Below are positions 1 through 64,000 of a DNA stretch of 64,000 nucleotides, in pieces (the stretch's first letter is position 1; every line of letters starts with the position of its first letter). Below the pieces are notes generated by a model. That model saw nothing but the letters and a program-made list of their open reading frames with translations. It was not told where the DNA came from and searched no databases. The translations under genes were made by a program, and so were the position numbers. This DNA is from Endomicrobiales bacterium (GTDB lineage: Bacteria > Elusimicrobiota > Endomicrobiia > Endomicrobiales > JALOBY01): the NCBI GenBank assembly GCA_963796955.1, contig CAWCNJ010000003.1, positions 1 through 64,000 on the forward strand, read 5' to 3'.

Positions 1-2
1 AT

Positions 3-1970
3 ACCTTTGAATGCATAAACGCCGGTCGCAACAGTATAAATAATGTCACCTGGACCCGCGTGCTGGACAGTCTTACCCATGGAACTCTCGAACGGCTGAG
101 GAAAAAACACGGTATCGAGCCATACGGAAGCGAGCCGTGGCGCAAAGGGCGCACCGGCGGCTCTGATGACCACGGCGGCATATTCGTCGCCAAGGCATTC
201 ACCAGTGCCAGGGCGCGCACCACCGGAGAATTCCTTGAGGCTCTGCGTTCCAGGAACACCGCCTGTCTGGGCGATAGCAATAATTTCCAGAATTTTGCAT
301 TCACTATCTACAAAGTCGCCTTTGATTTTTACCGCAGCAGGAGCAGTTCCTCTTCCCGAGGTGTTATCGACAGGCTGTCGGAAATGATCTTCGAGCGCCG
401 TCCCTTACGATGGTATGACCGTACGCTTATCGCGGTATCAAAGTTGACCGGGCGGGATCCTGAATATCACGATGATATCATCGATCTGGCCCGCTCGATA
501 AAAGAGATGAAAGACAGTCCCATCGGACAGCGGTTGGACAAGACGTATGAAAAAATATCGGATATAACGGATCGTCTGATCCTTGAGAGCGTTCTGTCGT
601 GTGAAAAGGATCTTGCAAAGGGTAATGTGGTCGGCTTTCTTAAGAACATCAGCGCTTCTCTCGCAAGTTTTTTCCTCGTCGCGCCTTTCTTTACCGCGCT
701 TAATCACATGCACAAAGACCGCACGCTGCTGGAGGCCCTTGCCAGGGAACATCTGGGTGGAGACCTTCATGCCGAAAAAAAGGTGTTGTGGTTCACCGAT
801 ACGTATAAAGGCATAAACGGAGTTTCGGTAACGCTTGAAAGAATCGGTGAATACGCGCACAAAACCAATCATAAACTGAAAATAGCTACCTCAATGCACG
901 GGCTCTCACTGAATGAACGTGAACACGAATTCATACTTAAACTGCCCGCCATACACACCTTTAAACTGCCCTACTACGAGAAACAGATGCTGGCAATACC
1001 GTCAATACTCACTGCTATAAAAACCATCCAGGATTACGAGCCTACGGAGATATATATATCAACACCCGGTCCGGTAGGCCTGGTGGGGCTGCTGGCGGCG
1101 CGGTTGTTGAACGTGCGCGTTACGGGTATCTATCACACAGATTTTTATAAGCAGTCCTTAAGTATTACAGGCGAACCGGGCATTGCTGAACTTATGGAAT
1201 CGTATGTCAAGTGGTTCTACTGCAAACTTGACCGTATTGAGGCCCCGACGAGATATTACGCAGATGAACTTGTTAAGCGCGGGTATGCGGCCGGACAGGG
1301 CATAGGTCTGTTCGATCGAAGCATTGATACCGACGTTTTTTCTCCCGGGCCTTTGTTCGATTCAAACCGGATGCAGAGCTCTATCAATATGCTCTATACC
1401 GGCAGGATATCAAAGGACAAGAATATTGATCTGCTTATTGAAGCTTTTAAAACGGCAGCTATGGGGAGGGGGCATATACGGCTTCATTTGTTCGGGGATG
1501 GGCCGTATCTGGATGAAGCAAAATATTATTCGAGTGCTGCCACGAATATCATCTGGCATGGCGGGGTTAATAATGCCGCTTTGGTCGACCATTACCGGGC
1601 TTCCGACCTGCTGCTGTTCCCGAGCGTTACGGATACTTTCGGCATGTCTGTACTGGAGGCCCAATCGTGCGGCGTCCCGGCCCTGGTCTCGTGTATCGGC
1701 GGGCCCAGAGAGATCATTTTAGACGGTGTATCCGGCAGAGTGGTTAAAGGGACCACGGCAGCCGCATGGGCGGGTGCTATCTCAGGGATGATAGATATGA
1801 GAGAGAACCGTCCGGATGAGTTCGCCGGTTACCGGCGTAACGCCCGGCGCAGGGCGATCGAGGGATATGCCGGACAGGTGTATTTCGAAAAGATCTTCGG
1901 GAAGGCGGGTGATAACGCGTCGGATCCGAGGGCAGGAACTGAAAGGCAACTGGCGGCCGCGCTTGTATAA
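3..1970 (+). CDS. PHP-like domain fused to a GT4 (GT-B) glycosyltransferase; 5' end truncated by the window
   Basis: The frame is open from base 3. PHP C-terminal motif GGSDDHG; GT4 motifs WFTDTYKGINGVSVTL, YTGRISKDKN and FPSVTDTFGMSVLEAQSCGVP. Confidence 0.85.
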   Translation, partial: TFECINAGRNSINNVTWTRVLDSLTHGTLERLRKKHGIEPYGSEPWRKGRTGGSDDHGGIFVAKAFTSARARTTGEFLEALRSRNTACLGDSNNFQNFAFTIYKVAFDFYRSRSSSSSRGVIDRLSEMIFERRPLRWYDRTLIAVSKLTGRDPEYHDDIIDLARSIKEMKDSPIGQRLDKTYEKISDITDRLILESVLSCEKDLAKGNVVGFLKNISASLASFFLVAPFFTALNHMHKDRTLLEALAREHLGGDLHAEKKVLWFTDTYKGINGVSVTLERIGEYAHKTNHKLKIATSMHGLSLNEREHEFILKLPAIHTFKLPYYEKQMLAIPSILTAIKTIQDYEPTEIYISTPGPVGLVGLLAARLLNVRVTGIYHTDFYKQSLSITGEPGIAELMESYVKWFYCKLDRIEAPTRYYADELVKRGYAAGQGIGLFDRSIDTDVFSPGPLFDSNRMQSSINMLYTGRISKDKNIDLLIEAFKTAAMGRGHIRLHLFGDGPYLDEAKYYSSAATNIIWHGGVNNAALVDHYRASDLLLFPSVTDTFGMSVLEAQSCGVPALVSCIGGPREIILDGVSGRVVKGTTAAAWAGAISGMIDMRENRPDEFAGYRRNARRRAIEGYAGQVYFEKIFGKAGDNASDPRAGTERQLAAALV

Positions 1971-1998
1971 TTCCAAAAGCAATTTCAGTATATGTTCG

Positions 1999-3246
1999 GT
2001 GTTCAGGTACGCCTTGCTGGTTACAGTCATCGCGGGTATGTTCGCCGCCTGGTCCTGTGCGGGTATGCCCGCCTGCAGGGATGTAACGCTGACATGGAAC
2101 AATGATCCCCATACGACACAGACCATTACCTGGAAGAGTGACCGGTCGGTGTCGGTGAGTACAGTAACCTACGGGGTAGCAGGCACGACGGAACCAGTGC
2201 GCAAGATCGGTGTGCCGGCTGAAAACACATCCGGCGCTTTTTGCGGAGACGCCTTTGACGGCGCTCTGTTTTCCGTCACGCTTCAAGGCCTAGTGCCGGG
2301 AACGACCTACGCTTACACACTCTCCTCACCGGACGCTGTTGAGGGGCCGTATACTTTTATCACCGAAAAGAGAACCGAGACGGATTTCAAATTTCTTATC
2401 TTTGGGGACAGCCAGAGCGGCAATAAAGATGTTTATAATTATCTGCCATGGCAAGAGACTATCCACAGCGCTTATGACCGGAACCCGGACGCGAAATTTT
2501 TTGTGAACGTGGGCGATCTGGTGGAAACCGGGCAGAGCGACGCTCATTGGAAAGCCTGGTTCAAGGCCGCGCGGGGTGTTATAGAGCGCATTCCCGCCAT
2601 GCCTGTGACCGGGAACCATGAAACCTATTGCCCGGGCTTGCTGCAGAGCGCCGGCAGACCGGAGTATTTTTTAAAACAATTCAATCTGCCTTTGAACGGC
2701 CCTGTCGGCCTGCAGGGGCAGGTCTACTCCTATGATTACGGTTGCGCACATGTCGTTGTTCTGGATTCCCAGCAGGAAGAAGAGTCGCCAAGCTGTGGTG
2801 ACATCTTGGCTGCCCAGCGCAACTGGCTTGCGAAAGATATGCAGGCAACCCTTCAACCATGGAAAATAGTGTTTTTCCATAAGCCGCCCTACAACAACAA
2901 ACTAGGACGGGCAAACCCTGCCGTTAAAGAAGCTTTTTGTGACGTGTTTGACCAATATCATGTAGATGTTGTTTTCAACGGACACGAGCACGGCCTGTAT
3001 CGCACGTACCCCATCAAGGGGGGTAAGATACAGAAAGAACCTCAAGACGGTACTATTTATTATACAACCGGCCGCAGCGGCGCGAAATTCTACAAAGATA
3101 TCGGTCCCAACGAATTTGACACTTTCTCTTACAACCCGAAAGAGCAGCCCTGTTATGAAACCGTCGAGGTAACCTCCGTCAGGATGATCATCACTGCCTG
3201 TAATCAGGACGGTTCCGTTATTGATTCATTCACCATCGGCAAATAG
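1999..3246 (+). CDS. Exported purple-acid-phosphatase-like metallophosphoesterase (FN3-like N domain plus calcineurin-like domain)
   Basis: Motifs GDSQ, GDLVE, GNHE, FFHKPPY, NGHEH. A signal-like hydrophobic stretch follows the GTG at 1999; the ORF-track start at 1816 overlaps the upstream gene. Confidence 0.85.
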   Translation: MFRYALLVTVIAGMFAAWSCAGMPACRDVTLTWNNDPHTTQTITWKSDRSVSVSTVTYGVAGTTEPVRKIGVPAENTSGAFCGDAFDGALFSVTLQGLVPGTTYAYTLSSPDAVEGPYTFITEKRTETDFKFLIFGDSQSGNKDVYNYLPWQETIHSAYDRNPDAKFFVNVGDLVETGQSDAHWKAWFKAARGVIERIPAMPVTGNHETYCPGLLQSAGRPEYFLKQFNLPLNGPVGLQGQVYSYDYGCAHVVVLDSQQEEESPSCGDILAAQRNWLAKDMQATLQPWKIVFFHKPPYNNKLGRANPAVKEAFCDVFDQYHVDVVFNGHEHGLYRTYPIKGGKIQKEPQDGTIYYTTGRSGAKFYKDIGPNEFDTFSYNPKEQPCYETVEVTSVRMIITACNQDGSVIDSFTIGK

Positions 3247-3271
3247 CTGATACTTGTTGCCCATAAAAACA

Positions 3272-4873
3272 TTAATGTTTTGCTGCGGGCAGCTTTACTG
3301 TGAAAGTTGTGCCTTTGCCGGGCGCGGTATCAATGTCGATAGTGCCGTTATGCAATTCAACGATATCGGATACCAGCGGCAGCCCGAGCCCGGTCCCCTT
3401 TCCTTTATCTTTCGTTGTGAAGAAAGGCTCAAATATCCTTTTCAGCACATCGTCGCTGATCCCGCTGCCTTTGTCTTCAACACGGAGCCACACATAGGGC
3501 GTGTCGTTGGCCATACTGTTCCCAGTGCTTATGGTAATTATGCCCTGCTCCGGCGAGGCATCAACGGCATTGTCGCAAAGGTTTATCAGTACTTCTTCTA
3601 TCTGGGTATGGTTCATGAGGCTATCGCCAAGTTTTTCATCCAGCTCCAGCTGTATTTTTACAAATTTATCCTTTGCGTTCACTTCCAGGATCGGCAAAAC
3701 ACTTTTTACTATAGTGTTCAGGTTGCAGGGGGTCATTTCACTTTTTTCTTCCTTGGAAAATGAAAGGATACTCGCCATGAAATCTCTGCTGCGTGTTGCC
3801 TCCCTTTCAATGATCCTTAAATTCTTTTCGGTGTGAGCCTCAAGGCCGCTATCTCTTAAGAGGGACTGCGCGAATACCAGTATGGTGTTCAACGGGTTCC
3901 TTATCTCATGGGCTATGATGCCGGCCAGTTTCCCTAATGATGCCATTTTTTCAGATTTGATATGTTCCATCCATAGCTGCTGTTTCTCTTTTTCCAGCCG
4001 GTTATGCGCTATGATCTCTTCGTTCCACTTTAACAGGAAGAACATGGTGAATAGCAGCAATAATATTTCGGCAACAATAAACATGGACAGTACCCGGTGC
4101 GACGCCCGGTATAGGTCTCGAATCTCGGCTGACCCTCTCCGGACATCGAGGTATGTTAATACGTTGCCCGCGCTGTCAGGCAGGGGGAAAGCAAAAGCGA
4201 TCGTGTCGCTCCCGCCCCTGCCCGAAGTGACGACAGCTGCGGTTTTAGACAACAGCATCCCTGTGCCGTTGCCGGCGGCTCTGCTGAGGGATGCAAGATA
4301 ATGGTCGTCCCAAAGGCAGCCAACGAAATAGTGTCCTACAACTTTATATTTTCTATCCCGGTCAAATGAATGGTATATACTTACGCCTGTTATTTCCATC
4401 AATCCTGAAGGACTGTCGGCAAAAAAATGACAGCAGCCATTGTCAAACCGGATGGTACCGCTTGAAACGAACGAGTACATTTGTGCAAGTCTGTTGTCGG
4501 CGCAGCTGTTCGCGCTGTAGACAATGTCGGCGCCATGGTAAACCCACAGTGCATTGATATCCAGATTTGCGATCGCGGAATTCAGGTTAGTTATTGCCCA
4601 ATGGTTAGATGGATTGCGGATAAAATCCGCCATTTCGTCTGAGAACATGAACCCATACAGGTAGCTCTTCAACAATGCGGTTTTATGAAAGAGGATGTTC
4701 TCCACGTCGTTCCGTTGTGACTGGATCATGTAATGGTGGGTCAGCGAAACTTTGTCCTGCTGGGCTCGCCACACGTACATGATCCCAACGGTCATCATCG
4801 CTGTAATGACCGCCATGCTGATTATAACTTTGGAATACGTGTTGATGGAACGGATGCTGATGTGAAGTGCCAT
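3272..4873 (-). CDS. Membrane sensor histidine kinase with a CHASE4-like periplasmic region; no adjacent response regulator
   Basis: Two TM segments; H-box AHEIRNPL, N-box NLCDNAVDA, DKGSGI, FEPFFTTK, GTGLGL. Confidence 0.9.
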   Translation of the reverse strand: MALHISIRSINTYSKVIISMAVITAMMTVGIMYVWRAQQDKVSLTHHYMIQSQRNDVENILFHKTALLKSYLYGFMFSDEMADFIRNPSNHWAITNLNSAIANLDINALWVYHGADIVYSANSCADNRLAQMYSFVSSGTIRFDNGCCHFFADSPSGLMEITGVSIYHSFDRDRKYKVVGHYFVGCLWDDHYLASLSRAAGNGTGMLLSKTAAVVTSGRGGSDTIAFAFPLPDSAGNVLTYLDVRRGSAEIRDLYRASHRVLSMFIVAEILLLLFTMFFLLKWNEEIIAHNRLEKEKQQLWMEHIKSEKMASLGKLAGIIAHEIRNPLNTILVFAQSLLRDSGLEAHTEKNLRIIEREATRSRDFMASILSFSKEEKSEMTPCNLNTIVKSVLPILEVNAKDKFVKIQLELDEKLGDSLMNHTQIEEVLINLCDNAVDASPEQGIITISTGNSMANDTPYVWLRVEDKGSGISDDVLKRIFEPFFTTKDKGKGTGLGLPLVSDIVELHNGTIDIDTAPGKGTTFTVKLPAAKH

Positions 4874-4980
4874 ATACTGTTGCCCCCGACGCTTACATGT
4901 ACACCGTAGTTATATTATATTTCGAATCTTTCCACAATAATAACACTTCAAAATATTTCAAAGTATGATATAATCCAGTT

Positions 4981-5739
4981 ATGAAGGAAAACATTATGGA
5001 GAATTTTGCCAAAGTTCCAGCGGTAACGCTGCTATTCTGGATCATTAAGATATTTGCCACGACGCTGGGAGAGACCGGTGGCGATGCGGTGTCTATGTCC
5101 ATGAACCTGGGATATCTGGTGGGGACCGGCATTTTTGCGGTCATATTTATAGTTGCGGTGCTGATCCAGATAAAAGCGCGGCGGTTCCATCCATTCCTTT
5201 ACTGGACAACTATTATTGCGACCACGACGGTGGGCACCACGCTGGCAGATTTTGCTGATCGTTCGCTCGGTATCGGATACGCGGGCGGCACGGCGCTTTT
5301 ACTTACGTTGCTTGCGGGATCCATCTTTGCCTGGTACCGGACACTCGGTTCAGTATCGGTAGATACCGTAAGTTCTCCAAAAGCCGAAATATTTTATTGG
5401 GTCACCATAATGTTTTCCCAGACACTGGGCACCGCGCTGGGCGATTGGACGGCGGATTCTGCCGGACTTGGATATGGCGGCAGCGCTATAGTGTTCGGCT
5501 CAATGCTTGCGATAGTAGCGTTAGCCTATTACCGTACAAAAATATCGCGCACTATGCTTTTCTGGTCGGCTTTTGTTCTTACCCGCCCGCTCGGCGCCGT
5601 CGTGGGAGATCTGCTGGATAAACCGATCAAGGCAGGCGGCCTGGCGCTCAGCCGCTATAGCGCAACAGCTGCCTTGCTGGGTTGTATCGTGTTCTGTATC
5701 GTTTTTTTTCCGCAAAAAGCCGCTAAAAGGAACCATTGA
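4981..5739 (+). CDS. COG4705/DUF347-family repeat membrane protein
   Basis: KVPAVTLLFWIIKIFATTLGETGGD plus repeated TTVGTTLAD, QTLGTALGD and RPLGAVVGD motifs. The start could be 4996. Confidence 0.85.
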   Translation: MKENIMENFAKVPAVTLLFWIIKIFATTLGETGGDAVSMSMNLGYLVGTGIFAVIFIVAVLIQIKARRFHPFLYWTTIIATTTVGTTLADFADRSLGIGYAGGTALLLTLLAGSIFAWYRTLGSVSVDTVSSPKAEIFYWVTIMFSQTLGTALGDWTADSAGLGYGGSAIVFGSMLAIVALAYYRTKISRTMLFWSAFVLTRPLGAVVGDLLDKPIKAGGLALSRYSATAALLGCIVFCIVFFPQKAAKRNH

Positions 5740-5753
5740 GATATTTGAAAAAT

Positions 5754-5782
5754 TTGAAACAATTCAATTAGTTTAGTATAAT
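5754..5782 (+). promoter_or_regulatory. sigma70-type promoter of the tRNA pair
   Basis: TTGAAA (5754-5759), 17 bp, TATAAT (5777-5782), 24 nt before the first tRNA. Confidence 0.7.
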
Positions 5783-5806
5783 ACCGAAAGTAAATTGCAG
5801 CAAAAC

Positions 5807-5880
5807 GGGCCCTTAGCTCAGTTGGTTAGAGCAATCGACTCATAATCGATTGGTCGTAGGTTCAAGTCCTACAGGGCCCA
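5807..5880 (+). tRNA. tRNA with CAT anticodon, most likely tRNA-Ile2 (lysidine); elongator Met is the alternative
   Basis: Acceptor stem GGGCCCT/AGGGCCC, anticodon arm ATCGA-CTCATAA-TCGAT, T-loop GGTTCAAGTCC. Resembles E. coli ileX as recalled. CCA is not encoded. Confidence 0.9.
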
Positions 5881-5892
5881 AATTTTATTCAA

Positions 5893-5967
5893 GGGCATTT
5901 AGCTCAGCGGAAGAGCGTTCGCCTCACACGCGAAAGGTCACAGGTTCAAGCCCTGTAATGCCCACCA
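5893..5967 (+). tRNA. tRNA-Val(CAC)
   Basis: Acceptor stem GGGCATT/AATGCCC, anticodon arm TTCGC-CTCACAC-GCGAA, GGTTCAAG T-loop, encoded ACCA end. Confidence 0.95.
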
Positions 5968-5990
5968 CTCCGTTCCTAAAAGGAAACAGG

Positions 5991-6698
5991 ATGAAAGAAG
6001 AATTCAAACAGTTGATAGCATTGCAGGATAAAGATAACGCGATAGACGCGACACGCGCTAAGATCAACGCCATACCGGCGCTTATTGAAGAACAGGAAGC
6101 AAATCTTGCCGCGATAAAGCAGGCCTTTGAACAATCCAAAAAGAACCTTACCCAGCTTACCCTGAAGAAAAAAGAAAAAGAAATGGAAGTAACCACCGTA
6201 GAAGGCGCCATGGCCAAGCATTCAGGAGAACTGAACGCAGTAAAATCCAATGATGCTTACAAGGCCCTTCTTTCTGAGATAGAAAAAGAAAAGCAAAAGA
6301 AATTTTCCGTTGAAGATGAAATACTGGCTATAATGGAAGAAATGGAAAAAGAGTCTGTGACTTTAAAAACCAACGAGAATGAGGCGAAAGTAAAAGAAGG
6401 CGAAGTAGCGAACGTAATAGCCTCTCTCAGGGAACAGCAGAAACAGGGCCTTGAAAAAATCACTGCTATGGACGCTGAACGCGCCGAACTAGCCAAACAT
6501 ATAAACGCGAATATCCTTTCAAAATACGATTACATACGCAGTAACCGCGGCGGCTCGGCGCTCGTCGAGATAGTAGGCGGTAATTGCGGCGGCTGCCACT
6601 TCGAACTGCGCCAGGCCACTATCAATGAAGCCTCCAAGGGCGGCGAATTCGTTTTCTGCGATAGCTGTTCCCGAATACTCTACAAAAAACCCGAGTAA
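5991..6698 (+). CDS. Coiled-coil protein with C4 zinc ribbon (COG1579-like)
   Basis: ATG at 5991 after AGGA; long coiled coil followed by CGGC and CDSCSRILY. Confidence 0.9.
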   Translation: MKEEFKQLIALQDKDNAIDATRAKINAIPALIEEQEANLAAIKQAFEQSKKNLTQLTLKKKEKEMEVTTVEGAMAKHSGELNAVKSNDAYKALLSEIEKEKQKKFSVEDEILAIMEEMEKESVTLKTNENEAKVKEGEVANVIASLREQQKQGLEKITAMDAERAELAKHINANILSKYDYIRSNRGGSALVEIVGGNCGGCHFELRQATINEASKGGEFVFCDSCSRILYKKPE

Positions 6699-6710
6699 CA
6701 CAACACTGCC

Positions 6711-7178
6711 ATGACACAACACCTGATGCTTTATACGGACGGAGGTGCAAGGGGAAACCCCGGCCCTTCCGGCATAGGCGCCGTACTTTGCGGCGAAGAT
6801 GGAAAACAAATTGATTCCTGCAAGGAATTCATCGGTACAGCTACTAACAATGAAGCCGAATATAAGGCCCTGATAGCGGGGCTTCGTATGGCGCAGAAGC
6901 ACAAACCGATCCGCCTTACCGCTTTTATGGATTCGCTGCTTATCTGCAACCAGATGCTTGGGATATACCGGGTTAAGCATGAGGGAATGAAGCCGCTGCA
7001 CAGGGAAGCCGCAGCGCTTGCTATGACGCTGAAAAAAGTTTCTTTCGTTCACATACCGCGCGAAGAGAACTGCGCCGCAGATAAGCTGGTAAATGAAGCT
7101 ATAGATGAAGCGCTCATCAATAAAAAACCGTCGAAGAAGCCGGATGTTGTGTCAGGCGGACAAATAGATCTTTTCTAA
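6711..7178 (+). CDS. rnhA: Ribonuclease HI family protein
   Basis: YTDGGARGNPGPSG, TNNEAEYKAL, DSLL and HIPREENCAADKLVN carry the acidic catalytic residues. Confidence 0.9.
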   Translation: MTQHLMLYTDGGARGNPGPSGIGAVLCGEDGKQIDSCKEFIGTATNNEAEYKALIAGLRMAQKHKPIRLTAFMDSLLICNQMLGIYRVKHEGMKPLHREAAALAMTLKKVSFVHIPREENCAADKLVNEAIDEALINKKPSKKPDVVSGGQIDLF

Positions 7179-7198
7179 TAACGATCAAAGTATAAATT

Positions 7199-7570
7199 GA
7201 GGTGGCCGCTGGGTCGCTTCCGCCAAGAAGTTTTGGCGGGAGAGGAAAGTCCGGACTTCACTTTCTCCGCCGAAGCTTTAGCGCAGGCGGGGAAAAAACG
7301 GTAGTGGGCAGTTCCCATCAACCGTAAGGTTAGAGGTGCGAGCAGAGACGCCCGAACCGAAAGGCTAGGGCGCCCCAAGAGTATCCGGGGCGAGTCCTGT
7401 GGCAACACAGGAGTGAAACGGCCAAATCCTTACCGGGATGCAAGGCAATGCGGTTCCAATGTAGCGGAACCCGGTGTGCCGCTTGAGCGCGCGGAGCAAT
7501 TCGCGAGCCAGAGAAATGACCCATAGGTCCCGCAAGGGGCTGAAACAGAATTCGGTGTACGAGCCACCTC
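7199..7570 (+). ncRNA. rnpB: RNase P RNA
   Basis: P1 ends GAGGTGGC/GCCACCTC; conserved GAGGAAAGTCCGG, GTGAAACGG, GCAAG, AGAGAAATG and ACAGAA..CGG; located downstream of the zinc-ribbon/RNase H pair. Confidence 0.93.
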
Positions 7571-7594
7571 AAAATTTTAGGATAAAGAGTTGTT

Positions 7595-7960
7595 ATGAGT
7601 TCAATTATCATGGTTTTGGTCGGGCTGGTCTCAGGCGTACTGGGCGGCATGCTGGGTATAGGCGGTGGAATAATAATAATACCCGCGCTTATATATATAT
7701 TCGGCATGAGCCAGCAGATGTCGCAGGGCACAACGCTCGCCCTGATGCTGCCGCCGATCGGTGTGCTGGCCGCCTATGTATACTGGAAGAACGGCTTCGT
7801 GAACTGGCAGGCAGCCGGCCTGATCTGTCTGGGTTTTGTGATCGGCGGCTATTTCGGCGCCAAGATCGCGATGACCATGCCCACCGGCCTTCTTAAAAAA
7901 CTCTTCGGTGTATTCCTGTTGATACTATCCCTCCAGATGATCTTCAGCCCCGCGAAATAA
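7595..7960 (+). CDS. Half-size TSUP (TauE/SafE) family membrane protein
   Basis: GVLGGMLGIGGGIIIIPAL and SQGTTL; about 4 TM segments. Confidence 0.85.
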   Translation: MSSIIMVLVGLVSGVLGGMLGIGGGIIIIPALIYIFGMSQQMSQGTTLALMLPPIGVLAAYVYWKNGFVNWQAAGLICLGFVIGGYFGAKIAMTMPTGLLKKLFGVFLLILSLQMIFSPAK

Positions 7961-7985
7961 ATTTTATCGTTTTTTTTGTGTTGTA

Positions 7986-8014
7986 AGACCTGCTGTTTTT
8001 AGCAGGTTTTTTTT
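7986..8014 (+). terminator. Rho-independent terminator
   Basis: ACCTGCT-GTTTTT-AGCAGGT followed by a T run. Confidence 0.75.
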
Positions 8015-8023
8015 ATTGTCCAC

Positions 8024-8055
8024 TATTGCCAGTTGCCTACTGCCTATTGCCTGCC
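8024..8055. repeat. Heptamer tandem repeat (nnnTGCC x4)
   Basis: TATTGCC AGTTGCC TACTGCC TATTGCC TGCC. Confidence 0.6.
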
Positions 8056-8062
8056 GTTATCC

Positions 8063-8091
8063 TTGACAAAAACACCGCTATGTGGTATAGT
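8063..8091 (+). promoter_or_regulatory. sigma70 promoter of the dcw operon
   Basis: TTGACA (8063-8068), 17 bp, extended -10 TG-G-TATAGT (8086-8091). Confidence 0.85.
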
Positions 8092-8100
8092 GAATGGCGA

Positions 8101-8137
8101 AGTGGTGCAAAGTGGTGAATGGTGTAGCAGAGTGGAG
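8101..8137 (+). promoter_or_regulatory. MraZ operator (10-bp-periodic GTGG repeats)
   Basis: GTGG/GTGT at 8102, 8112, 8122 and 8132 (also 8082), between the promoter and the mraZ ATG. Confidence 0.8.
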
Positions 8138-8141
8138 AATT

Positions 8142-8591
8142 ATGAAGACCGCGGCCCCTAACATTTACATCGGAAAATATTTTCACTCCATCGACGGAAA
8201 AAACCGGCTGTTTTTGCCGGCCAATTTCAGGGGAGGAAAAAATGAGGTATTTGTTTGCGCGCAGGGTCTGGAAGGATGCCTGTATGTCTACGCACGGCAC
8301 TCCTGGCAGAGGGTTCTTGAAAAGCTGGAGAATATGTCTGTGGCAGATAAGGTTGAGGAACGCGCTTTTAAGCGTGCTTTTCTGTCTGGCGCATTTGAAG
8401 TATCTGCGGATGTTCAGGGGCGGCTGCTGATACCCCAGCATCTGCGCGATTACGCTAAAATTAAAAACGAAGCCGCAATTATAGGCGTCGGCAGCAGGAT
8501 AGAAGTGTGGGACCGCAAAGTCTGGGAAGCGTATTATACGGAACAGGCGGATTTTTCGTTCAAGAATATGGCATCTAAGCTGGAGTTGTAA
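8142..8591 (+). CDS. mraZ: Division/cell wall cluster transcriptional repressor MraZ
   Basis: GKYFHSIDGKNRLFLP and DVQGRLLIP motifs. ATG 8142 chosen because the ORF-track start lies within the promoter/operator. Confidence 0.95.
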   Translation: MKTAAPNIYIGKYFHSIDGKNRLFLPANFRGGKNEVFVCAQGLEGCLYVYARHSWQRVLEKLENMSVADKVEERAFKRAFLSGAFEVSADVQGRLLIPQHLRDYAKIKNEAAIIGVGSRIEVWDRKVWEAYYTEQADFSFKNMASKLEL

Positions 8592-8594
8592 CGG

Positions 8595-9485
8595 GTGAGA
8601 GAAAATACCGGCGTGTATCATGTTCCTGTAATGACCGCCGAAGTGGAAAGGTATCTTATACATGATGACCATGGGACCTATGTTGATTGCACTTTGGGAG
8701 GCGCGGGCCATAGCAGCTTCCTGCTTGGCAAGTATCCGCGTATCAAGATCATTGGGCTCGATTGCGACGAGAACGGTATCGCTGCTGCACAAACGAGGCT
8801 AAGCGGTTTTGAGGGGCGTTTTACCATCATTCGCGATAATTTCAAGAATATAAAAGCAGCGTTGCATGCGGCCGGTGAAAACAAGGTAAGCGGCGTGCTG
8901 GCGGACCTGGGGGTATCGTCGAGGCAGCTGGATGACTCGGAACGCGGTTTTAGTTTTATTTCGCCCAACCTGGACATGCGAATGGACAATAGAGGCGCCC
9001 AACAGGCTTACCATATAGTCAATTCACTCGACGGCGAAGCACTTGCCGACCTGTTCTACCAATTTGGCGATGAAAGGTTTTCCCGGCGTATTGCTTCCCG
9101 GATAGTAAGGGCCCGGGCCGTTAAGCCTATTGAGACCGGTGAAGAGCTGGCGCGGTTAGTCGCCTCGGCCCGTCCGAGATCAGGTAAGACGCACCCTGCC
9201 ACGCAGGTATTCCAGGCCTTGCGGATCGCGGTGAACGGGGAACTGGATAATCTTAAAACACTATTGACCGACCTGCCTGATGTGCTGCTGCCTAAAGGCC
9301 GGGCTGTTATCATGACGTATCATTCTCTGGAAGACCGTATGGTCAAAACAGATTTCAGACAGCGCGCGGCCGACAATATATACGGGCTGCTCAATAAAAA
9401 AGTAGTGATTGCCGGCGAAGATGAATTGCGCGATAATCCCAGAAGCCGCAGCGCGAAGCTGCGTGCGGTAGAACGCCTTAATTGA
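8595..9485 (+). CDS. rsmH: 16S rRNA m4C1402 methyltransferase
   Basis: HVPVM, DCTLGGAGHS, DLGVSS, FQALRIAVN, YHSLEDR, NPRSRSAKLR. Confidence 0.97.
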   Translation: MRENTGVYHVPVMTAEVERYLIHDDHGTYVDCTLGGAGHSSFLLGKYPRIKIIGLDCDENGIAAAQTRLSGFEGRFTIIRDNFKNIKAALHAAGENKVSGVLADLGVSSRQLDDSERGFSFISPNLDMRMDNRGAQQAYHIVNSLDGEALADLFYQFGDERFSRRIASRIVRARAVKPIETGEELARLVASARPRSGKTHPATQVFQALRIAVNGELDNLKTLLTDLPDVLLPKGRAVIMTYHSLEDRMVKTDFRQRAADNIYGLLNKKVVIAGEDELRDNPRSRSAKLRAVERLN

Positions 9486-9488
9486 ACC

Positions 9489-9740
9489 ATGACGAAATAT
9501 TTCAAGTGGGTAGTTATCGGCGGGGGAGTTCTGGTATTCTACATCTGGCAGCAGACGCAGGCGGTGCGTCTGGGCTATAAGGTGGAGGCGCTGCAGCGCG
9601 AGTGCGACCGCTGGGCGCAGGCTAACCGCGGTTTGCGATTAAGGGCCAACAAATTGATCTCTCTGGACCGGCTGGATAAAACGGCGCAGGAAAGAAAACT
9701 GTTACCGCCCGACGAAAAAAATATCGTGTATCTGGAATAA
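9489..9740 (+). CDS. ftsL: Cell division protein FtsL-like
   Basis: One TM segment plus a short coiled coil, positioned between rsmH and ftsI. Confidence 0.75.
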   Translation: MTKYFKWVVIGGGVLVFYIWQQTQAVRLGYKVEALQRECDRWAQANRGLRLRANKLISLDRLDKTAQERKLLPPDEKNIVYLE

Positions 9741-9746
9741 CTATCG

Positions 9747-11441
9747 ATGATGCTTAACCGTACCCGCATTTTCATATTGTTCTTCGGTTGCGCCGCGGCC
9801 TTGTGTTTCGTCGCGGTGCGGCTGTTTTGTATTCAGGTTTGGTGCCACGAAGAACTGAACGCGAAGGTACAGCGGCTGGTAGTAAGGGAACGGCCGGAGC
9901 AGCCTATGCGCGGCATGATAACCGACCGCCAGGGCAGGGTGCTGGCTATGAGCCTGAAAAAATATAATGTTTTCGTAGATCCTTCCTGCCTGGAAGACGC
10001 GAACAAAGCAGCCTTGGAGCTGAACGGGGTCGGTGTTCATTTTGACCCGGCTGCCATCGCGGGAAGACGTAATTCCTGTTACGTGGCGCTCGGGCAGCAG
10101 GTTTCATACGAGGGCATGCAAAAGATCAAAGAACAGAAGATCGCCGGCATAGGTTTTGAACCGGCTTTTGAGAGGCAGTACCCGGAAGGTACTATGGCCG
10201 CCCAGGTGCTGGGTGTTGTAGGCAAAGACGGCGCGGGGCTGGAAGGTATAGAAAAAACCGCTAACGCCCTGTTGAGCGGCAAAGAGATCACCGAACTGCG
10301 CTATCGCGACGGAAGAGGAAGGGAAGTGGCCGATCGCGTAGTGGACCCGGAAAAACTTCAGGGCGCTGATGTCGCGCTGACCATTGACCGCAACCTGCAA
10401 TTCGTCGCCGAACAGGAAATAGAGAAAGCCTGGAAAGAATCGGGCTCGAAAAAAGGGATAGCCATAATCCAGGACAGCCAGACGGGGGAAATACTGGCGA
10501 TGGCCTCCCGCCCGGCCTTTGACCCGGCGAAGCTGGATTCACATACCGAAACGCTTTCAAACCCGGCGATCAGTTATACGGTTGAACCGGGATCAACTTT
10601 TAAATTCGTCATGGCCGCCGCGGCCCTCTCTGAAAATATTGTGAAGCGCAGCGAGCCGATCTGGTGCGAGAACGGTGCCTATAAGATATATGACCATACT
10701 ATCAAGGACCACGAAAAGAAAGGTATGCTGACCTTTGATCAGGTACTGGATTATTCATCCAACATCGGCGCCGCCAAAATAGGCCAGCGTCTTGGGAAAG
10801 AAAAACTCTATACCTGGGCAAGGCAGTTCGGCTTTTACAGCAAAACCGGCGTGGACCTGCCCGGTGAAGAGCGCGGCCTGCTGAAAAAGCCGGCAGATTG
10901 GAGCGGCCTGTCGTTGCCGATCATCTCGTTCGGCCAGGAAATTGGCGCTACGCCCATGCAGGTGGTTAACGCCTATACAGCGATGGTGAACGGCGGCTAT
11001 TTGCTGGAACCAAAAGTTATCCTCAAGGTGCGCTGTCCCGACGGAAAAACTCTTGACCAGGCCCAGCGGCAGGTGATACGGCGGGTGGTTTCCACCGAGA
11101 CCTCTGAGCAGTTGAAGAACATGATGATCGGGGTCGTGGAACAGGGCACGGGACAGATGGCAAAAGTCCCCGGCTATTCGGTCGGCGGAAAAACAGGAAC
11201 GGCCCAGAAACGTGATCCGCTGACGAAAAAATATTCCAGCAGCTGTTACGTCGCTTCTTTTTGCGGTGCTATTCCCATGAATAAGCCCCGGCTGACCATA
11301 TTTGTGATGCTGGATGAACCGAAGGGCGACTATTACGCGGCTTCCCGGGCGGCCCCGGTATTTGGGAAGATCGCTTCCCGGGCGATGCGTTATCTGCAGA
11401 TAGCGCCGGATCAGGTGCCTATGCAGCTGGCACGGAGATAA
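9747..11441 (+). CDS. ftsI: Class B penicillin-binding protein (septal transpeptidase)
   Basis: RGMITDR, EPGSTFK (SxxK), SSN (SxN), KTGTAQK; dcw position. Confidence 0.93.
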   Translation: MMLNRTRIFILFFGCAAALCFVAVRLFCIQVWCHEELNAKVQRLVVRERPEQPMRGMITDRQGRVLAMSLKKYNVFVDPSCLEDANKAALELNGVGVHFDPAAIAGRRNSCYVALGQQVSYEGMQKIKEQKIAGIGFEPAFERQYPEGTMAAQVLGVVGKDGAGLEGIEKTANALLSGKEITELRYRDGRGREVADRVVDPEKLQGADVALTIDRNLQFVAEQEIEKAWKESGSKKGIAIIQDSQTGEILAMASRPAFDPAKLDSHTETLSNPAISYTVEPGSTFKFVMAAAALSENIVKRSEPIWCENGAYKIYDHTIKDHEKKGMLTFDQVLDYSSNIGAAKIGQRLGKEKLYTWARQFGFYSKTGVDLPGEERGLLKKPADWSGLSLPIISFGQEIGATPMQVVNAYTAMVNGGYLLEPKVILKVRCPDGKTLDQAQRQVIRRVVSTETSEQLKNMMIGVVEQGTGQMAKVPGYSVGGKTGTAQKRDPLTKKYSSSCYVASFCGAIPMNKPRLTIFVMLDEPKGDYYAASRAAPVFGKIASRAMRYLQIAPDQVPMQLARR

Positions 11442-11442
11442 T

Positions 11443-12945
11443 ATGACAACAATTATGAAATTAAATGAAATACTATCAGGCGTTGCCTGCGAGGTGCACG
11501 GTGTCATGGACATGGCCGTGAAGGGTATTGCCTACGATTCAAGGAACGTTAAGCAGGGATATGTTTTTATAGCGCTGCCCGGCGCGCATGTCGACGGAAG
11601 GTCTTTTGCCGGTACGGCTATAGAGGCCGGCTCTGAAGTGATAGTAACGGATACAAAACTTGATCTTCCGGCAGGTATTACGCTGGTGCTGGTGCCTGAT
11701 ATCCTTGGGGCTATGGCGAAGATGTCCGCGAATTTTTACGATCACCCTGACAAAAAAATGATGATGGTGGGTATAACGGGGACGAACGGGAAAACCACGA
11801 TCACCTATCTTGTTGAATCAATATTCACGCTGGCAAAGTTACCCACAGGAGTTGTGGGTACTGTGAATTACCGGTACGCCGGTCTTGAGTTCGCCTCCGC
11901 CAATACAACGCCGCAATCGGCGGAACTTTACCGGATACTCAATGAGATGGTAAAGACCAGGCAAGCCGCGGCGGTGATGGAGGTCTCTTCTCACGCGCTG
12001 TCCCTTAACCGCGTCGGAGGAATGGAATTTGATATTGCAGTCTTCACGAACCTTACCCGCGATCATCTGGATTTTCATAAGGACATGGAGCACTACTACG
12101 AAGCAAAACAGCTGTTGTTCTCCGGCCTGCAGCCGGGGCAGAAGGGTTTTGCCAAGCACGCCGTGATAAACGTCGACGACGAATGGGGACGAAAACTGGC
12201 CGCTTCAGACATTAACGGCACCTTGATAACCTACGGAATAAATGAACCGGCCGATATAACGGCTGAGAATATCAAGATGGATCACCGCGGCACGGAATTC
12301 ACGATCGTTTGTTCCCAGGGCCGAAGGCGTGTCAGCATGCGCCATCTTGGGCAGTATAATGTGTACAACGCGTTAGCCGCCGCGGGCGCTGCGCTGGCGG
12401 CGGGCATACCGCTTGAAACTGTAGTGCAGGGTTTATCGAACGCGCCGTTGGTACCCGGGCGCCTTGAAAAGGTTGATGACGGACAGCCGTTCGCCGTGGT
12501 CGTGGATTACGCCCATACCGACGATGCCTTGAGCAACGCGCTGAAAGCGCTGAACGAATTGAAGACCGGCCGGCTGATAACCGTTTTTGGCTGCGGGGGG
12601 GACCGCGACCGTTCCAAGCGGCCGATCATGGGCGAAATAGCGACGGCGATGAGCGACTACGTGTTCGTCACGAGCGATAACCCCCGCACGGAAGAACCTG
12701 AAAAAATAGCGTTGGACATAGAGGTTGGCATACGCCGGCAGCACCGCACTAATTATCAGGTATTGCTGAACCGCGAAGAAGCGATAGCGGCCGCTGTTGC
12801 AATGGCCCATAAAGGTGATATACTGTTGCTGGCGGGCAAGGGCCACGAAACCTACCAGATAATCGGTAATGAGAAGATACACTTCAACGACGCGGAAATC
12901 GCCGTGAAATATATTCGCCAGTATCACGCCAGCGATAAAAAGTGA
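11443..12945 (+). CDS. murE: UDP-MurNAc-tripeptide synthetase (meso-DAP type)
   Basis: GITGTNGKTT, EVSSH, DYAHT, DNPR (DAP specificity), GKGHE. Confidence 0.97.
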   Translation: MTTIMKLNEILSGVACEVHGVMDMAVKGIAYDSRNVKQGYVFIALPGAHVDGRSFAGTAIEAGSEVIVTDTKLDLPAGITLVLVPDILGAMAKMSANFYDHPDKKMMMVGITGTNGKTTITYLVESIFTLAKLPTGVVGTVNYRYAGLEFASANTTPQSAELYRILNEMVKTRQAAAVMEVSSHALSLNRVGGMEFDIAVFTNLTRDHLDFHKDMEHYYEAKQLLFSGLQPGQKGFAKHAVINVDDEWGRKLAASDINGTLITYGINEPADITAENIKMDHRGTEFTIVCSQGRRRVSMRHLGQYNVYNALAAAGAALAAGIPLETVVQGLSNAPLVPGRLEKVDDGQPFAVVVDYAHTDDALSNALKALNELKTGRLITVFGCGGDRDRSKRPIMGEIATAMSDYVFVTSDNPRTEEPEKIALDIEVGIRRQHRTNYQVLLNREEAIAAAVAMAHKGDILLLAGKGHETYQIIGNEKIHFNDAEIAVKYIRQYHASDKK

Positions 12946-12956
12946 CGGTCTGAAAT

Positions 12957-14345
12957 ATGGAAAACTTTCATCTGCATGAACTGATAAACGCGGTCAAAGG
13001 GGAATTTCTGCTCGGAGACCCGCATTTAAACGTCGACAGGGTTTCGATCGATACGCGTTCCATCCACAAGGGGAATGTGTATTTTGCACTCATCGGCAAA
13101 AATTTCGACGGCCATACGTTCCTGAAAGAGGCCATTGACAAGGGCGCCTCAATACTCGTAATATCAAGCCATAATGTGGAGTTGGGCAATCCTTTTCCCG
13201 TCATGCCGGCTATAATCCGGGTGCCCGATACGACGACGGCGCTGGGTGATATGGCCGCGGCTTACCGGCGAAAATTCAAGATCCCCGTCGTAGCTGTGAC
13301 CGGCACGAACGGGAAAACCACTACTAAACAGATGCTTGCCTCCATACTGGAGCACCGTGCCCCCGTGCTTGCCACGGAAGGGAATTTCAATAACCAGATC
13401 GGCCTGCCGCTGACCCTGGCGAATTTATCGGAAAAACATTCTTATGCCGTCGTAGAAATGGGGACGTCGTACCACGGCGAGATCAAAAGATTATGCGAGA
13501 TAGCCCGGCCTTCCGTCGGGATCATAACGAATATCGGCGTTGCCCATTTGAACAATTTCGTTAATCAGGAGGGGGTTTATCTGGAAAAGAAGACGTTACT
13601 GGAAAGCCTTCCTTCCGACGGATGCGCGGTCTTGAATATCGATGACCATTACCTGGCCCAGCTGCAGGACACCCTGCCTTGCGAGACCATCACCTTCGGG
13701 CTGACCGGCAAGGCGCAGATCAGCGCGCGGGACCTGAAACTGTGGCCGGATTATCCGCAGTTCGACCTGGTTATCAATCAACAGTCTATACATATCAAGA
13801 TGCCGGTGTACGGGCATTTTAACGTCTATAACGCGATGGGGGCAGCCGCGGCGGCCTTTAAACTGGGCATGACCATCGAAGAGATCCGGGCCGGGATAGA
13901 GTCCTTTAAGCCGGCGGCGATGCGTATGGAAGTCAAGGAATTGCTTGCCAGTAATATCACGGTAATAAACGATGCGTATAATGCGAATCCTTCCAGCATG
14001 AGGGAGGCTCTTTCTTCTCTTTTTCAGTCATTCACCGATCGTGAGATAGTGATGGTGCTGGGCGACATGCTGGAACTCGGCGTGTCAGCGGATGAGGAGC
14101 ACCGTCAGCTGGGCGAATTCTTGAAGACCCAGCCGGGCGGTACGATATTGTTTTACGGGCCTTTGATGCATAAAGCCTTCGAGGCCTGCGACAACCCGGA
14201 TGCCCGGCATTTCACGGATATGCATAAGATGATGGCGGAACTGGAAAGATCGTTGAAGCCGGGAATGGTGGTTTTCTTTAAAGGTTCGCGCGGCATGAAG
14301 CTGGAGACCGCCGCGCACAAGGTCATGAGCCGCGAAGGTAAATAA
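12957..14345 (+). CDS. murF: D-Ala-D-Ala-adding enzyme
   Basis: VTGTNGKTTTK, NFNNQIGLP, NDAYNANP, GDMLELG, KGSRG. Confidence 0.97.
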   Translation: MENFHLHELINAVKGEFLLGDPHLNVDRVSIDTRSIHKGNVYFALIGKNFDGHTFLKEAIDKGASILVISSHNVELGNPFPVMPAIIRVPDTTTALGDMAAAYRRKFKIPVVAVTGTNGKTTTKQMLASILEHRAPVLATEGNFNNQIGLPLTLANLSEKHSYAVVEMGTSYHGEIKRLCEIARPSVGIITNIGVAHLNNFVNQEGVYLEKKTLLESLPSDGCAVLNIDDHYLAQLQDTLPCETITFGLTGKAQISARDLKLWPDYPQFDLVINQQSIHIKMPVYGHFNVYNAMGAAAAAFKLGMTIEEIRAGIESFKPAAMRMEVKELLASNITVINDAYNANPSSMREALSSLFQSFTDREIVMVLGDMLELGVSADEEHRQLGEFLKTQPGGTILFYGPLMHKAFEACDNPDARHFTDMHKMMAELERSLKPGMVVFFKGSRGMKLETAAHKVMSREGK

Positions 14346-14354
14346 AGGTACTTT

Positions 14355-15440
14355 ATGTTCTACCACCTGCTGTACAATCTGCGAAACCATTTTTCACCGT
14401 TCAATATATTCCAATATATAACGTTCCGCGCCGCGGGCGCCATACTCACCAGCCTGTTGATCTGTCTGCTGCTCGGCCCGAAACTTATCGGGCGCCTCAG
14501 GGCGCTGAAGATCGGTCAGACGATCCGCACCGACGGCCCGCAGTCTCATCTTGCAAAAGCCGGCACCCCTACGATGGGTGGCTTGCTTATTTTGATCTCG
14601 ATGGTAAGCTCGACGCTGTTATGGGCCAGGCTGGATAATGTTTTCATACTTATTACGCTGGCCGCAGCTCTGTGGCTCGGTTTCCTGGGTTTTTACGACG
14701 ATTATCTCAAACTCATAAAAAAGAACCCGAAGGGTCTTTCTTCCAAAAACAAAATGCTGGGCCAGCTGATATTGGGTATTGCGGTAGCAGCCTATCTGTG
14801 GTTCAATCCTTCTAATCCTCAGTACGTAAGCTCCGTGAACATCCCCTACCTTAAGGACACGTTCGTTAATTTGTATCTCGGCTATACGTTATTTGTGATC
14901 TTTATAATAGTAGGCAGCTCTAACGGCGTTAATTTGACGGACGGGCTGGACGGTCTTGCCGTAGGCAATATCATCGTGGCCGCCCTGACCCTGGGTTTCT
15001 TCGCGTATTTTACCGGCAATATCAAGATCTCCCAATACTTGCGCATCATCCACGTTGCGGGCGCCGGTGAATTGAGCGTATATCTGGGGGCGATGATAGG
15101 CGCGGGCCTGGGTTTTCTCTGGTTCAATGCGTATCCTGCGGAAGTTTTCATGGGGGATACGGGCAGCCTGTTCCTGGGCGGAACACTGGGGCTGTGCGCG
15201 GTTTTCATAAAGCAGGAGCTTATACTGGTCGTGATCGGCGGGGTTTTTGTGATGGAAACTCTTTCCGTGATGCTGCAGGTCTCTGTGTTCCGGCGTACCG
15301 GTAAGCGCGTTTTCCGTATGGCGCCGATACATCATCATTTCGAACTGTCGGGCTGGCCTGAAACGAAAGTGACCGTCCGTTTCTGGATAATAGGCATCGT
15401 ACTGGCACTGGTGGCGATCGCTTCCTTAAAACTGAGATAA
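14355..15440 (+). CDS. mraY: Phospho-N-acetylmuramoyl-pentapeptide transferase
   Basis: KAGTPTMGG, DDYLK, NLTDGLDGL, FMGDTGS, MAPIHHHFE. Confidence 0.98.
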   Translation: MFYHLLYNLRNHFSPFNIFQYITFRAAGAILTSLLICLLLGPKLIGRLRALKIGQTIRTDGPQSHLAKAGTPTMGGLLILISMVSSTLLWARLDNVFILITLAAALWLGFLGFYDDYLKLIKKNPKGLSSKNKMLGQLILGIAVAAYLWFNPSNPQYVSSVNIPYLKDTFVNLYLGYTLFVIFIIVGSSNGVNLTDGLDGLAVGNIIVAALTLGFFAYFTGNIKISQYLRIIHVAGAGELSVYLGAMIGAGLGFLWFNAYPAEVFMGDTGSLFLGGTLGLCAVFIKQELILVVIGGVFVMETLSVMLQVSVFRRTGKRVFRMAPIHHHFELSGWPETKVTVRFWIIGIVLALVAIASLKLR

Positions 15441-15441
15441 C

Positions 15442-16782
15442 ATGAACATACGCGGCAAAAACGTCGGTGTCATAGGCCTGGGGACATCCGGCATCGCGGC
15501 AGCTAATCTGGCAAAAAGTAAGGGCGCCCGTGTGCTGGTCAGCGAGGCCGCGCCGAAGGAAAAACGGCTCGCGTTCGTCAGAAAATTAGCCAGGGGCATA
15601 GAAACGGAATTCGGCGGCAACACCGACCGCCTGCTGGAAAGCTCGCTGATAGTAAAAAGCCCCGGAGTACCGAATCATCTTCCCGTGCTCGAACAAGCGC
15701 GAAAGAAACGCATACCGGTGATCGGCGAAATAGAATTTGCCAACGGTTACAATCCTTCCAGACACATCATTGCCATCACCGGAACGAACGGTAAAACGAC
15801 AACAACGACATTGGTCGGAGAAATCATCTCCGCCTCCGGCGTGAAAACATTTGTCGGGGGCAACATCGGTCACCCTCTTGCGGGGGCGTTGGCAACTGTA
15901 ACATCCGCCACCCGAGTTGTACTTGAAATGTCCAGCTATCAGTTAGAAGATGCGCCCGGGTTCCATCCGCGCATAGCGGCCATTTTGAACGTCACTCCCG
16001 ACCATATGGAACACCACGGTTCCATGAAAAACTATACCGACGCAAAAGCACGCGTATTCGCCAACCAGACAAAGCAGGATCACTGCGTACTGAACTACGA
16101 TGATGAAGCCTGCCGCGCCCTCGCAAAAAAGTGTCAGGCGCAGGTTGTTTTTTTCAGCCGGGTAAAGAAATTGGAGCAGGGTATTTGGCTGGACAATGAC
16201 CGGTTGATAATGAAGTATAAGAGCTATGCTTATTCGATCCCGGTCGATTTTAAGATCCCCGGCAACCATAATCTTGAAAATATCATGGCTGCGGTCGCGA
16301 TCTGCATCATCGCGGGCGTTAAACCGGCGGTCGTGACAAAAGCGGTGCGCAACTTTAAAGGTGTTGAACACCGTATAGAATTTGTCCGGGAAGTGGACGG
16401 TGTGCGGTATGTGAACGATTCGAAGGGCACCAATGTTGATTCGACGAGAGTCGCCCTTGAGTCGTATGATGCGCCGGTCTGGCTTATACTGGGCGGACGG
16501 GATAAAGGCTCGCCGTATGCTCCGCTGAAAGCACTCATTAAAAAGAACGTGGCCGGTATATTGCTTATCGGCGAGGCTGTGCCGATAATAAAGGAACAGT
16601 TGTCCGGCACCGCGCGAATGTATGAGTGCGGCGATATGCAGGGGGCGGTAACGTTCGCTCACTGCCATGCGAAACCCGGTTCCGTGGTCCTGCTGTCGCC
16701 TGCCTGCGCTTCTTTTGATCAGTATAATAATTACGAAGAACGCGGCCGGGATTTTAAAAAGCTTGTAAAGTTAATAAAATAA
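15442..16782 (+). CDS. murD: UDP-MurNAc-L-Ala:D-Glu ligase
   Basis: SPGVP, ITGTNGKTTT, EMSSYQL, NDSKGTN, LLSPACASFD. Confidence 0.97.
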   Translation: MNIRGKNVGVIGLGTSGIAAANLAKSKGARVLVSEAAPKEKRLAFVRKLARGIETEFGGNTDRLLESSLIVKSPGVPNHLPVLEQARKKRIPVIGEIEFANGYNPSRHIIAITGTNGKTTTTTLVGEIISASGVKTFVGGNIGHPLAGALATVTSATRVVLEMSSYQLEDAPGFHPRIAAILNVTPDHMEHHGSMKNYTDAKARVFANQTKQDHCVLNYDDEACRALAKKCQAQVVFFSRVKKLEQGIWLDNDRLIMKYKSYAYSIPVDFKIPGNHNLENIMAAVAICIIAGVKPAVVTKAVRNFKGVEHRIEFVREVDGVRYVNDSKGTNVDSTRVALESYDAPVWLILGGRDKGSPYAPLKALIKKNVAGILLIGEAVPIIKEQLSGTARMYECGDMQGAVTFAHCHAKPGSVVLLSPACASFDQYNNYEERGRDFKKLVKLIK

Positions 16783-16826
16783 ATATTATAATAATTAAAC
16801 ACTAGATACTTGGCAGTAAGGGGGAA

Positions 16827-17609
16827 GTGATAGTGAGCAACATAGGAAAGAGTTCGCAAGAGCCGTGTTCTAATGAGACCAAACGCCCTGAGGGGAGGTT
16901 TGGTTATTTATTTGGCGAAAAGAAAATGATGGAAATGATATCCACCATCGCGCATGAGCTGAGAAATCCGCTGCTCGCGATAAAAATGGCCGCGTTCAAT
17001 ATTCGAAGGAAAACCGATAACAGGGAACTCGACAGACATATTAATACTATTAATAAGAAGGTTTCTGAGTGTGACACGATCATTGAGAACGTTTTGAGTT
17101 TCGGGAAACATAATATCCCGAGATTTGAACCGGTGCTGCTGAGAGATGTGATAATCGAAAGCCTGGATGTGCTGGCTGACAAATATAAGGGCTGGTCCGT
17201 AGAGGTAAAGCACGATCTGACCAGACCGGATGGCTACCTGCTTGAAGCAGACCCGCACCAGTTGTCCTCATTGTTTTCCAATGTTCTTGATAACGCCTTC
17301 CAGTCTTTGCCGGAAAAGAAGGGCATTGTGGAGATCACCGTGATGCCCGAGAACGAGCACGGTCTTCATGTGCTGGTCAAAGACAGCGGTTCAGGTATTC
17401 CCAAAGATGTGCTTGATAAAGTCTTCGAGCCTTTTTATACCACCAAAGCGACAGGCACGGGACTTGGCTTAACGGTCTGCCGGAAGATAGTGGATCTGCA
17501 CGGTGGGAAGCTTAATATCGTAAGCGTCGAAGGCGAGGGCACTTCCGTGACCATATCGCTGCCGACAAAGCAAAACGCGGCGTCCGATATGCCGGAACCT
17601 CTTCAATAG
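16827..17609 (+). CDS. Soluble histidine kinase core with no recognisable sensor domain
   Basis: AHELRNPL, NVLDNA, DSGSGI, FEPFYTTK, GTGLGL. Confidence 0.85.
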   Translation: MIVSNIGKSSQEPCSNETKRPEGRFGYLFGEKKMMEMISTIAHELRNPLLAIKMAAFNIRRKTDNRELDRHINTINKKVSECDTIIENVLSFGKHNIPRFEPVLLRDVIIESLDVLADKYKGWSVEVKHDLTRPDGYLLEADPHQLSSLFSNVLDNAFQSLPEKKGIVEITVMPENEHGLHVLVKDSGSGIPKDVLDKVFEPFYTTKATGTGLGLTVCRKIVDLHGGKLNIVSVEGEGTSVTISLPTKQNAASDMPEPLQ

Positions 17610-17666
17610 TCGCACTCTTCCACGTGGCTTCCTCCATCTAAATAATTCTTACACAGGGAAAATGGT

Positions 17667-19211
17667 ATGAATGAGCACAAGATCGCCGGCGTTATTGATA
17701 TAGGGACGAATTCCATTAAGCTTATGATCGCTGAAGCGGGACCGCATGGCATCACCACCCTTGAGTCCCTGAAGAATACAACCCAGCTCGGCCGCGATAC
17801 GTTTTTCAGGAACCGCATTACGCAGTCATCCATTAATGCAACGGTCGGCATATTGGATAAATATCGCGAGAAGCTCAAAGAATATGCGGTGACAAATGTC
17901 AAGGTCATCGCCACCACCGCGGTAAGGGAAGCCGGCAACAGCGACGTTTTCGTTGATACTGTTTTGCGTCGGGCCGGATTCACTATTGAGATACTGACCC
18001 CCGGCGACGTCGTATATTATATAGATGCCTATTTATACCACACCCTTAAAGACCGCTACCCGCTGCATGACAAAAACCTGCTGATAGCGGAACTGGGCGC
18101 CGGCAGCCTTGATGTTTCGCTGCTCGCGCGAGGCTACATTCTCATGAACGCCGGGCTTCCTCTGGGTACGCTGCGTCTGAGACAGCTGGTGAATAAGCTT
18201 GATGGTTCGCGGCAGGAAAACTTTGAAGCGGCCGCAGAACATATAGAAAACCAGCTGGCGTACTTCAAGCGCGACATGCCCCCGGTAACCGTTGATGATA
18301 TTATCCTGATCGGCGAGGGTTACAACCCTTACTTAGCGGAAATCCTGACCAACAAAGTTTTGCGCGGTAACTTTTTCCGGCTGACGGAGGAAGATACCAT
18401 TGAACTGTTGGACAAATGCATGGATAAGCCTGCCGGTGATCTCGCCGCGGACTTGAAGATACCACTTGAGATCGCTGATACGCTTCCGGCGTATGCCATG
18501 GTACAGAGCGGCCTGTTGAATATGGCAGAGAGCAAAAGCGTCTACATCCTCGAGGCTTCCCTTGCGGAAGCGATCCTGGCCGATATGCTGCTGGATTATG
18601 AGATATCCAAAAAATACAATAAAACGAACCAGCTGTTATCTATTGCGGCCGCAATAAGCCAGAAATATAACGTTGACATGGAACACGTAACGTGTGTGTC
18701 AAAGTTCGCCGAGACGCTGTTTGAGAGTTTCAGGGAGATATTGGGACTTAAGAAGTCAGATTCGCTCTATCTTTTGCTGGCGGCCTACCTGCATGATATC
18801 GGTATGTTCCTTAATAACCGGGCGCACCATAAGCATACGGAATACGTGATCTCGAATATGAACCTTTTTCGCCTGTCGCAGGAGGAGATCAAAGTTATAG
18901 CCTGCGTAGCACGGTACCACAGAAAAGGCAGGCCGGCAAAAACGCATCTCACCTACGGCTCTTTGTCGGCGGAAAAGCAGATGCTGGTGCAGAAACTCAG
19001 CGCGATACTGAGGATCGCCAACTGCCTGGATAGTTCTCATAATCAGAAGATACGGCGCATTGAGGTTACGACCGCTCCTTCGCGGGATATTACTGTCACC
19101 GTCCACGCCGAGGGTAATGTGATGCTTGAAAAACTTGATTTCAACGAGAAAAAGGAGATCTTTGAGGAAATATCCGGCAACCATATCACCTTAAAGATAA
19201 TTCAATTATGA
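17667..19211 (+). CDS. ppx: Ppx/GppA-family protein with C-terminal HD domain; catalytic motifs diverged
   Basis: DIGTNSIKL, ATTAVREAGN, ELGAGS, LHDIG, ARYHRK; overlaps the ppk1 start. Confidence 0.85.
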   Translation: MNEHKIAGVIDIGTNSIKLMIAEAGPHGITTLESLKNTTQLGRDTFFRNRITQSSINATVGILDKYREKLKEYAVTNVKVIATTAVREAGNSDVFVDTVLRRAGFTIEILTPGDVVYYIDAYLYHTLKDRYPLHDKNLLIAELGAGSLDVSLLARGYILMNAGLPLGTLRLRQLVNKLDGSRQENFEAAAEHIENQLAYFKRDMPPVTVDDIILIGEGYNPYLAEILTNKVLRGNFFRLTEEDTIELLDKCMDKPAGDLAADLKIPLEIADTLPAYAMVQSGLLNMAESKSVYILEASLAEAILADMLLDYEISKKYNKTNQLLSIAAAISQKYNVDMEHVTCVSKFAETLFESFREILGLKKSDSLYLLLAAYLHDIGMFLNNRAHHKHTEYVISNMNLFRLSQEEIKVIACVARYHRKGRPAKTHLTYGSLSAEKQMLVQKLSAILRIANCLDSSHNQKIRRIEVTTAPSRDITVTVHAEGNVMLEKLDFNEKKEIFEEISGNHITLKIIQL

Positions 19212-21250
19212 ACAAGGATACCCCGGTACGACCAGGCGAAAAATTCATTCATCGCGACCTGAGCTGGCTTGCCTTTAACGAAAGGGTGCTGGATGAGGCA
19301 AATGACAAGACGAACCCGGTTCTCGAACGGGTTAAATTCCTTGCGATATGCGCCGGCAATCTTGATGAGTTCCTTATGGTGCGCGTGGCCGGCATGCGTC
19401 GTCTTATTGACTCGGGGTTCAACCGCAAGGACATATTCGGCTATTATATGCAGGATCTGTATGCCGCCTCCAGGGAACGCTACGGGAAACTGTTGATGCG
19501 GTTATACAAGACCTGGCAGGAACAGATAGCCGCTGAACTGGAGGCGCAAAAGGTACATGTTCTGAAGGCCCATCAGTTAAGCCCGGCGCAAAAAAAGTCG
19601 GTCAAAAGATATTTTGATACCACGCTGTATCCTATTATTACTCCGCTCGCTGTTGATCAAAGTCATCCTTTCCCCGTGCTTCATTCCAAAACAAATGTGT
19701 TCGCGGTGTACCTGGACCGCGGCGGGGACCACCATCAGCTAGCGTTGATAATGATACCGCAGTCCGTGCCGAGGCTCTTCAGACTCCCCGCCGAAAAAGA
19801 CGCTTTGAACTGTATCCTTATAGACGATATTATACGTGAGAATCTGGGAACCTTTTTTAAGGGCTACACGATCGAGGCCAGTTTTATTTTCCGTGTGATA
19901 CGTGACAGTGCACTGGATGTGAAAGAAGAGTACACGCCGGATCTGCTTAAAGCTATCGAGCGCGAGATACAGAAACGGCCGATGGCAAAGGTCGCGAGCC
20001 TGCAGGTAGAAAAAAAACACCACCCGCGCCTGCTTGAACTGATCTATACCGGGCTCGCCTTCACCAAGGATGAGATCACGGTCATCGACGGCGACCTTGA
20101 TCTTACCTGCCTCTTCGGTTTGACGTCTATGGTGACGGGACCAGAGCTTGCTTATCATAGTTTTGTGCCTTCAAAAATGGAATACGACTCCATCTTTGAC
20201 CGTATCGGTGAGGGGGATTTCATTGTACACATGCCTTACCAGTCGTTCCAGCCGACGGTCGACCTTATTCAGACAGCGGCGAAAGATGCCGGCGTCCTGG
20301 CCATAAAGATGACGCTGTACCGCACCAATGAGGATTCGGCCATTATCAGAGGCTTGATCGAGGCAGCGAAGAATGGTAAACAAGTGACAGTGCTTGTGGA
20401 GATAAAGGCGCGTTTTGACGAAGAAAAAAATATCGACTGGACCAGGGAGCTGGAGGCGGCGGGTTGTCACGTGGTGTACGGGATCCCCGGCATGAAGGTG
20501 CACTCCAAGGCCGCATTGATCGTGCGCCGGGAGGATGGGCGTATACGACGGTATGTGCATCTGTCGACTGGTAATTACAATGAAAGAACGGCAAAACTTT
20601 ACACGGATATCGGTTATTTTACGGTCAATGAAGATGTCGCCACGGATATATCCGACCTTTTTAACGTTATTACCGGCTATTCTCTGCCGTCCCGCTGGAG
20701 GCGGATCGTTGCCGCACCGTTCGATATGAGGAACTATTTCTACGAACTTATAGACAAGGAGATAGAGCATCAACGAAGTCATAAGAACGGTTTTATATTT
20801 GCGAAAATGAATTCACTGGAAGATGTTCAGATGATAGAAAAACTTTACCAGGCATCGAACGAGGGCGTGCGGATACAATTGCTGGTCCGCGGCATCTGCT
20901 GTCTTATACCCGGCGTCAAAGGCATGAGCGAAAATATCTGGGTCAAGAGTATCGTAGGAAGGTTTCTGGAACATTCCCGTATTTATTATTTTAATAACAA
21001 CGGCGAGCCGCGTACCTTTCTTGCTTCCGCCGATTGGATGCAGCGAAATCTTGACCGCAGGATAGAGCTGCTTTTCGAAATACGCCGCGACGACCTCAAA
21101 GAGGAATTAAAGAATATCCTTGATACGTATTGGAAGGATGCCGCCAAAACGCGTACCCTTACCGCTAACGGAACCTATAGCAAGCCAAAAAATGTCGATG
21201 ATAAAACGTTCAACGCTCAGGAGTATTTTATTGATCATTACACCAGGTGA
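19208..21250 (+). CDS. ppk1: Polyphosphate kinase 1 (copy A)
   Basis: RDLSWLAFNERVL, NLDEF, ARFDEE, KVHSK, TGNYN, RFLEHSR, SADWM. Confidence 0.97.
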   Translation: MNKDTPVRPGEKFIHRDLSWLAFNERVLDEANDKTNPVLERVKFLAICAGNLDEFLMVRVAGMRRLIDSGFNRKDIFGYYMQDLYAASRERYGKLLMRLYKTWQEQIAAELEAQKVHVLKAHQLSPAQKKSVKRYFDTTLYPIITPLAVDQSHPFPVLHSKTNVFAVYLDRGGDHHQLALIMIPQSVPRLFRLPAEKDALNCILIDDIIRENLGTFFKGYTIEASFIFRVIRDSALDVKEEYTPDLLKAIEREIQKRPMAKVASLQVEKKHHPRLLELIYTGLAFTKDEITVIDGDLDLTCLFGLTSMVTGPELAYHSFVPSKMEYDSIFDRIGEGDFIVHMPYQSFQPTVDLIQTAAKDAGVLAIKMTLYRTNEDSAIIRGLIEAAKNGKQVTVLVEIKARFDEEKNIDWTRELEAAGCHVVYGIPGMKVHSKAALIVRREDGRIRRYVHLSTGNYNERTAKLYTDIGYFTVNEDVATDISDLFNVITGYSLPSRWRRIVAAPFDMRNYFYELIDKEIEHQRSHKNGFIFAKMNSLEDVQMIEKLYQASNEGVRIQLLVRGICCLIPGVKGMSENIWVKSIVGRFLEHSRIYYFNNNGEPRTFLASADWMQRNLDRRIELLFEIRRDDLKEELKNILDTYWKDAAKTRTLTANGTYSKPKNVDDKTFNAQEYFIDHYTR

Positions 21251-22136
21251 GGATGATGACCTTAAAACCAGTATCATCACGGCGGCGCGCCGCCATTTGC
21301 AGGAATTTATAGCAGAGAGGACTAAGGTCTGTCGGGGAAAAGGTATCGGACCGGTCCACCGGATGCGCGTCGCTTCCCGGCGGCTCAGGGTTGCGCTGCA
21401 GGTGCTGGAAGGCGGTTTGCCTGATAAGAAGTGCCGAAAATGGAGAAAGAAGGTGCGGTTCTTCGGAAGGGCTCTCGGTGCCGCAAGAGAATTGGATGTA
21501 CAGCGCAGGTTTTTCCGTCAACTGCGCAGGAGCGCGGCAGCCGTACGTTACGCAGACGGTATCGACCTTATTGGCGAATATCTAACATCGGAACGGCGCA
21601 AGGTTCAAAAGAGGTTAACCCGTTTATTCAAAAAGGACGGGTTTTGCGGCAGCATTGCCGGAATCGATACATACCTTAAAAAACGCCTAGCCGCAGAGTA
21701 CGCGGATACCGCCGAAAGTTTTAACGGTCGTGTAAGCTGTTTCGCCCGCGCTCAGTTAAAAGAATTGCTGCTTTTGGAACCGGTCATTTTACGGCCGGGC
21801 AACGAAAAGTTGCTGCATGGAATGCGTATAGCGGCGAAGAAACTTCGCTATACCCTGGAGCTTCTGGGATCCCCGCGGCAAAAGTTAGCGAGGTATATCC
21901 GCGCGGTGACCGATGTCCAGGATATTCTTGGCGACATCCATGAGATGGATGTTATGGCCGCCTGTCTTGATAGCGTTCCATTGACCGGAAAACACGGTAA
22001 AAAAATCAGCGCTGCCGCCGCTTTTGCAGCCGGCGAATGCCGGCTTTTGAGGGAACGAATGTTCAGGAGGTTTACAGCCCGGTGGAACAATCTGAGAAAA
22101 GAAAAGATCTGGCCGCAGCTCAGGGAAACCCTTTAA
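21231..22136 (+). CDS. CHAD-domain polyphosphate-binding protein
   Basis: VHRMRVASRRLR, LHGMRIAAKKLRY, QDILGDIHE; very basic. In-frame TTG at 21231 follows AGGAG. Confidence 0.88.
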   Translation: MIITPGEDDDLKTSIITAARRHLQEFIAERTKVCRGKGIGPVHRMRVASRRLRVALQVLEGGLPDKKCRKWRKKVRFFGRALGAARELDVQRRFFRQLRRSAAAVRYADGIDLIGEYLTSERRKVQKRLTRLFKKDGFCGSIAGIDTYLKKRLAAEYADTAESFNGRVSCFARAQLKELLLLEPVILRPGNEKLLHGMRIAAKKLRYTLELLGSPRQKLARYIRAVTDVQDILGDIHEMDVMAACLDSVPLTGKHGKKISAAAAFAAGECRLLRERMFRRFTARWNNLRKEKIWPQLRETL

Positions 22137-22729
22137 TTCAAACTGCCATAGCGATCTCGCGGTCCTGCAATTATGAGGAAGGGCACGCTGAACGCGCCCG
22201 CAGGGTCGCGCTGTTGTTGTTCGACCAGCTTACGGCACTGCATAAACTGGGGCCGGAAGAAAGGAACTTGCTTCAGGCAGCGGCCCTGCTGCATGATGCA
22301 GGGTGGGTCAATGGGCGCAGCAAACATCATAAGACCTCTCTTGAGATCATCGTCAGATCGACAGAGCTGCCGTTGCCTGAGAAACGGCGCATTATGCTGG
22401 GTCTGATCGCCAGATATCATCGCAAGAGCCTGCCGGATAACTCACACAAATACTATTCGGAACTCGACGCCGGATCGAAGTCCGTTGTCAGTCAGCTTGC
22501 GTCTTTGCTGAGAGTGGCTGACGGGCTGGATAAAAGCCGCGCTTCATTGATCGAAGCTTTGAAATGCGAGATATCAGCGGATCTTATCGTTATATCGGTC
22601 TGGGGAAGTAAGGTCTTGCAGGAGGATATCAAGGCCGGACAAATGAAGACCGACCTGATGGAAAAATTTTTTCATAAAGAAGTATGCGTCAGGCGCGGCC
22701 GCGAACAAGAGCCACACTCCCCAGGATGA
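22082..22729 (+). CDS. Stand-alone HD-domain protein resembling the Ppx/GppA C-terminal half; start uncertain (22037 or 22082)
   Basis: HAERAR, AALLHDAG, HHKTS, ARYHRK, LRVADGLD. GTG at 22082 follows AGGAGG. Confidence 0.8.
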   Translation: MEQSEKRKDLAAAQGNPLIQTAIAISRSCNYEEGHAERARRVALLLFDQLTALHKLGPEERNLLQAAALLHDAGWVNGRSKHHKTSLEIIVRSTELPLPEKRRIMLGLIARYHRKSLPDNSHKYYSELDAGSKSVVSQLASLLRVADGLDKSRASLIEALKCEISADLIVISVWGSKVLQEDIKAGQMKTDLMEKFFHKEVCVRRGREQEPHSPG

Positions 22730-23654
22730 CCGCATCATCCGCAAGGCTGGCTGCCGCTACGCCGCATGGTTCAAAAGAGGAAAAGAACACGTCTTTATCG
22801 ACGGCTCTCTGTATGATGGGCAGCATGAAATCACCGCACGCCTCGATAACGCCGCCGCCGAGAATAAAAATATCTGGATCAAAGATGTGACGAAGCGTTA
22901 CACAGGCATTCCCGATGTGTCCGGCAGCGTCGCGCATGATGCCGGTGACGAGCGGGTCTTTTCTGCGAAGCGATTTGCGCAGGATCTTGCTTTTGATCGT
23001 GCTGATCTTACCTTCGATCAACTTCGTTACGACCGAGTTTTGACCGTGAGCCAACTCCTTCTTGATGCTCCGCTCTATCGCCCATCTTCCCGCGAAAGCC
23101 TCTAGACAACCCCTGTTGCCGCAGGTACACCGGGGCCCGCCGGACTGTATCTGCATGTGCCCTATTTCTCCGGCGGCGCCATTGTGCCCCTGAATAAGGG
23201 AGTTGTTAACTATTATGCCGCCGCCGACACCGGTGCCAATGAAGATGGCGACGACGTTTTTAACGCCCCGCGCGGCGCCAGTCCATTGTTCGCCGAGTGC
23301 GCCGAGGTTCGCATCGTTGCCGACCGAGACCTTAATGTGCAGCCGCGCCTGTAATAATTTTTGAAGGTTGATGCCGGATAATTTTAAATTGGGTGTTTTT
23401 ATGATCTTTCCGGTAGCGGGGTCTATCAACCCCGGCACGCCCACACCGACGCCGGCGAGATCCTTTCTGTTGGCAGATGCTGCAGAAATGGTCTGTTCGA
23501 TCAGGTCGGAGATAGTGTGCACTATGCGCGAGGGCGAAGCGTTATCCTCGCTTGGCAGTTTTGCCCTGCACAGTATCTTCCCTGAGCCGGTAACCAGCGC
23601 CGCTGCGATCTTAGTGCCGCCTACATCAATACCTGCGTACATGTATTTTTTCAT
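22689..23654 (-). CDS. ROK-family sugar kinase (glucokinase-like)
   Basis: GIDVGGTK, NDAN, GTGVGGG, GEIGH, CTCGNRGCLE. Confidence 0.92.
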   Translation of the reverse strand: MKKYMYAGIDVGGTKIAAALVTGSGKILCRAKLPSEDNASPSRIVHTISDLIEQTISAASANRKDLAGVGVGVPGLIDPATGKIIKTPNLKLSGINLQKLLQARLHIKVSVGNDANLGALGEQWTGAARGVKNVVAIFIGTGVGGGIIVNNSLIQGHNGAAGEIGHMQIQSGGPRCTCGNRGCLEAFAGRWAIERSIKKELAHGQNSVVTKLIEGKISTIKSKILRKSLRRKDPLVTGIMRDAAGHIGNACVTLRHIFDPDIFILGGGVIEACGDFMLPIIQRAVDKDVFFSSFEPCGVAAASLADDAVILGSVALVRGRA

Positions 23655-23780
23655 GGGAATATCATACCATTTGTTTTAAAAAATTAAAACCCATCGGCGT
23701 GATCAGGGCGTGGTCCTTGCAAAAAGTTTACAGATATGTTTATTATATGAGCAATAGCGTTTTGATTCTGGAGGCTCCCA

Positions 23781-24458
23781 ATGTCACGATTGATAGCGAT
23801 TGTCGACGACGAGGAAGATATTCTAAAACTCGTGTCTATAAATCTTGAAAAGGCCGGTTTTAGCGTTAAGACTTTCAGTGACGCGGATAAGCTTCTTAAG
23901 TGGATACCCCGGCAGAAGCCTGACCTGATAATACTTGATCTGATGTTGCCCGGCACCGATGGGCTTGAGGCGTGTAAAGCGCTTAAACGCGAGAACGCGT
24001 ATACGAGAATACCGGTGATAATGCTGACCGCCAAAGGCGATGAAACGGACCGCGTGCTGGGCCTGGAACTCGGCGCCGATGATTATGTGGTGAAACCTTT
24101 TTCACCGAAGGAGCTTGTCGCGCGCGTGAAAGCCGTGCTGCGGCGGGATGAGGGTAAAACCAGCGGTAAGGTGCTGCAGGCGGGGCCGGTCATCCTGGAT
24201 ATAGAAAAATATTCAGTTACGGTGAAAGGCAAGGTCATTGAGGTTACTACCACGGAATTGAAAATACTCGAATTGTTAATGGGAAAGCAGGGATATGTTT
24301 TTGACCGGGAGAGGATACTGGATCATGTATGGGGAAATGATAAAGTCGTGCTGGACAGGACGATAGATGTACATATCAAGAACCTCCGCGAAAAACTTGG
24401 CGCCTCCGGTGAAATGATAAAGAATATACGGGGCGTCGGTTACAAACTGGAACAATGA
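23781..24458 (+). CDS. phoB: OmpR-family phosphate regulon response regulator
   Basis: VDDE, LDLMLP, GADDYVVKPF, RTIDVHIKNLREKL; upstream of phoR and pst. Confidence 0.9.
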   Translation: MSRLIAIVDDEEDILKLVSINLEKAGFSVKTFSDADKLLKWIPRQKPDLIILDLMLPGTDGLEACKALKRENAYTRIPVIMLTAKGDETDRVLGLELGADDYVVKPFSPKELVARVKAVLRRDEGKTSGKVLQAGPVILDIEKYSVTVKGKVIEVTTTELKILELLMGKQGYVFDRERILDHVWGNDKVVLDRTIDVHIKNLREKLGASGEMIKNIRGVGYKLEQ

Positions 24459-26185
24459 GATCCGTATTTTATAAGTTATTCAGCAGCTATGTCCTGATGA
24501 TCGCTGGTGTCTCAGCGCTGCTGGCTGTCGTATGGTTGACGGAACTTAAAAGCTTTTATGTCGCCTCGCGCACTGAAGATCTAAGCAAATTGACCGTCGT
24601 TGTCTCCCGCCTCGCAACACCCTATTTCCAGAGTGAAGGCACCAGCCGGCTCGACCAGTTCATAAAATCAATAGGAGCGGAGATAGTTACCAGGCTGACC
24701 GTCGTTGATGCATCGGGTGTTGTCCTTGCCGACTCGATCAACAATCCTAAGACTATGGAAAACCACGCGAAGCGCCCCGAAATTTACGGTGCTCTTAACG
24801 GCAGGCCTGCTTCATCTATCCGCTATAGCGATACGGAGCGTCAGGAGATGCTCTATTACGCTGTTCCGGTGCAGATAAACGGAAAAACTGCAGGCGTCGT
24901 GCGGACAAGTCTTTTCATAAAGGATATTGATGCTTCCATAGCTAAAGCCAGGGGGTACGCCGTACGCGTGATAGTAATAATGATAATTATCGCGCTGCTT
25001 GCCGCGTATGCGCTTACACGAGGTTTCACCGGCCCTGTTAAAGAGCTTCAGAAGGCCTCGGCCCTCGTTGCTTCCGGGAACTTTACGGCGCGGGTACATA
25101 TGAGGCAGCGGGATGAATTCCAGGAACTGGCGAAAAGCTTTAATACCATGACCGGTCAGCTGCAGGGGCTGTTCGCTGAAGTGACCGCGCAAAAAGAAGC
25201 CCTTAAAGCGATCGTCACATCGATCAGAGAAGGTTTGCTGGTGGTGCGCGAAGACGGCAATGTGATGCTCTGTAATGATGCTGCCAGGGCAGCGGTAGGC
25301 GTTGATCTTAAGGAAGGGGAGCCTTACTGGGAAACATTACGAAATCCTGCCATAGGTGCGATGATAAAAAATTGCATTGCGGCGAAACAACCTGCACTGG
25401 GAGAGGCGGAGATAGATAACAAACAGTTCCTGGTCAGCACGGCATATAGTGCCACCCGCAGGGAAGTGGTGGTGGTTATGTTTGATGTTACCAGTATAAA
25501 AAGCCTTGAGATCATGAAGAAGGAGTTGGTGACGAACGCCTCCCATGAGTTGATGACGCCGCTGACCGCTATACGCGGTTTTATAGAAACAATGCGCGAC
25601 GCGACAAAAGAGGAGGCTGCCCAGTACCTGGATATAATCGATAAACATACCGAACGGCTTACCCGTATCGTCTACGATCTATTGACCCTGTCTAAAATGG
25701 AAGAAAAAGGCTTTCTTATGGAATCCCTTCCGGTGAACCTGACGAAATTATTACCGACCGTCACGGGCCTAATGGAAGGAAGGGCAAAAGACAAGCGCCT
25801 CGCCCTCACCGTTCAGTTTCCCGAAGAACAGCTTTTGGTGTCCGGCGACGTGTTCCGTCTGGAACAGATATTCATTAACCTGATAGACAACGCTATAAAA
25901 TACACCGATAACGGGAAGATAGATGTGGCTCTTTCCAGGGAAGGGTCAGGCGCGGTGATCCGTGTCTGCGATACGGGCATCGGTATCCCAAGACAGCTGG
26001 TTGAGCGGGTCTTTGAGCGTTTTTTCGTGGTTGACAAATCCCGCTCGCGCCAGTCCGGCGGCACCGGTCTCGGTCTTGCCATAGTGAAACACGCCGTGCT
26101 GATGCACAACGGTTCTATCGACGTAAAACAACAGCCCGGCGGCGGCACCTGTTTTACGGTAACCTTACCTCTACTGCCTCAGTAA
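24455..26185 (+). CDS. phoR: Phosphate regulon sensor kinase (HAMP, PAS, HisKA, HATPase)
   Basis: MENHAKRPEI periplasmic motif, SHELMTPL, NLIDNAIKY, RFFVVDKSRSRQSGGTGLGL. Confidence 0.9.
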   Translation: MRSVFYKLFSSYVLMIAGVSALLAVVWLTELKSFYVASRTEDLSKLTVVVSRLATPYFQSEGTSRLDQFIKSIGAEIVTRLTVVDASGVVLADSINNPKTMENHAKRPEIYGALNGRPASSIRYSDTERQEMLYYAVPVQINGKTAGVVRTSLFIKDIDASIAKARGYAVRVIVIMIIIALLAAYALTRGFTGPVKELQKASALVASGNFTARVHMRQRDEFQELAKSFNTMTGQLQGLFAEVTAQKEALKAIVTSIREGLLVVREDGNVMLCNDAARAAVGVDLKEGEPYWETLRNPAIGAMIKNCIAAKQPALGEAEIDNKQFLVSTAYSATRREVVVVMFDVTSIKSLEIMKKELVTNASHELMTPLTAIRGFIETMRDATKEEAAQYLDIIDKHTERLTRIVYDLLTLSKMEEKGFLMESLPVNLTKLLPTVTGLMEGRAKDKRLALTVQFPEEQLLVSGDVFRLEQIFINLIDNAIKYTDNGKIDVALSREGSGAVIRVCDTGIGIPRQLVERVFERFFVVDKSRSRQSGGTGLGLAIVKHAVLMHNGSIDVKQQPGGGTCFTVTLPLLPQ

Positions 26186-26189
26186 ATCC

Positions 26190-26321
26190 CTTAACGCAAA
26201 CTTCATAGAACGTTTATTTGCCCTTCACTGAGGTTTTATATACTTGCGCCATCACCCTGAAGAAAGGAGGTGGCCGTCTTAACACGATCTTAACAAAACA
26301 TTTATACAGGCTTTACGTAGG
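26190..26321 (+). promoter_or_regulatory. Two arrays of 11-bp-periodic Pho-box-like direct repeats upstream of porin-pst
   Basis: CTTAAC/CTTCAT/GTTTAT/CTTCAC/TTTTAT at 26190, 26201, 26212, 26223, 26234; CTTAAC/CTTAAC/ATTTAT/CTTTAC at 26278, 26289, 26300, 26311. Confidence 0.75.
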
Positions 26322-26361
26322 ACTGCTAGACTTACCGCAGATAAAACAAGGAGAAGACACT

Positions 26362-27700
26362 ATGAAGAAGCTGCTCACCGCATTTGCCGCGATAGTATGT
26401 ATGTCCTCTGTTGCTTTGGCCTCGGAGGTAGAGAGTCTGGTTAACAAACTCGCTGAAAAAGGCGTGATCTCTTATGGAGAAGCCGCCCAGCTGGTAACTG
26501 AATCGAATGAAGACGCGCGGGCCAGCCTTGCATCCGCCTCGGTCTCTACACTGCCCGCCTGGATACAGAACATAACCATGAGCGGCGATCTTCGTCTGCG
26601 CTCGCAGGATGACTGGAACGCTGCCAAGAATTTCATCCGCATTCGCGACAGAGTGCGCGTACGGTTGAACTTCGAAACACGTCTGGCTGAAGGTTATAAA
26701 GCGGGTTTTGGTATATCCAACGGCTCCGAGCTGGTGGATGCCAGCGGTGATGAACTTAACACCAATATAATAGATGCGAATTCAGGCTCGGCCAACAGCA
26801 CGTTCACCGGTTTCGGCAGGCTGCCTGTAGAGCTTAACCTTGCATATATTGAGTATTCTCCCGTCATACCCGGCGTGTCCGCGGCTATAACCGTCGGAAA
26901 AATGAAACAGGGTGTGCAGGTTTGGAATGCCACCGATCTGTTGTGGGAATCTTCTCTGAACCCGGACGGCGCGGCCGTCGGTGTGAACTATAACCTCAAC
27001 AATGAAATGACACTTGGTTTTATCGGCAGCATCCTCACGATCAATAACCTGAACTCGGCCGTTTCTAATCCGACCGCAAGCGTAGGCGAAATAACCTACA
27101 CATGGGATAAGGAAGACTTCAAAGTAAAACTGGGCGTTGCTCAGCAGAAACCTTGACGTTTACGGCAAGAACTGCGGTACCTACCTGGGCGACGGAAAGA
27201 TCGCCGCAGGTGTGCCTTCTATCCTTGACGCTACCGGAGTTGCTACTACCAAGTCTCTTGATTATTTCGTTATGAGCGAGAGCTTTGAACTTACCTGGAA
27301 GAACGCGTTCGGCGCGAACAATGTCGCGCTTATCGGCGATATGGCAGCCAACTCGTATTCGCCTAACGCCCCCACGACCATCAGTGACGAGGACGCCAGC
27401 TGCTACGGAGTAAAGATCGGCGCAGGCTCGGTCGCCCGTTTAGGCCAGTGGCAGATCATATATCTTAACAGAACGCTCGGCGGGAATGCCTGGCTTAATA
27501 AGCTTGGCGCCAACGATCCCTACGGAGCGGCGCATAACGAGACCGGTTCCCAGGAACAGCTGAGCGTCGGCCTCAGCAAGGCAATGACCGTTGCATTCAC
27601 CTATTATTCATACGACTTGCTTGAGAAAACCGCGGCACAGACCGCCGCAGGCAATACCAAACAGGATATATTTCAGGCTGACCTGATCTATAAGTTCTAA
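26362..27700 (+). CDS. Putative outer-membrane porin, split by one frameshift near 27148
   Basis: Signal peptide MKKLL..ALA, LVNKLAEKGVIS, SGDLRLR, C-terminal QADLIYKF. Removing one A from CAGAAACCTT joins the two ORFs. Confidence 0.8.
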
Positions 27701-27729
27701 GAACGCAAATTAACCAAGGAGACAAACCA

Positions 27730-28540
27730 ATGAAAAAGTATATTACCACACTGCTCGGGCTTTCGTTGATAGCGGCCAACCTGTTCGCCGCCGGATCAAA
27801 GATAGTGTTGGAAGGCTCCACGACCGTGCTTCCTATCGCGCAGGCTGCTGCGGAAGAGTTCATGGCTCAGCATAAAGATGCGGATCTCTCTGTTCGCGGC
27901 GGCGGTTCCGGCGTCGGCGCTGCCTCGCTGCTGGAAAGCACCTGTGATATAGCTGATATGTCCCGCGCTATGAAGGATGATGAGCTTAAGAAAGCGGCCG
28001 GCCGCGGTATTTCGCCGAAGGCCCATGTGGTAGCTATGGACGGCATAGCGGTGATACTCAATAACAGCAACGGAGTAACGGCGCTGACAAAAAGCCAGAT
28101 AAAAGGTATCTTTACCGGCAGTATTTCCGATTGGAGCAAGGTCGGCGGAACTCCGGGTAAAATAGTCGTTGTTTCCCGCGACAGCGCCAGCGGCACCTTT
28201 GAAGCCTTCGGCGAACTTGCCCTTTCAAAAGAAAAAGTTCGTTCCGACGCTCTGATGCAGGCTTCTAATCAAGCGGTTGCGGGTGTGGTTTCCAAAACTC
28301 CCGAGGCCATCGGCTACGTCGGGCTCGGTTATCTCACGAAAGAGATCAAAGCGGTTACGGTGGACGGCATAGAATGCAACAAAAGACCGTCCTGTCAAAA
28401 AAAAATATCCGCTCTCCAGGCCGTTGTTCATGTACACGAACGGAGCGGCTAAAGGTACCGTGAAGGAATTCTTTGATTTCCTTCTCAGCGCCGAAGGGCA
28501 GAAGATAGTTGAAGATCAGGGGTTTGTAGGACTGAACTAA
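27730..28540 (+). CDS. pstS: Phosphate ABC transporter substrate-binding protein, frameshifted at 28381-28405
   Basis: EGSTTVLP, GGGSGVG, MSR, SRDSASGT. The alternate frame continues YPLSRPLFMYT..QKIVEDQGFV to TAA at 28538-28540. Confidence 0.9.
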
Positions 28541-28563
28541 CCCAAAACATAGTGTGTTGCACG

Positions 28564-28641
28564 CGCCCTGCGAGCGTATTGTCTACAGGGCGGCCCTCAC
28601 CCTCTTTCCTCACCCTTCACGGGCGGGGAAAGGGGTGGGGG
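28564..28641 (+). other. Two GC-rich stem-loops in the pstS-pstC spacer
   Basis: CGCCCTG/CAGGGCG, and CCCTCACCCTCTTTCCTC..GGGGAAAGGGGTGGGGG. Confidence 0.55.
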
Positions 28642-28660
28642 ATCAAGTTTTTAAGGGAAT

Positions 28661-29549
28661 ATGATGCGTTACGAATTGAAAGAAAAACTGATCCGATATG
28701 TTTTCGCCGTCCTTGCGTTCTCTTCCGTGCTCTTCCTCGCCGGGATCGTTCTGGTGCTGTTCAAAGAAGGACTGCCTGCTTTTGTATATATAAACCCTTG
28801 GAAGTTCCTGACGGGGAGCGCCTGGTATCCCACGAGATCCGGCTGAATTCGGTATCCTGCCGATAGTGCTTGCCTCTCTGTCGGTCACGGCGGGCGCGAT
28901 GGCTACTGTGCGTCCCACTGGGTATCGGCAGGCATTGTATATACATCAGTTGGCGGGACACAAACAAAAGACGATGCTCAGAGCCGGCTTATCGAACTTT
29001 TGGCTGCGATACCTTGATCGTTTACGGATTTTTCGGCATGGTGGTGGTGGCCCCGTTCATACAAAAACTGTTGCACCTGCCGACGGGTCTGTGCGCTTTC
29101 ACCGCCAGCGTTGTCCTGGGGATCATGGCGATACCGACGGTCGCAAGCATCGCTGAAGATTGGCTTAAGCTACGTGCCGAACAGTTTCCGGGAGGCGGCC
29201 TTCGCCGTAGGCGCAACCGCTGGCAGACCCTAACGCGCGTTATTATTCCAGCGGCCGGTTCCGGCATTTCAACGGCTATCATTCTCGGCATGGGCCGCAT
29301 TGTCGGCGAGACCATGACCGTGCTGATGGTGGCCGGCGGCGCGGCGGTCATTCCCCATACCTTTTTCCAGCCGGTGCGCCCCATGACCTCTACCATCGCG
29401 GCCGAGATGGGCGAGGCCGTTATGGGCAGCGCCATTATCATGCCCTGTTCGCTATTGCGTTATTGTTGTTCTTCTGCACCCTTTTTATAAATATGATCGC
29501 CGAATTCATAGGCAGAAAATACCGGCTTAAACTGGGGCTGGGAAGATGA
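28661..29549 (+). CDS. pstC: Phosphate ABC permease PstC with multiple frameshifts
   Basis: Fragments across frames: FLTGSAWYP, EFGILP, IVYGFFG, IMAIPTVASIAED, GMGRIVGETM, TSTIAAEMGEA. The stop overlaps the pstA ATG (ATGA). Confidence 0.85.
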
Positions 29550-30418
29550 ACATGAACATGAATTCCCTGAAGAACCGGCTATTTCAGCAGGGCGGCTTTA
29601 TTCTGCTGACACTGTGCGTCGGAATAACCATATATTTCCTCGGCACGATACTCTATTTCATCATCCTCCATGGATTCCACATTATCAGCTGGGAGTTTTT
29701 AACCCAGGTGCCGAGAAAAGCAATGACAGCCGGCGGTGTGGCCCCTGCGATAATCGGTACGCTCTACCTGACACTGGGGGCGGTGCTGTTCGCGTTGCCG
29801 CTGGGCCTTGCCTGTGCGATCTATATTACGGAGTACAGCCCCAGCGGCTGGGTAGTGAACCTGCTGAGGATGAGCATCAGCAATCTTGCCGGCGTCCCCT
29901 CAGTAGTTTTCGGCTTGTTCGGTCTGGCGGTCTTCGTAAAAATGATGGGACTCGGTGTGTGCATATTATCCGGCAGCCTTACCCTCGGCATACTGATCCT
30001 TCCCGGGATCATCGCGGCCGCCCAGGAATCGCTGATCTCGGTGCCGCAATCTCTCAGAGAAGCAGCCCTTGCGGTAGGCGCGACGCAATGGCAGACGATA
30101 CGCAGGATCGTGCTTCCGGCCGCATTGCCGGGAGTGCTGACCGGTGTGATCTTAAGCATCGGCCGTGCCGCCGGCGAAACAGCACCGATCCTGTTTACCG
30201 CAGCCACGTTCTTCACGCGGGGATATCCGGCCTCGCCGCTTTCGGAAACGATGGCACTGCCGTATCATATCTACGCTCTTATGACGGAAGGTACTCACCC
30301 CGAGCAGCAAACCGCGATCGCCTATGGCTGCGCGCTTATATTGCTTGTTATGGTGCTGATGATCTCGGGGGTCGCGATCATCATTCGGCAGCGTCAACAG
30401 GCGCCATTTAAACACTGA
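29546..30418 (+). CDS. pstA: Phosphate ABC permease PstA
   Basis: [33 protein letters not shown]. Confidence 0.95.
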
Positions 30419-30425
30419 GGATATT

Positions 30426-31193
30426 ATGGACAATGTAAATGCAGTTCGCATGAGGATAGAAAAGATAAATTTTTACTACGGTTCCGTACACGCCCTGAAA
30501 GATATCTCTATGGATATATTTGAGAATCGGGTGACGTCGTTCATCGGCCCGTCCGGCTGCGGGAAATCCACGTTTATTCGCCTGCTGAACCGGATGAACG
30601 ACCTGACACCGGGAACGCGCCTGGAAGGGCAGGTTATGCTGGACCGTAAGGATATTAATGCCAGGGGCACCGACGTGGTTGCCCTGCGCAGGCGGGTCGG
30701 GATGGTATTCCAAAAGCCTAATCCGTTCCCAAAGACCATCTATGAAAATCTTGCGTTCGGCCTGGAGATCCAGGGTATAACCGATAAAACAAGGATAAAC
30801 GCGATCGTCGAGGACAGCCTTAAGAAAGCGGCGTTATGGAACGAAGTCAAGGACCGGCTCTATGATAACGCCCTGCAGCTTTCGGGCGGCCAGCAGCAAC
30901 GTTTATGCATCGCGCGCTGCCTTGCCGTGGACCCCGAAGTGATACTCTTCGACGAACCCTGCGCCAGCCTGGATCCTATTTCCACAGCCCGCATCGAAGA
31001 ACTGATAATGCAGCTGAAAAAAGAATACACTATCGTAATAGTGACACACAACATGCAGCAGGCGGCCCGCGTCTCGGACTACACTGCGTTCATGTATATG
31101 GGCGAATTGATAGAGTTCGGCAAGACGGATAAGATCTTTACGGTGCCGAGGGACAAGCGCACAGAAGATTATATAACCGGAAAATTTGGCTAG
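30426..31193 (+). CDS. pstB: Phosphate ABC transporter ATPase
   Basis: [46 protein letters not shown]. Confidence 0.97.
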
Positions 31194-31869
31194 GGAGGGG
31201 AACTTGTACCAGGACAAACTGGCAGGGCTTAAAAAAGAAATTATTGAATACTCGTCTCTGATTGAGACGATGATACAAAACAGCGTCACGGGCTTACTAC
31301 AAAAGAATCTGGAGCTGCTGGAGGGGGTGATCTACGAGCTTGAGCCGCGCGCTAATACCCGGGAAAATGAGATCGATGAACATTGTACCGCCCTGATAGC
31401 GCAGTATCAGCCGGCTGCAAAGGACCTGCGCACGATATTAATGGTCTACCGGATGAACAGCGACCTCGAACGGATGGGAGACCATGCCGTTAATATCGCG
31501 GAGAGCGCATTATTTCTTATACAGCGCCCGGCGGTGAAACCGTTCATAGACCTGCCGCAAATGAGCTCGCTGGTCGCCAAAATGGTCAAAGACAGCATCA
31601 ATTCTTTCATTAATGAAGATGTGGCCCTTGCCAGATCCATCCGGGCCAGTGATGGTGAGGTGGATGCGCTTAAGGCCAGGAGTTCCGACGAGCTGATAGA
31701 ATGTATGGTAAGGAACCCGGATACGGTGGAGCGCGCCATGCATCTTTCCCGCGTGCTTGGCAATCTGGAACGCATTGCGGATCTTTCCACCAATATAGGC
31801 GAAGATGTTACCTTTATGGTCGAGGGACTTGTTATGAAGCATCATAAGGACGCGTTACCGCCGGCTTAA
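31186..31869 (+). CDS. phoU: Phosphate signalling protein PhoU
   Basis: [32 protein letters not shown]. Confidence 0.95.
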
Positions 31870-31919
31870 TACACAATTAACATTTTCTTTATCAGGAACA
31901 CACGGTGCCCTTGTATACT
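31865..31919 (+). promoter_or_regulatory. Pho-box-like array and -10 element upstream of the acyltransferase pair
   Basis: CTTAAT (31865), ATTAAC (31876), CTTTAT (31887) at 11-bp spacing; TATACT at 31914-31919. Confidence 0.6.
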
Positions 31920-31949
31920 TTACGATATACAAGGGCACCGTGTGTTTTT
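31897..31949 (+). terminator. Perfect 21-bp inverted repeat with U tract; likely pst-phoU terminator
   Basis: AACACACGGTGCCCTTGTATA (31897-31917), 8-nt loop, TATACAAGGGCACCGTGTGTT (31926-31946), then TTT. Confidence 0.75.
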
Positions 31950-31966
31950 CGTTATAGGAGGCGACT

Positions 31967-32812
31967 ATGTCAGCAGCTATCATGTACAGGCCGTGGAACC
32001 CGGGGATCGAAGGAAATATGCGCGGGATGCTTATGTTCCCATTCCGTATGACCATCAAGGGATTCAGGAAAAAAATGTCCGTATTCATAGAGAGGAATAA
32101 CTACATCGTCAAAACGATCGATGATGCCTTCGAGCTCGAACAGGCTCTTTCCCTGCGCTATAGGGTCTTTTACGGGGAAATGCTGGATAAGCGCAGGATC
32201 GTTCCGTTGGATATGGACAAGCACGATATGCACTGCGACCATCTCGCGGTGATAGATAAACGCAGCAATGAAGTGGTAGGCACCTACCGGTTGAACCTGT
32301 CATCATTCGGCAGACCGTTCTACTCGGCAGGAGAGTTCGAGATGGATAATATAATCCGCCTGCCCGGAAGAAAGCTTGAATTGGGACGCGCCTGTATCAG
32401 TCGGGAACACAGGAACGGTGTTACCATCTCATTGTTGTGGCGCGGGATAAAGGCCTATATGGCGGCTGCCGGAGCGGATTGGGCGTTCGGCTGCTCCAGC
32501 GTTAAAGCGGCGCGCTATGAGGATGTCAGGCCGCTGCATGACGCGCTGCTTCTGACCTATTACGCAGGTGATAAATACCGGGTCAGCCCGCGAAAGAAAT
32601 ATACATTTAACGACATCACAGCCGATCGAGCCGGTAGCGTCGCGCCGGAGAGCACTGCTGCGGTACCATCTTTGCTAAACGCCTACCTGAAGGGCGGTGC
32701 GCGCATAGCTGGGGATCCGGCCTTTGATAAAATGTTCAAATGCGCAGATTTTTTTACCCTGATCAGGACAAGGGATATGACCGGTGCAATGGGGAGGGAA
32801 ACGGTATCATGA
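31967..32812 (+). CDS. GNAT-fold N-acyltransferase, OlsB-like (lyso-ornithine lipid synthase family)
   Basis: LRYRVF, DKHDMHCDHL, VVGTYRL, FYSAGEF, LELGRACI, LLWRGI, FGCSS, PSLLNAYL, DFF. Confidence 0.8.
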   Translation: MSAAIMYRPWNPGIEGNMRGMLMFPFRMTIKGFRKKMSVFIERNNYIVKTIDDAFELEQALSLRYRVFYGEMLDKRRIVPLDMDKHDMHCDHLAVIDKRSNEVVGTYRLNLSSFGRPFYSAGEFEMDNIIRLPGRKLELGRACISREHRNGVTISLLWRGIKAYMAAAGADWAFGCSSVKAARYEDVRPLHDALLLTYYAGDKYRVSPRKKYTFNDITADRAGSVAPESTAAVPSLLNAYLKGGARIAGDPAFDKMFKCADFFTLIRTRDMTGAMGRETVS

Positions 32813-33579
32813 AAACCATAATACGCTGTATTGCAACATTGTTCATTTTGTCTGAATTCACTATAGCGGCGGCGTTCGGCGTCTTTATAACGGACAAGAT
32901 CGAAAAGCGGCGTTATGCCGCCCGGATAACGTCATGGTATGCCAGAAAATTACTGTCAGTGCTGCATATCCATGTGCGACTGGAGAACCGCAAACAATTT
33001 TATACCTTACCGTCCAGATGCCTGGTATATGCCAACCATCTGTCTTATCTGGATATCCTGGCGATAGCTGCCAGTATCCCCTGTATCTTTGTCACTTCGC
33101 TGGACGTCGGCGCCACCGGAATAATCGGTATCTTGTCTCGTATGGCAGGGGCGGTTTTTATCGAAAGACGCCGCGCACAGTCGCTGCGCAGGGAAGTCCC
33201 TATGTTGCAGGAATTGTTGAGCGAGGCGGGGCGGATCACCATATTTCCGGAAGGCACATCTTCCGACGGCAGCGGTGTTTTACCGTTCAAGGCCTCGTTC
33301 GCCCAGGCGGCGGTGAATGCCAGGGTGCCGCTCGTGCCGGTCCGGATATCATATTCGAAATATAACGGGTCCGCCCTTAAAAGGGACAATGCCGACCGCC
33401 TGTTGTGGTATGGCGACATGACCTTTGTTGATCATCTTTTGCACCTTTGTACCATCAAATCCGCGGTCATAAGCCTGCGGGTACTGGAAACCGTTTCTCC
33501 CGCCTCGGGTGTCGATCGTAAAACAATAACCGCCGAAGCGTACTCTAAAATAGCATCCGCATATACTCCAATAGTCTGA
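32809..33579 (+). CDS. PlsC-family lysolipid acyltransferase, OlsA-like
   Basis: NHLSYLD (HX4D), FIER, FPEGTSS, PFK, WYGDMTF; ATGA overlap with the upstream gene. Confidence 0.85.
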   Translation: MKTIIRCIATLFILSEFTIAAAFGVFITDKIEKRRYAARITSWYARKLLSVLHIHVRLENRKQFYTLPSRCLVYANHLSYLDILAIAASIPCIFVTSLDVGATGIIGILSRMAGAVFIERRRAQSLRREVPMLQELLSEAGRITIFPEGTSSDGSGVLPFKASFAQAAVNARVPLVPVRISYSKYNGSALKRDNADRLLWYGDMTFVDHLLHLCTIKSAVISLRVLETVSPASGVDRKTITAEAYSKIASAYTPIV

Positions 33580-33593
33580 AAATAGTCGCTACT

Positions 33594-36500
33594 ATGGCAT
33601 CCCTTAACCTGCAAAAATCCATCGCCGTCGTAACGCTCGGCGCCTATCTGTTCTCCTTTATCCTGTGCGAGCCGCTGAAAGCCGCCGGGATCTTATTCGA
33701 GAACTGCAGCATTTCCGCCCGGCTTACCAGGGCGCTGGGGAGCGAGCTGCTGCCTCAGGAGTTCGGTAAGATAACCGCTTCACGTCTTTTCGGGCGCGAT
33801 ACCCTGGTCGTCTGCATTCAGGACCTGCATTGTAACCCATACGTACAAAAAAATATCTATAATATCATCAGCCATTTTGCGCGGCGCTACGGCGTCTCGG
33901 CGATATTCTCCGAAGGCGCTCCCCAGGGCAGGGTCAATACCCGGCTTATGACCTCTGTGCCCGACGATGGTATCCGGGCCGATCTCTTAAGCGGGCTGTT
34001 GCGCAACGGCCTGATATCCGGCGCGGAATACTATGCGGTCTCACAGAACAAAGATATCTTATACGGACTTGAAGATTGGAACGTTTATTCGGAGAATCTT
34101 TCAAGGATACATTCCATTATAGAACGGCAGAGCAGGTACCGGGTCCAGGCGGAACAGGTGCACGGCTGGATCAGCGCTCTGAAAGAAAAGTACTTGTCCA
34201 GGCGGATCCGGGACTACGAAGACCGCGTAATAAGCAGCCGGGAAAACGGCGGACAGGCATTGTATAACGAGCTTGAGAAGCTGAGCGCCGAAAGCGGTCA
34301 GTCCCTGCGCGATTACCCTCACCTTGACAGATATCTGAGGCTGCGGCGGTGTAGAGCCGGCATAAACAGCGGCAAGATCGCTGAAGAACAGCGGTCATAT
34401 TTGAATGAATTGGCCCGCCAGGTGCCGTTCTCAGTATATCAAGAACTCACCGGTAAGACTGCCGACGGCAACGCATCCGGTGAATATTATTCCGCACTGG
34501 CGGAATTGTCAAGGCTCTATGCTCCGTCCATCCATTTGTCAGCGTATCCGAACCTGAGCAGATATCTGGAACAGGTGCGGCTGATGGATGCGATAAATCC
34601 GGTAGCGCTGCTCTACGAACAAAAAGACTTCCTGCGCAAAGCGCTTGAAAAGAACGCGAACACCCTCAGGGACCGCGAAATGTTGTTCCTCTCGGAAATG
34701 GATCCCTACCTCAAAGATTTCTATCTTCTTCATATAGACCCGCTGGATTATGAGTTCTTCAAAGCGCACTATCCGCAATTCAAGGCGGTAATGAAGAAGT
34801 ACGTTGCCGATCCCGGATTCGACGAGGTCTTTTCCGACCTCGGTTCCGGCGAGGCTGAGTTGTTCAAATTTTACGATGTGAACAAAGAGCGTAACAAGAT
34901 ATTCTTTAACGCGGTTAAAGCACAGGCGGGGATAGTAAATGCACCCGTGATCCCTGCGACACCGGAGCAGATGGCGGGCTGCGAAAACCTGGGCCGGTTC
35001 AAAAACATTTTTATCGTTGTGGTCGGCGGCTTTCACGGTGAGCTGGCCCAGTTGTTCAACAGCGCGGGGATCTCCAATATTACGGTAACTCCCTCAGTGG
35101 CGGACGGCGGCGGTTCAGGTGTGTATTTTGGCATGCTCGACGGCAGCCTTGATCCGGTGCGGTTTATAAATGCGTGTTTCGCACCGGTGTTGCTGGATGT
35201 CGGCATGCCGCGGGCTATGGTGGATATCGTGATCTGTAATTGGGCGAGAAAAGCGGAAGAAAAGCAGCTCTCAACAACAGAGATGCAGGATGATCTGAAC
35301 GGTTGGCTGCAAGCCAATAACCTGCCCGGTGATGTTTCTATAGCGGCTTCGAGCAGTCCGGGTATCCTCTATGTTTCTACCCGTGGAAAAAACTACACCG
35401 TTGATATCAAGGGTCTGACCGCAAAAAGATCCGCCAATCAGAGGATGAAAGAGCGGGTTTTCAGCAAATACGGGGGGGAAGAAGCCGTAAGAGCTTCGCT
35501 TCAGGCGCAGGGCGCCGATGTTGAGGCCTTGCTGGGCACCGGTACGGACTGGGGTTTGGTGTATGGAAAACTGGAGCAGTTAAATCAGGCGGGATACACG
35601 GAAAAAACCTATGGTGAAGAAGTTGAATCGATCAACCTCGGAGAACTCTGGCGTTCAATAAAAAGCGGTCTTATCAAAGAAAATAAATTAAATGTACGTT
35701 CATCCGCCGCGGTTGTGTTCTATATGGCGTCCGGCCGGTTCGCTCTGCATTTGTTCAGGAGTTTCTATATTCGCCATCCGGGCAGCGCCCTGCGCTATCA
35801 CTGGCGCGGCAGGAACAAAGAGGTTTACATTCCAGCGCAGCTGATCTCCAGAGCGGTTGTTGACCAGCTGCGCGACCAGCAGCGCCTGAAAGCGGGCATG
35901 GCGGGAAAACTTCGTATCTTCATACGGCGCTTTTTCGTCGTCGTGCGCCCCTTCCTTGAGATAACACTGATCTCGGCGCACCTCAGGTTCCTTAAAGAAC
36001 GCTCCTCTCTTTTCTTTGTCACGACCATTATTACCGGCAGTATTCTTTCGCTGGTTGCCGCCAACCCGCTGGTTTGGCTGCCGCTACTGGCGGTGGTGTA
36101 TGTTTACGCGGTGGTAAAATGGGCGCCGGAAAAAGGCGAAAAGAACGGTCTGCTGAGCGCCCGGGGATGGCACCTGGTAAGGATGACGGCTATACCCGCC
36201 GTTTTGCTCGGACTTTTTCTCATTTCGCTGTGCGCCGGGACTCCGTTTCTGGGTATGAATCTGCTCGGGCTGCTGCCGAAAGCCGCGGCACAGATGCAAT
36301 CAGCGGTCATTCTCGGAACGCTCTATAAAGGATTTGCGGTCCAGGCGATACTCAGCCCGCTGATCACGGTTTTTGTAAGAAGCTTCGTACGAGCGACCCG
36401 TGAGGCCACGTATCGCGCCCTGGGCAGCAGGTCGTTCAATTTACGGTTGGAGAGCTATTATCGCGAGACGGTCGGGAAAGATGGAAAGATCGTTTCCACA

Positions 36501-39500
36501 AATTATATTCCTGCCTCGGCGGTCAGCAACGGAGATATCGGCAATAAGAAGCTGGTCAAGGTGCGCGGCTTTGTCGGTATAGATCAAAAATTCGTTCCAT
36601 GGGTATGGGACGGCGCCACGATGATAGCGTATCTGGAGGCGCAGAAGTCGAGGGGGGCCATTTCTCCAGAAGTACAAAGCGTTATCGCCTCTATTCTGGC
36701 GCACGACGGAAAAAAATGGTTCGGGTACCACCGGCTGCTTCGCGCGAACGCTGTCCAAAGAGAGCAGATCAGCCTCCTAGCGGGGGATGCAATAACAACC
36801 CTGCCGCAAAACATATCCGACACCGAGATAGACCTGACGATCAAAGAGGCACGGCTGGCCGCGCGAAGGGATGTTTTCGGCAACGCGTATTTCTGGAAGA
36901 GGCTTCCCTCGGCGTGGTTCAGTATGTGGTTCGTTAATACCGAAATAGCGGTCGTCTTAAAACAGTTGAAACTCTTCGACTGGATCATTTCAAAATGTGT
37001 CTCGATCTTCCATAAGAACACCATACATTTTATAGAGCAGCTCGGGCAGCTGGTAGAAGGCGCGAACAGCGAACATCCGGTCGCGGCGGAAGGCCTGCGT
37101 CTGTACGGGCCCGACGACCTGCTTGGCAAATTCGCCGGCTCCGGCGGTTTGCTCGGCTCTTTTGCGAACCTGGTGACATTCATCAACGGTACGATCAACC
37201 GCATTCCGCACGTCGGCGGTGTTTTTTCAGCGTTGAGTGACGTGCCCGCGCTGATAAGCGCCCTGCTGGGAGTGCGCGGAGCGGCCCAACCTGCGCTTGG
37301 GAAAGATGGTGCAACGCAGTTGGGCGCTGAAGCGTTGCCGCTGCATACCGTACAGAAAGCTGTTGAACCGAATAAATTCGGACAAGAACCAGGAATACCT
37401 GCTGCGATCGATAAAAAATTCCTTCCAGGCGGCAGGGGACCGGTGGTACCGCGAACAAGCGCCGAACCGCCGCAGACGGGGCACGCGGCTGTGATGCCAT
37501 CGGACGATACCGGCATGCCGGAGGTAACCGTTCCTCAGAAAAATGAAGGAGCCACCCTGCCCGCGGCTCCGGCCGGCGAATACAGGTTGGACCGTTATGG
37601 CGCATTTGTGACACCGGAATTCGCTGCCTACGCCAATATCGATATGATCAGGCAAAACAGCACGCTGCATTTGCACTACAATGACAGCCCGGCAAGCGGC
37701 CGGAGCGCACTTAACTTAAACGCGCAATATGACCCTGCTTCGAACAGGCGGTTCATACCGTCGGTTTCCGTTGACCGCCTGACGCAGCCGTATAGTGAAT
37801 TTCCGACAGCGGAAATGACGATGAGCGAAGGATCTTACACTTCCTACAAGCTCAGTAGCCGGGGCAGCCTGCTTAACGATAAACTCCTCTACAGCGCCGA
37901 CCTGTTCACATCCGACAAAGATAAGTATCCCTCTGCCGGTGAAACGGTTGCGACCACGAAAAATAAGTTCCTGCCTAAAGTCGCGCTCAGGTATAGTGAC
38001 CCGGAGTCCGGCGCCGATGTGAACGCCGCCGCCTACAATCTTCTCGATACCGGCAAAAAGATCTCAGTTTCAGGCAGCCGGTCTATCCCGGTCTCCAGCA
38101 ACCTTACTCTGGCCCCCTGGGCCGATCTTTCCTATTATCCGGACAGAAAGAATACCGCGAAAGACCGGTACACGGGCAATTATGGCCTTGTCTCGCGGCT
38201 TTCGGATGTTTCCGCAAGCGCGGCAGTTAAGACCACGCAGAATAGAACGGCGCTTGCTGCCGACGATATCCGCTATTATAAGATCTTCCGGGAGGGCTGG
38301 GGAACCGTAAGCGCCGGCGCCAGGAACATCGCCGCATCGCTGCTTGAGCCCCGCAATGCGGCCGCGCCGCGCGAGTTTTACGCCGATATACGGAACAGCA
38401 AACTCGCCGGCCTGAGTGTCGGTAAAGGTGATGTAAATTTTTCTTATTCTGACACGCCGCAACGGCTTAAGCTGGATTACGCGCTGTATATGCCCGCGGT
38501 TTCAGAAACCTTAAAAGTGGTGAACCTGGGTGCGGATATCAGCAGGAATGCTGCAGCCGACAGTACCGTGTGGGCCGGCGCCGCCTGGAATAATTTTGGG
38601 TTCAGGTATAAACAAAGCCTTGGAACTTTTACTAAACCCGGTAAACTTTCCGCCGCGGGTGAAGTTTTTGTGCTTCCAGGCAAAAATCTTGCCGTCTCAG
38701 CCGGTGCCATGGTGAAGGACGGGGCAGGCGCGCGCCTCACCTCCGGCATCGAGATCAACCGATCTACCCAAAAGATGGATTATTCCGTTATACTGAACGC
38801 GAGTGCCGGCAGCAGCGCCGGTTCACGGCCCGATATGTCCGCTGCATTAGGTTTTGTCCTGCGTTTTGGGAGCGAAAGGCCGCATTCCTCCGGCGGCGCC
38901 GCACCGGTGTGGAACAGCACGCGGGATCAGGCCCGGGAGATGGTCAAGAGCGTTGACAGGACATTGAACAACCTGTATAAGACCGCGGACAAAAATGTCG
39001 AAAGAACGATCGAAAGCGACAATGATTTTATCGCCGCCTACGGGGACATACGGGAAGCGGCCGGCGCTCAAAAGAGCACTTTGGAAAATATCATAGCCAA
39101 GGCTTCGAACAGTGTCGGCAAAGACTACTTGACGGCGCGGGAATACCTGGATACCCTGCACAAGGCGCTGTTGTTGAGCCGCGACACCCTTATGGGCGAT
39201 CTGCTCGGCCTGCCGCCCGATTTTAAATTCGGCGACCCGCGGCCTCATTTTCAGAAATACGAAGGCATTCTGCTGGCTCTTGCCGGATCTATAAACACAG
39301 GATCGGGATATTTTAACTCACTTGAAGCCCAGGGCAGAATGAAGGTGAAGAAAAATACGGTCAGCGAGAAAGAGTATGCCGAGGATATCATAGAGGCCGC
39401 GAACGCGGTTGCCGACACGGTGCGCCGCGAGGAGATATTATCGTTATTGAAGCGCTTTATTAAAAATAAAGCAGGCTGGGAACATGAATTCCAGAACCTT

Positions 39501-42500
39501 GATGAAGCCTCCCAGGCAAAGAATGAAGAAGCCGGTATTAAGCCGAAGGTTGAGAAGGAGCGGGGCCGCCTGTTCGGTCCGGCGGATATCGACAAAAAAG
39601 AAACAGCCGCGTATGGTCAGCTGGCGGCCGATGCCCACCGGGACGCCGACATCAAAGAGCTGCTGGCCGCTAAAACAGAGATCAAAAAAATATTTGAAGA
39701 AAACCCGAAGTTACGCGGCGAACTTGTGCCGCCGGCACAGGGCAGCGAAATGTTCAAGAGCATGTTCGCCCAGTTCGTGGAACAAAAGCGTTTCAGCGAA
39801 CAGAGCGCTGTCGAGGTTGAGCGGGCGCAGCTGATACAGGAATTCAACAACACATACCCGGAATGGAAGCTGGCGTATTATGCACGGCAGCTGGTAACAC
39901 GCTACCATCTGGCCGTAAAAGACGACGGCGGAGCGGATACCACCGCCGTCTGGGACCGCACGCTGAAGTCCGTCAAAGACGAATTGGATCTCGGCAGGGC
40001 GGTTATGGTTTTCAAATACCGCGTGAGCGACAAGCTCGGCGGCGCGCTCAGGACTTTCGGCGAGTGCCTGGGTGTGCAGAGAGCGGTCTTCGAAGTTGAG
40101 GCGGTGCGCGACGTTAAAGGCAGGGTAACCGAGCTTACCGCATTCTCGGATCAGGGCCGGGCATTGTTCAAGATAATGAACGACCAGACGACGCCTTCCC
40201 TGGAATTGTTTGATTACCGGCTTGCGGCGGCGGACGGCGGCGCAGGCGCGTACCGCTCACGATCGTATGAATTCAGGATCGATGACGGCGCGCTCGGCGA
40301 GGCGCTCCTTGGGCAGCCGGCGGCCCTGGCGCGCGACTCCATAGGACTTTTGCTCGGAGAAAAAGTGTACGCGGTAGAGCGCAGGGGCGATTCCTGGCTG
40401 CGGCCCATCGATGTACGCGGTGTGAAGTTCCTGCCGGGACACAGACCTGTGCGTTTTGGAGAGGAATACCGTCGGGATGAGCGTGATAAGGGCTTCGAAG
40501 AAGAATTCGTAAGGAACGAGAATCCGGACGGAACGTACACGAAGCATTTTACGAAAGCCGGTTTGACCGATCGTGATGAGACCTGCCGGTGGACACTGGA
40601 GAGCGAAATGCCCGTCAGAACGGTGTTCGCTTCTTCCGAGTACGGCCTTCCCCTGGAAGAAGTGTTCGAGGGCCGCAACAATATGAAGAGCCGTGTGTAC
40701 CTGCGCGATACAGAGACCGGCGTCCGCAAAGACGCGGTTTATGAGAACACCTATGCCTACGATTCAAGGAATTACGCCAGGTTCCTGAAAACGAAGCTCA
40801 ACAAGGTCACCGGTGTCCGTGAGGAATGGAAGGAAACCGGCGATGCCTCTGTGGTCGTGTTCGAAGGCAGGGTCACGACCGCGAAGGGCTTGGTGCTCAG
40901 CACAAAACGGACCACGCAAAAACGAAACAGTCCGGCGCGTATCGAGACCAGCCGGGACATGAACGGGTTACGAGATGTTACGATAGTTAATACGCTCACC
41001 GGCCGCGAGAAGATCGACCGCTATGATGTGCAGGGAAACAGTATCTACACCGAAACCTCAAGCGCGGGTGAGAATGCGTATGTCCGCGCCTTCACGCGGA
41101 CGTACGCCGATAAACAGCCGGCGGAAAGCGGCTTCCTCAATCTGCGCACGAGGGAAGCGAGCCGGGCGTCACAGGGCTCAAAACATGCGCCGATCGTAAA
41201 GATTTCGCTGGGGAAGGTCGATGCAGATACCATGCGACAGCGCTCTGTCCGCGAAGATGCGCTGGAAGGCACGGTCACGGTCGCCAGCATGAACGTCCTT
41301 ACCGGCGCCGAAAGCTCTGTGACCTATCCGGCCTCTGACAAAACAAGGACCAAACCGCTATACCGCTCCGATACAACGGCGCTGGACTACGACACGATGA
41401 AAAAAACAACCACGACCGTTAAACACGGCCCGGACGGCGGGATCGAGTGGAAAAAAACAGCTGAAACCAGCCTTGCGGGCAGCGCGTTGATAAATCTTGG
41501 CGGACACGTTGGTAAAAGCGTCCACACGGTGGAAACAAAGCGCGACGGCGACGGCAGAGTACTGGAGATCAACGCCGTTTCCGACAAAGGGTTGAAGTTG
41601 TTCTCGATCGTCAACAACGATGTCTTACCGGTGATAGAACTGTTCGATCATACCAATACCGCGGGCGGGGAAACCGCGCATTCGGTGATCTACGAGTTCA
41701 GGGATCCGGCTTTGGCTCAGGGCTCGGTTGAAGGGATCACCTATCGCTCTATCGGGAAAATGACCGGGAAGAAGTCGTACCGTATGGAAAGCCTCAACGG
41801 CGCGATGAAGCTGATCGATGCGGGAGGGATCATATTTCTTCCCGGCCACCGGGCTATAGCATACGGTGAGCCGTACCGGCAGTCCGGTAACGACAGGAAT
41901 TTTGAGGAGACCTTCACACGTAAGGAAAATGCTGACGGAACATCGACCAAAACCTATTTTAAGGCCGGCCTTCTCGACAGAACTGAGGTCAGCCTGTGGC
42001 GGCAGGACGACGGGCTGCCGCTGCGGACGATCTATACTGCGACCGAGCTCGGGGTGCCGCTGGTAGAGCTCTTTGAAGGCATGGATGGTCTGACGAGCAA
42101 AACATATTTGTTCGACGAAAAAACGGGACGCAGGGCCGAAGATCCGGTGTACGAAAACACCTACACGTGGGACTTGAGAACCCATCGGCGCATACTGGAG
42201 AAAAGAGCTCATCTGGTCACCGGACTGCGCGAAGAATGGCGGGATGTCAGTCCTGACACAGCCCATATCGTTTTTGAGAACACCACAACCACGGCTGAAG
42301 GGAAGCTGGTAACGAAAAGATCCGCCGCACAGTTGCTGCACAGTTATGACCGCACAGAAACAAAAGAAGAGCCGAACGGGACAAAGGAGGTAACGGTCCT
42401 TAACACCCTGACCGGCGAAAGGAAAACCGATAAATACGATTTTAAGGGCCGTCCATTTTACACCGAGATCGAACGGTGCGGCGCGAACGCCTCTATGCGT

Positions 42501-45500
42501 TCATTCGTGAGGACCTACGCCGATAAAAGGCCGACGGAAATAGGCTGGCTTAACCTGCGAAGCAGGGAATCGGGGCTGACGGTCTTCGATCATCTGGGCA
42601 AACCGTCGCTGGAAACGAGGGTTGGCCCGGTAAACAGTCTTTCTATGAAACAACCATACACGCGAAAAGATACAGGAGAACGTATCAATACCATCGGCGA
42701 GACCGAACTGCTGACAGGGGCTGAAACCTCCAGATCATTTTCCGCAGATGATGTTAAAATGAAACTGCCGCTGTATGCACAAACTGTATCGGCGCTGGAT
42801 TACGCGACGATGATGAGGACCAGTAAAAAGATCAAGTACCGCGAGGATGATGAAGGCAGACTGCTGGGGCTTGCGGAGTGGAGCGAGGATGGTTTGATCA
42901 ACACCCTCTACGGCGCCGGTAATTTCACCAAGCGGTTGGCCGATGGCAGGGTCATGTCCGAGGTGGTGGGGCTCGATGAACACGACAGGCCCCTGACCGA
43001 TGCGTCCGGGAACTATTACAGTAAGAGCGATGATAAACTATTGCGGCAAATGGAGACAACGACGTATAACAGCGACTTTTCGCCCAGAGAAAGCGTTAAG
43101 ACGACCTACCCTGGAAAATTCATTGAGAAAATGAAGTTCAATGTGCGCGCTCCGAATGGTTCCCTGGAGAATCGCACGGAGTCGGTGACGGGGGACGAGG
43201 TTGTAGAACAACTGGACCGGTTTTCCGGTTCTACCCGGGTAAAAGAGGTGTATTTCAACGGACAGCGGACTTCAAGAACCGAATACGGCTTCAAGATCGA
43301 TACGCACGGCAAACGATATTTTTCCGCGTTCAAGGTAAACGACCTGCTGGACACTGAACAGGAAGATTCCTCCGGATCACATCGTGCCGGTTACATTCGC
43401 CGGAGCACAACCCGGAATAAAGGCACTAAAGAAGTTATATCTGTCGTCAATTCGAACGACGGCCTGTCTTCCACCGGGTATAACTACGATACGAAGGAAC
43501 CCGCCGTTATGCAGGCGCTTTACGTTAACGGGCCGGTCGTATCCCGGATCGTTTACGCACCCGCTTCACGCCTCACGGATCATGTGGGTGAAACGGTAAG
43601 CAACGAGATCTACTGGATAAATGACGACGGCAGTGTAACCGTTACTGTGGAATTGCTCAAGTCCAGGACGAGCCTTACCAGCCGGTATGATTATTACGGC
43701 GGTGTGTTGCGGGAATCAATGGAGGAAGGACGCGACGGTTTCGCGCTCTATAAGAAGATCCGGCAAAACGTCTCGGGCACTGAATATCTGACAGAGCGCT
43801 ACAACGGAGTTATGGAAAACTCTACCCTGGAGCACCCGGGCGGGGCCGTCGTAAAGGTTTCTGCCAGGGACAAAGACGGCACCGCCATTTTCACCATGGC
43901 AAACAGCGGCGGAATAGATACGTATAATTATGCTAACGGCGACGTTACCAGGCAGACACTGAAATACCGGGGCGGCCCGATGGTTAAAACTGCGACAGTA
44001 ACCCCATCCGGCAGGGAACGGAGCAGGGGGGTGGTGGAATATAATGAAAATGGTAATCGCTGGGAGCTGCGTCTGGAATATCCGGGATCTAGAAGCAAAC
44101 ACTTTGAAGTTAAAGAGATGGCACGGCGTGATGGGCCTGTTACAAACGATACGGTCCTATCCTCCGACAAAACCGTTGTCCTCACCACCGCATATGCCTT
44201 TAACGGATCCGACGGGAAAATCCATCGGATATCGCATTACTACGGTGACCAGGTAGCCGGCAACGAAATAAAAACGGAAGACTATGAGCTTTTGTTCATG
44301 AACGGCCAGCCGGCCCAGGGTGTCGGGGCGGCCACGATCACCGAATACCGTTATTCGCCCGGCGATGGAGCGGTCCCGCCAAGGAATGATGCGGTAACCT
44401 ATTCAGTCGATATTTCTTATCCGGCAAATAACTATACCGTAAGGGAAGAATCGGTTTTCAGGCTAGAGGGCGGCAGACGTATGCCCGATCGCGACAGTGT
44501 GCGGAAAATGAGACTTATCGCCGGAGAATGGAGGCCGGTATACACCGAAGGAAGATATATGAATTGGCTGCTGCCGTCTTACGGCACGCTGGTCTCTTCA
44601 TACGAATATGATGAAACAGGCAGCGGGCTTTTACGGGAAACCTCCAGCGACTTTGTCGATCCTTCCCATGCGCCGTTCACCCTGAGGAACAAAAACGAAA
44701 AATTAGCTGCGTTCTCTTCACTGAACAGTGACGTGCCTGAGCAAAAGAAAATACTAGAAGACGTGGACAGAGTTCTGGCGGAAATAGCCGGGTTGACAGA
44801 TAAGGGGAACGGCAACACCGCGGCGACCCGTGTGAGGATACCGCGGGACGATCTGTTCATAGGTCTGGTCTACGAGTCTTCATTGGATAAAGACGGCCGT
44901 GCGGTTCCCGGAAAATACCTTGGCATGAATCTGTATCTTAACGACGCTTCCGACATGCGCCTGGTCGCGTCCGAAGAAAAGAACGTGGTCACTACCGAAC
45001 GCCGGATAAACGTTGTCTATGAGCTGGATGACGGCAAAAAAGCGGTGCATGGCTATACCAGAGGTACTTCAGGTCTTATCGGCTCTGTTAATATCGGCCT
45101 GGATTATCCGGTCTACTTCAAGCTTGAAGGCCCGTCAAAAAACGAGCTCGTGAGACTTAACAGGGCCCCATTGTACCAAGGCAAGGATGAGGTAAAAGGT
45201 AACGAAGTGGAAGAACTCTACCCGCTGGGCTCACAGGGATTGTCCCTGTTCAAGGCCTATGATCCGGTAATGGGAAATATATATGAAACGAAAGATATAG
45301 CAACGACTGCCTCGGGCGCGTTCACCTACAAGAAAGGGCCGCTTAAAACCACGATGATCTATCGTTCTGCCAGAGAAGGAAAGGCCGTTCTGCCGCACTA
45401 CTACATAGAACCGGTCAGTTCGCTCATGAAGATCCTGCTGATCCTCGCAACGGCTTTTTATTTCCCGTACCGGTTTATAAAAAATTTGCGTAACCACAAG

Positions 45501-48500
45501 ACCGGTGCTGTGGCGCCGCCTGAACAAGTAAGGGAAACGACCGACGGCAGTAACGGGAACGGGAATGGGAACGGCGATATCTCTGACCCGTTCAGCCGTG
45601 TGAAAGATCTGCTTACCGAATGGGAAGACATGCTACAGCACGTTAAAGATCTTCCTGCAGCCGGCCGTCAGCGCTGGAGCGAAGACTGTCTCAACCGGGC
45701 GATGCTGGTCATTAACCTTACACCGTTCAAGATAAGTGATTCACCGGCGGGCCTGGTGAGCCTCAATGAGATATATAACAGGATGTATACCTTGTCGCTG
45801 GAAACGCTGCGCTCGATCCAGTCTTCCGGGAAGAACAGCACGGGAAATGAAGAAGAGAAACTGGTGCAGCTGAATCTTGTCTCCGCCGAATTCGGCGATA
45901 TCGCCCGCTACAGCGCCAACTTCGTGAACCTGACCTCTTCGATCGATAATCTGCTGTTACTATCAGGGTACATGCTGCCCAAAAACAGTTTCCTTGAAAG
46001 AACCCTTCCGTTCACACGGCTTTCCATTATGAACCTGACCCGATTCGTCTACGGGCTCCGTTTCGGTTTTACCGCCTCTTCACGGCTGACGAAGGAAAGT
46101 ATTCGTAACCTGGTCAGGCTGGGGAACAAAATAGACCCCGGCTTGTATGAAAATCCGGCGCGTACCGTTTCGACCGCGGACGATTACACCGATTCTATCG
46201 CCTTCAGGGGCAACGGCGCCGCGTTCGGCATCAGGCAGTTCTGGAAACCACGCAGAGCCCTCCCGCGGGTCATGGGCTTGTTCATGATAACCTCTATCGT
46301 GTGCTCTTTCGCCTTCCTGAATGCCGGGATATCCCTGGATTTCCTGCGTTCATTTTTCTGCGGCGTCGGGTTGTCCGCAGGCGCCTCATGGTTCTTTGTT
46401 TTCAGGGGATTGAATGAAATGTATGAACATAAGATCACCCGCATCGATGAAGAACTAAAACATTACGCTGTGGACAATTATTCCGAAGAATTTCGCGATA
46501 TAGAACAGCGTTCTGCCTTCGAAGCGCGTGACCGCGAGCTCAAGGGTGAGTCTCCCGCCGCGAATGTGATCGTGGTCATGGCGAAAAACGGATCGTCCGG
46601 AAAATATAACGAGCTGGCCGCGCGATGGAAGAACAGTTTCGTACGGGGTGATGTGCCGGTAGCGGTAGTGCCGTACGAGGGTGAAGACGGCGACGCCTAC
46701 GCCGCCGCATTCCATTTTCTCGCTGATACCTATCCGGCGGTAAACCGGAACGGAACAGCGATGGTGCTGGTCACCGGCGCCGGGATCACCGATGATGAAC
46801 AGATGGAGTCGGTGCTGATGAACGGGTATAAGGCTGCCCAGGCCTTCGCTCAGAAGGACAAAGACGGGAGCGGCCGGAAGATATTCATAAACACCGCTCT
46901 GCGCTACACCGGCCCGATAAAAAGCGGAGGCGAGATAACGCTGGTGGGCTCCTGGGCGAACTACGATCAGGTGGAAGCCGAGAACCTGAACCTGGTGCTT
47001 TCGGCCCGGGACGGGGGAGCGCGCAAGATCTATCACGATTTCAAAATGGTGGATATCGTCGATAAGCTGGAACGGCAGGCACTGACGTCGGTCTTTGACA
47101 GAACGAATGCGAAAAAACGCCAAATGCCGGTCCTCTCCGGGATCACGTTATTCAATTTCGGCGATCAGCAGAAAGAACGTGATTTTGTGGCGTTGCTGGA
47201 GCAGGCCCCGAAGGGTTTTAGTGTTACGAAAGATGTGTTCAACCCGCTTATCTTATTCAAGAACGAAGGCGTCGATGAGATGTACAAGTCGCTGATCTCC
47301 CGCAACATTCCCGCGAACGGACGGGGCCGCATGTTCGCTCTTTTCAACCAATATGTTAACCGTTATGGACGTAATGGAAAAGTGCCGTTCAATTTCAAGG
47401 TGTACCTGCCCCATCTGCATGAAACCTATTTGGAAGGCACTGCTGACGATGGTCCCGTTTTACCGGAGCCGCCTTTGAAGACACCGGAACCCTTGAGAAG
47501 GACACCCCGTGAAGGGCTCGCGGCCGCCGAAGGCGGAGTAAGTGATAACGGCGAACTCGCGACGCCGCTGGAAAGAGCGGCACAATCACTGGACGAATGG
47601 GAACGTCTGCTCAGGGACAGGAACGGTACATTCGCAGAGCAGGATGCTGTCAGGGTGCTGAACCTGGTGAAAAATATCGTCAATCTCACGGTATTTAAAC
47701 CGAAAACAGCCGTGATTAACCGGGTGGCACTTCATGCCGTTTACGTGAGGTTTGCAACGCTGTCGATGCGAACCATACGGACGCTTAAAGGACGGTACGA
47801 CGCTATTTCAGCAAGTGACGAACTAAGCCGTGAGAAGTTCCGGCTGCTGATCTCCGAGTTTGCGCCGATCGCGAAATACGGGACGGCTTTCGCCGGGACC
47901 ACGGGCGCCATTGATGATCTTGAACTGATGTCCGGGTATGTCTTACCCGAGAAAAGCCTGTATGAAAGATCCGGTGCGCTGCGCTTCATGCGATTTTGGT
48001 TCGGCTTTGAATACGGCCTGATCGAGTCCGTGTTCCGTGTGAAAAATCGTGCCCGCGAACTGGTAAAACTTGGTAATGCCATAGAACCCGATCTGTATCA
48101 GGATCCCGGACGTCTTATTGAAGAAGTTGACGGTTACACGAATGCCGCCGAAAAGCAAAAAAAGAACGAGGCAATCGGCATCAGTAAGAATTGGAAACTC
48201 AGAAAGGTCTGGCCGAGGACCGTCGGGCTGCTGGTGTTCCTGTATTCCATTTTTGACATCGCGTTGTTCAGGACGGGCATACCGGTAAGTTTTCTTGTTT
48301 CTGTCATTATGTTCGGTATGTGCTCGGTCGGCGTGTCATGGTACTTCATTTTGAGGGGCCTTGACGATGGATACGCATCTTCGATGAGGAATGTTGACAA
48401 GGAGATAAACGGCCTGGCGACAGAGGGGTATGCTCAGAGGCTGTTGTCCCGTGAGCGTGATGCGGCCTCCGGTGCGCTGCTCATGGAAATGAAAAGCGAA

Positions 48501-51500
48501 AAACCGCTCACCGATATAGTCCTTATCATGGCTGAACCCGACAAGGTTGAAAAATATCAAAAACTATTGTTATCGTTAACAGGTTCGTTAATAAGAAAAG
48601 ATATTACCTCGATAGTGCTGCCTTTTGAAGGAAGGGACGGCGCGGCATACGCAGCGGCATTCCACTATCTGGCCGAGAAATTTCCGGGCCTGAACCGGAC
48701 CGGGCGCTCGTTGGTGCTGGTTACCGGCAGTAACCCCGGCGATTATGACAATATCGCAGGCTGCCTGACGAACGGCTATAAGGCCGCGCACGCACTTGCC
48801 GACGAAAAAGACGGCGGCGCCGGCGGCAAAATATTCATCGACGCAGGGCTTAATTATGTGGGGCCGGTCAAGCGGCACGGGGAAATCACGATGGTAGGTT
48901 CGTGGGCCGGCTTTGACCAGGTCCTTGACGAGTCCATGAAGATCGTCCTTTCCGACAACGAGGGGCGGGCGTTGAAGTTGTATCCTGATATACGGGAAGG
49001 AATACAGGATAAACTCGGGCGTCACTTTTTATACGATAAGAACAATACGAAGAAAAGGCAGATCCCGGTACTCGGCGGGATCACGCTTTCAAATTCGATT
49101 CGGCCGAAAAGGAGGCGCAATTTGTAAAACTCCTTGACGGTGGGCCTCCGGGCTTTAGTATCGCGAGGGACATCATGAGCCCGCTCATCCTGCATAAACG
49201 AGAAGGGCGCCGCCGAGATGTTCAAATCTCTCATGCCCAGGAACATCGTCGCGAATAAAACAAAACGTGACCTCCATTTCGGTCTTTTTGACGACTATGT
49301 CAGGCTGTATGGAGGGGGGTCCCGTATGCCTTTTGAATTCTGTGTTTATATGCCCCATCTCAACGAAACATATATTACCAGGGGCGCCCTGAATGATATA
49401 GCCGCTTTGACCGGTTCGGCACAGGCTCCGCTGTCAGCGGCCGGTTATGTAAGTTTCTTGGCTGCGCAGATCGCGATGCCTGAAGCGCGCCCCGAGTTGG
49501 ACGGCATGAGCGTAATGGCGGTATCGTATACCGCCACAAAAGGATTTGAGGATGAGCTCAGTGCACTCTCGCAGTTGGGCAAAGGCGGGCTGGGCGTAAC
49601 CATGCGCGGGCGCACTACCGGAACGAAAGGAGATCTCATCACTATCGGCAGAATAGTCGTGCCGGTCGACGGAGCAAGCGTCAATGTAACCGTCCATGCC
49701 GAAATAGTACGCGACGGGACCGGTAAGCAACAGGGGATGCTGTTCCTTGACCCCGATAAAAAACAGATGACGCCTGAGGCGCAAAAGATAGCCGACCTGG
49801 TCCTCTCCGAAAATATAGAAGCCAGCGGATCGCAGGAACAGGCCGCGATGGCGCTGCTTGGACGGGGAGCGCTTTCTCTTATCAGAGAATTAAAAGATGG
49901 AAGGATGGAGTTCAGGAAGGCCCTGGTAGCAGCCGGGCTACCCGCTGAATCTCTTGACCCGGGGGTTATCCTGCTCAACGGCGTTGAGGCCGCTTTTACG
50001 CTGCCGAACGTGCTGAAAGATGAATATACCGACGATGGCTATCTTAATTCACTCGTGTATCCGTTCATTACCGATGATCTGGAAGCCGGAGTTCAGCCCT
50101 TTTCGGAGCTGCTTCAGCGTTCGCTCAATCCCCGGCTGAACAGATATTCCGTTGTTGACGACGCAAGGAAATACGTTGACCTGATGAAGGCCGCACTGCT
50201 GTGTTCGGACACGGTCCTGGCTGTTGCACAAGACAGCGGTCCCGGGACAGGAGTATCCAGATTACAGGCGCTGAGGGACGTGATACATGTTCTTCCAAAA
50301 GAACGTTTGAACGCTGAACTGGGCAGTGTTCTTAATGAATACCTGGCGCATATATGGGGCAGGGAATATGCGCAAAAACGTGCTCAGTACGGTACATTGC
50401 ATTCCCCTGCGACGGGTCTGAGCACGTTCGATGCTTCCGGTATAACTCCTTCAGTACGGGTTGGCACCTTCAGCGAGATCCCGGCGATCGCCCGACGATT
50501 TTCAGATGCCGGCATCAATGTCGTGGTCCTGCCCGGATGCCTAGGCGGGCCGGACGAGCCCGACATAAGCCGTATAGATCTGCCTGAGGAGGCTGGACGG
50601 CTTGGAATGGCCGCGGAAGAGATAGATATGATCAGTAACATTTTACCCGATGAAAATGATGATATCAGGGACAGTGACGGTTTACTGGAGAACCAGTTCT
50701 ACATTGGTTTTGAACTGTATCATGCGATGACCGAAAACCCTGAACAAAACAGCCAGTATCGTAACTTTGCCGGCACGGCTGGCTGGTGGCCGCAGGTTAA
50801 ACAACGCGCGCGGCTGCTCGCGTTCCAGCGAATGAACGGAGCGCCGCCGGCCGACGCTGTGTCCATCGGTCAATGGGAGGCGAAACTGGACGGCGAAGGG
50901 CGAATGAAGTTTGCAATGTACGCCGCCACGTATGAATATATGCAGTATGTCGCATTTCAGCAGTTGAAAAACGCCTTGAGCGCCATACACAGAAATGAAC
51001 GCGGAATGAAGGTTTTTACCGAACAGGATACGTCTGATGAGAATAGTGTAACGTGGATAAAAATGCTCGGTTTCGACGGCGGAAAACAACGCCCGCTTAT
51101 GAGCGTCTCATCGGCTGATGAACTGACGGGCCAGAGAATGGGCGAGGAATCGGATCCCGGTGGAAAATTATGGGTCGCGATACGCGGGGATGTTTGCAGG
51201 ACGGAGGGCTTGTTAACCTCATGCCTGACCAAAATCGCGGAATCAGGAATGAGGCCCCGCGTCAGCTTCGACATAAGCTCAGCCGATGTGCTCAGCGTCA
51301 ATACGCCGGGCGTCCTGGATATCGTCGCGTTCCTGAAGTCAATACCCCTCCCGGCGGCGGCATCCGTTGACGGTGAAAGGGCATTCAGCGACGGTTTTGC
51401 CCGCGGCAGGGCGATGCCGGTACCGGACGACGGGCTCCAGTTAATTGTGGACGGTGCGGACAAAATACAAAAGGCCATCGATACGCCGCCAAATAATGAG

Positions 51501-51791
51501 CAGTACATTTCCGCTGTCTGCGATATTCTCGCCGGGGCGGGGCTCTCCGCAAACGTCATGCCCGCGGCCTGGAACGATATCAGGGCTATGAGCCTGAGGG
51601 CAAAGTTGTGCCGCACCGGCAATGATCTGCTGACTATGAACGATGAGTTACGGGGCTACCTGCATGGCTATTTTGAAAATGCCAGGGAACAATTCAACCT
51701 TCTCCAAAGCAGTTCGAGGATACACCGGGAGCATGATGTGCTGACCACGCCGCTCTCGGAGTCTATAATTGCTATACTGACCAATGGATAA
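33594..51791 (+). CDS. Giant multidomain membrane protein of about 6065 aa (ORFs 33594-49127 and 49218-51791 joined across two compensating indels)
   Basis: A 15.5 kb uninterrupted ORF plus a same-frame 857-aa ORF. The intervening alternate-frame peptide aligns with the first copy of an internal repeat. Confidence 0.85.
40086..42900 (+). repeat. Intragenic tandem duplication, period 1434 nt (478 aa), beta-rich
   Basis: FLPGHR, KAGLxDRxE, VYENTY, VTGxREEW, NTLTG, RTYADK and ALDYxTM each occur twice in the same order; copies start near 40086 and 41520. Confidence 0.92.
45580..49378 (+). repeat. Intragenic duplication of a module of about 620 aa (helical domain, TM hairpin, alpha/beta domain)
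   Basis: SGYxLP, LVxLGNxIxPxLY, AYAAAFHxLA, NGYKAA, GEITxVGSWA and YxPHLxETY occur in both copies (about 45580-47430 and 47560-49378). Confidence 0.92.
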
Positions 51792-51802
51792 GCCGTAAGA
51801 AT

Positions 51803-51857
51803 GTTCATACTGCCTTAACTCTGAGTTAATACAGTCTTGATAATGCATTGGTATAAT
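51803..51857 (+). promoter_or_regulatory. Pho-box-like array and -10 element upstream of the second ppk1
   Basis: GTTCAT (51803), CTTAAC (51814), GTTAAT (51825), CTTGAT (51836) at 11-bp spacing; TG-G-TATAAT with TATAAT at 51852-51857. Confidence 0.75.
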
Positions 51858-51863
51858 AGCGCC

Positions 51864-54035
51864 ATGAGCTTTAAGGATCCCAAATGGCTGACATTCAATA
51901 AGACCACGTCTGAAAACCTTCCTGAGCGCGCCATGGGGGCAGGAACTCCAAATAATGCCAGATTTTTCAACCGTGATATCAGCTGGCTGACCTTTAATGA
52001 CCGGGTACTGGCCGAGGCGGAACAACCGGATGTGCCTTTGCTCGAGAGGTTGTTTTTTATCGGCATAGTCAGCAGTAATCTCGATGAATTTTTTACCGTG
52101 CGCGTCGCGGAACTCCTGCGCCTGCAAAAGGTCGCGCCGAGAAAACCCTATCCGGACGCGCTGACGCCGGAATCTCTCGCGCTCCAGGTGCGTGAACGCG
52201 TGCTCAGGCAAAAATCCCGTCAGGCGTTGATCCTGGGTTCGCTGCTCAAAGCTCTCACTCTGGAAGGCATACAGCTTTATACGGTTTTTGACCAGAATGA
52301 CGCGCTATTGGATGATGAAATAGAAAAGCTATTGCCCGAAATGGAAATGTTCGTTTCAAAATTAAGCGACCCTATGCCGGCGCTGCAAGGTTCGGATCTT
52401 CAAATATTTATCAGGTTTTCAGATGAATTCGCCGTTGTCAGGTTCAAGAATCCGCGGGACAGGCTGCTGGAGCTCCCAGCCGCTGGTACCGCCCGCAGTT
52501 TCGTGCTCTTAGACCGCTGGATCATTGCGCGTGCCCATAAGCTTTTTCCAAAGAAAAAAGTTATCGAGACTTTTGCATTCCGCCTGCTGCGCAACGCTGA
52601 CATACCGATGGATATCCGCGATGAAGATTCCCATGAACAGCAGGTGATAAAAGCGGTGAGTAAACGTCCCTACTCCCGGATCGTGCGCCTTGAGATCGAT
52701 TCCTCCGAATATACCGACGGCGCCCTGCTGCTGGCTATGAACTTAAAGGTAGATCCGGCATCGATCTACCGGTTCGATCTACCTCTTAACCTGCATTTTT
52801 TTACCTCGTTCAAATCGTTGTTCGAGAAAAGCATGCCGCACCTGCTGTATCATCCGATCGTTCCGCGCCCGCCGGAGGTGCTTGATCGTGATTCCGGAAT
52901 ATTTTCAGTGATACGCAAACAGGATATCATTCTTCATCACCCGTACGATTCTTTTGACGTGGTCATTGATTTTCTCGGCCAGGCGGCCCGTGACCCCGGG
53001 GTCACCGAGATATTCCACACGCTTTACAGGACCAACAACCTGTCTCCCATAACCGACATTCTTAAAAAGGCCGCAAAAAACGGCAAAAAAGTGATAGTGT
53101 ATGTGGAGATCAAGGCGCGTTTCGACGAGATGAACAACGTCATGCACGCGAGTGAGTTAAGGAAGGCCGGTGTCAAGGTGATCACGCCCATTGGCGCGTA
53201 TAAAGTGCATAGTAAAATAACAAAGGTCTGCCGTACGGAAAATAATAAGACCGTCAGTTATTTGCACATGGGTACCGGGAATTATCACGCCGGCACTGCG
53301 CGCCAGTATACCGATCTGGGTCTGCTGACAACAAATAGAGAGCTGGTGGCGGAGGCAAGTATGTACTGCGATATGCTGCAGGGAAAGAATTCCCACCCCC
53401 GGTATGAACAGCTGCTGGTTTCGCCTGTCAACCTGCACAACCGGATCATATCACTGATACAGGACGAAATACATAACAAAAAAACAGGCGCGCAGAGCCG
53501 GATCATCGCAAAGATGAATGCGCTGACGGATACTAATGTTATAGAAGCGTTGTATGAAGCCTCTCATGCCGGTGTACGCGTCGACCTGATCATCAGGGGA
53601 ACCTGCTGTCTGAGGCCCGGCGTTCCCGGCCTCAGTGAAAATATACGCGTTATAAGTATCGTTGACCGTTTCCTTGAACACAGCCGCATCTATTATTTTA
53701 ACGCGGGTGGCAGGCATAAGATATACCTCTCCAGCGCGGACTGGCGACCCAGGAATTTCATACGGCGTTACGAGATCGCTTTTCCGATCACCGATCCCCG
53801 CATCAGCGAGCATATCAGAGATGTCATATTGCTCAATAGTTTAAAGGATAATGTTAAGGCACGGGTACTGCAAGGGGATGGATCATACAGAGCAGTCTCA
53901 AGGTCCCGGAACGCCGCGGCTATCCGGTCGCAGTTTGTGTTCGAACAGATGGCAGAACAGTCATACGCGAATACCCCGCTTAAAAGCAGAAATGCTTTTG
54001 CCGGGATAGAGAGATACAATAGAAAGTATAACTAA
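51864..54035 (+). CDS. ppk1: Polyphosphate kinase 1 (divergent copy B); start 51864 or 51933
   Basis: NRDISWLTFNDRVL, SNLDEFF, HHPYDSF, ARFDE, KVHSK, TGNY, RFLEHSR, SADW. Confidence 0.93.
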   Translation: MSFKDPKWLTFNKTTSENLPERAMGAGTPNNARFFNRDISWLTFNDRVLAEAEQPDVPLLERLFFIGIVSSNLDEFFTVRVAELLRLQKVAPRKPYPDALTPESLALQVRERVLRQKSRQALILGSLLKALTLEGIQLYTVFDQNDALLDDEIEKLLPEMEMFVSKLSDPMPALQGSDLQIFIRFSDEFAVVRFKNPRDRLLELPAAGTARSFVLLDRWIIARAHKLFPKKKVIETFAFRLLRNADIPMDIRDEDSHEQQVIKAVSKRPYSRIVRLEIDSSEYTDGALLLAMNLKVDPASIYRFDLPLNLHFFTSFKSLFEKSMPHLLYHPIVPRPPEVLDRDSGIFSVIRKQDIILHHPYDSFDVVIDFLGQAARDPGVTEIFHTLYRTNNLSPITDILKKAAKNGKKVIVYVEIKARFDEMNNVMHASELRKAGVKVITPIGAYKVHSKITKVCRTENNKTVSYLHMGTGNYHAGTARQYTDLGLLTTNRELVAEASMYCDMLQGKNSHPRYEQLLVSPVNLHNRIISLIQDEIHNKKTGAQSRIIAKMNALTDTNVIEALYEASHAGVRVDLIIRGTCCLRPGVPGLSENIRVISIVDRFLEHSRIYYFNAGGRHKIYLSSADWRPRNFIRRYEIAFPITDPRISEHIRDVILLNSLKDNVKARVLQGDGSYRAVSRSRNAAAIRSQFVFEQMAEQSYANTPLKSRNAFAGIERYNRKYN

Positions 54036-54049
54036 TTAAAGGATACCGG

Positions 54050-54823
54050 ATGAAATTACAGGACCAGGTGGACACTATTTGCGGCACCCTTAAAATTTGC
54101 GATGATCGCTATGTCGAAATAGAGACAAAAAGACAATTGAAGTTAACCCAGTATCAACACGTAAAACGCTATCTCGAGACCATCGGCGCAAAACACGAAC
54201 GCTCGGCATTTTTCTTCGACCAGTATATCGATACGCCTGATCTTGAGATATGCAGGAAAGGAGCAAGCCTGCGCATACGCTATAAGCAGGACGGCACAAA
54301 AGTCTATCTTCAGTACAAGGGCCCGGGATTTATCAAGGAAGGGGTATTGTTCAGGTCTGAATTCAACAGCGGTAAACTTCATGATGTTGTGCTTGAGGAA
54401 GACAGCAGCCATATGGTGCATTTTGATGAAAAATCCGTTCGCAAAATAATTATGAATCACGTGCCTGATGAAATGGGGTATGCTATGAAACGGCAGCTTG
54501 GTCAAATAATATTATCGCGCATATCGATGGGGCATCTTATCTGCTTCTATCATAAGGAAAAGTTCATACTGAAAAGCGGGAAAGTGATTTTGGAACCTTC
54601 TCTGGATAAAGTGTATTCATTCTACGTCGCTCACAAGCGTATGCATCTGATGTCCACTTTCTGCGAATATGAAAATGAAATAAAGGCGAAAGACAACTCC
54701 CTGGAAGAAAAACTTAAGAACATGCCGCTGCTCAGGAGATTCAACCGGAAGGTGTTGTCGAAATTCGACCTGCCTCTTGAAAAAAAAGATAAATACCACC
54801 GCTGTATGTCCCTGTTTTTGTAA
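54050..54823 (+). CDS. CYTH (triphosphate tunnel metalloenzyme) domain protein
   Basis: EIETK (ExExK), DQYIDTPD, SLRIR, QYKGP, EYENEIK, DKYHR. Confidence 0.8.
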   Translation: MKLQDQVDTICGTLKICDDRYVEIETKRQLKLTQYQHVKRYLETIGAKHERSAFFFDQYIDTPDLEICRKGASLRIRYKQDGTKVYLQYKGPGFIKEGVLFRSEFNSGKLHDVVLEEDSSHMVHFDEKSVRKIIMNHVPDEMGYAMKRQLGQIILSRISMGHLICFYHKEKFILKSGKVILEPSLDKVYSFYVAHKRMHLMSTFCEYENEIKAKDNSLEEKLKNMPLLRRFNRKVLSKFDLPLEKKDKYHRCMSLFL

Positions 54824-54853
54824 AGTGAAAATTAACGTCTGTATACCGATCTC

Positions 54854-54896
54854 TTGACAGTTGCAACAGAGTAGTGATATAATGCATATGTATGCA
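54854..54896 (+). promoter_or_regulatory. sigma70 promoter with a palindromic operator at the start site
   Basis: TTGACA (54854), 18 bp, TG-A-TATAAT (54878-54883); TGCATA-TG-TATGCA at 54883-54896. Confidence 0.8.
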
Positions 54897-54916
54897 AAAC
54901 ATTGCAGGGTGTATCC

Positions 54917-55246
54917 ATGAGGCCTAAAAAGACCCGCTGGGTTGAATGTTTGCCGGGCGAGAAATGCTTTCGCCCTTTGCGTTCTGCGTCCGGCGGTCTT
55001 GAGGGGGTCGTTTTGCTGCTTGACGAATACGAAGTTCTGCGTCTCACCCACCTTGAGAAATGCGATCAGGAATGCATCGCAAAAGCTATGAAGATACATC
55101 AGTCGACCATATCACGGATACTTGCATCGGCACATCGGAAAATGACTGAAGCGCTGGTGCACGACAAAGCCATCTGTGTTGATACCGGCTGTTGCAAGGT
55201 GATCAAACAAGGGAAGCGCCGTAGATCAAAGGGGAGTACAAAATGA
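54917..55246 (+). CDS. DUF134-family predicted DNA-binding protein, Cys-rich
   Basis: MRPKKTRWV, FRP, LLLDEYEVLRL, HTH QECIAKAMKIHQSTISRILASAHRK. Confidence 0.88.
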   Translation: MRPKKTRWVECLPGEKCFRPLRSASGGLEGVVLLLDEYEVLRLTHLEKCDQECIAKAMKIHQSTISRILASAHRKMTEALVHDKAICVDTGCCKVIKQGKRRRSKGSTK

Positions 55247-55297
55247 CGTGGCTGGGGTCGTTCTTCAAAAAAAATCTAGCAGAGCAAGAGGGTTAAC

Positions 55298-55726
55298 ATG
55301 GACAAGATCAGAGTATTATTCGTTTGTATTCACAATAGCGCCCGAAGTCAGATGGCGGAGGCGTTCATGAACCAGCTTGGTGGCGACAGGTTTGAGGCAT
55401 ACAGCGCCGGCCTTGAACCGGGTAAACTGAACCCGATCGTTGTTGAGGCGATGAAAGAGGTCGGGATCGATATTTCGGGTAATCAAACTAAAGGTGTATT
55501 TGACCTGCTCAGACAGGGTCAGCATTACGGGTATGTCTTCACGGTGTGCGACGAGGCCAGCGGTGAGAAATGTCCTCTCTTCCCCGGGGCGGGCAAAAAG
55601 ATCCATTGGGGTTTTCCCGACCCTTCGGCGCTGCAGGGCACGCGTGAAGAAAAATTGCGAGAAACCGGCAGGATCCGTGATATTATCAGAGAGAAAGTCG
55701 TCGAGTTCATTGCCGCAATAAAATAG
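55298..55726 (+). CDS. arsC: Arsenate reductase, LMW-PTP (thioredoxin-coupled) type
   Basis: [29 protein letters not shown]. Confidence 0.92.
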
Positions 55727-55734
55727 GATATTGT

Positions 55735-56790
55735 ATGTCAGAAAATCTTGCTAAGAAATTATCATTCCTGGACCGGTATCTTACCCTTTGGATCTTCTGC
55801 GCTATGGCCGGCGGCGTCGCGCTTGGGTGGTTCGTGCCTTCTATTACCGGCTTTTGGAAAAAATTCCAGTACGGGACAACGAATCTGCCTATTGCTATCG
55901 GTCTGATACTGATGATGTACCCGCCTCTTGCTAAAGTCAAGTATGAGGAGCTGGCGGATGTTTTCAGGGACAAGAAAGTGCTCGCGTTGTCACTGTTCCA
56001 AAACTGGTTTGTCGGGCCCGTACTTATGTTCGTGCTTGCGATACTATTTTTGCATAATTACCCGCAATACATGGTCGGCCTTATCATGATCGGTATCGCG
56101 CGCTGCATTGCGATGGTCATTGTCTGGAACGAGCTGGCCTGCGGCTGCACTGAATACTGCGCCGGGCTCGTAGCCTTCAACTCGATCTTCCAGGTGTTGT
56201 TCTATCCGTTATACGCGTGGGTTTTCATTACCGTGCTGCCGGGATGGTTCGGTCTTAAGGGCGTTGCGGTGCATATCACCATTTCCGAGATAGCTCGGAG
56301 TGTGTTCATATATCTCGGCATACCGTTCATCGCCGGATTTATAACGCGTTTTGTGCTGATCAGGCTCAAGGGCCGGGAGTGGTACGATTCCTTTTTCATT
56401 CCCAGGATAAGCCCGGTAACGCTGATCGCGTTGCTGTTCACTATCGTCGCGATGTTCTCTCTAAAAGGGGAGTATATCGTCAAGATCCCGCTTGATGTGC
56501 TGCGCATCGCCTTGCCTTTGCTTATTTATTTTGTTGTAATGTTCGTTGTATCATTCTTTATGAGCTGGAAGGTCGGCGCCGGCTATGAGCGATCCGTAAC
56601 GCTCTCGTTCACCGCGGCAAGCAATAATTTCGAACTGGCCATCGCGGTCGCGATCTCTGTATTCGGTATCGGTTCAGGGGCGGCTTTCGCCGCTGTTATC
56701 GGGCCGTTGGTAGAAGTGCCTGCGCTTATAATGCTGGTGAACGCCGCACTATGGTTTAAAGGAACGATAAACACAAATGGAAATGTTTAA
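55735..56790 (+). CDS. acr3: Arsenite efflux transporter Acr3
   Basis: [50 protein letters not shown]. Confidence 0.96.
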
Positions 56791-57457
56791 CACAGTACTG
56801 TTTTCGGATGTGCACCTTGGTTCGCCGACCAGCCGGGCCTATGAGCTGCTTAATACCCTGAAACAGTACCGGTTCAAAAAACTGGTCATTGTCGGCGATA
56901 TGTTCGAGGACCTTGATTTCAAACACCTGACGAGCACCCACTGGGAGCTGTTGGAACATATCGGCAAACTTTCACGGCGCGACGTCGAAGTCATCTGGAT
57001 CGAAGGCAACCACGACGCAAAGTTCGTGCGCTTCATGGCGAATATGATCGGCATTCCCGCTAAGCTGGAGTACGAATGGGAAATTGACGGCAAAAAGTTC
57101 CTCGCCCTGCATGGCCACCAGTTCGACAGCTTCATGACGAACAATATTTTTCTCGGCCGGTTCCTGGCCGGTCTTTTTGCGATGTTCCAGCGGTTCACGT
57201 CTTCTCAACTGTTCGACCTTATCCTGGTAAAAGTTTCCGACCGGTGGCTGCGCCTTACGGAGCAGGTTGCCTACCTGGCCATTGAGTACGGCAAAAAGAA
57301 AAAAGCCGATGTGGTGATCTGCGGCCATACCCACTTTATTTTTAACTTGAAGAAGGACGAGGTTGAATACTTTAACCTGGGCTGCTGGAATAACGCGCCC
57401 TCATACCTGCTGGCGATCACCGAAGACGGAACTGCGACCTACAAGGTTATACCCTGA
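56777..57457 (+). CDS. LpxH/PlcP-like calcineurin-type metallophosphoesterase
   Basis: SDVHLG, VGD, EGNHD, HGHQFD, CGHTH, NLGCW. Confidence 0.85.
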
Positions 57458-57465
57458 GGGAACCC

Positions 57466-58962
57466 GTGCGAAATGCTTTATACAGATACTTGTTCAGCAT
57501 CCTGCTGGTCCTTGCGGTTACATTTGTCGGAAGTATCACTAAAAATGTGCTCGCGCCGGTAAATGTTGTTTTTATTTATTTGATGATAGTTATCGCTACC
57601 GCTATCCTTTGGGGAAAGGGACCCGCGGTGCTGACATCTGTCTTGAGCGTTCTTGCTTTCGATTATTTTCTGGTGCCTCCCTATCTGACCTTCGCAGTAA
57701 ATAACTTTCAGTATGTTTTTACATTTGCGGGCCTTTTAATTACGGGCCTGGTCATCAGTGACCTCTCGATCAAAACAACGCGGCAAACGCTGGAGGCCGG
57801 CAAACGGGAAACGCAAACGGCCATCCTTTACCGGCTGAGCAGGGATCTGGCGGCATCATATTCTTATGAAGATGTCCTGGTCGCGATCAGAAGGAATATC
57901 GGAGAGATCTTTAATTGCAGCGTCGCAGTTTTTTTGCCATCGGGCGATACTATGGTCCCGGAAAGCTTCGATGCAGATTTTCAGATAGACGACCACGAAC
58001 ATGCGATTGTCGAATGGGTTAATTCCAGCGGCAGCCCGGCCGGCCTGGGTACGGATAGCCTGCGGTCGGTAAAGGCGCACTATCTGCCTCTCAAGATATC
58101 ACACGACACCTACGGAGTTCTGGGGGTGTTTTTCAAGGGGGGAAAATCAGCGCTGAGCAGCGATGAAAAAAATCTGTTGAACGCGCTGTCCAGCCAGGCG
58201 GCGGTTGCGATCCACCATGCGAGGCTGGCTGAAGATGCTCGCAGGCTGGCGCTGGATAAAGCGACTGAAAAATTGCAGATCACGCTTCTCAATTCAATTT
58301 CACACGATCTTCGCACGCCGTTGGTATCTATAAAAGGCGCCTTAAGCAGCCTGCTGCAGGATCCGGCATTGCTGGACGAGGATACGCGCCGGGAGCTGCT
58401 TTCGACCGCTTATGAAGAGTCAGACCGGCTTAACAGGCTGGTGGGTAATCTGTTGGACATGACCAGGGTTGAGTCCGGGTCCATGAAGATCAACCTTAAA
58501 CCCTGTGAACTGCGCGATGTGATAGGCTCTTCCCTTCAATCGTTAAAAGACACGCTTGAGGGTAGGGAAATACAGATCGCAATCCCCAACAATTTGCCGG
58601 AAATCCCGATGGATTTTACGCTGATGATGCGCGTATTCGTGAATCTGCTGGACAATACCATAAAATATTCACCGCCGCAAACCCCGATAACAATAGCTGT
58701 CGCACGCGCACATGATAGTGTAAGTATCGCGGTAAAAGATCGCGGTTTTGGCATCCCCCCGGAAGACCTTTCACGCATATTTAACAAATTCTACCGTGCC
58801 GAAAAGCCCCGCCAGATAACTGGTACGGGACTTGGCCTGTCCATCTGTAAAGGCATAGTTGAAGCTCACGGCGGCACTATCCGCGCAGAGAACAATCAGG
58901 ACAAAGGCGCTACCTTCACAGTCGTTCTGCCGCTTGACAAAGGAGAGTCGAATGCAGGGTAG
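57466..58962 (+). CDS. kdpD: KdpD-type sensor kinase lacking the N-terminal KdpD/USP domains
   Basis: Begins at the four-TM DUF4118 region (AFDYFLVPPYLTF), then GAF, SHDLRTPL, NLLDMTR, GTGLGL. Confidence 0.88.
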   Translation: MRNALYRYLFSILLVLAVTFVGSITKNVLAPVNVVFIYLMIVIATAILWGKGPAVLTSVLSVLAFDYFLVPPYLTFAVNNFQYVFTFAGLLITGLVISDLSIKTTRQTLEAGKRETQTAILYRLSRDLAASYSYEDVLVAIRRNIGEIFNCSVAVFLPSGDTMVPESFDADFQIDDHEHAIVEWVNSSGSPAGLGTDSLRSVKAHYLPLKISHDTYGVLGVFFKGGKSALSSDEKNLLNALSSQAAVAIHHARLAEDARRLALDKATEKLQITLLNSISHDLRTPLVSIKGALSSLLQDPALLDEDTRRELLSTAYEESDRLNRLVGNLLDMTRVESGSMKINLKPCELRDVIGSSLQSLKDTLEGREIQIAIPNNLPEIPMDFTLMMRVFVNLLDNTIKYSPPQTPITIAVARAHDSVSIAVKDRGFGIPPEDLSRIFNKFYRAEKPRQITGTGLGLSICKGIVEAHGGTIRAENNQDKGATFTVVLPLDKGESNAG

Positions 58963-59653
58963 CGGTGATCCACGCATCCTTGTGGTAGATGATGAGAAAA
59001 CGATACGGCGCTTTTTGCGGGCGACGCTGGTTTCGCACGGGTATGGCGTGGCTGAGGCTGTAAATGGGCAGGAGGCGCTGGAACTTTCTGTCTCGGCGCA
59101 CCCTGATGCTATTATTTTGGATCTGGGGTTGCCGGATATGGATGGGGCCGAGGTGACGCGTCAGGTGCGTAAGCGTTCCCGGATACCTATTATTATTTTG
59201 TCGGTGCGGGACCATGAAAGTGATAAGATATCGGCGCTGGACGCGGGGGCGGATGACTATCTTACCAAGCCTTTCGACGCGGGCGAACTGCTGGCGCGTA
59301 TTCGGGCGGTGATGAGACGGTTGCTGCCGCAAAACAAAAGCGCTGTTTTTAAGATCAAAAACCTTATGATGGATATTGCCAGACACGTGGTGGAAGTGAA
59401 GGGGAAAGCGGTCCATCTGACCCCTACTGAATATAATGTACTGAAAATGCTGGTGGCCAATGCCGGTGGTATTGTAACCCAGGGCCAGCTGCTGAAAGAG
59501 ATCTGGGATAAAACGGAAAATGTTGAAGGCGCCGAACATCTTCTGAGGGTCACCATCAGCAACCTGCGTAATAAAATAGAAACGAACCCTGACAGGCCAA
59601 GCTTAATTCTTACTGAACCCGCCGTCGGTTACCGATTGTTTTCAGACAACTAA
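58952..59653 (+). CDS. kdpE: KdpE response regulator
   Basis: LDLGLPDMDG, ALDAGADDYLTKPF, HLTPTEY, TEPAVGYR. Confidence 0.92.
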   Translation: MQGSGDPRILVVDDEKTIRRFLRATLVSHGYGVAEAVNGQEALELSVSAHPDAIILDLGLPDMDGAEVTRQVRKRSRIPIIILSVRDHESDKISALDAGADDYLTKPFDAGELLARIRAVMRRLLPQNKSAVFKIKNLMMDIARHVVEVKGKAVHLTPTEYNVLKMLVANAGGIVTQGQLLKEIWDKTENVEGAEHLLRVTISNLRNKIETNPDRPSLILTEPAVGYRLFSDN

Positions 59654-59675
59654 CTCTTCTTTATAATCAAAAAAA

Positions 59676-59721
59676 TTGACTAATTTTTGACTTGCCCGCT
59701 CGCCATGTCTTGTGGTATGCT
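59676..59721 (+). promoter_or_regulatory. Probable KdpE box and -10 element of kdpA
   Basis: TTGACT direct repeat at 59676 and 59687 (11-bp spacing); TG-G-TATGCT with TATGCT at 59716-59721. Confidence 0.55.
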
Positions 59722-59750
59722 ACCCCCATGATGTTGCATGGAGGGTATCT

Positions 59751-61457
59751 ATGATAGTGAACGGTTGGGTATTTCAATTGGTTGTCTTTTTGGTGGTGTT
59801 GACGGTAGCGGCTGTCGCGCTCGGCGAGTATTTGGCCGATGTATTCTCAGGCAAAAAAACATTCCTGAGCCCGTTGTTCAACCTTGTAGAGAACGCGCTC
59901 TATGGGTTGTTCGGTATAGACCCTTCGAAGGAAACAGGATGGAAAACCTACGCCCTTGATCTGGTAATATTTAACCTTGTAGGCATCGCGGCGCTTTTTC
60001 TGTTACAGCAGGTTCAGCACCTGCTGCCGCTTAATCCGCAGAAATTCGGGGCGGTAAAGTGGGACCTTGCGCTCAATACCGCGGTCTCTTTTGTTACCAA
60101 TACCAACTGGCAAAATTATGGCGGTGAAGGCACCATGAGTTATCTTACCCAGATGATGGGTATGACGGTGCAGAATTTTCTGTCCGCTGCCACGGGCCTT
60201 GCGGCGATGATCGTTTTCATTCGGGCTTTTGCCCGCCAAAGCGTATCTAAGATCGGCAATTTCTGGGTTGACCTTACGCGGTCAATAGTGTACGTGCTGC
60301 TTCCGATGTCGTTTATTTTCGCTCTGGTACTGGTCGGCCAGGGTGTGATACAGAATTTTGATCCGAATGTGAAGGCCAAAACGCTTCAAGGCGCCGAGCA
60401 GGTTATCGCCATGGGGCCGGTTGCTTCCCAGGCAGCCATTAAAATCGTTGGTACCAATGGCGGCGGCTTCTTTAACGCCAACGCCGCCCACCCGTACGAA
60501 AATCCTACTCCTATGAGCGACTATTTACAGATACTGGCGATGCTGGTAATAGCGGCTGCATCGCCTTTTGCTTTCGGCAAGATGATCGGCTCCAGAAAAC
60601 AGGGATGGGTGCTGTTCATCTCTATGATGATACTGTACCTGCTTGGATTAAGTGTCGTCATATGGTCGGAGTTCCACGGCAATCCCATTCTTGCGAAACT
60701 CGGTGTTTCGGGCGGCGTGAACATGGCCGGTAAGGAAGTGCGTTTCGGCCAGCTTGCGTCGGCGGTGTTTGCGCATTCAACGACCGTAACATCGTGCGGC
60801 GCGGTAAACTGTATGCACGACAGCCTTTTGCCGCTTTCCAGCATGATCCTTATATTCAATATCGCGATCGGCGAGGTCATTTTCGGCGGGGTAGGAACCG
60901 GTCTTATCAGCATGATCATTTATGCGATTATCACCATGTTCCTGGTCGGGCTTATGATAGGCCGTACGCCGGAGATCTTCGGAAAAAAGCTGGAGCCGCA
61001 GGAAATGGCCATGGCGGTGGTGATCCTGCTTGCCTCAACGGTGGTGCAGCTTACTTTTACCGCCGTTGGCGTCTCGAATGCGTTCGGACTATCCAGCCTT
61101 AATAACGCAGGTCCCCATGGTTTTACCGAGATCCTGTATGCCTTTGTATCCATGGCGGGCAATAACGGCTCAGCTTTTGCGGGGTTGAACGGTAACACGC
61201 CGTTCTATAACATTGCAGGGGCCTTTACCATGCTGGTCGGCCGCTATTTTGTTATCGTGCCGTCCATCGCGATCGCCGGGATGTTGGCACAGAAAAAGAT
61301 GGTGCCCAAAAGCGTCAAATTCCCTACGGCAAGTCCGTTGTTCGTTGTTATGCTGGTCAGCGTGGTCATTGTGGTCGGGGCGCTATCGTTCTTTCCGCCC
61401 CTGGCCCTGGGGCCTATGCTGGAACACATGATGATGCAGGCCGGGAGGACCTTCTAA
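59751..61457 (+). CDS. kdpA: K+-transporting ATPase subunit A
   Basis: [39 protein letters not shown] follows GGAGG. Confidence 0.96.
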
Positions 61458-63493
61458 TGGAAAACAATAAAAAAAGTGTCTGGCAGTACGACATTATAAT
61501 GAAAGCGGTTCAAGGCTCGTTCGTTAAGCTGAACCCCATCACATTGCTGCGCAATCCTGTCATGTTCATTGTTGAGCTTGGCTCGGCGATAGTAACCTAT
61601 ATCGCTTTCAGGAATATGGCAGCCGGCAGAAGTTTTGCCTTTGACATCCAGATAAGCTTGTGGTTGTGGTTTACGGTCCTTTTCGCGAACTTTGCCGAAG
61701 CGTTGGCCGAGGGTAAGGGAAAGGCTCAGGCGGAAGCCCTTAAAAAAGCAAGAAGCGAAACAGCCGCCAATAAAGTGCTGGAAGATGGAACAATAGAGAA
61801 CATACCGTCATCCGATCTGCGCAAAGAAGACATTGTTATCGTTAAAGACGGAGAGATAATACCCGTTGATGGTGAAATAATAGAAGGAGTTTCCTTGGTG
61901 GACGAATCAGCGATTACGGGAGAATCGGCGCCGGTGGTACGCGAATACGGCGGTGATAAAAGCGGGGTTACCGGCGGTACCAAGGTATTGTCAGGCAGTA
62001 TTAAAGTGAAAATAACGGCAAACCCCGGCGAGACCTTCCTTGACCGGATGATCGGCATGGTGGAAAACGCCAAACGCCAGAAAACGCCCAATGAAAAGGC
62101 GCTTGAGATATTACTGATCGCGATGACCGTGTTATTCCTGGTGGTGTGCGTTACATTGAAATATTTCGCGGCATATATGCTGGTGCCTATTTCCGTTCCG
62201 ATACTGATCTCACTGCTTGTTTGTTTGATGCCGACGACCATCGGCGGGTTGCTGCCTGCCATCGGCATCGCGGGCATGGACCGGCTGCTGAGCAACAATG
62301 TTATCGCCTTAAGCGGCCGGGCGGTGGAAGCCGCCGGCGACGTTAACGTGGTGCTGCTGGATAAAACAGGCACCATAACGCTTGGCAACAGAATGGCGAC
62401 GGAATTTATGCCGGTTACCGGTGTAACCGCCGAAGAGCTGGCGAACGCGGCGATGCTTTCATCCCTTGCCGACGAAACGCCAGAAGGCCGGAGTATTGTG
62501 GTGCTTGCCAAGGATAAGCTGAAGGTGCGCGGTCGCGATATCCGTGCCCCGGAAGGTGCGGTTTTCATTGAGTTCAGCGCCCAGACGCGCATGAGTGGTA
62601 TCGATGTGGGTGGGCAGAAAATACGAAAAGGTGCTTTTGAATCCATAGTCGAATATGTTAAGGTCAGTGGCGGCTCTGTGCCCGATGATGTTGAGCGTCT
62701 GGCGAACGATGTTTCGGGCGATGGCGGCACGCCGTTAGTGGTTGCCGATGACAAACGGGTGCTGGGTGTTATCCGTCTAAAAGATATAGTTAAAACAGGT
62801 ATAAAGGACCGGCTGCAACAGTTGAGCAATATGGGCATAGAGTCGATCATGATAACCGGCGACAATCCTCTTACCGCCGTGGTAATTGCAGCCGAGGCTG
62901 GGGTCAGCGATTTTATCGCGCCAGCAAAACCCGAAACAAAACTGAACAGTATCAGAGAGCTGCAATCCCGCGGAAACATGGTAGCCATGATCGGCGACGG
63001 CACCAATGATGCCCCGGCGCTTGCGCAGGCGGACGTGGCTGTTGCAATGAATGCCGGCACGCAGGCCGCCCGTGAAGCCGCCAATATGATAGATCTCGAC
63101 TCTAATCCGACAAAGTTGTTGGATATTGTCGAGATCGGCAAGCAGATACTCATAACAAGGGGTTCTATCACCACCTTCAGCGTAACGAACGACGTCGCGA
63201 AATACTTCGCCATTATCCCGGCGATATTCGCGGCAACCTATCCGATGCTGGGTATATTGAACATTATGCATCTGGCTAACCCCCGGAGCGCGGTATTGTC
63301 GGCGGTAATATTTAATGCTCTGATAATCCCGATGCTGATACCGCTGTCGCTGAAAGGGGTGCAGTATAAACAAAGCACGGCGCAGTCGCTGCTGGTGCGC
63401 AATTTCCTCATATACGGTGTTGGCGGTTTGCTGCTGCCGTTCGTCGGCATAAAGCTGATCGATATGCTGCTGGTCACATTGAGACTGGTATAA
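61457..63493 (+). CDS. kdpB: K+-transporting P-type ATPase subunit B
   Basis: [34 protein letters not shown]. Confidence 0.98.
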
Positions 63494-63499
63494 GGAGCT

Positions 63500-64000
63500 A
63501 TGATAATGAAAAACATAATTCAGTCGCTCAGGGTATATGTGGTTTTTACGGTGTTGCTGGGGTTGGTCTATCCGGTGGCGGTTACCGTTATTGCCCAGGT
63601 TTCCCTGCCGTGTCAGTCTGAGGGCAGTCTTATCCACCGGGATGGTGTGGTCGTGGGTTCACGGCTTATCGGGCAGAGTTTTACCGAGCTGAAATATTTT
63701 CAAAGCAGGCCTTCGGCGAATAATTACGACGGCACCAATTCGGCGCCGAAAACCTGGGCCCAACCAGTAAAAAACTGATGGATGGCACGGCGGTGTTGCT
63801 TGCCAGGGCTCGGCAGGATAACGGGCTCAGCTCCAGTGCGGCGATACCTTCGGATATGGTTCTTTCGTCGGCAAGCGGCTTGGACCCGCATATATCGCTT
63901 GAAAATGCCGCGCTTCAGGCGGGGCGTATCGCGAAGCTCAGGGGTGTAAGCCAGGATGCGTTGAAAAAATTGATCGTTGAAAACATCGACCCTGATTTCA
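63500..64000 (+). CDS. kdpC: K+-transporting ATPase subunit C; frameshift near 63741, 3' end beyond the window
   Basis: GSRLIGQSF, YFQSRPSA; after the shift GAENLGPTS..SASGLDPHIS. Confidence 0.92.

Follow-up and report, generated by a model that had tools for sequence, protein, structure and literature searches.

The window analysed here, which is the whole stretch of 64,000 nucleotides from an Endomicrobiales genome (G000), contains an 18.2 kb coding stretch that is read as a single + strand gene of 6,065 codons (~6,065 residues). With moderate confidence, its product is regarded as one conserved giant of an expanded head family, built as a multi-pass scaffold with probably non-catalytic modules. 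On sequence comparison the gene is real and conserved; its family carries no assigned function, and the readings of its role given below are those that we infer. No Pfam or NCBIfam model matches any part of the giant gene. An earlier note, drawn from the letters of the window, had singled it out as the best candidate for an undescribed system, and the product is indeed large, conserved, and without a named family, with membrane helices mixed with soluble domains and a glucan-enzyme-like end.

The claim of one 18.2 kb gene holds as far as the long open frame from 33594 on the + strand is concerned, but not in the standard call, as table 11 gives two ORFs (5177 aa and 857 aa). The stretch is divided as follows.

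33594..49127, + strand: ORF1 (P0001), 5177 aa, running from the head through the membrane module and the middle region to module B (all of copy 1 and most of copy 2)
49087..49208, + strand: out-of-frame stretch of about 118-119 nt, from a 1-nt loss to a 1-nt gain
49218..51791, + strand: ORF2 (P0002), 857 aa, in the frame of ORF1, with the end of module B copy 2 and the GH77-like relic

The 1-nt loss lies in the T-run 49087-49089 and the 1-nt gain at gggc 49205-49208. Between them, translation of 49088-49207 in frame +2 supplies what module B copy 2 lacks, and the frame +2 piece 49082-49210 matches copy 1; the stop at 49125-49127 is found in the shifted frame only. In the G000 assembly, rpoB is split over six or more frame pieces and rpoC over 2, while rpoB is whole in G004 and G005, and the window also holds broken pstS, pstC, and porin genes. 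Because the same assembly breaks rpoB, rpoC, and pstC, the two indels that split the giant gene are probably assembly errors and the gene is probably one 6,065-codon unit. The apparent two-gene structure and several "pseudogenes" of the window thus probably trace back to assembly quality.

A collinear ortholog is present in another family of the same order. The ortholog in G003 is collinear with 49, 57, 41, and 46% identity across four aligned blocks, and in G005 a single frame of 4,515 aa covers the modules and the C-domain. Each of the three orthologs is disrupted: the gene here by two indels, that of G003 by one frameshift, and that of G005, a genome with intact rpoB, by an in-frame TAA. 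The body of the subfamily follows a widespread plan of head, repeated B modules, GH77-like domain, and then GDE_C. Compared with shorter members such as the 3,676-aa G004:C23, this lineage and the two orthologs have ~3,400 extra residues, made up of the conserved membrane module, the Pro-rich linker, the candidate barrel-like domain, and then a long region of putatively helical and of duplicated sequence. G003 is thus the homologue with the same domain order that had been sought, collinear at 41-57% identity, and the segments do not map to a known adhesin or S-layer family, the outcome that the earlier note had named against itself. Since G003 shares the domain order and no adhesin or S-layer family matches, neither of these grounds dismisses the gene. 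In contrast, the framing of that note around Omnitrophota and predatory lifestyles is not directly applicable, as the named relatives are Elusimicrobiota (Endomicrobia/Endomicrobiales).

The N-terminal part of the protein consists of a hydrophobic anchor and a conserved alpha/beta domain of ~550 aa, both of which the earlier note had seen, the latter at roughly 500 aa.

33609..33677, + strand: N-terminal hydrophobic helix, signal-anchor-like, aa 6-28, in 7/7 paralogs, followed by a conserved (E/D)PL motif
33741..35342, + strand: head domain, aa 50-583, with an alpha/beta core and a ~275-aa helical insert

The head has no Pfam or NCBIfam family, a profile of 7 heads gives 0 matches against the PDB at E <= 10, and Foldseek with the head model gives no match at E <= 0.001. 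In its structural model, the head would have a TIKI/erythromycin-esterase/ChaN-like fold, with conserved His and Glu residues. With the TIKI/erythromycin esterase/ChaN/TraB-PrgY superfamily (ChaN 2g5g, EreC 6xcq, Bcr135, HopBA1 5t09, RRSP) it has in common an acidic-x-His motif, a Glu 28 residues on, and a second His in G-x-x-H, and its predicted alpha/beta core may have the parallel sheet of that superfamily. The conserved residues are D77-x-H79, E107, E160, R171, and G478-G-x-H481. Of 92 rows in the alignment, 86 reach the E107 column and 85 of these have the Glu; G-G-x-H481 is found in 84 of 84. Q76, D77, and H79 belonged to the search pattern. The H79-E107 spacing of 28 equals that of His-85/Glu-113 in Bcr135 and His-3902/Glu-3930 in RRSP (PMC6254334); the 2His/2Glu catalytic motif with its His-Glu pair, as given there, is recognisable in the head sequence. 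The head is probably catalytic. It differs from the superfamily in its ~275-aa helical insert, in having Asp instead of Glu as the first acidic residue, in lacking a sequence-level Pfam or PDB match, and in its position, which is always N-terminal in giant proteins and behind a hydrophobic helix; its activity is only predicted.

By sequence, the giant gene belongs to a heavily expanded, phylum-wide family in which a hydrophobic helix and the head precede a variable body. Seven head-bearing giant ORFs in G000 take up ~87 kb, or ~4% of the 2.1 Mb genome. The head is present in 34 of 41 related genomes and in 83 of 301 genomes of the phylum, and one relative has 18 open head-family frames that sum to 122,474 aa, or ~11% of its 3.4 Mb genome. 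Genus g11, whose genomes are the smallest (1.0-1.3 Mb), is mostly without the family, which is found in 4/8 of its members in the 41-genome set and 13/44 in the 301-genome set. Head-led ORFs string together unrelated enzymes including kinases, which are eukaryote-like in the paralogs, FHA, cytidylate kinase, methyltransferase, HAD, and GGDEF domains; a PF02224 (cytidylate kinase) match at E <= 1e-10 occurs in just 7/41 related genomes. In two paralogs (1,048 aa and 3,487 aa), the N-terminal helix is the sole membrane helix, and methyltransferase, nucleotidyltransferase, and HAD domains are found in the longer. The membrane side of the head is ambiguous because these single-helix paralogs include one with domains that need cytoplasmic cofactors. 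The cofactor-dependent domains of the 3,487-aa paralog fit the signal-anchor reading poorly. The literature searched contains general giant-protein papers only and no description of the head family.

The block between the head and the repeated modules (aa 621-3962) has the following parts.

35454..37283, + strand: membrane module, aa 621-1230, 66% mean column identity in 3 sequences
35916-36389 and 37212-37274, + strand: hydrophobic helices of the membrane module by hydropathy, aa 775-932 and aa 1207-1227
37284..37583, + strand: Pro-rich linker, aa 1231-1330, 15% Pro
37584..38753, + strand: candidate barrel-like domain, aa 1331-1720, kept in 3 orthologs and ending ...GFVLRF
38754..40037, + strand: region rich in helix-forming residues by composition, aa 1721-2148
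40038..42956, + strand: tandem duplication of a ~490-aa unit, aa 2149-2640 and 2629-3121
42957..45413, + strand: non-repeat stretch of ~820 aa, aa 3122-3940, with no repeat detected and no family match
45423..45479, + strand: hydrophobic helix, aa 3944-3962, with a basic stretch next, also in G003 and G005

Several features that the earlier note had described are found here, namely the cluster of membrane helices (nt 35916-37274), the Pro-rich linker, and the membrane helix that it put at 45417-45476. A profile of the membrane module gives nothing or chance rows against the PDB. The candidate barrel has no Pfam match at aa 1331-1720, and its nearest named clusters in the language-model Atlas are all barrel families, at 0.84-0.87 and with low recognition. 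HMMER with the same residues against 1.84 billion representatives finds nothing beyond the query and one ortholog-like protein. Two of 3 orthologs share a G-x-x-hydrophobic-x-F ending (...GFVLRF in G000 and ...GVFRF in G005), which is internal and not C-terminal, and the G005 gene has its stop 44 codons past the barrel-like domain. The "1800 aa of repeats" reported earlier shrink to one tandem duplication and the ~820 aa without detected internal repeat. The two ~490-aa units match each other (aa 2149-2657 with 2629-3121) at E 3e-66 with 38-44% identity and have 62% mean column identity with the orthologs; no homologue of the unit was found among proteins of 862-2,460 aa, and its profile gives only noise against the PDB. 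An RHS/YD-shell was considered for aa 2149-3940 and rejected, as there is no RHS_repeat Pfam match, the 3 YD-like motifs in 1,792 aa are within the shuffle range, and the PDB rows are noise. Chou-Fasman secondary structure was discarded since it called the all-helical B-a region mostly strand.

The duplicated membrane module reported in the earlier note was recovered as two copies of ~650 aa, named module B, with 32-42% identity between aa 4002-4613 on one side and aa 4661-5177 plus ORF2 aa 1-53 on the other.

45597..47543, + strand: module B copy 1, aa 4002-4650, with a helical bundle, a hairpin, and an NDP-sugar-pyrophosphorylase-like fold
46269-46403, + strand: membrane hairpin of copy 1, aa 4226-4270
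46554-47456, + strand: NDP-sugar-pyrophosphorylase-like fold of copy 1, aa 4321-4621
47574..49376, + strand: module B copy 2, aa 4661-5177, the out-of-frame stretch, and ORF2 aa 1-53

Module B is present in 18/41 related genomes. Its AF2 model (pLDDT 74) has a predicted fold of the NDP-sugar pyrophosphorylase (NTP_transferase/FKP) type, and its identity to the FKP GDP-fucose pyrophosphorylase domain (9iis, 9iit), GMPPA/B, and AGPase/GlgC is only 8%. Sequence searches are negative: Pfam on 16 copies of the domain finds NTP_transferase/Fucokinase in 0/16 at E <= 1, with three unrelated chance rows, and the domain profile gives nothing or chance rows against the PDB. In contrast to NDP-sugar pyrophosphorylases, the domain forms one unit with a hairpin-bearing helical bundle, is tandemly repeated, and is without conserved charged residues of the kind that bind phosphate and metal. 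Its invariant residues are G, P, L, N, G, T, Q, G, Q, and G only, with no invariant Asp, Lys, or Arg among the 11-16 sequences on which this was judged. Both copies are without a 20-30 aa loop that is found in G003 and G005.

The glucan-enzyme-like C-terminus was also borne out, as the homologues of ORF2 carry Pfam Glyco_hydro_77 and GDE_C.

49515..51788, + strand: C-terminal domain, homologous to the GH77-like region of relatives, without ~110-150 core residues and without GDE_C

The relatives score 39.8 bits (G003) and 53.9 bits (G004) with PF02446 (GH77) at a cut-off of 25, and GDE_C is found in the G003, G004, G005, and G008 relatives with E values from 5e-57 to 1e-63. ORF2 itself has no match to PF02446 at E <= 0.1, nor does any part of G000. 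It is without the alignment columns ~612-673 and 694-757, which are present in 5/8 sequences. GDE_C is absent from ORF2, which stops at 51791, and from the entire G000 assembly (81% complete). By its sequence, this C-terminus is a gutted relic of the GH77 and GDE_C (glycogen-debranching-type) end of the relatives. The relatives end in the same domain pair as glycogen debranching enzyme (4-alpha-glucanotransferase and GDE_C; 5d06, 7eim), and the G004 relative matches GDE chains at E 1.3e-3, whereas the giant gene has only the GH77-like relic. The GH77 nucleophile aligns, at weak significance (E 0.03), with a Ser of the family consensus "GFDGvkiSG". The aligned chain 3vge, which is presumably a nucleophile mutant of TreZ, reads "DGFRLSAV" where the consensus has Ser.

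The phosphate-starvation region in which the gene had been placed was confirmed as a phosphate/polyphosphate neighbourhood.

31967..33579, + strand: upstream Acetyltransf_5 (GNAT) gene followed by an Acyltransferase gene that ends 14 nt before the giant gene
51837..54823, + strand: downstream PPK1 (second copy in the window) and CYTH-domain gene

Terminator-like hairpins are present only at 31898-31945 and 54955-54975 and frame a possible transcription unit, so the giant gene may be co-transcribed with the lipid-remodelling and polyphosphate genes. The Acetyltransf_5/Acyltransferase pair also adjoins the G003 ortholog, where it is divergent. No secretion-system genes lie beside the giant gene.

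From these parts, we infer a topology. The membrane helices come from a Kyte-Doolittle scan, with flanking charges read by eye and not by a trained predictor; basic residues follow aa 932 and aa 3962 in the translation. The earlier note had found the helices and a barrel hard to fit into one conventional topology, whereas hydropathy and flanking charges suggest a consistent multi-pass model. The giant would be a multi-pass inner-membrane protein with ~2,700 residues (aa 1228-3943) outside the cytoplasm, and the last 2,100 residues would lie inside the cytoplasm, tethered at the membrane by two hairpins. Both ends of an outer-membrane barrel are in the periplasm, and for this reason an internal barrel is topologically allowed. 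The sugar-nucleotide-like and glucan-enzyme-like parts would bind rather than convert their ligands, binding being likelier because catalytic features are lost from these parts in this genome. On this reading, the protein would be a scaffold anchored in the envelope, coupling a part exposed at the surface to carbohydrate-binding modules in the cytoplasm. A precedent for such an envelope-spanning chain is given by PelB, BcsC, and PgaA, which are single chains with a periplasm-spanning part and an outer-membrane barrel, PelB also having an inner-membrane helix. In contrast to these export scaffolds, the giant has no TPR or porin family match and no identified synthase partner, and its barrel is only a candidate.

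An unlikely alternative is a processed polyprotein, in which the head or a host protease cuts the precursor into membrane, envelope, and cytoplasmic proteins and the barrel-like piece could reach the outer membrane by itself. The head keeps the His and Glu of active TIKI/Ere hydrolases and leads ORFs of unrelated enzymes, and the barrel-like domain ends in a beta-signal-like manner in G000 and in G005, the latter followed so closely by its stop. The same idea has been proposed for N-terminal peptidase domains of Omnitrophota giants (10.1101/2023.11.21.568195). A TIKI fold does not imply a protease, since esterases and the haem-binding ChaN have it as well. Neither a cleavage site nor a recurring linker motif nor any sign of fragments was found, the E..FxxxH..HxxxN (CPBP-like) spacer motif has 0 matches in the giant gene and its 6 paralogs, and a single-chain topology is possible. 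The processing or action on another cell suggested by the earlier note is unsupported by the present results, and the hydrolase-type residues of the head make processing conceivable only.

It is improbable that the frameshifts are real and the gene is being lost, even though the gutted GH77-like end without core stretches, the lost GDE_C, and the shortened loops of both B copies would suit such decay. The stop at 49125 is present as sequenced, the orthologs are disrupted too, and nearby pst genes are broken. On the other hand, an 18.2 kb frame with just two mutually cancelling indels and no other stop is far from neutral decay, and 41-57% identity to G003 along the full length argues for constraint. 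Nor do the indels count as evidence of decay, given that breaks also run through the essential rpoB and rpoC of this assembly.

A giant that is exported to act on another cell as an effector or in a toxin-like way, with the head for trafficking or activation and the body as cargo, is very unlikely. Conserved heads with variable bodies recall polymorphic secreted proteins, the N-terminus is signal-anchor-like, and paralogs carry eukaryote-like kinases and FHA. TIKI-fold domains are found in MARTX and type III effectors, e.g. RRSP and HopBA1 (PMC6254334), and giant proteins of Elusimicrobia/Omnitrophota have been tied to host association (PMC11573180). However, at least 10 predicted membrane helices would hold the protein in the membrane of the producer, no secretion-system genes are adjacent, no toxin family matches, and g11 with its smallest genomes mostly lacks the head family. 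A conventional giant adhesin or S-layer-type surface protein, which the size and the tandem duplication in the long middle region might suggest, is highly improbable as no adhesin, Ig-like, cadherin, RHS, or sorting-domain family matches, YD-like motifs are unenriched, and cytoplasmic-type enzyme folds make up one third of the protein.

The giant-protein phenomenon is already known, and the Elusimicrobiota head family adds to it. As far as the accessible text of 10.1101/2023.11.21.568195 and 10.64898/2026.06.07.730766 goes, the Omnitrophota giants ("Archaeovorins" and others) resemble this gene as multi-thousand-residue ORFs in small genomes of uncultured bacteria, with an N-terminal export-like signal, many membrane helices, an unannotated N-terminal region, and divergent enzyme-like domains detectable by structure only. 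In contrast, the present gene belongs to the phylum Elusimicrobiota, encodes ~6,000 aa against >30,000, and has no SecA-DEAD, C39, or S8 domains by Pfam. The shared TIKI-like head is its defining feature, and no mention of one for Omnitrophota giants was found in those portions. "Archaeovorin"-type giants are defined by a SecA-DEAD-like domain and >30,000 aa (10.1101/2023.11.21.568195). An "Archaeovorin"-type assignment was rejected for a protein of 6,065 aa with no SecA family match.

The giant genes known from small genomes of uncultured bacteria are largely unexplained. It is quite doubtful that the head giants form an Elusimicrobiota polyprotein or "giant precursor" system, in which a TIKI-type head matures or activates the bodies (4-11% of the genome) and this member is a single-chain envelope-spanning machine. 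If true, the chain of the machine would run from inner-membrane helices through a Pro-rich spacer in the periplasm and a barrel in the outer membrane to a large domain in the periplasm or at the surface, and would end in cytoplasmic modules that bind sugar nucleotides and glucans; it would link events at the surface or the handling of polysaccharides to carbohydrate and polyphosphate storage under phosphate control. Enzyme-like domains within giants can be relics and not active enzymes, which calls for caution in metagenome-based metabolic reconstruction. Many Elusimicrobiota giants belong to a single family whose members share a probably catalytic head and carry interchangeable bodies, and a single domain to express, mutate, and localise provides a concrete handle on the giant-gene problem.

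Under translation table 11, the giant gene is present as two open reading frames:

33594-49127, + strand, ORF1, 5177 aa
49218-51791, + strand, ORF2, 857 aa

Both start coordinates are multiples of three and thus the two share a common frame. The second copy of a duplicated module of about 650 residues (the B module) stops matching after ...GGITL, near 49088, and downstream of this point frame +2 reads FKFDSAEKEAQFVKLL...PLILHKREG, a match to the first copy; a genome search also matched 49082-49210 in frame +2. The ORF1 frame is picked up again at AAEMFKSL. Such a pattern requires a one-base loss in the T-run at 49087-49089 together with a one-base gain at gggc 49205-49208, and the stop at 49125 lies in the shifted frame only. 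Since the B modules and the C-terminal domain stand within one frame in the related genome G005, and since the window's assembly (G000) is error-rich, 33594-51791 is probably one gene of 6,065 codons split by assembly errors. The single gene of the earlier note is two ORFs as sequenced, and is kept as one gene with probable assembly errors.

In the assembly, rpoB is broken into at least six frame pieces with numerous stops, and rpoC into two (G000:C5:37335-45303); rpoB is intact in G004 and G005. It has 11 contigs, yet its marker completeness is only 81%, an estimate that many indel errors probably lower as well. Three broken genes lie in the window:

26218-27156 and 27137-27700, phosphate porin, split across frames
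27730-28452, pstS, truncated and split across frames
28661-28846, 28870-29490 and 29111-29233, pieces of pstC, split across frames

Downstream of them, pstA, pstB and phoU look whole.

A hydropathy scan and internal comparison give the anatomy of the giant protein:

aa 6-28, 775-932 (three to five helices), 1207-1227, 3944-3962, 4226-4270 and 4878-4914, hydropathy peaks
aa 2149-2657 and 2629-3121, tandem duplication, each unit some 490 aa long
aa 4002-4613 and 4661 to the end, on into ORF2 aa 1-53, duplicated B module (about 650 aa)

The linker at aa 1231-1330 is 15% Pro. In the translation, basic stretches lie after aa 932 and aa 3962 and before aa 803, and the segment beyond aa 1227 is not basic. 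Under the proposed topology, aa 933-1206 would be inside and aa 1228-3943 outside; from aa 3963 onward the chain would be inside again, with two hairpins entering the membrane. The head (aa 50-583) would be outside provided that aa 775-793 really forms a helix. The giant protein may be an envelope-anchored scaffold with degenerate carbohydrate-type modules, a reading that has about an even chance. The earlier note found inner-membrane helices and an outer-membrane-like barrel hard to fit into one topology, and offered a processed polyprotein, or an effector or channel acting on another cell. The difficulty is not supported, as a consistent single-chain model can be proposed and a genuine outer-membrane barrel, with both its ends in the periplasm, could be accommodated in it too; a polyprotein is unlikely, though worth weighing.

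A search of 5.8 billion proteins for those of similar length returned only two giants, of 4,774 and 4,730 aa, both with GGDEF; they share with the giant protein only aa 8-583, and one is named Elusimicrobia RIFOXYA1_FULL_47_7. True orthologs, in G003 and G005, came from searches of whole genomes. The G003 ortholog, from another family of the same order, is collinear across all regions with identities of 49, 57, 41 and 46%, and contains two additional inserts. Its frameshift, at another site than in the window's copy, lies about 130 residues into the C-domain (L037, G003:C1, ~211479-211710). In G005 the contig is truncated, so that the ortholog has no start there; an in-frame TAA stands at nt 1297-1299 (L039, G005:C4), 44 codons past the barrel-like domain, in an assembly with intact rpoB. 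Matches to the parts are unevenly spread: the middle region, between the membrane module and the B modules, is matched in 5 of 41 related genomes, the B module in 18 and the C-domain in 12, and the membrane module (aa 621-1230) in 4 of 104 genomes of the order. The shorter relatives on G004:C23 (3,676 aa) and G008:C28 run from head through B modules to C-domain without the middle region, and the giant gene therefore looks like that subfamily carrying a further block of some 3,400 aa.

The C-terminus was called glucan-enzyme-like in the earlier note, and the kinship is borne out: homologues of ORF2 carry Glyco_hydro_77, which passes the cut-off in G003 and G004, as well as GDE_C (E 3e-27 to 1e-63), and the G004 protein has weak matches to glycogen debranching enzymes of solved structure. 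The window's own copy is gutted. ORF2 aligns to the GH77-like part and the subsequent linker with two core stretches missing and terminates upstream of any GDE_C; no match to GH77 or GDE_C was found anywhere in the assembly. The family profile has 'GFDGvkiSG' against 'DGFRLSAV' in region II of a trehalohydrolase chain (E 0.03, weak), and this weak alignment suggests a Ser nucleophile in the whole C-domain family; the trehalohydrolase chain with 'DGFRLSAV' is one we take to be a mutant. The window's C-domain reads as a relic. A decaying gene, of which this relic and the frame breaks would be signs, is improbable; the giant gene is real and conserved.

An AF2 model of the B module from 11 copies (pLDDT 74, pTM 0.74) has a helical domain at residues 1-316, with a hydrophobic hairpin at low confidence, and an alpha/beta domain at residues 320-620. 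The invariant residues are Gly, Pro, Leu, Asn, Thr and Gln only, Pfam pyrophosphorylase models matched none of the copies, and a loop of 20-30 aa in the G003 and G005 modules is absent from both window copies. The domain is probably not enzymatic, and we infer a binding or structural role. As a reading of the whole protein, an exported effector is quite improbable.

In the middle region, aa 1331-1720 are kept in the three orthologs, ending ...GFVLRF (G000), ...GVFRF (G005) and ...VLFHI (G003). HMMER against 1.84 billion representatives returned, besides the query, a single protein of 1,084 aa. In a protein atlas the top matches were hypothetical clusters, and the nearest named ones were all outer-membrane barrel families (0.84-0.87, low recognition). 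This segment is a candidate outer-membrane barrel, a lead and not a result. YD repeats were considered for the middle region and rejected, as neither a YD motif count nor a PDB profile search supported them. Across all pieces of the giant protein at E <= 0.1, Pfam and NCBIfam gave only two rows, both below threshold: 8xMP, which covers the hairpin, and MtrF. An adhesin is very hard to credit.

The giant gene starts 14 nt past an Acetyltransf_5/Acyltransferase pair, and its stop is followed after 45 nt by a second PPK1 and then a CYTH-domain gene. In the scanned stretches, strong hairpins of terminator type were confined to 31898-31945 and 54955-54975. The former, between phoU and the GNAT (Acetyltransf_5) gene, is the strongest such site scanned, with a perfect 20-bp stem followed by a T-run. 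The G003 ortholog likewise has the acyltransferase pair beside it, in divergent orientation, but not PPK1; a phosphate-control link is thus plausible in the window, yet not a conserved feature. Polyphosphate genes are unusually dense here: two PPK1 genes (19208-21250 and 51837-54035), Ppx, CHAD, an HD/Ppx-III fragment and the CYTH-domain gene (17667-23654 and 51837-54823) all lie within 37 kb around a Pho regulator and pst genes. On G004:C23, a Ppx/GppA gene (L040, 3-1205) stands directly upstream, on the opposite strand, of a shorter head-B-GH77-GDE_C giant, a second case of a polyphosphate gene adjoining this subfamily.

Six more ORFs of the assembly open with the same helix and domain of about 550 aa (1,048, 6,489, 2,608, 4,036, 5,117 and 3,487 aa), and their bodies carry APH, metallophosphatase, two protein kinases with FHA, cytidylate kinase, GT2, methyltransferase, GlnD-type nucleotidyltransferase and HAD domains. 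At Pfam level the assembly has a single cytidylate kinase, and it lies inside the 4,036-aa giant (G000:C6:23061-23726, in L004). Another genome, G012, has a stand-alone copy and a giant-embedded one, and PF02224 matches (E <= 1e-10) occur in only 7 of 41 related genomes.

PMC6254334 describes a 2His/2Glu catalytic motif, with His-85/Glu-113 in Bcr135 and Glu-3900, His-3902, Glu-3930 and His-4030 in RRSP. The head carries D77-x-H79, E107 (28 residues on, the spacing seen in those enzymes) and G-G-x-H481. In an alignment of 92 rows (7 own sequences and matches from 79 named loci), whose search pattern included the QDLH motif itself, E107 is kept in 85 of 86 covering rows, E160 in 84 of 86, R171 in 82 of 86 and H481 in 84 of 84. 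A putative TIKI/Ere-type hydrolase fold is the best reading of the head because one superfamily recurs together with the motif; by themselves the scores are middling.

Of 41 related genomes, 34 contain the head; a single genome can have as many as 37 matches, and the longest open frame reaches 12,656 aa. In a phylum-wide sample of 301 genomes, 83 have it. The seven head genes of the window's genome total about 28,900 aa (4.1% of the genome); G004 has 18 head-bearing open frames of 2,423-12,656 aa, summing to 122,474 aa or about 11% of its ~3.4 Mb genome. Named records come from Endomicrobia, Endomicrobiales, Endomicrobiaceae, Ruminimicrobiellum and Rifle 'Elusimicrobia'. Two head genes lie on a 2.5 kb contig labeled Nanoarchaeota (L045) and a 16 kb contig labeled Bacteroidota (L109), which are probably mis-binned since the other 77 loci are all Elusimicrobiota. 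Source databases annotate the proteins as 'hypothetical', a literature search found no description of a family defined by this head, and the family is apparently undescribed so far. Elusimicrobia are rich in huge proteins according to PMC11573180. Giant membrane proteins in small uncultured genomes are a phenomenon already known, and the giant gene falls within it.
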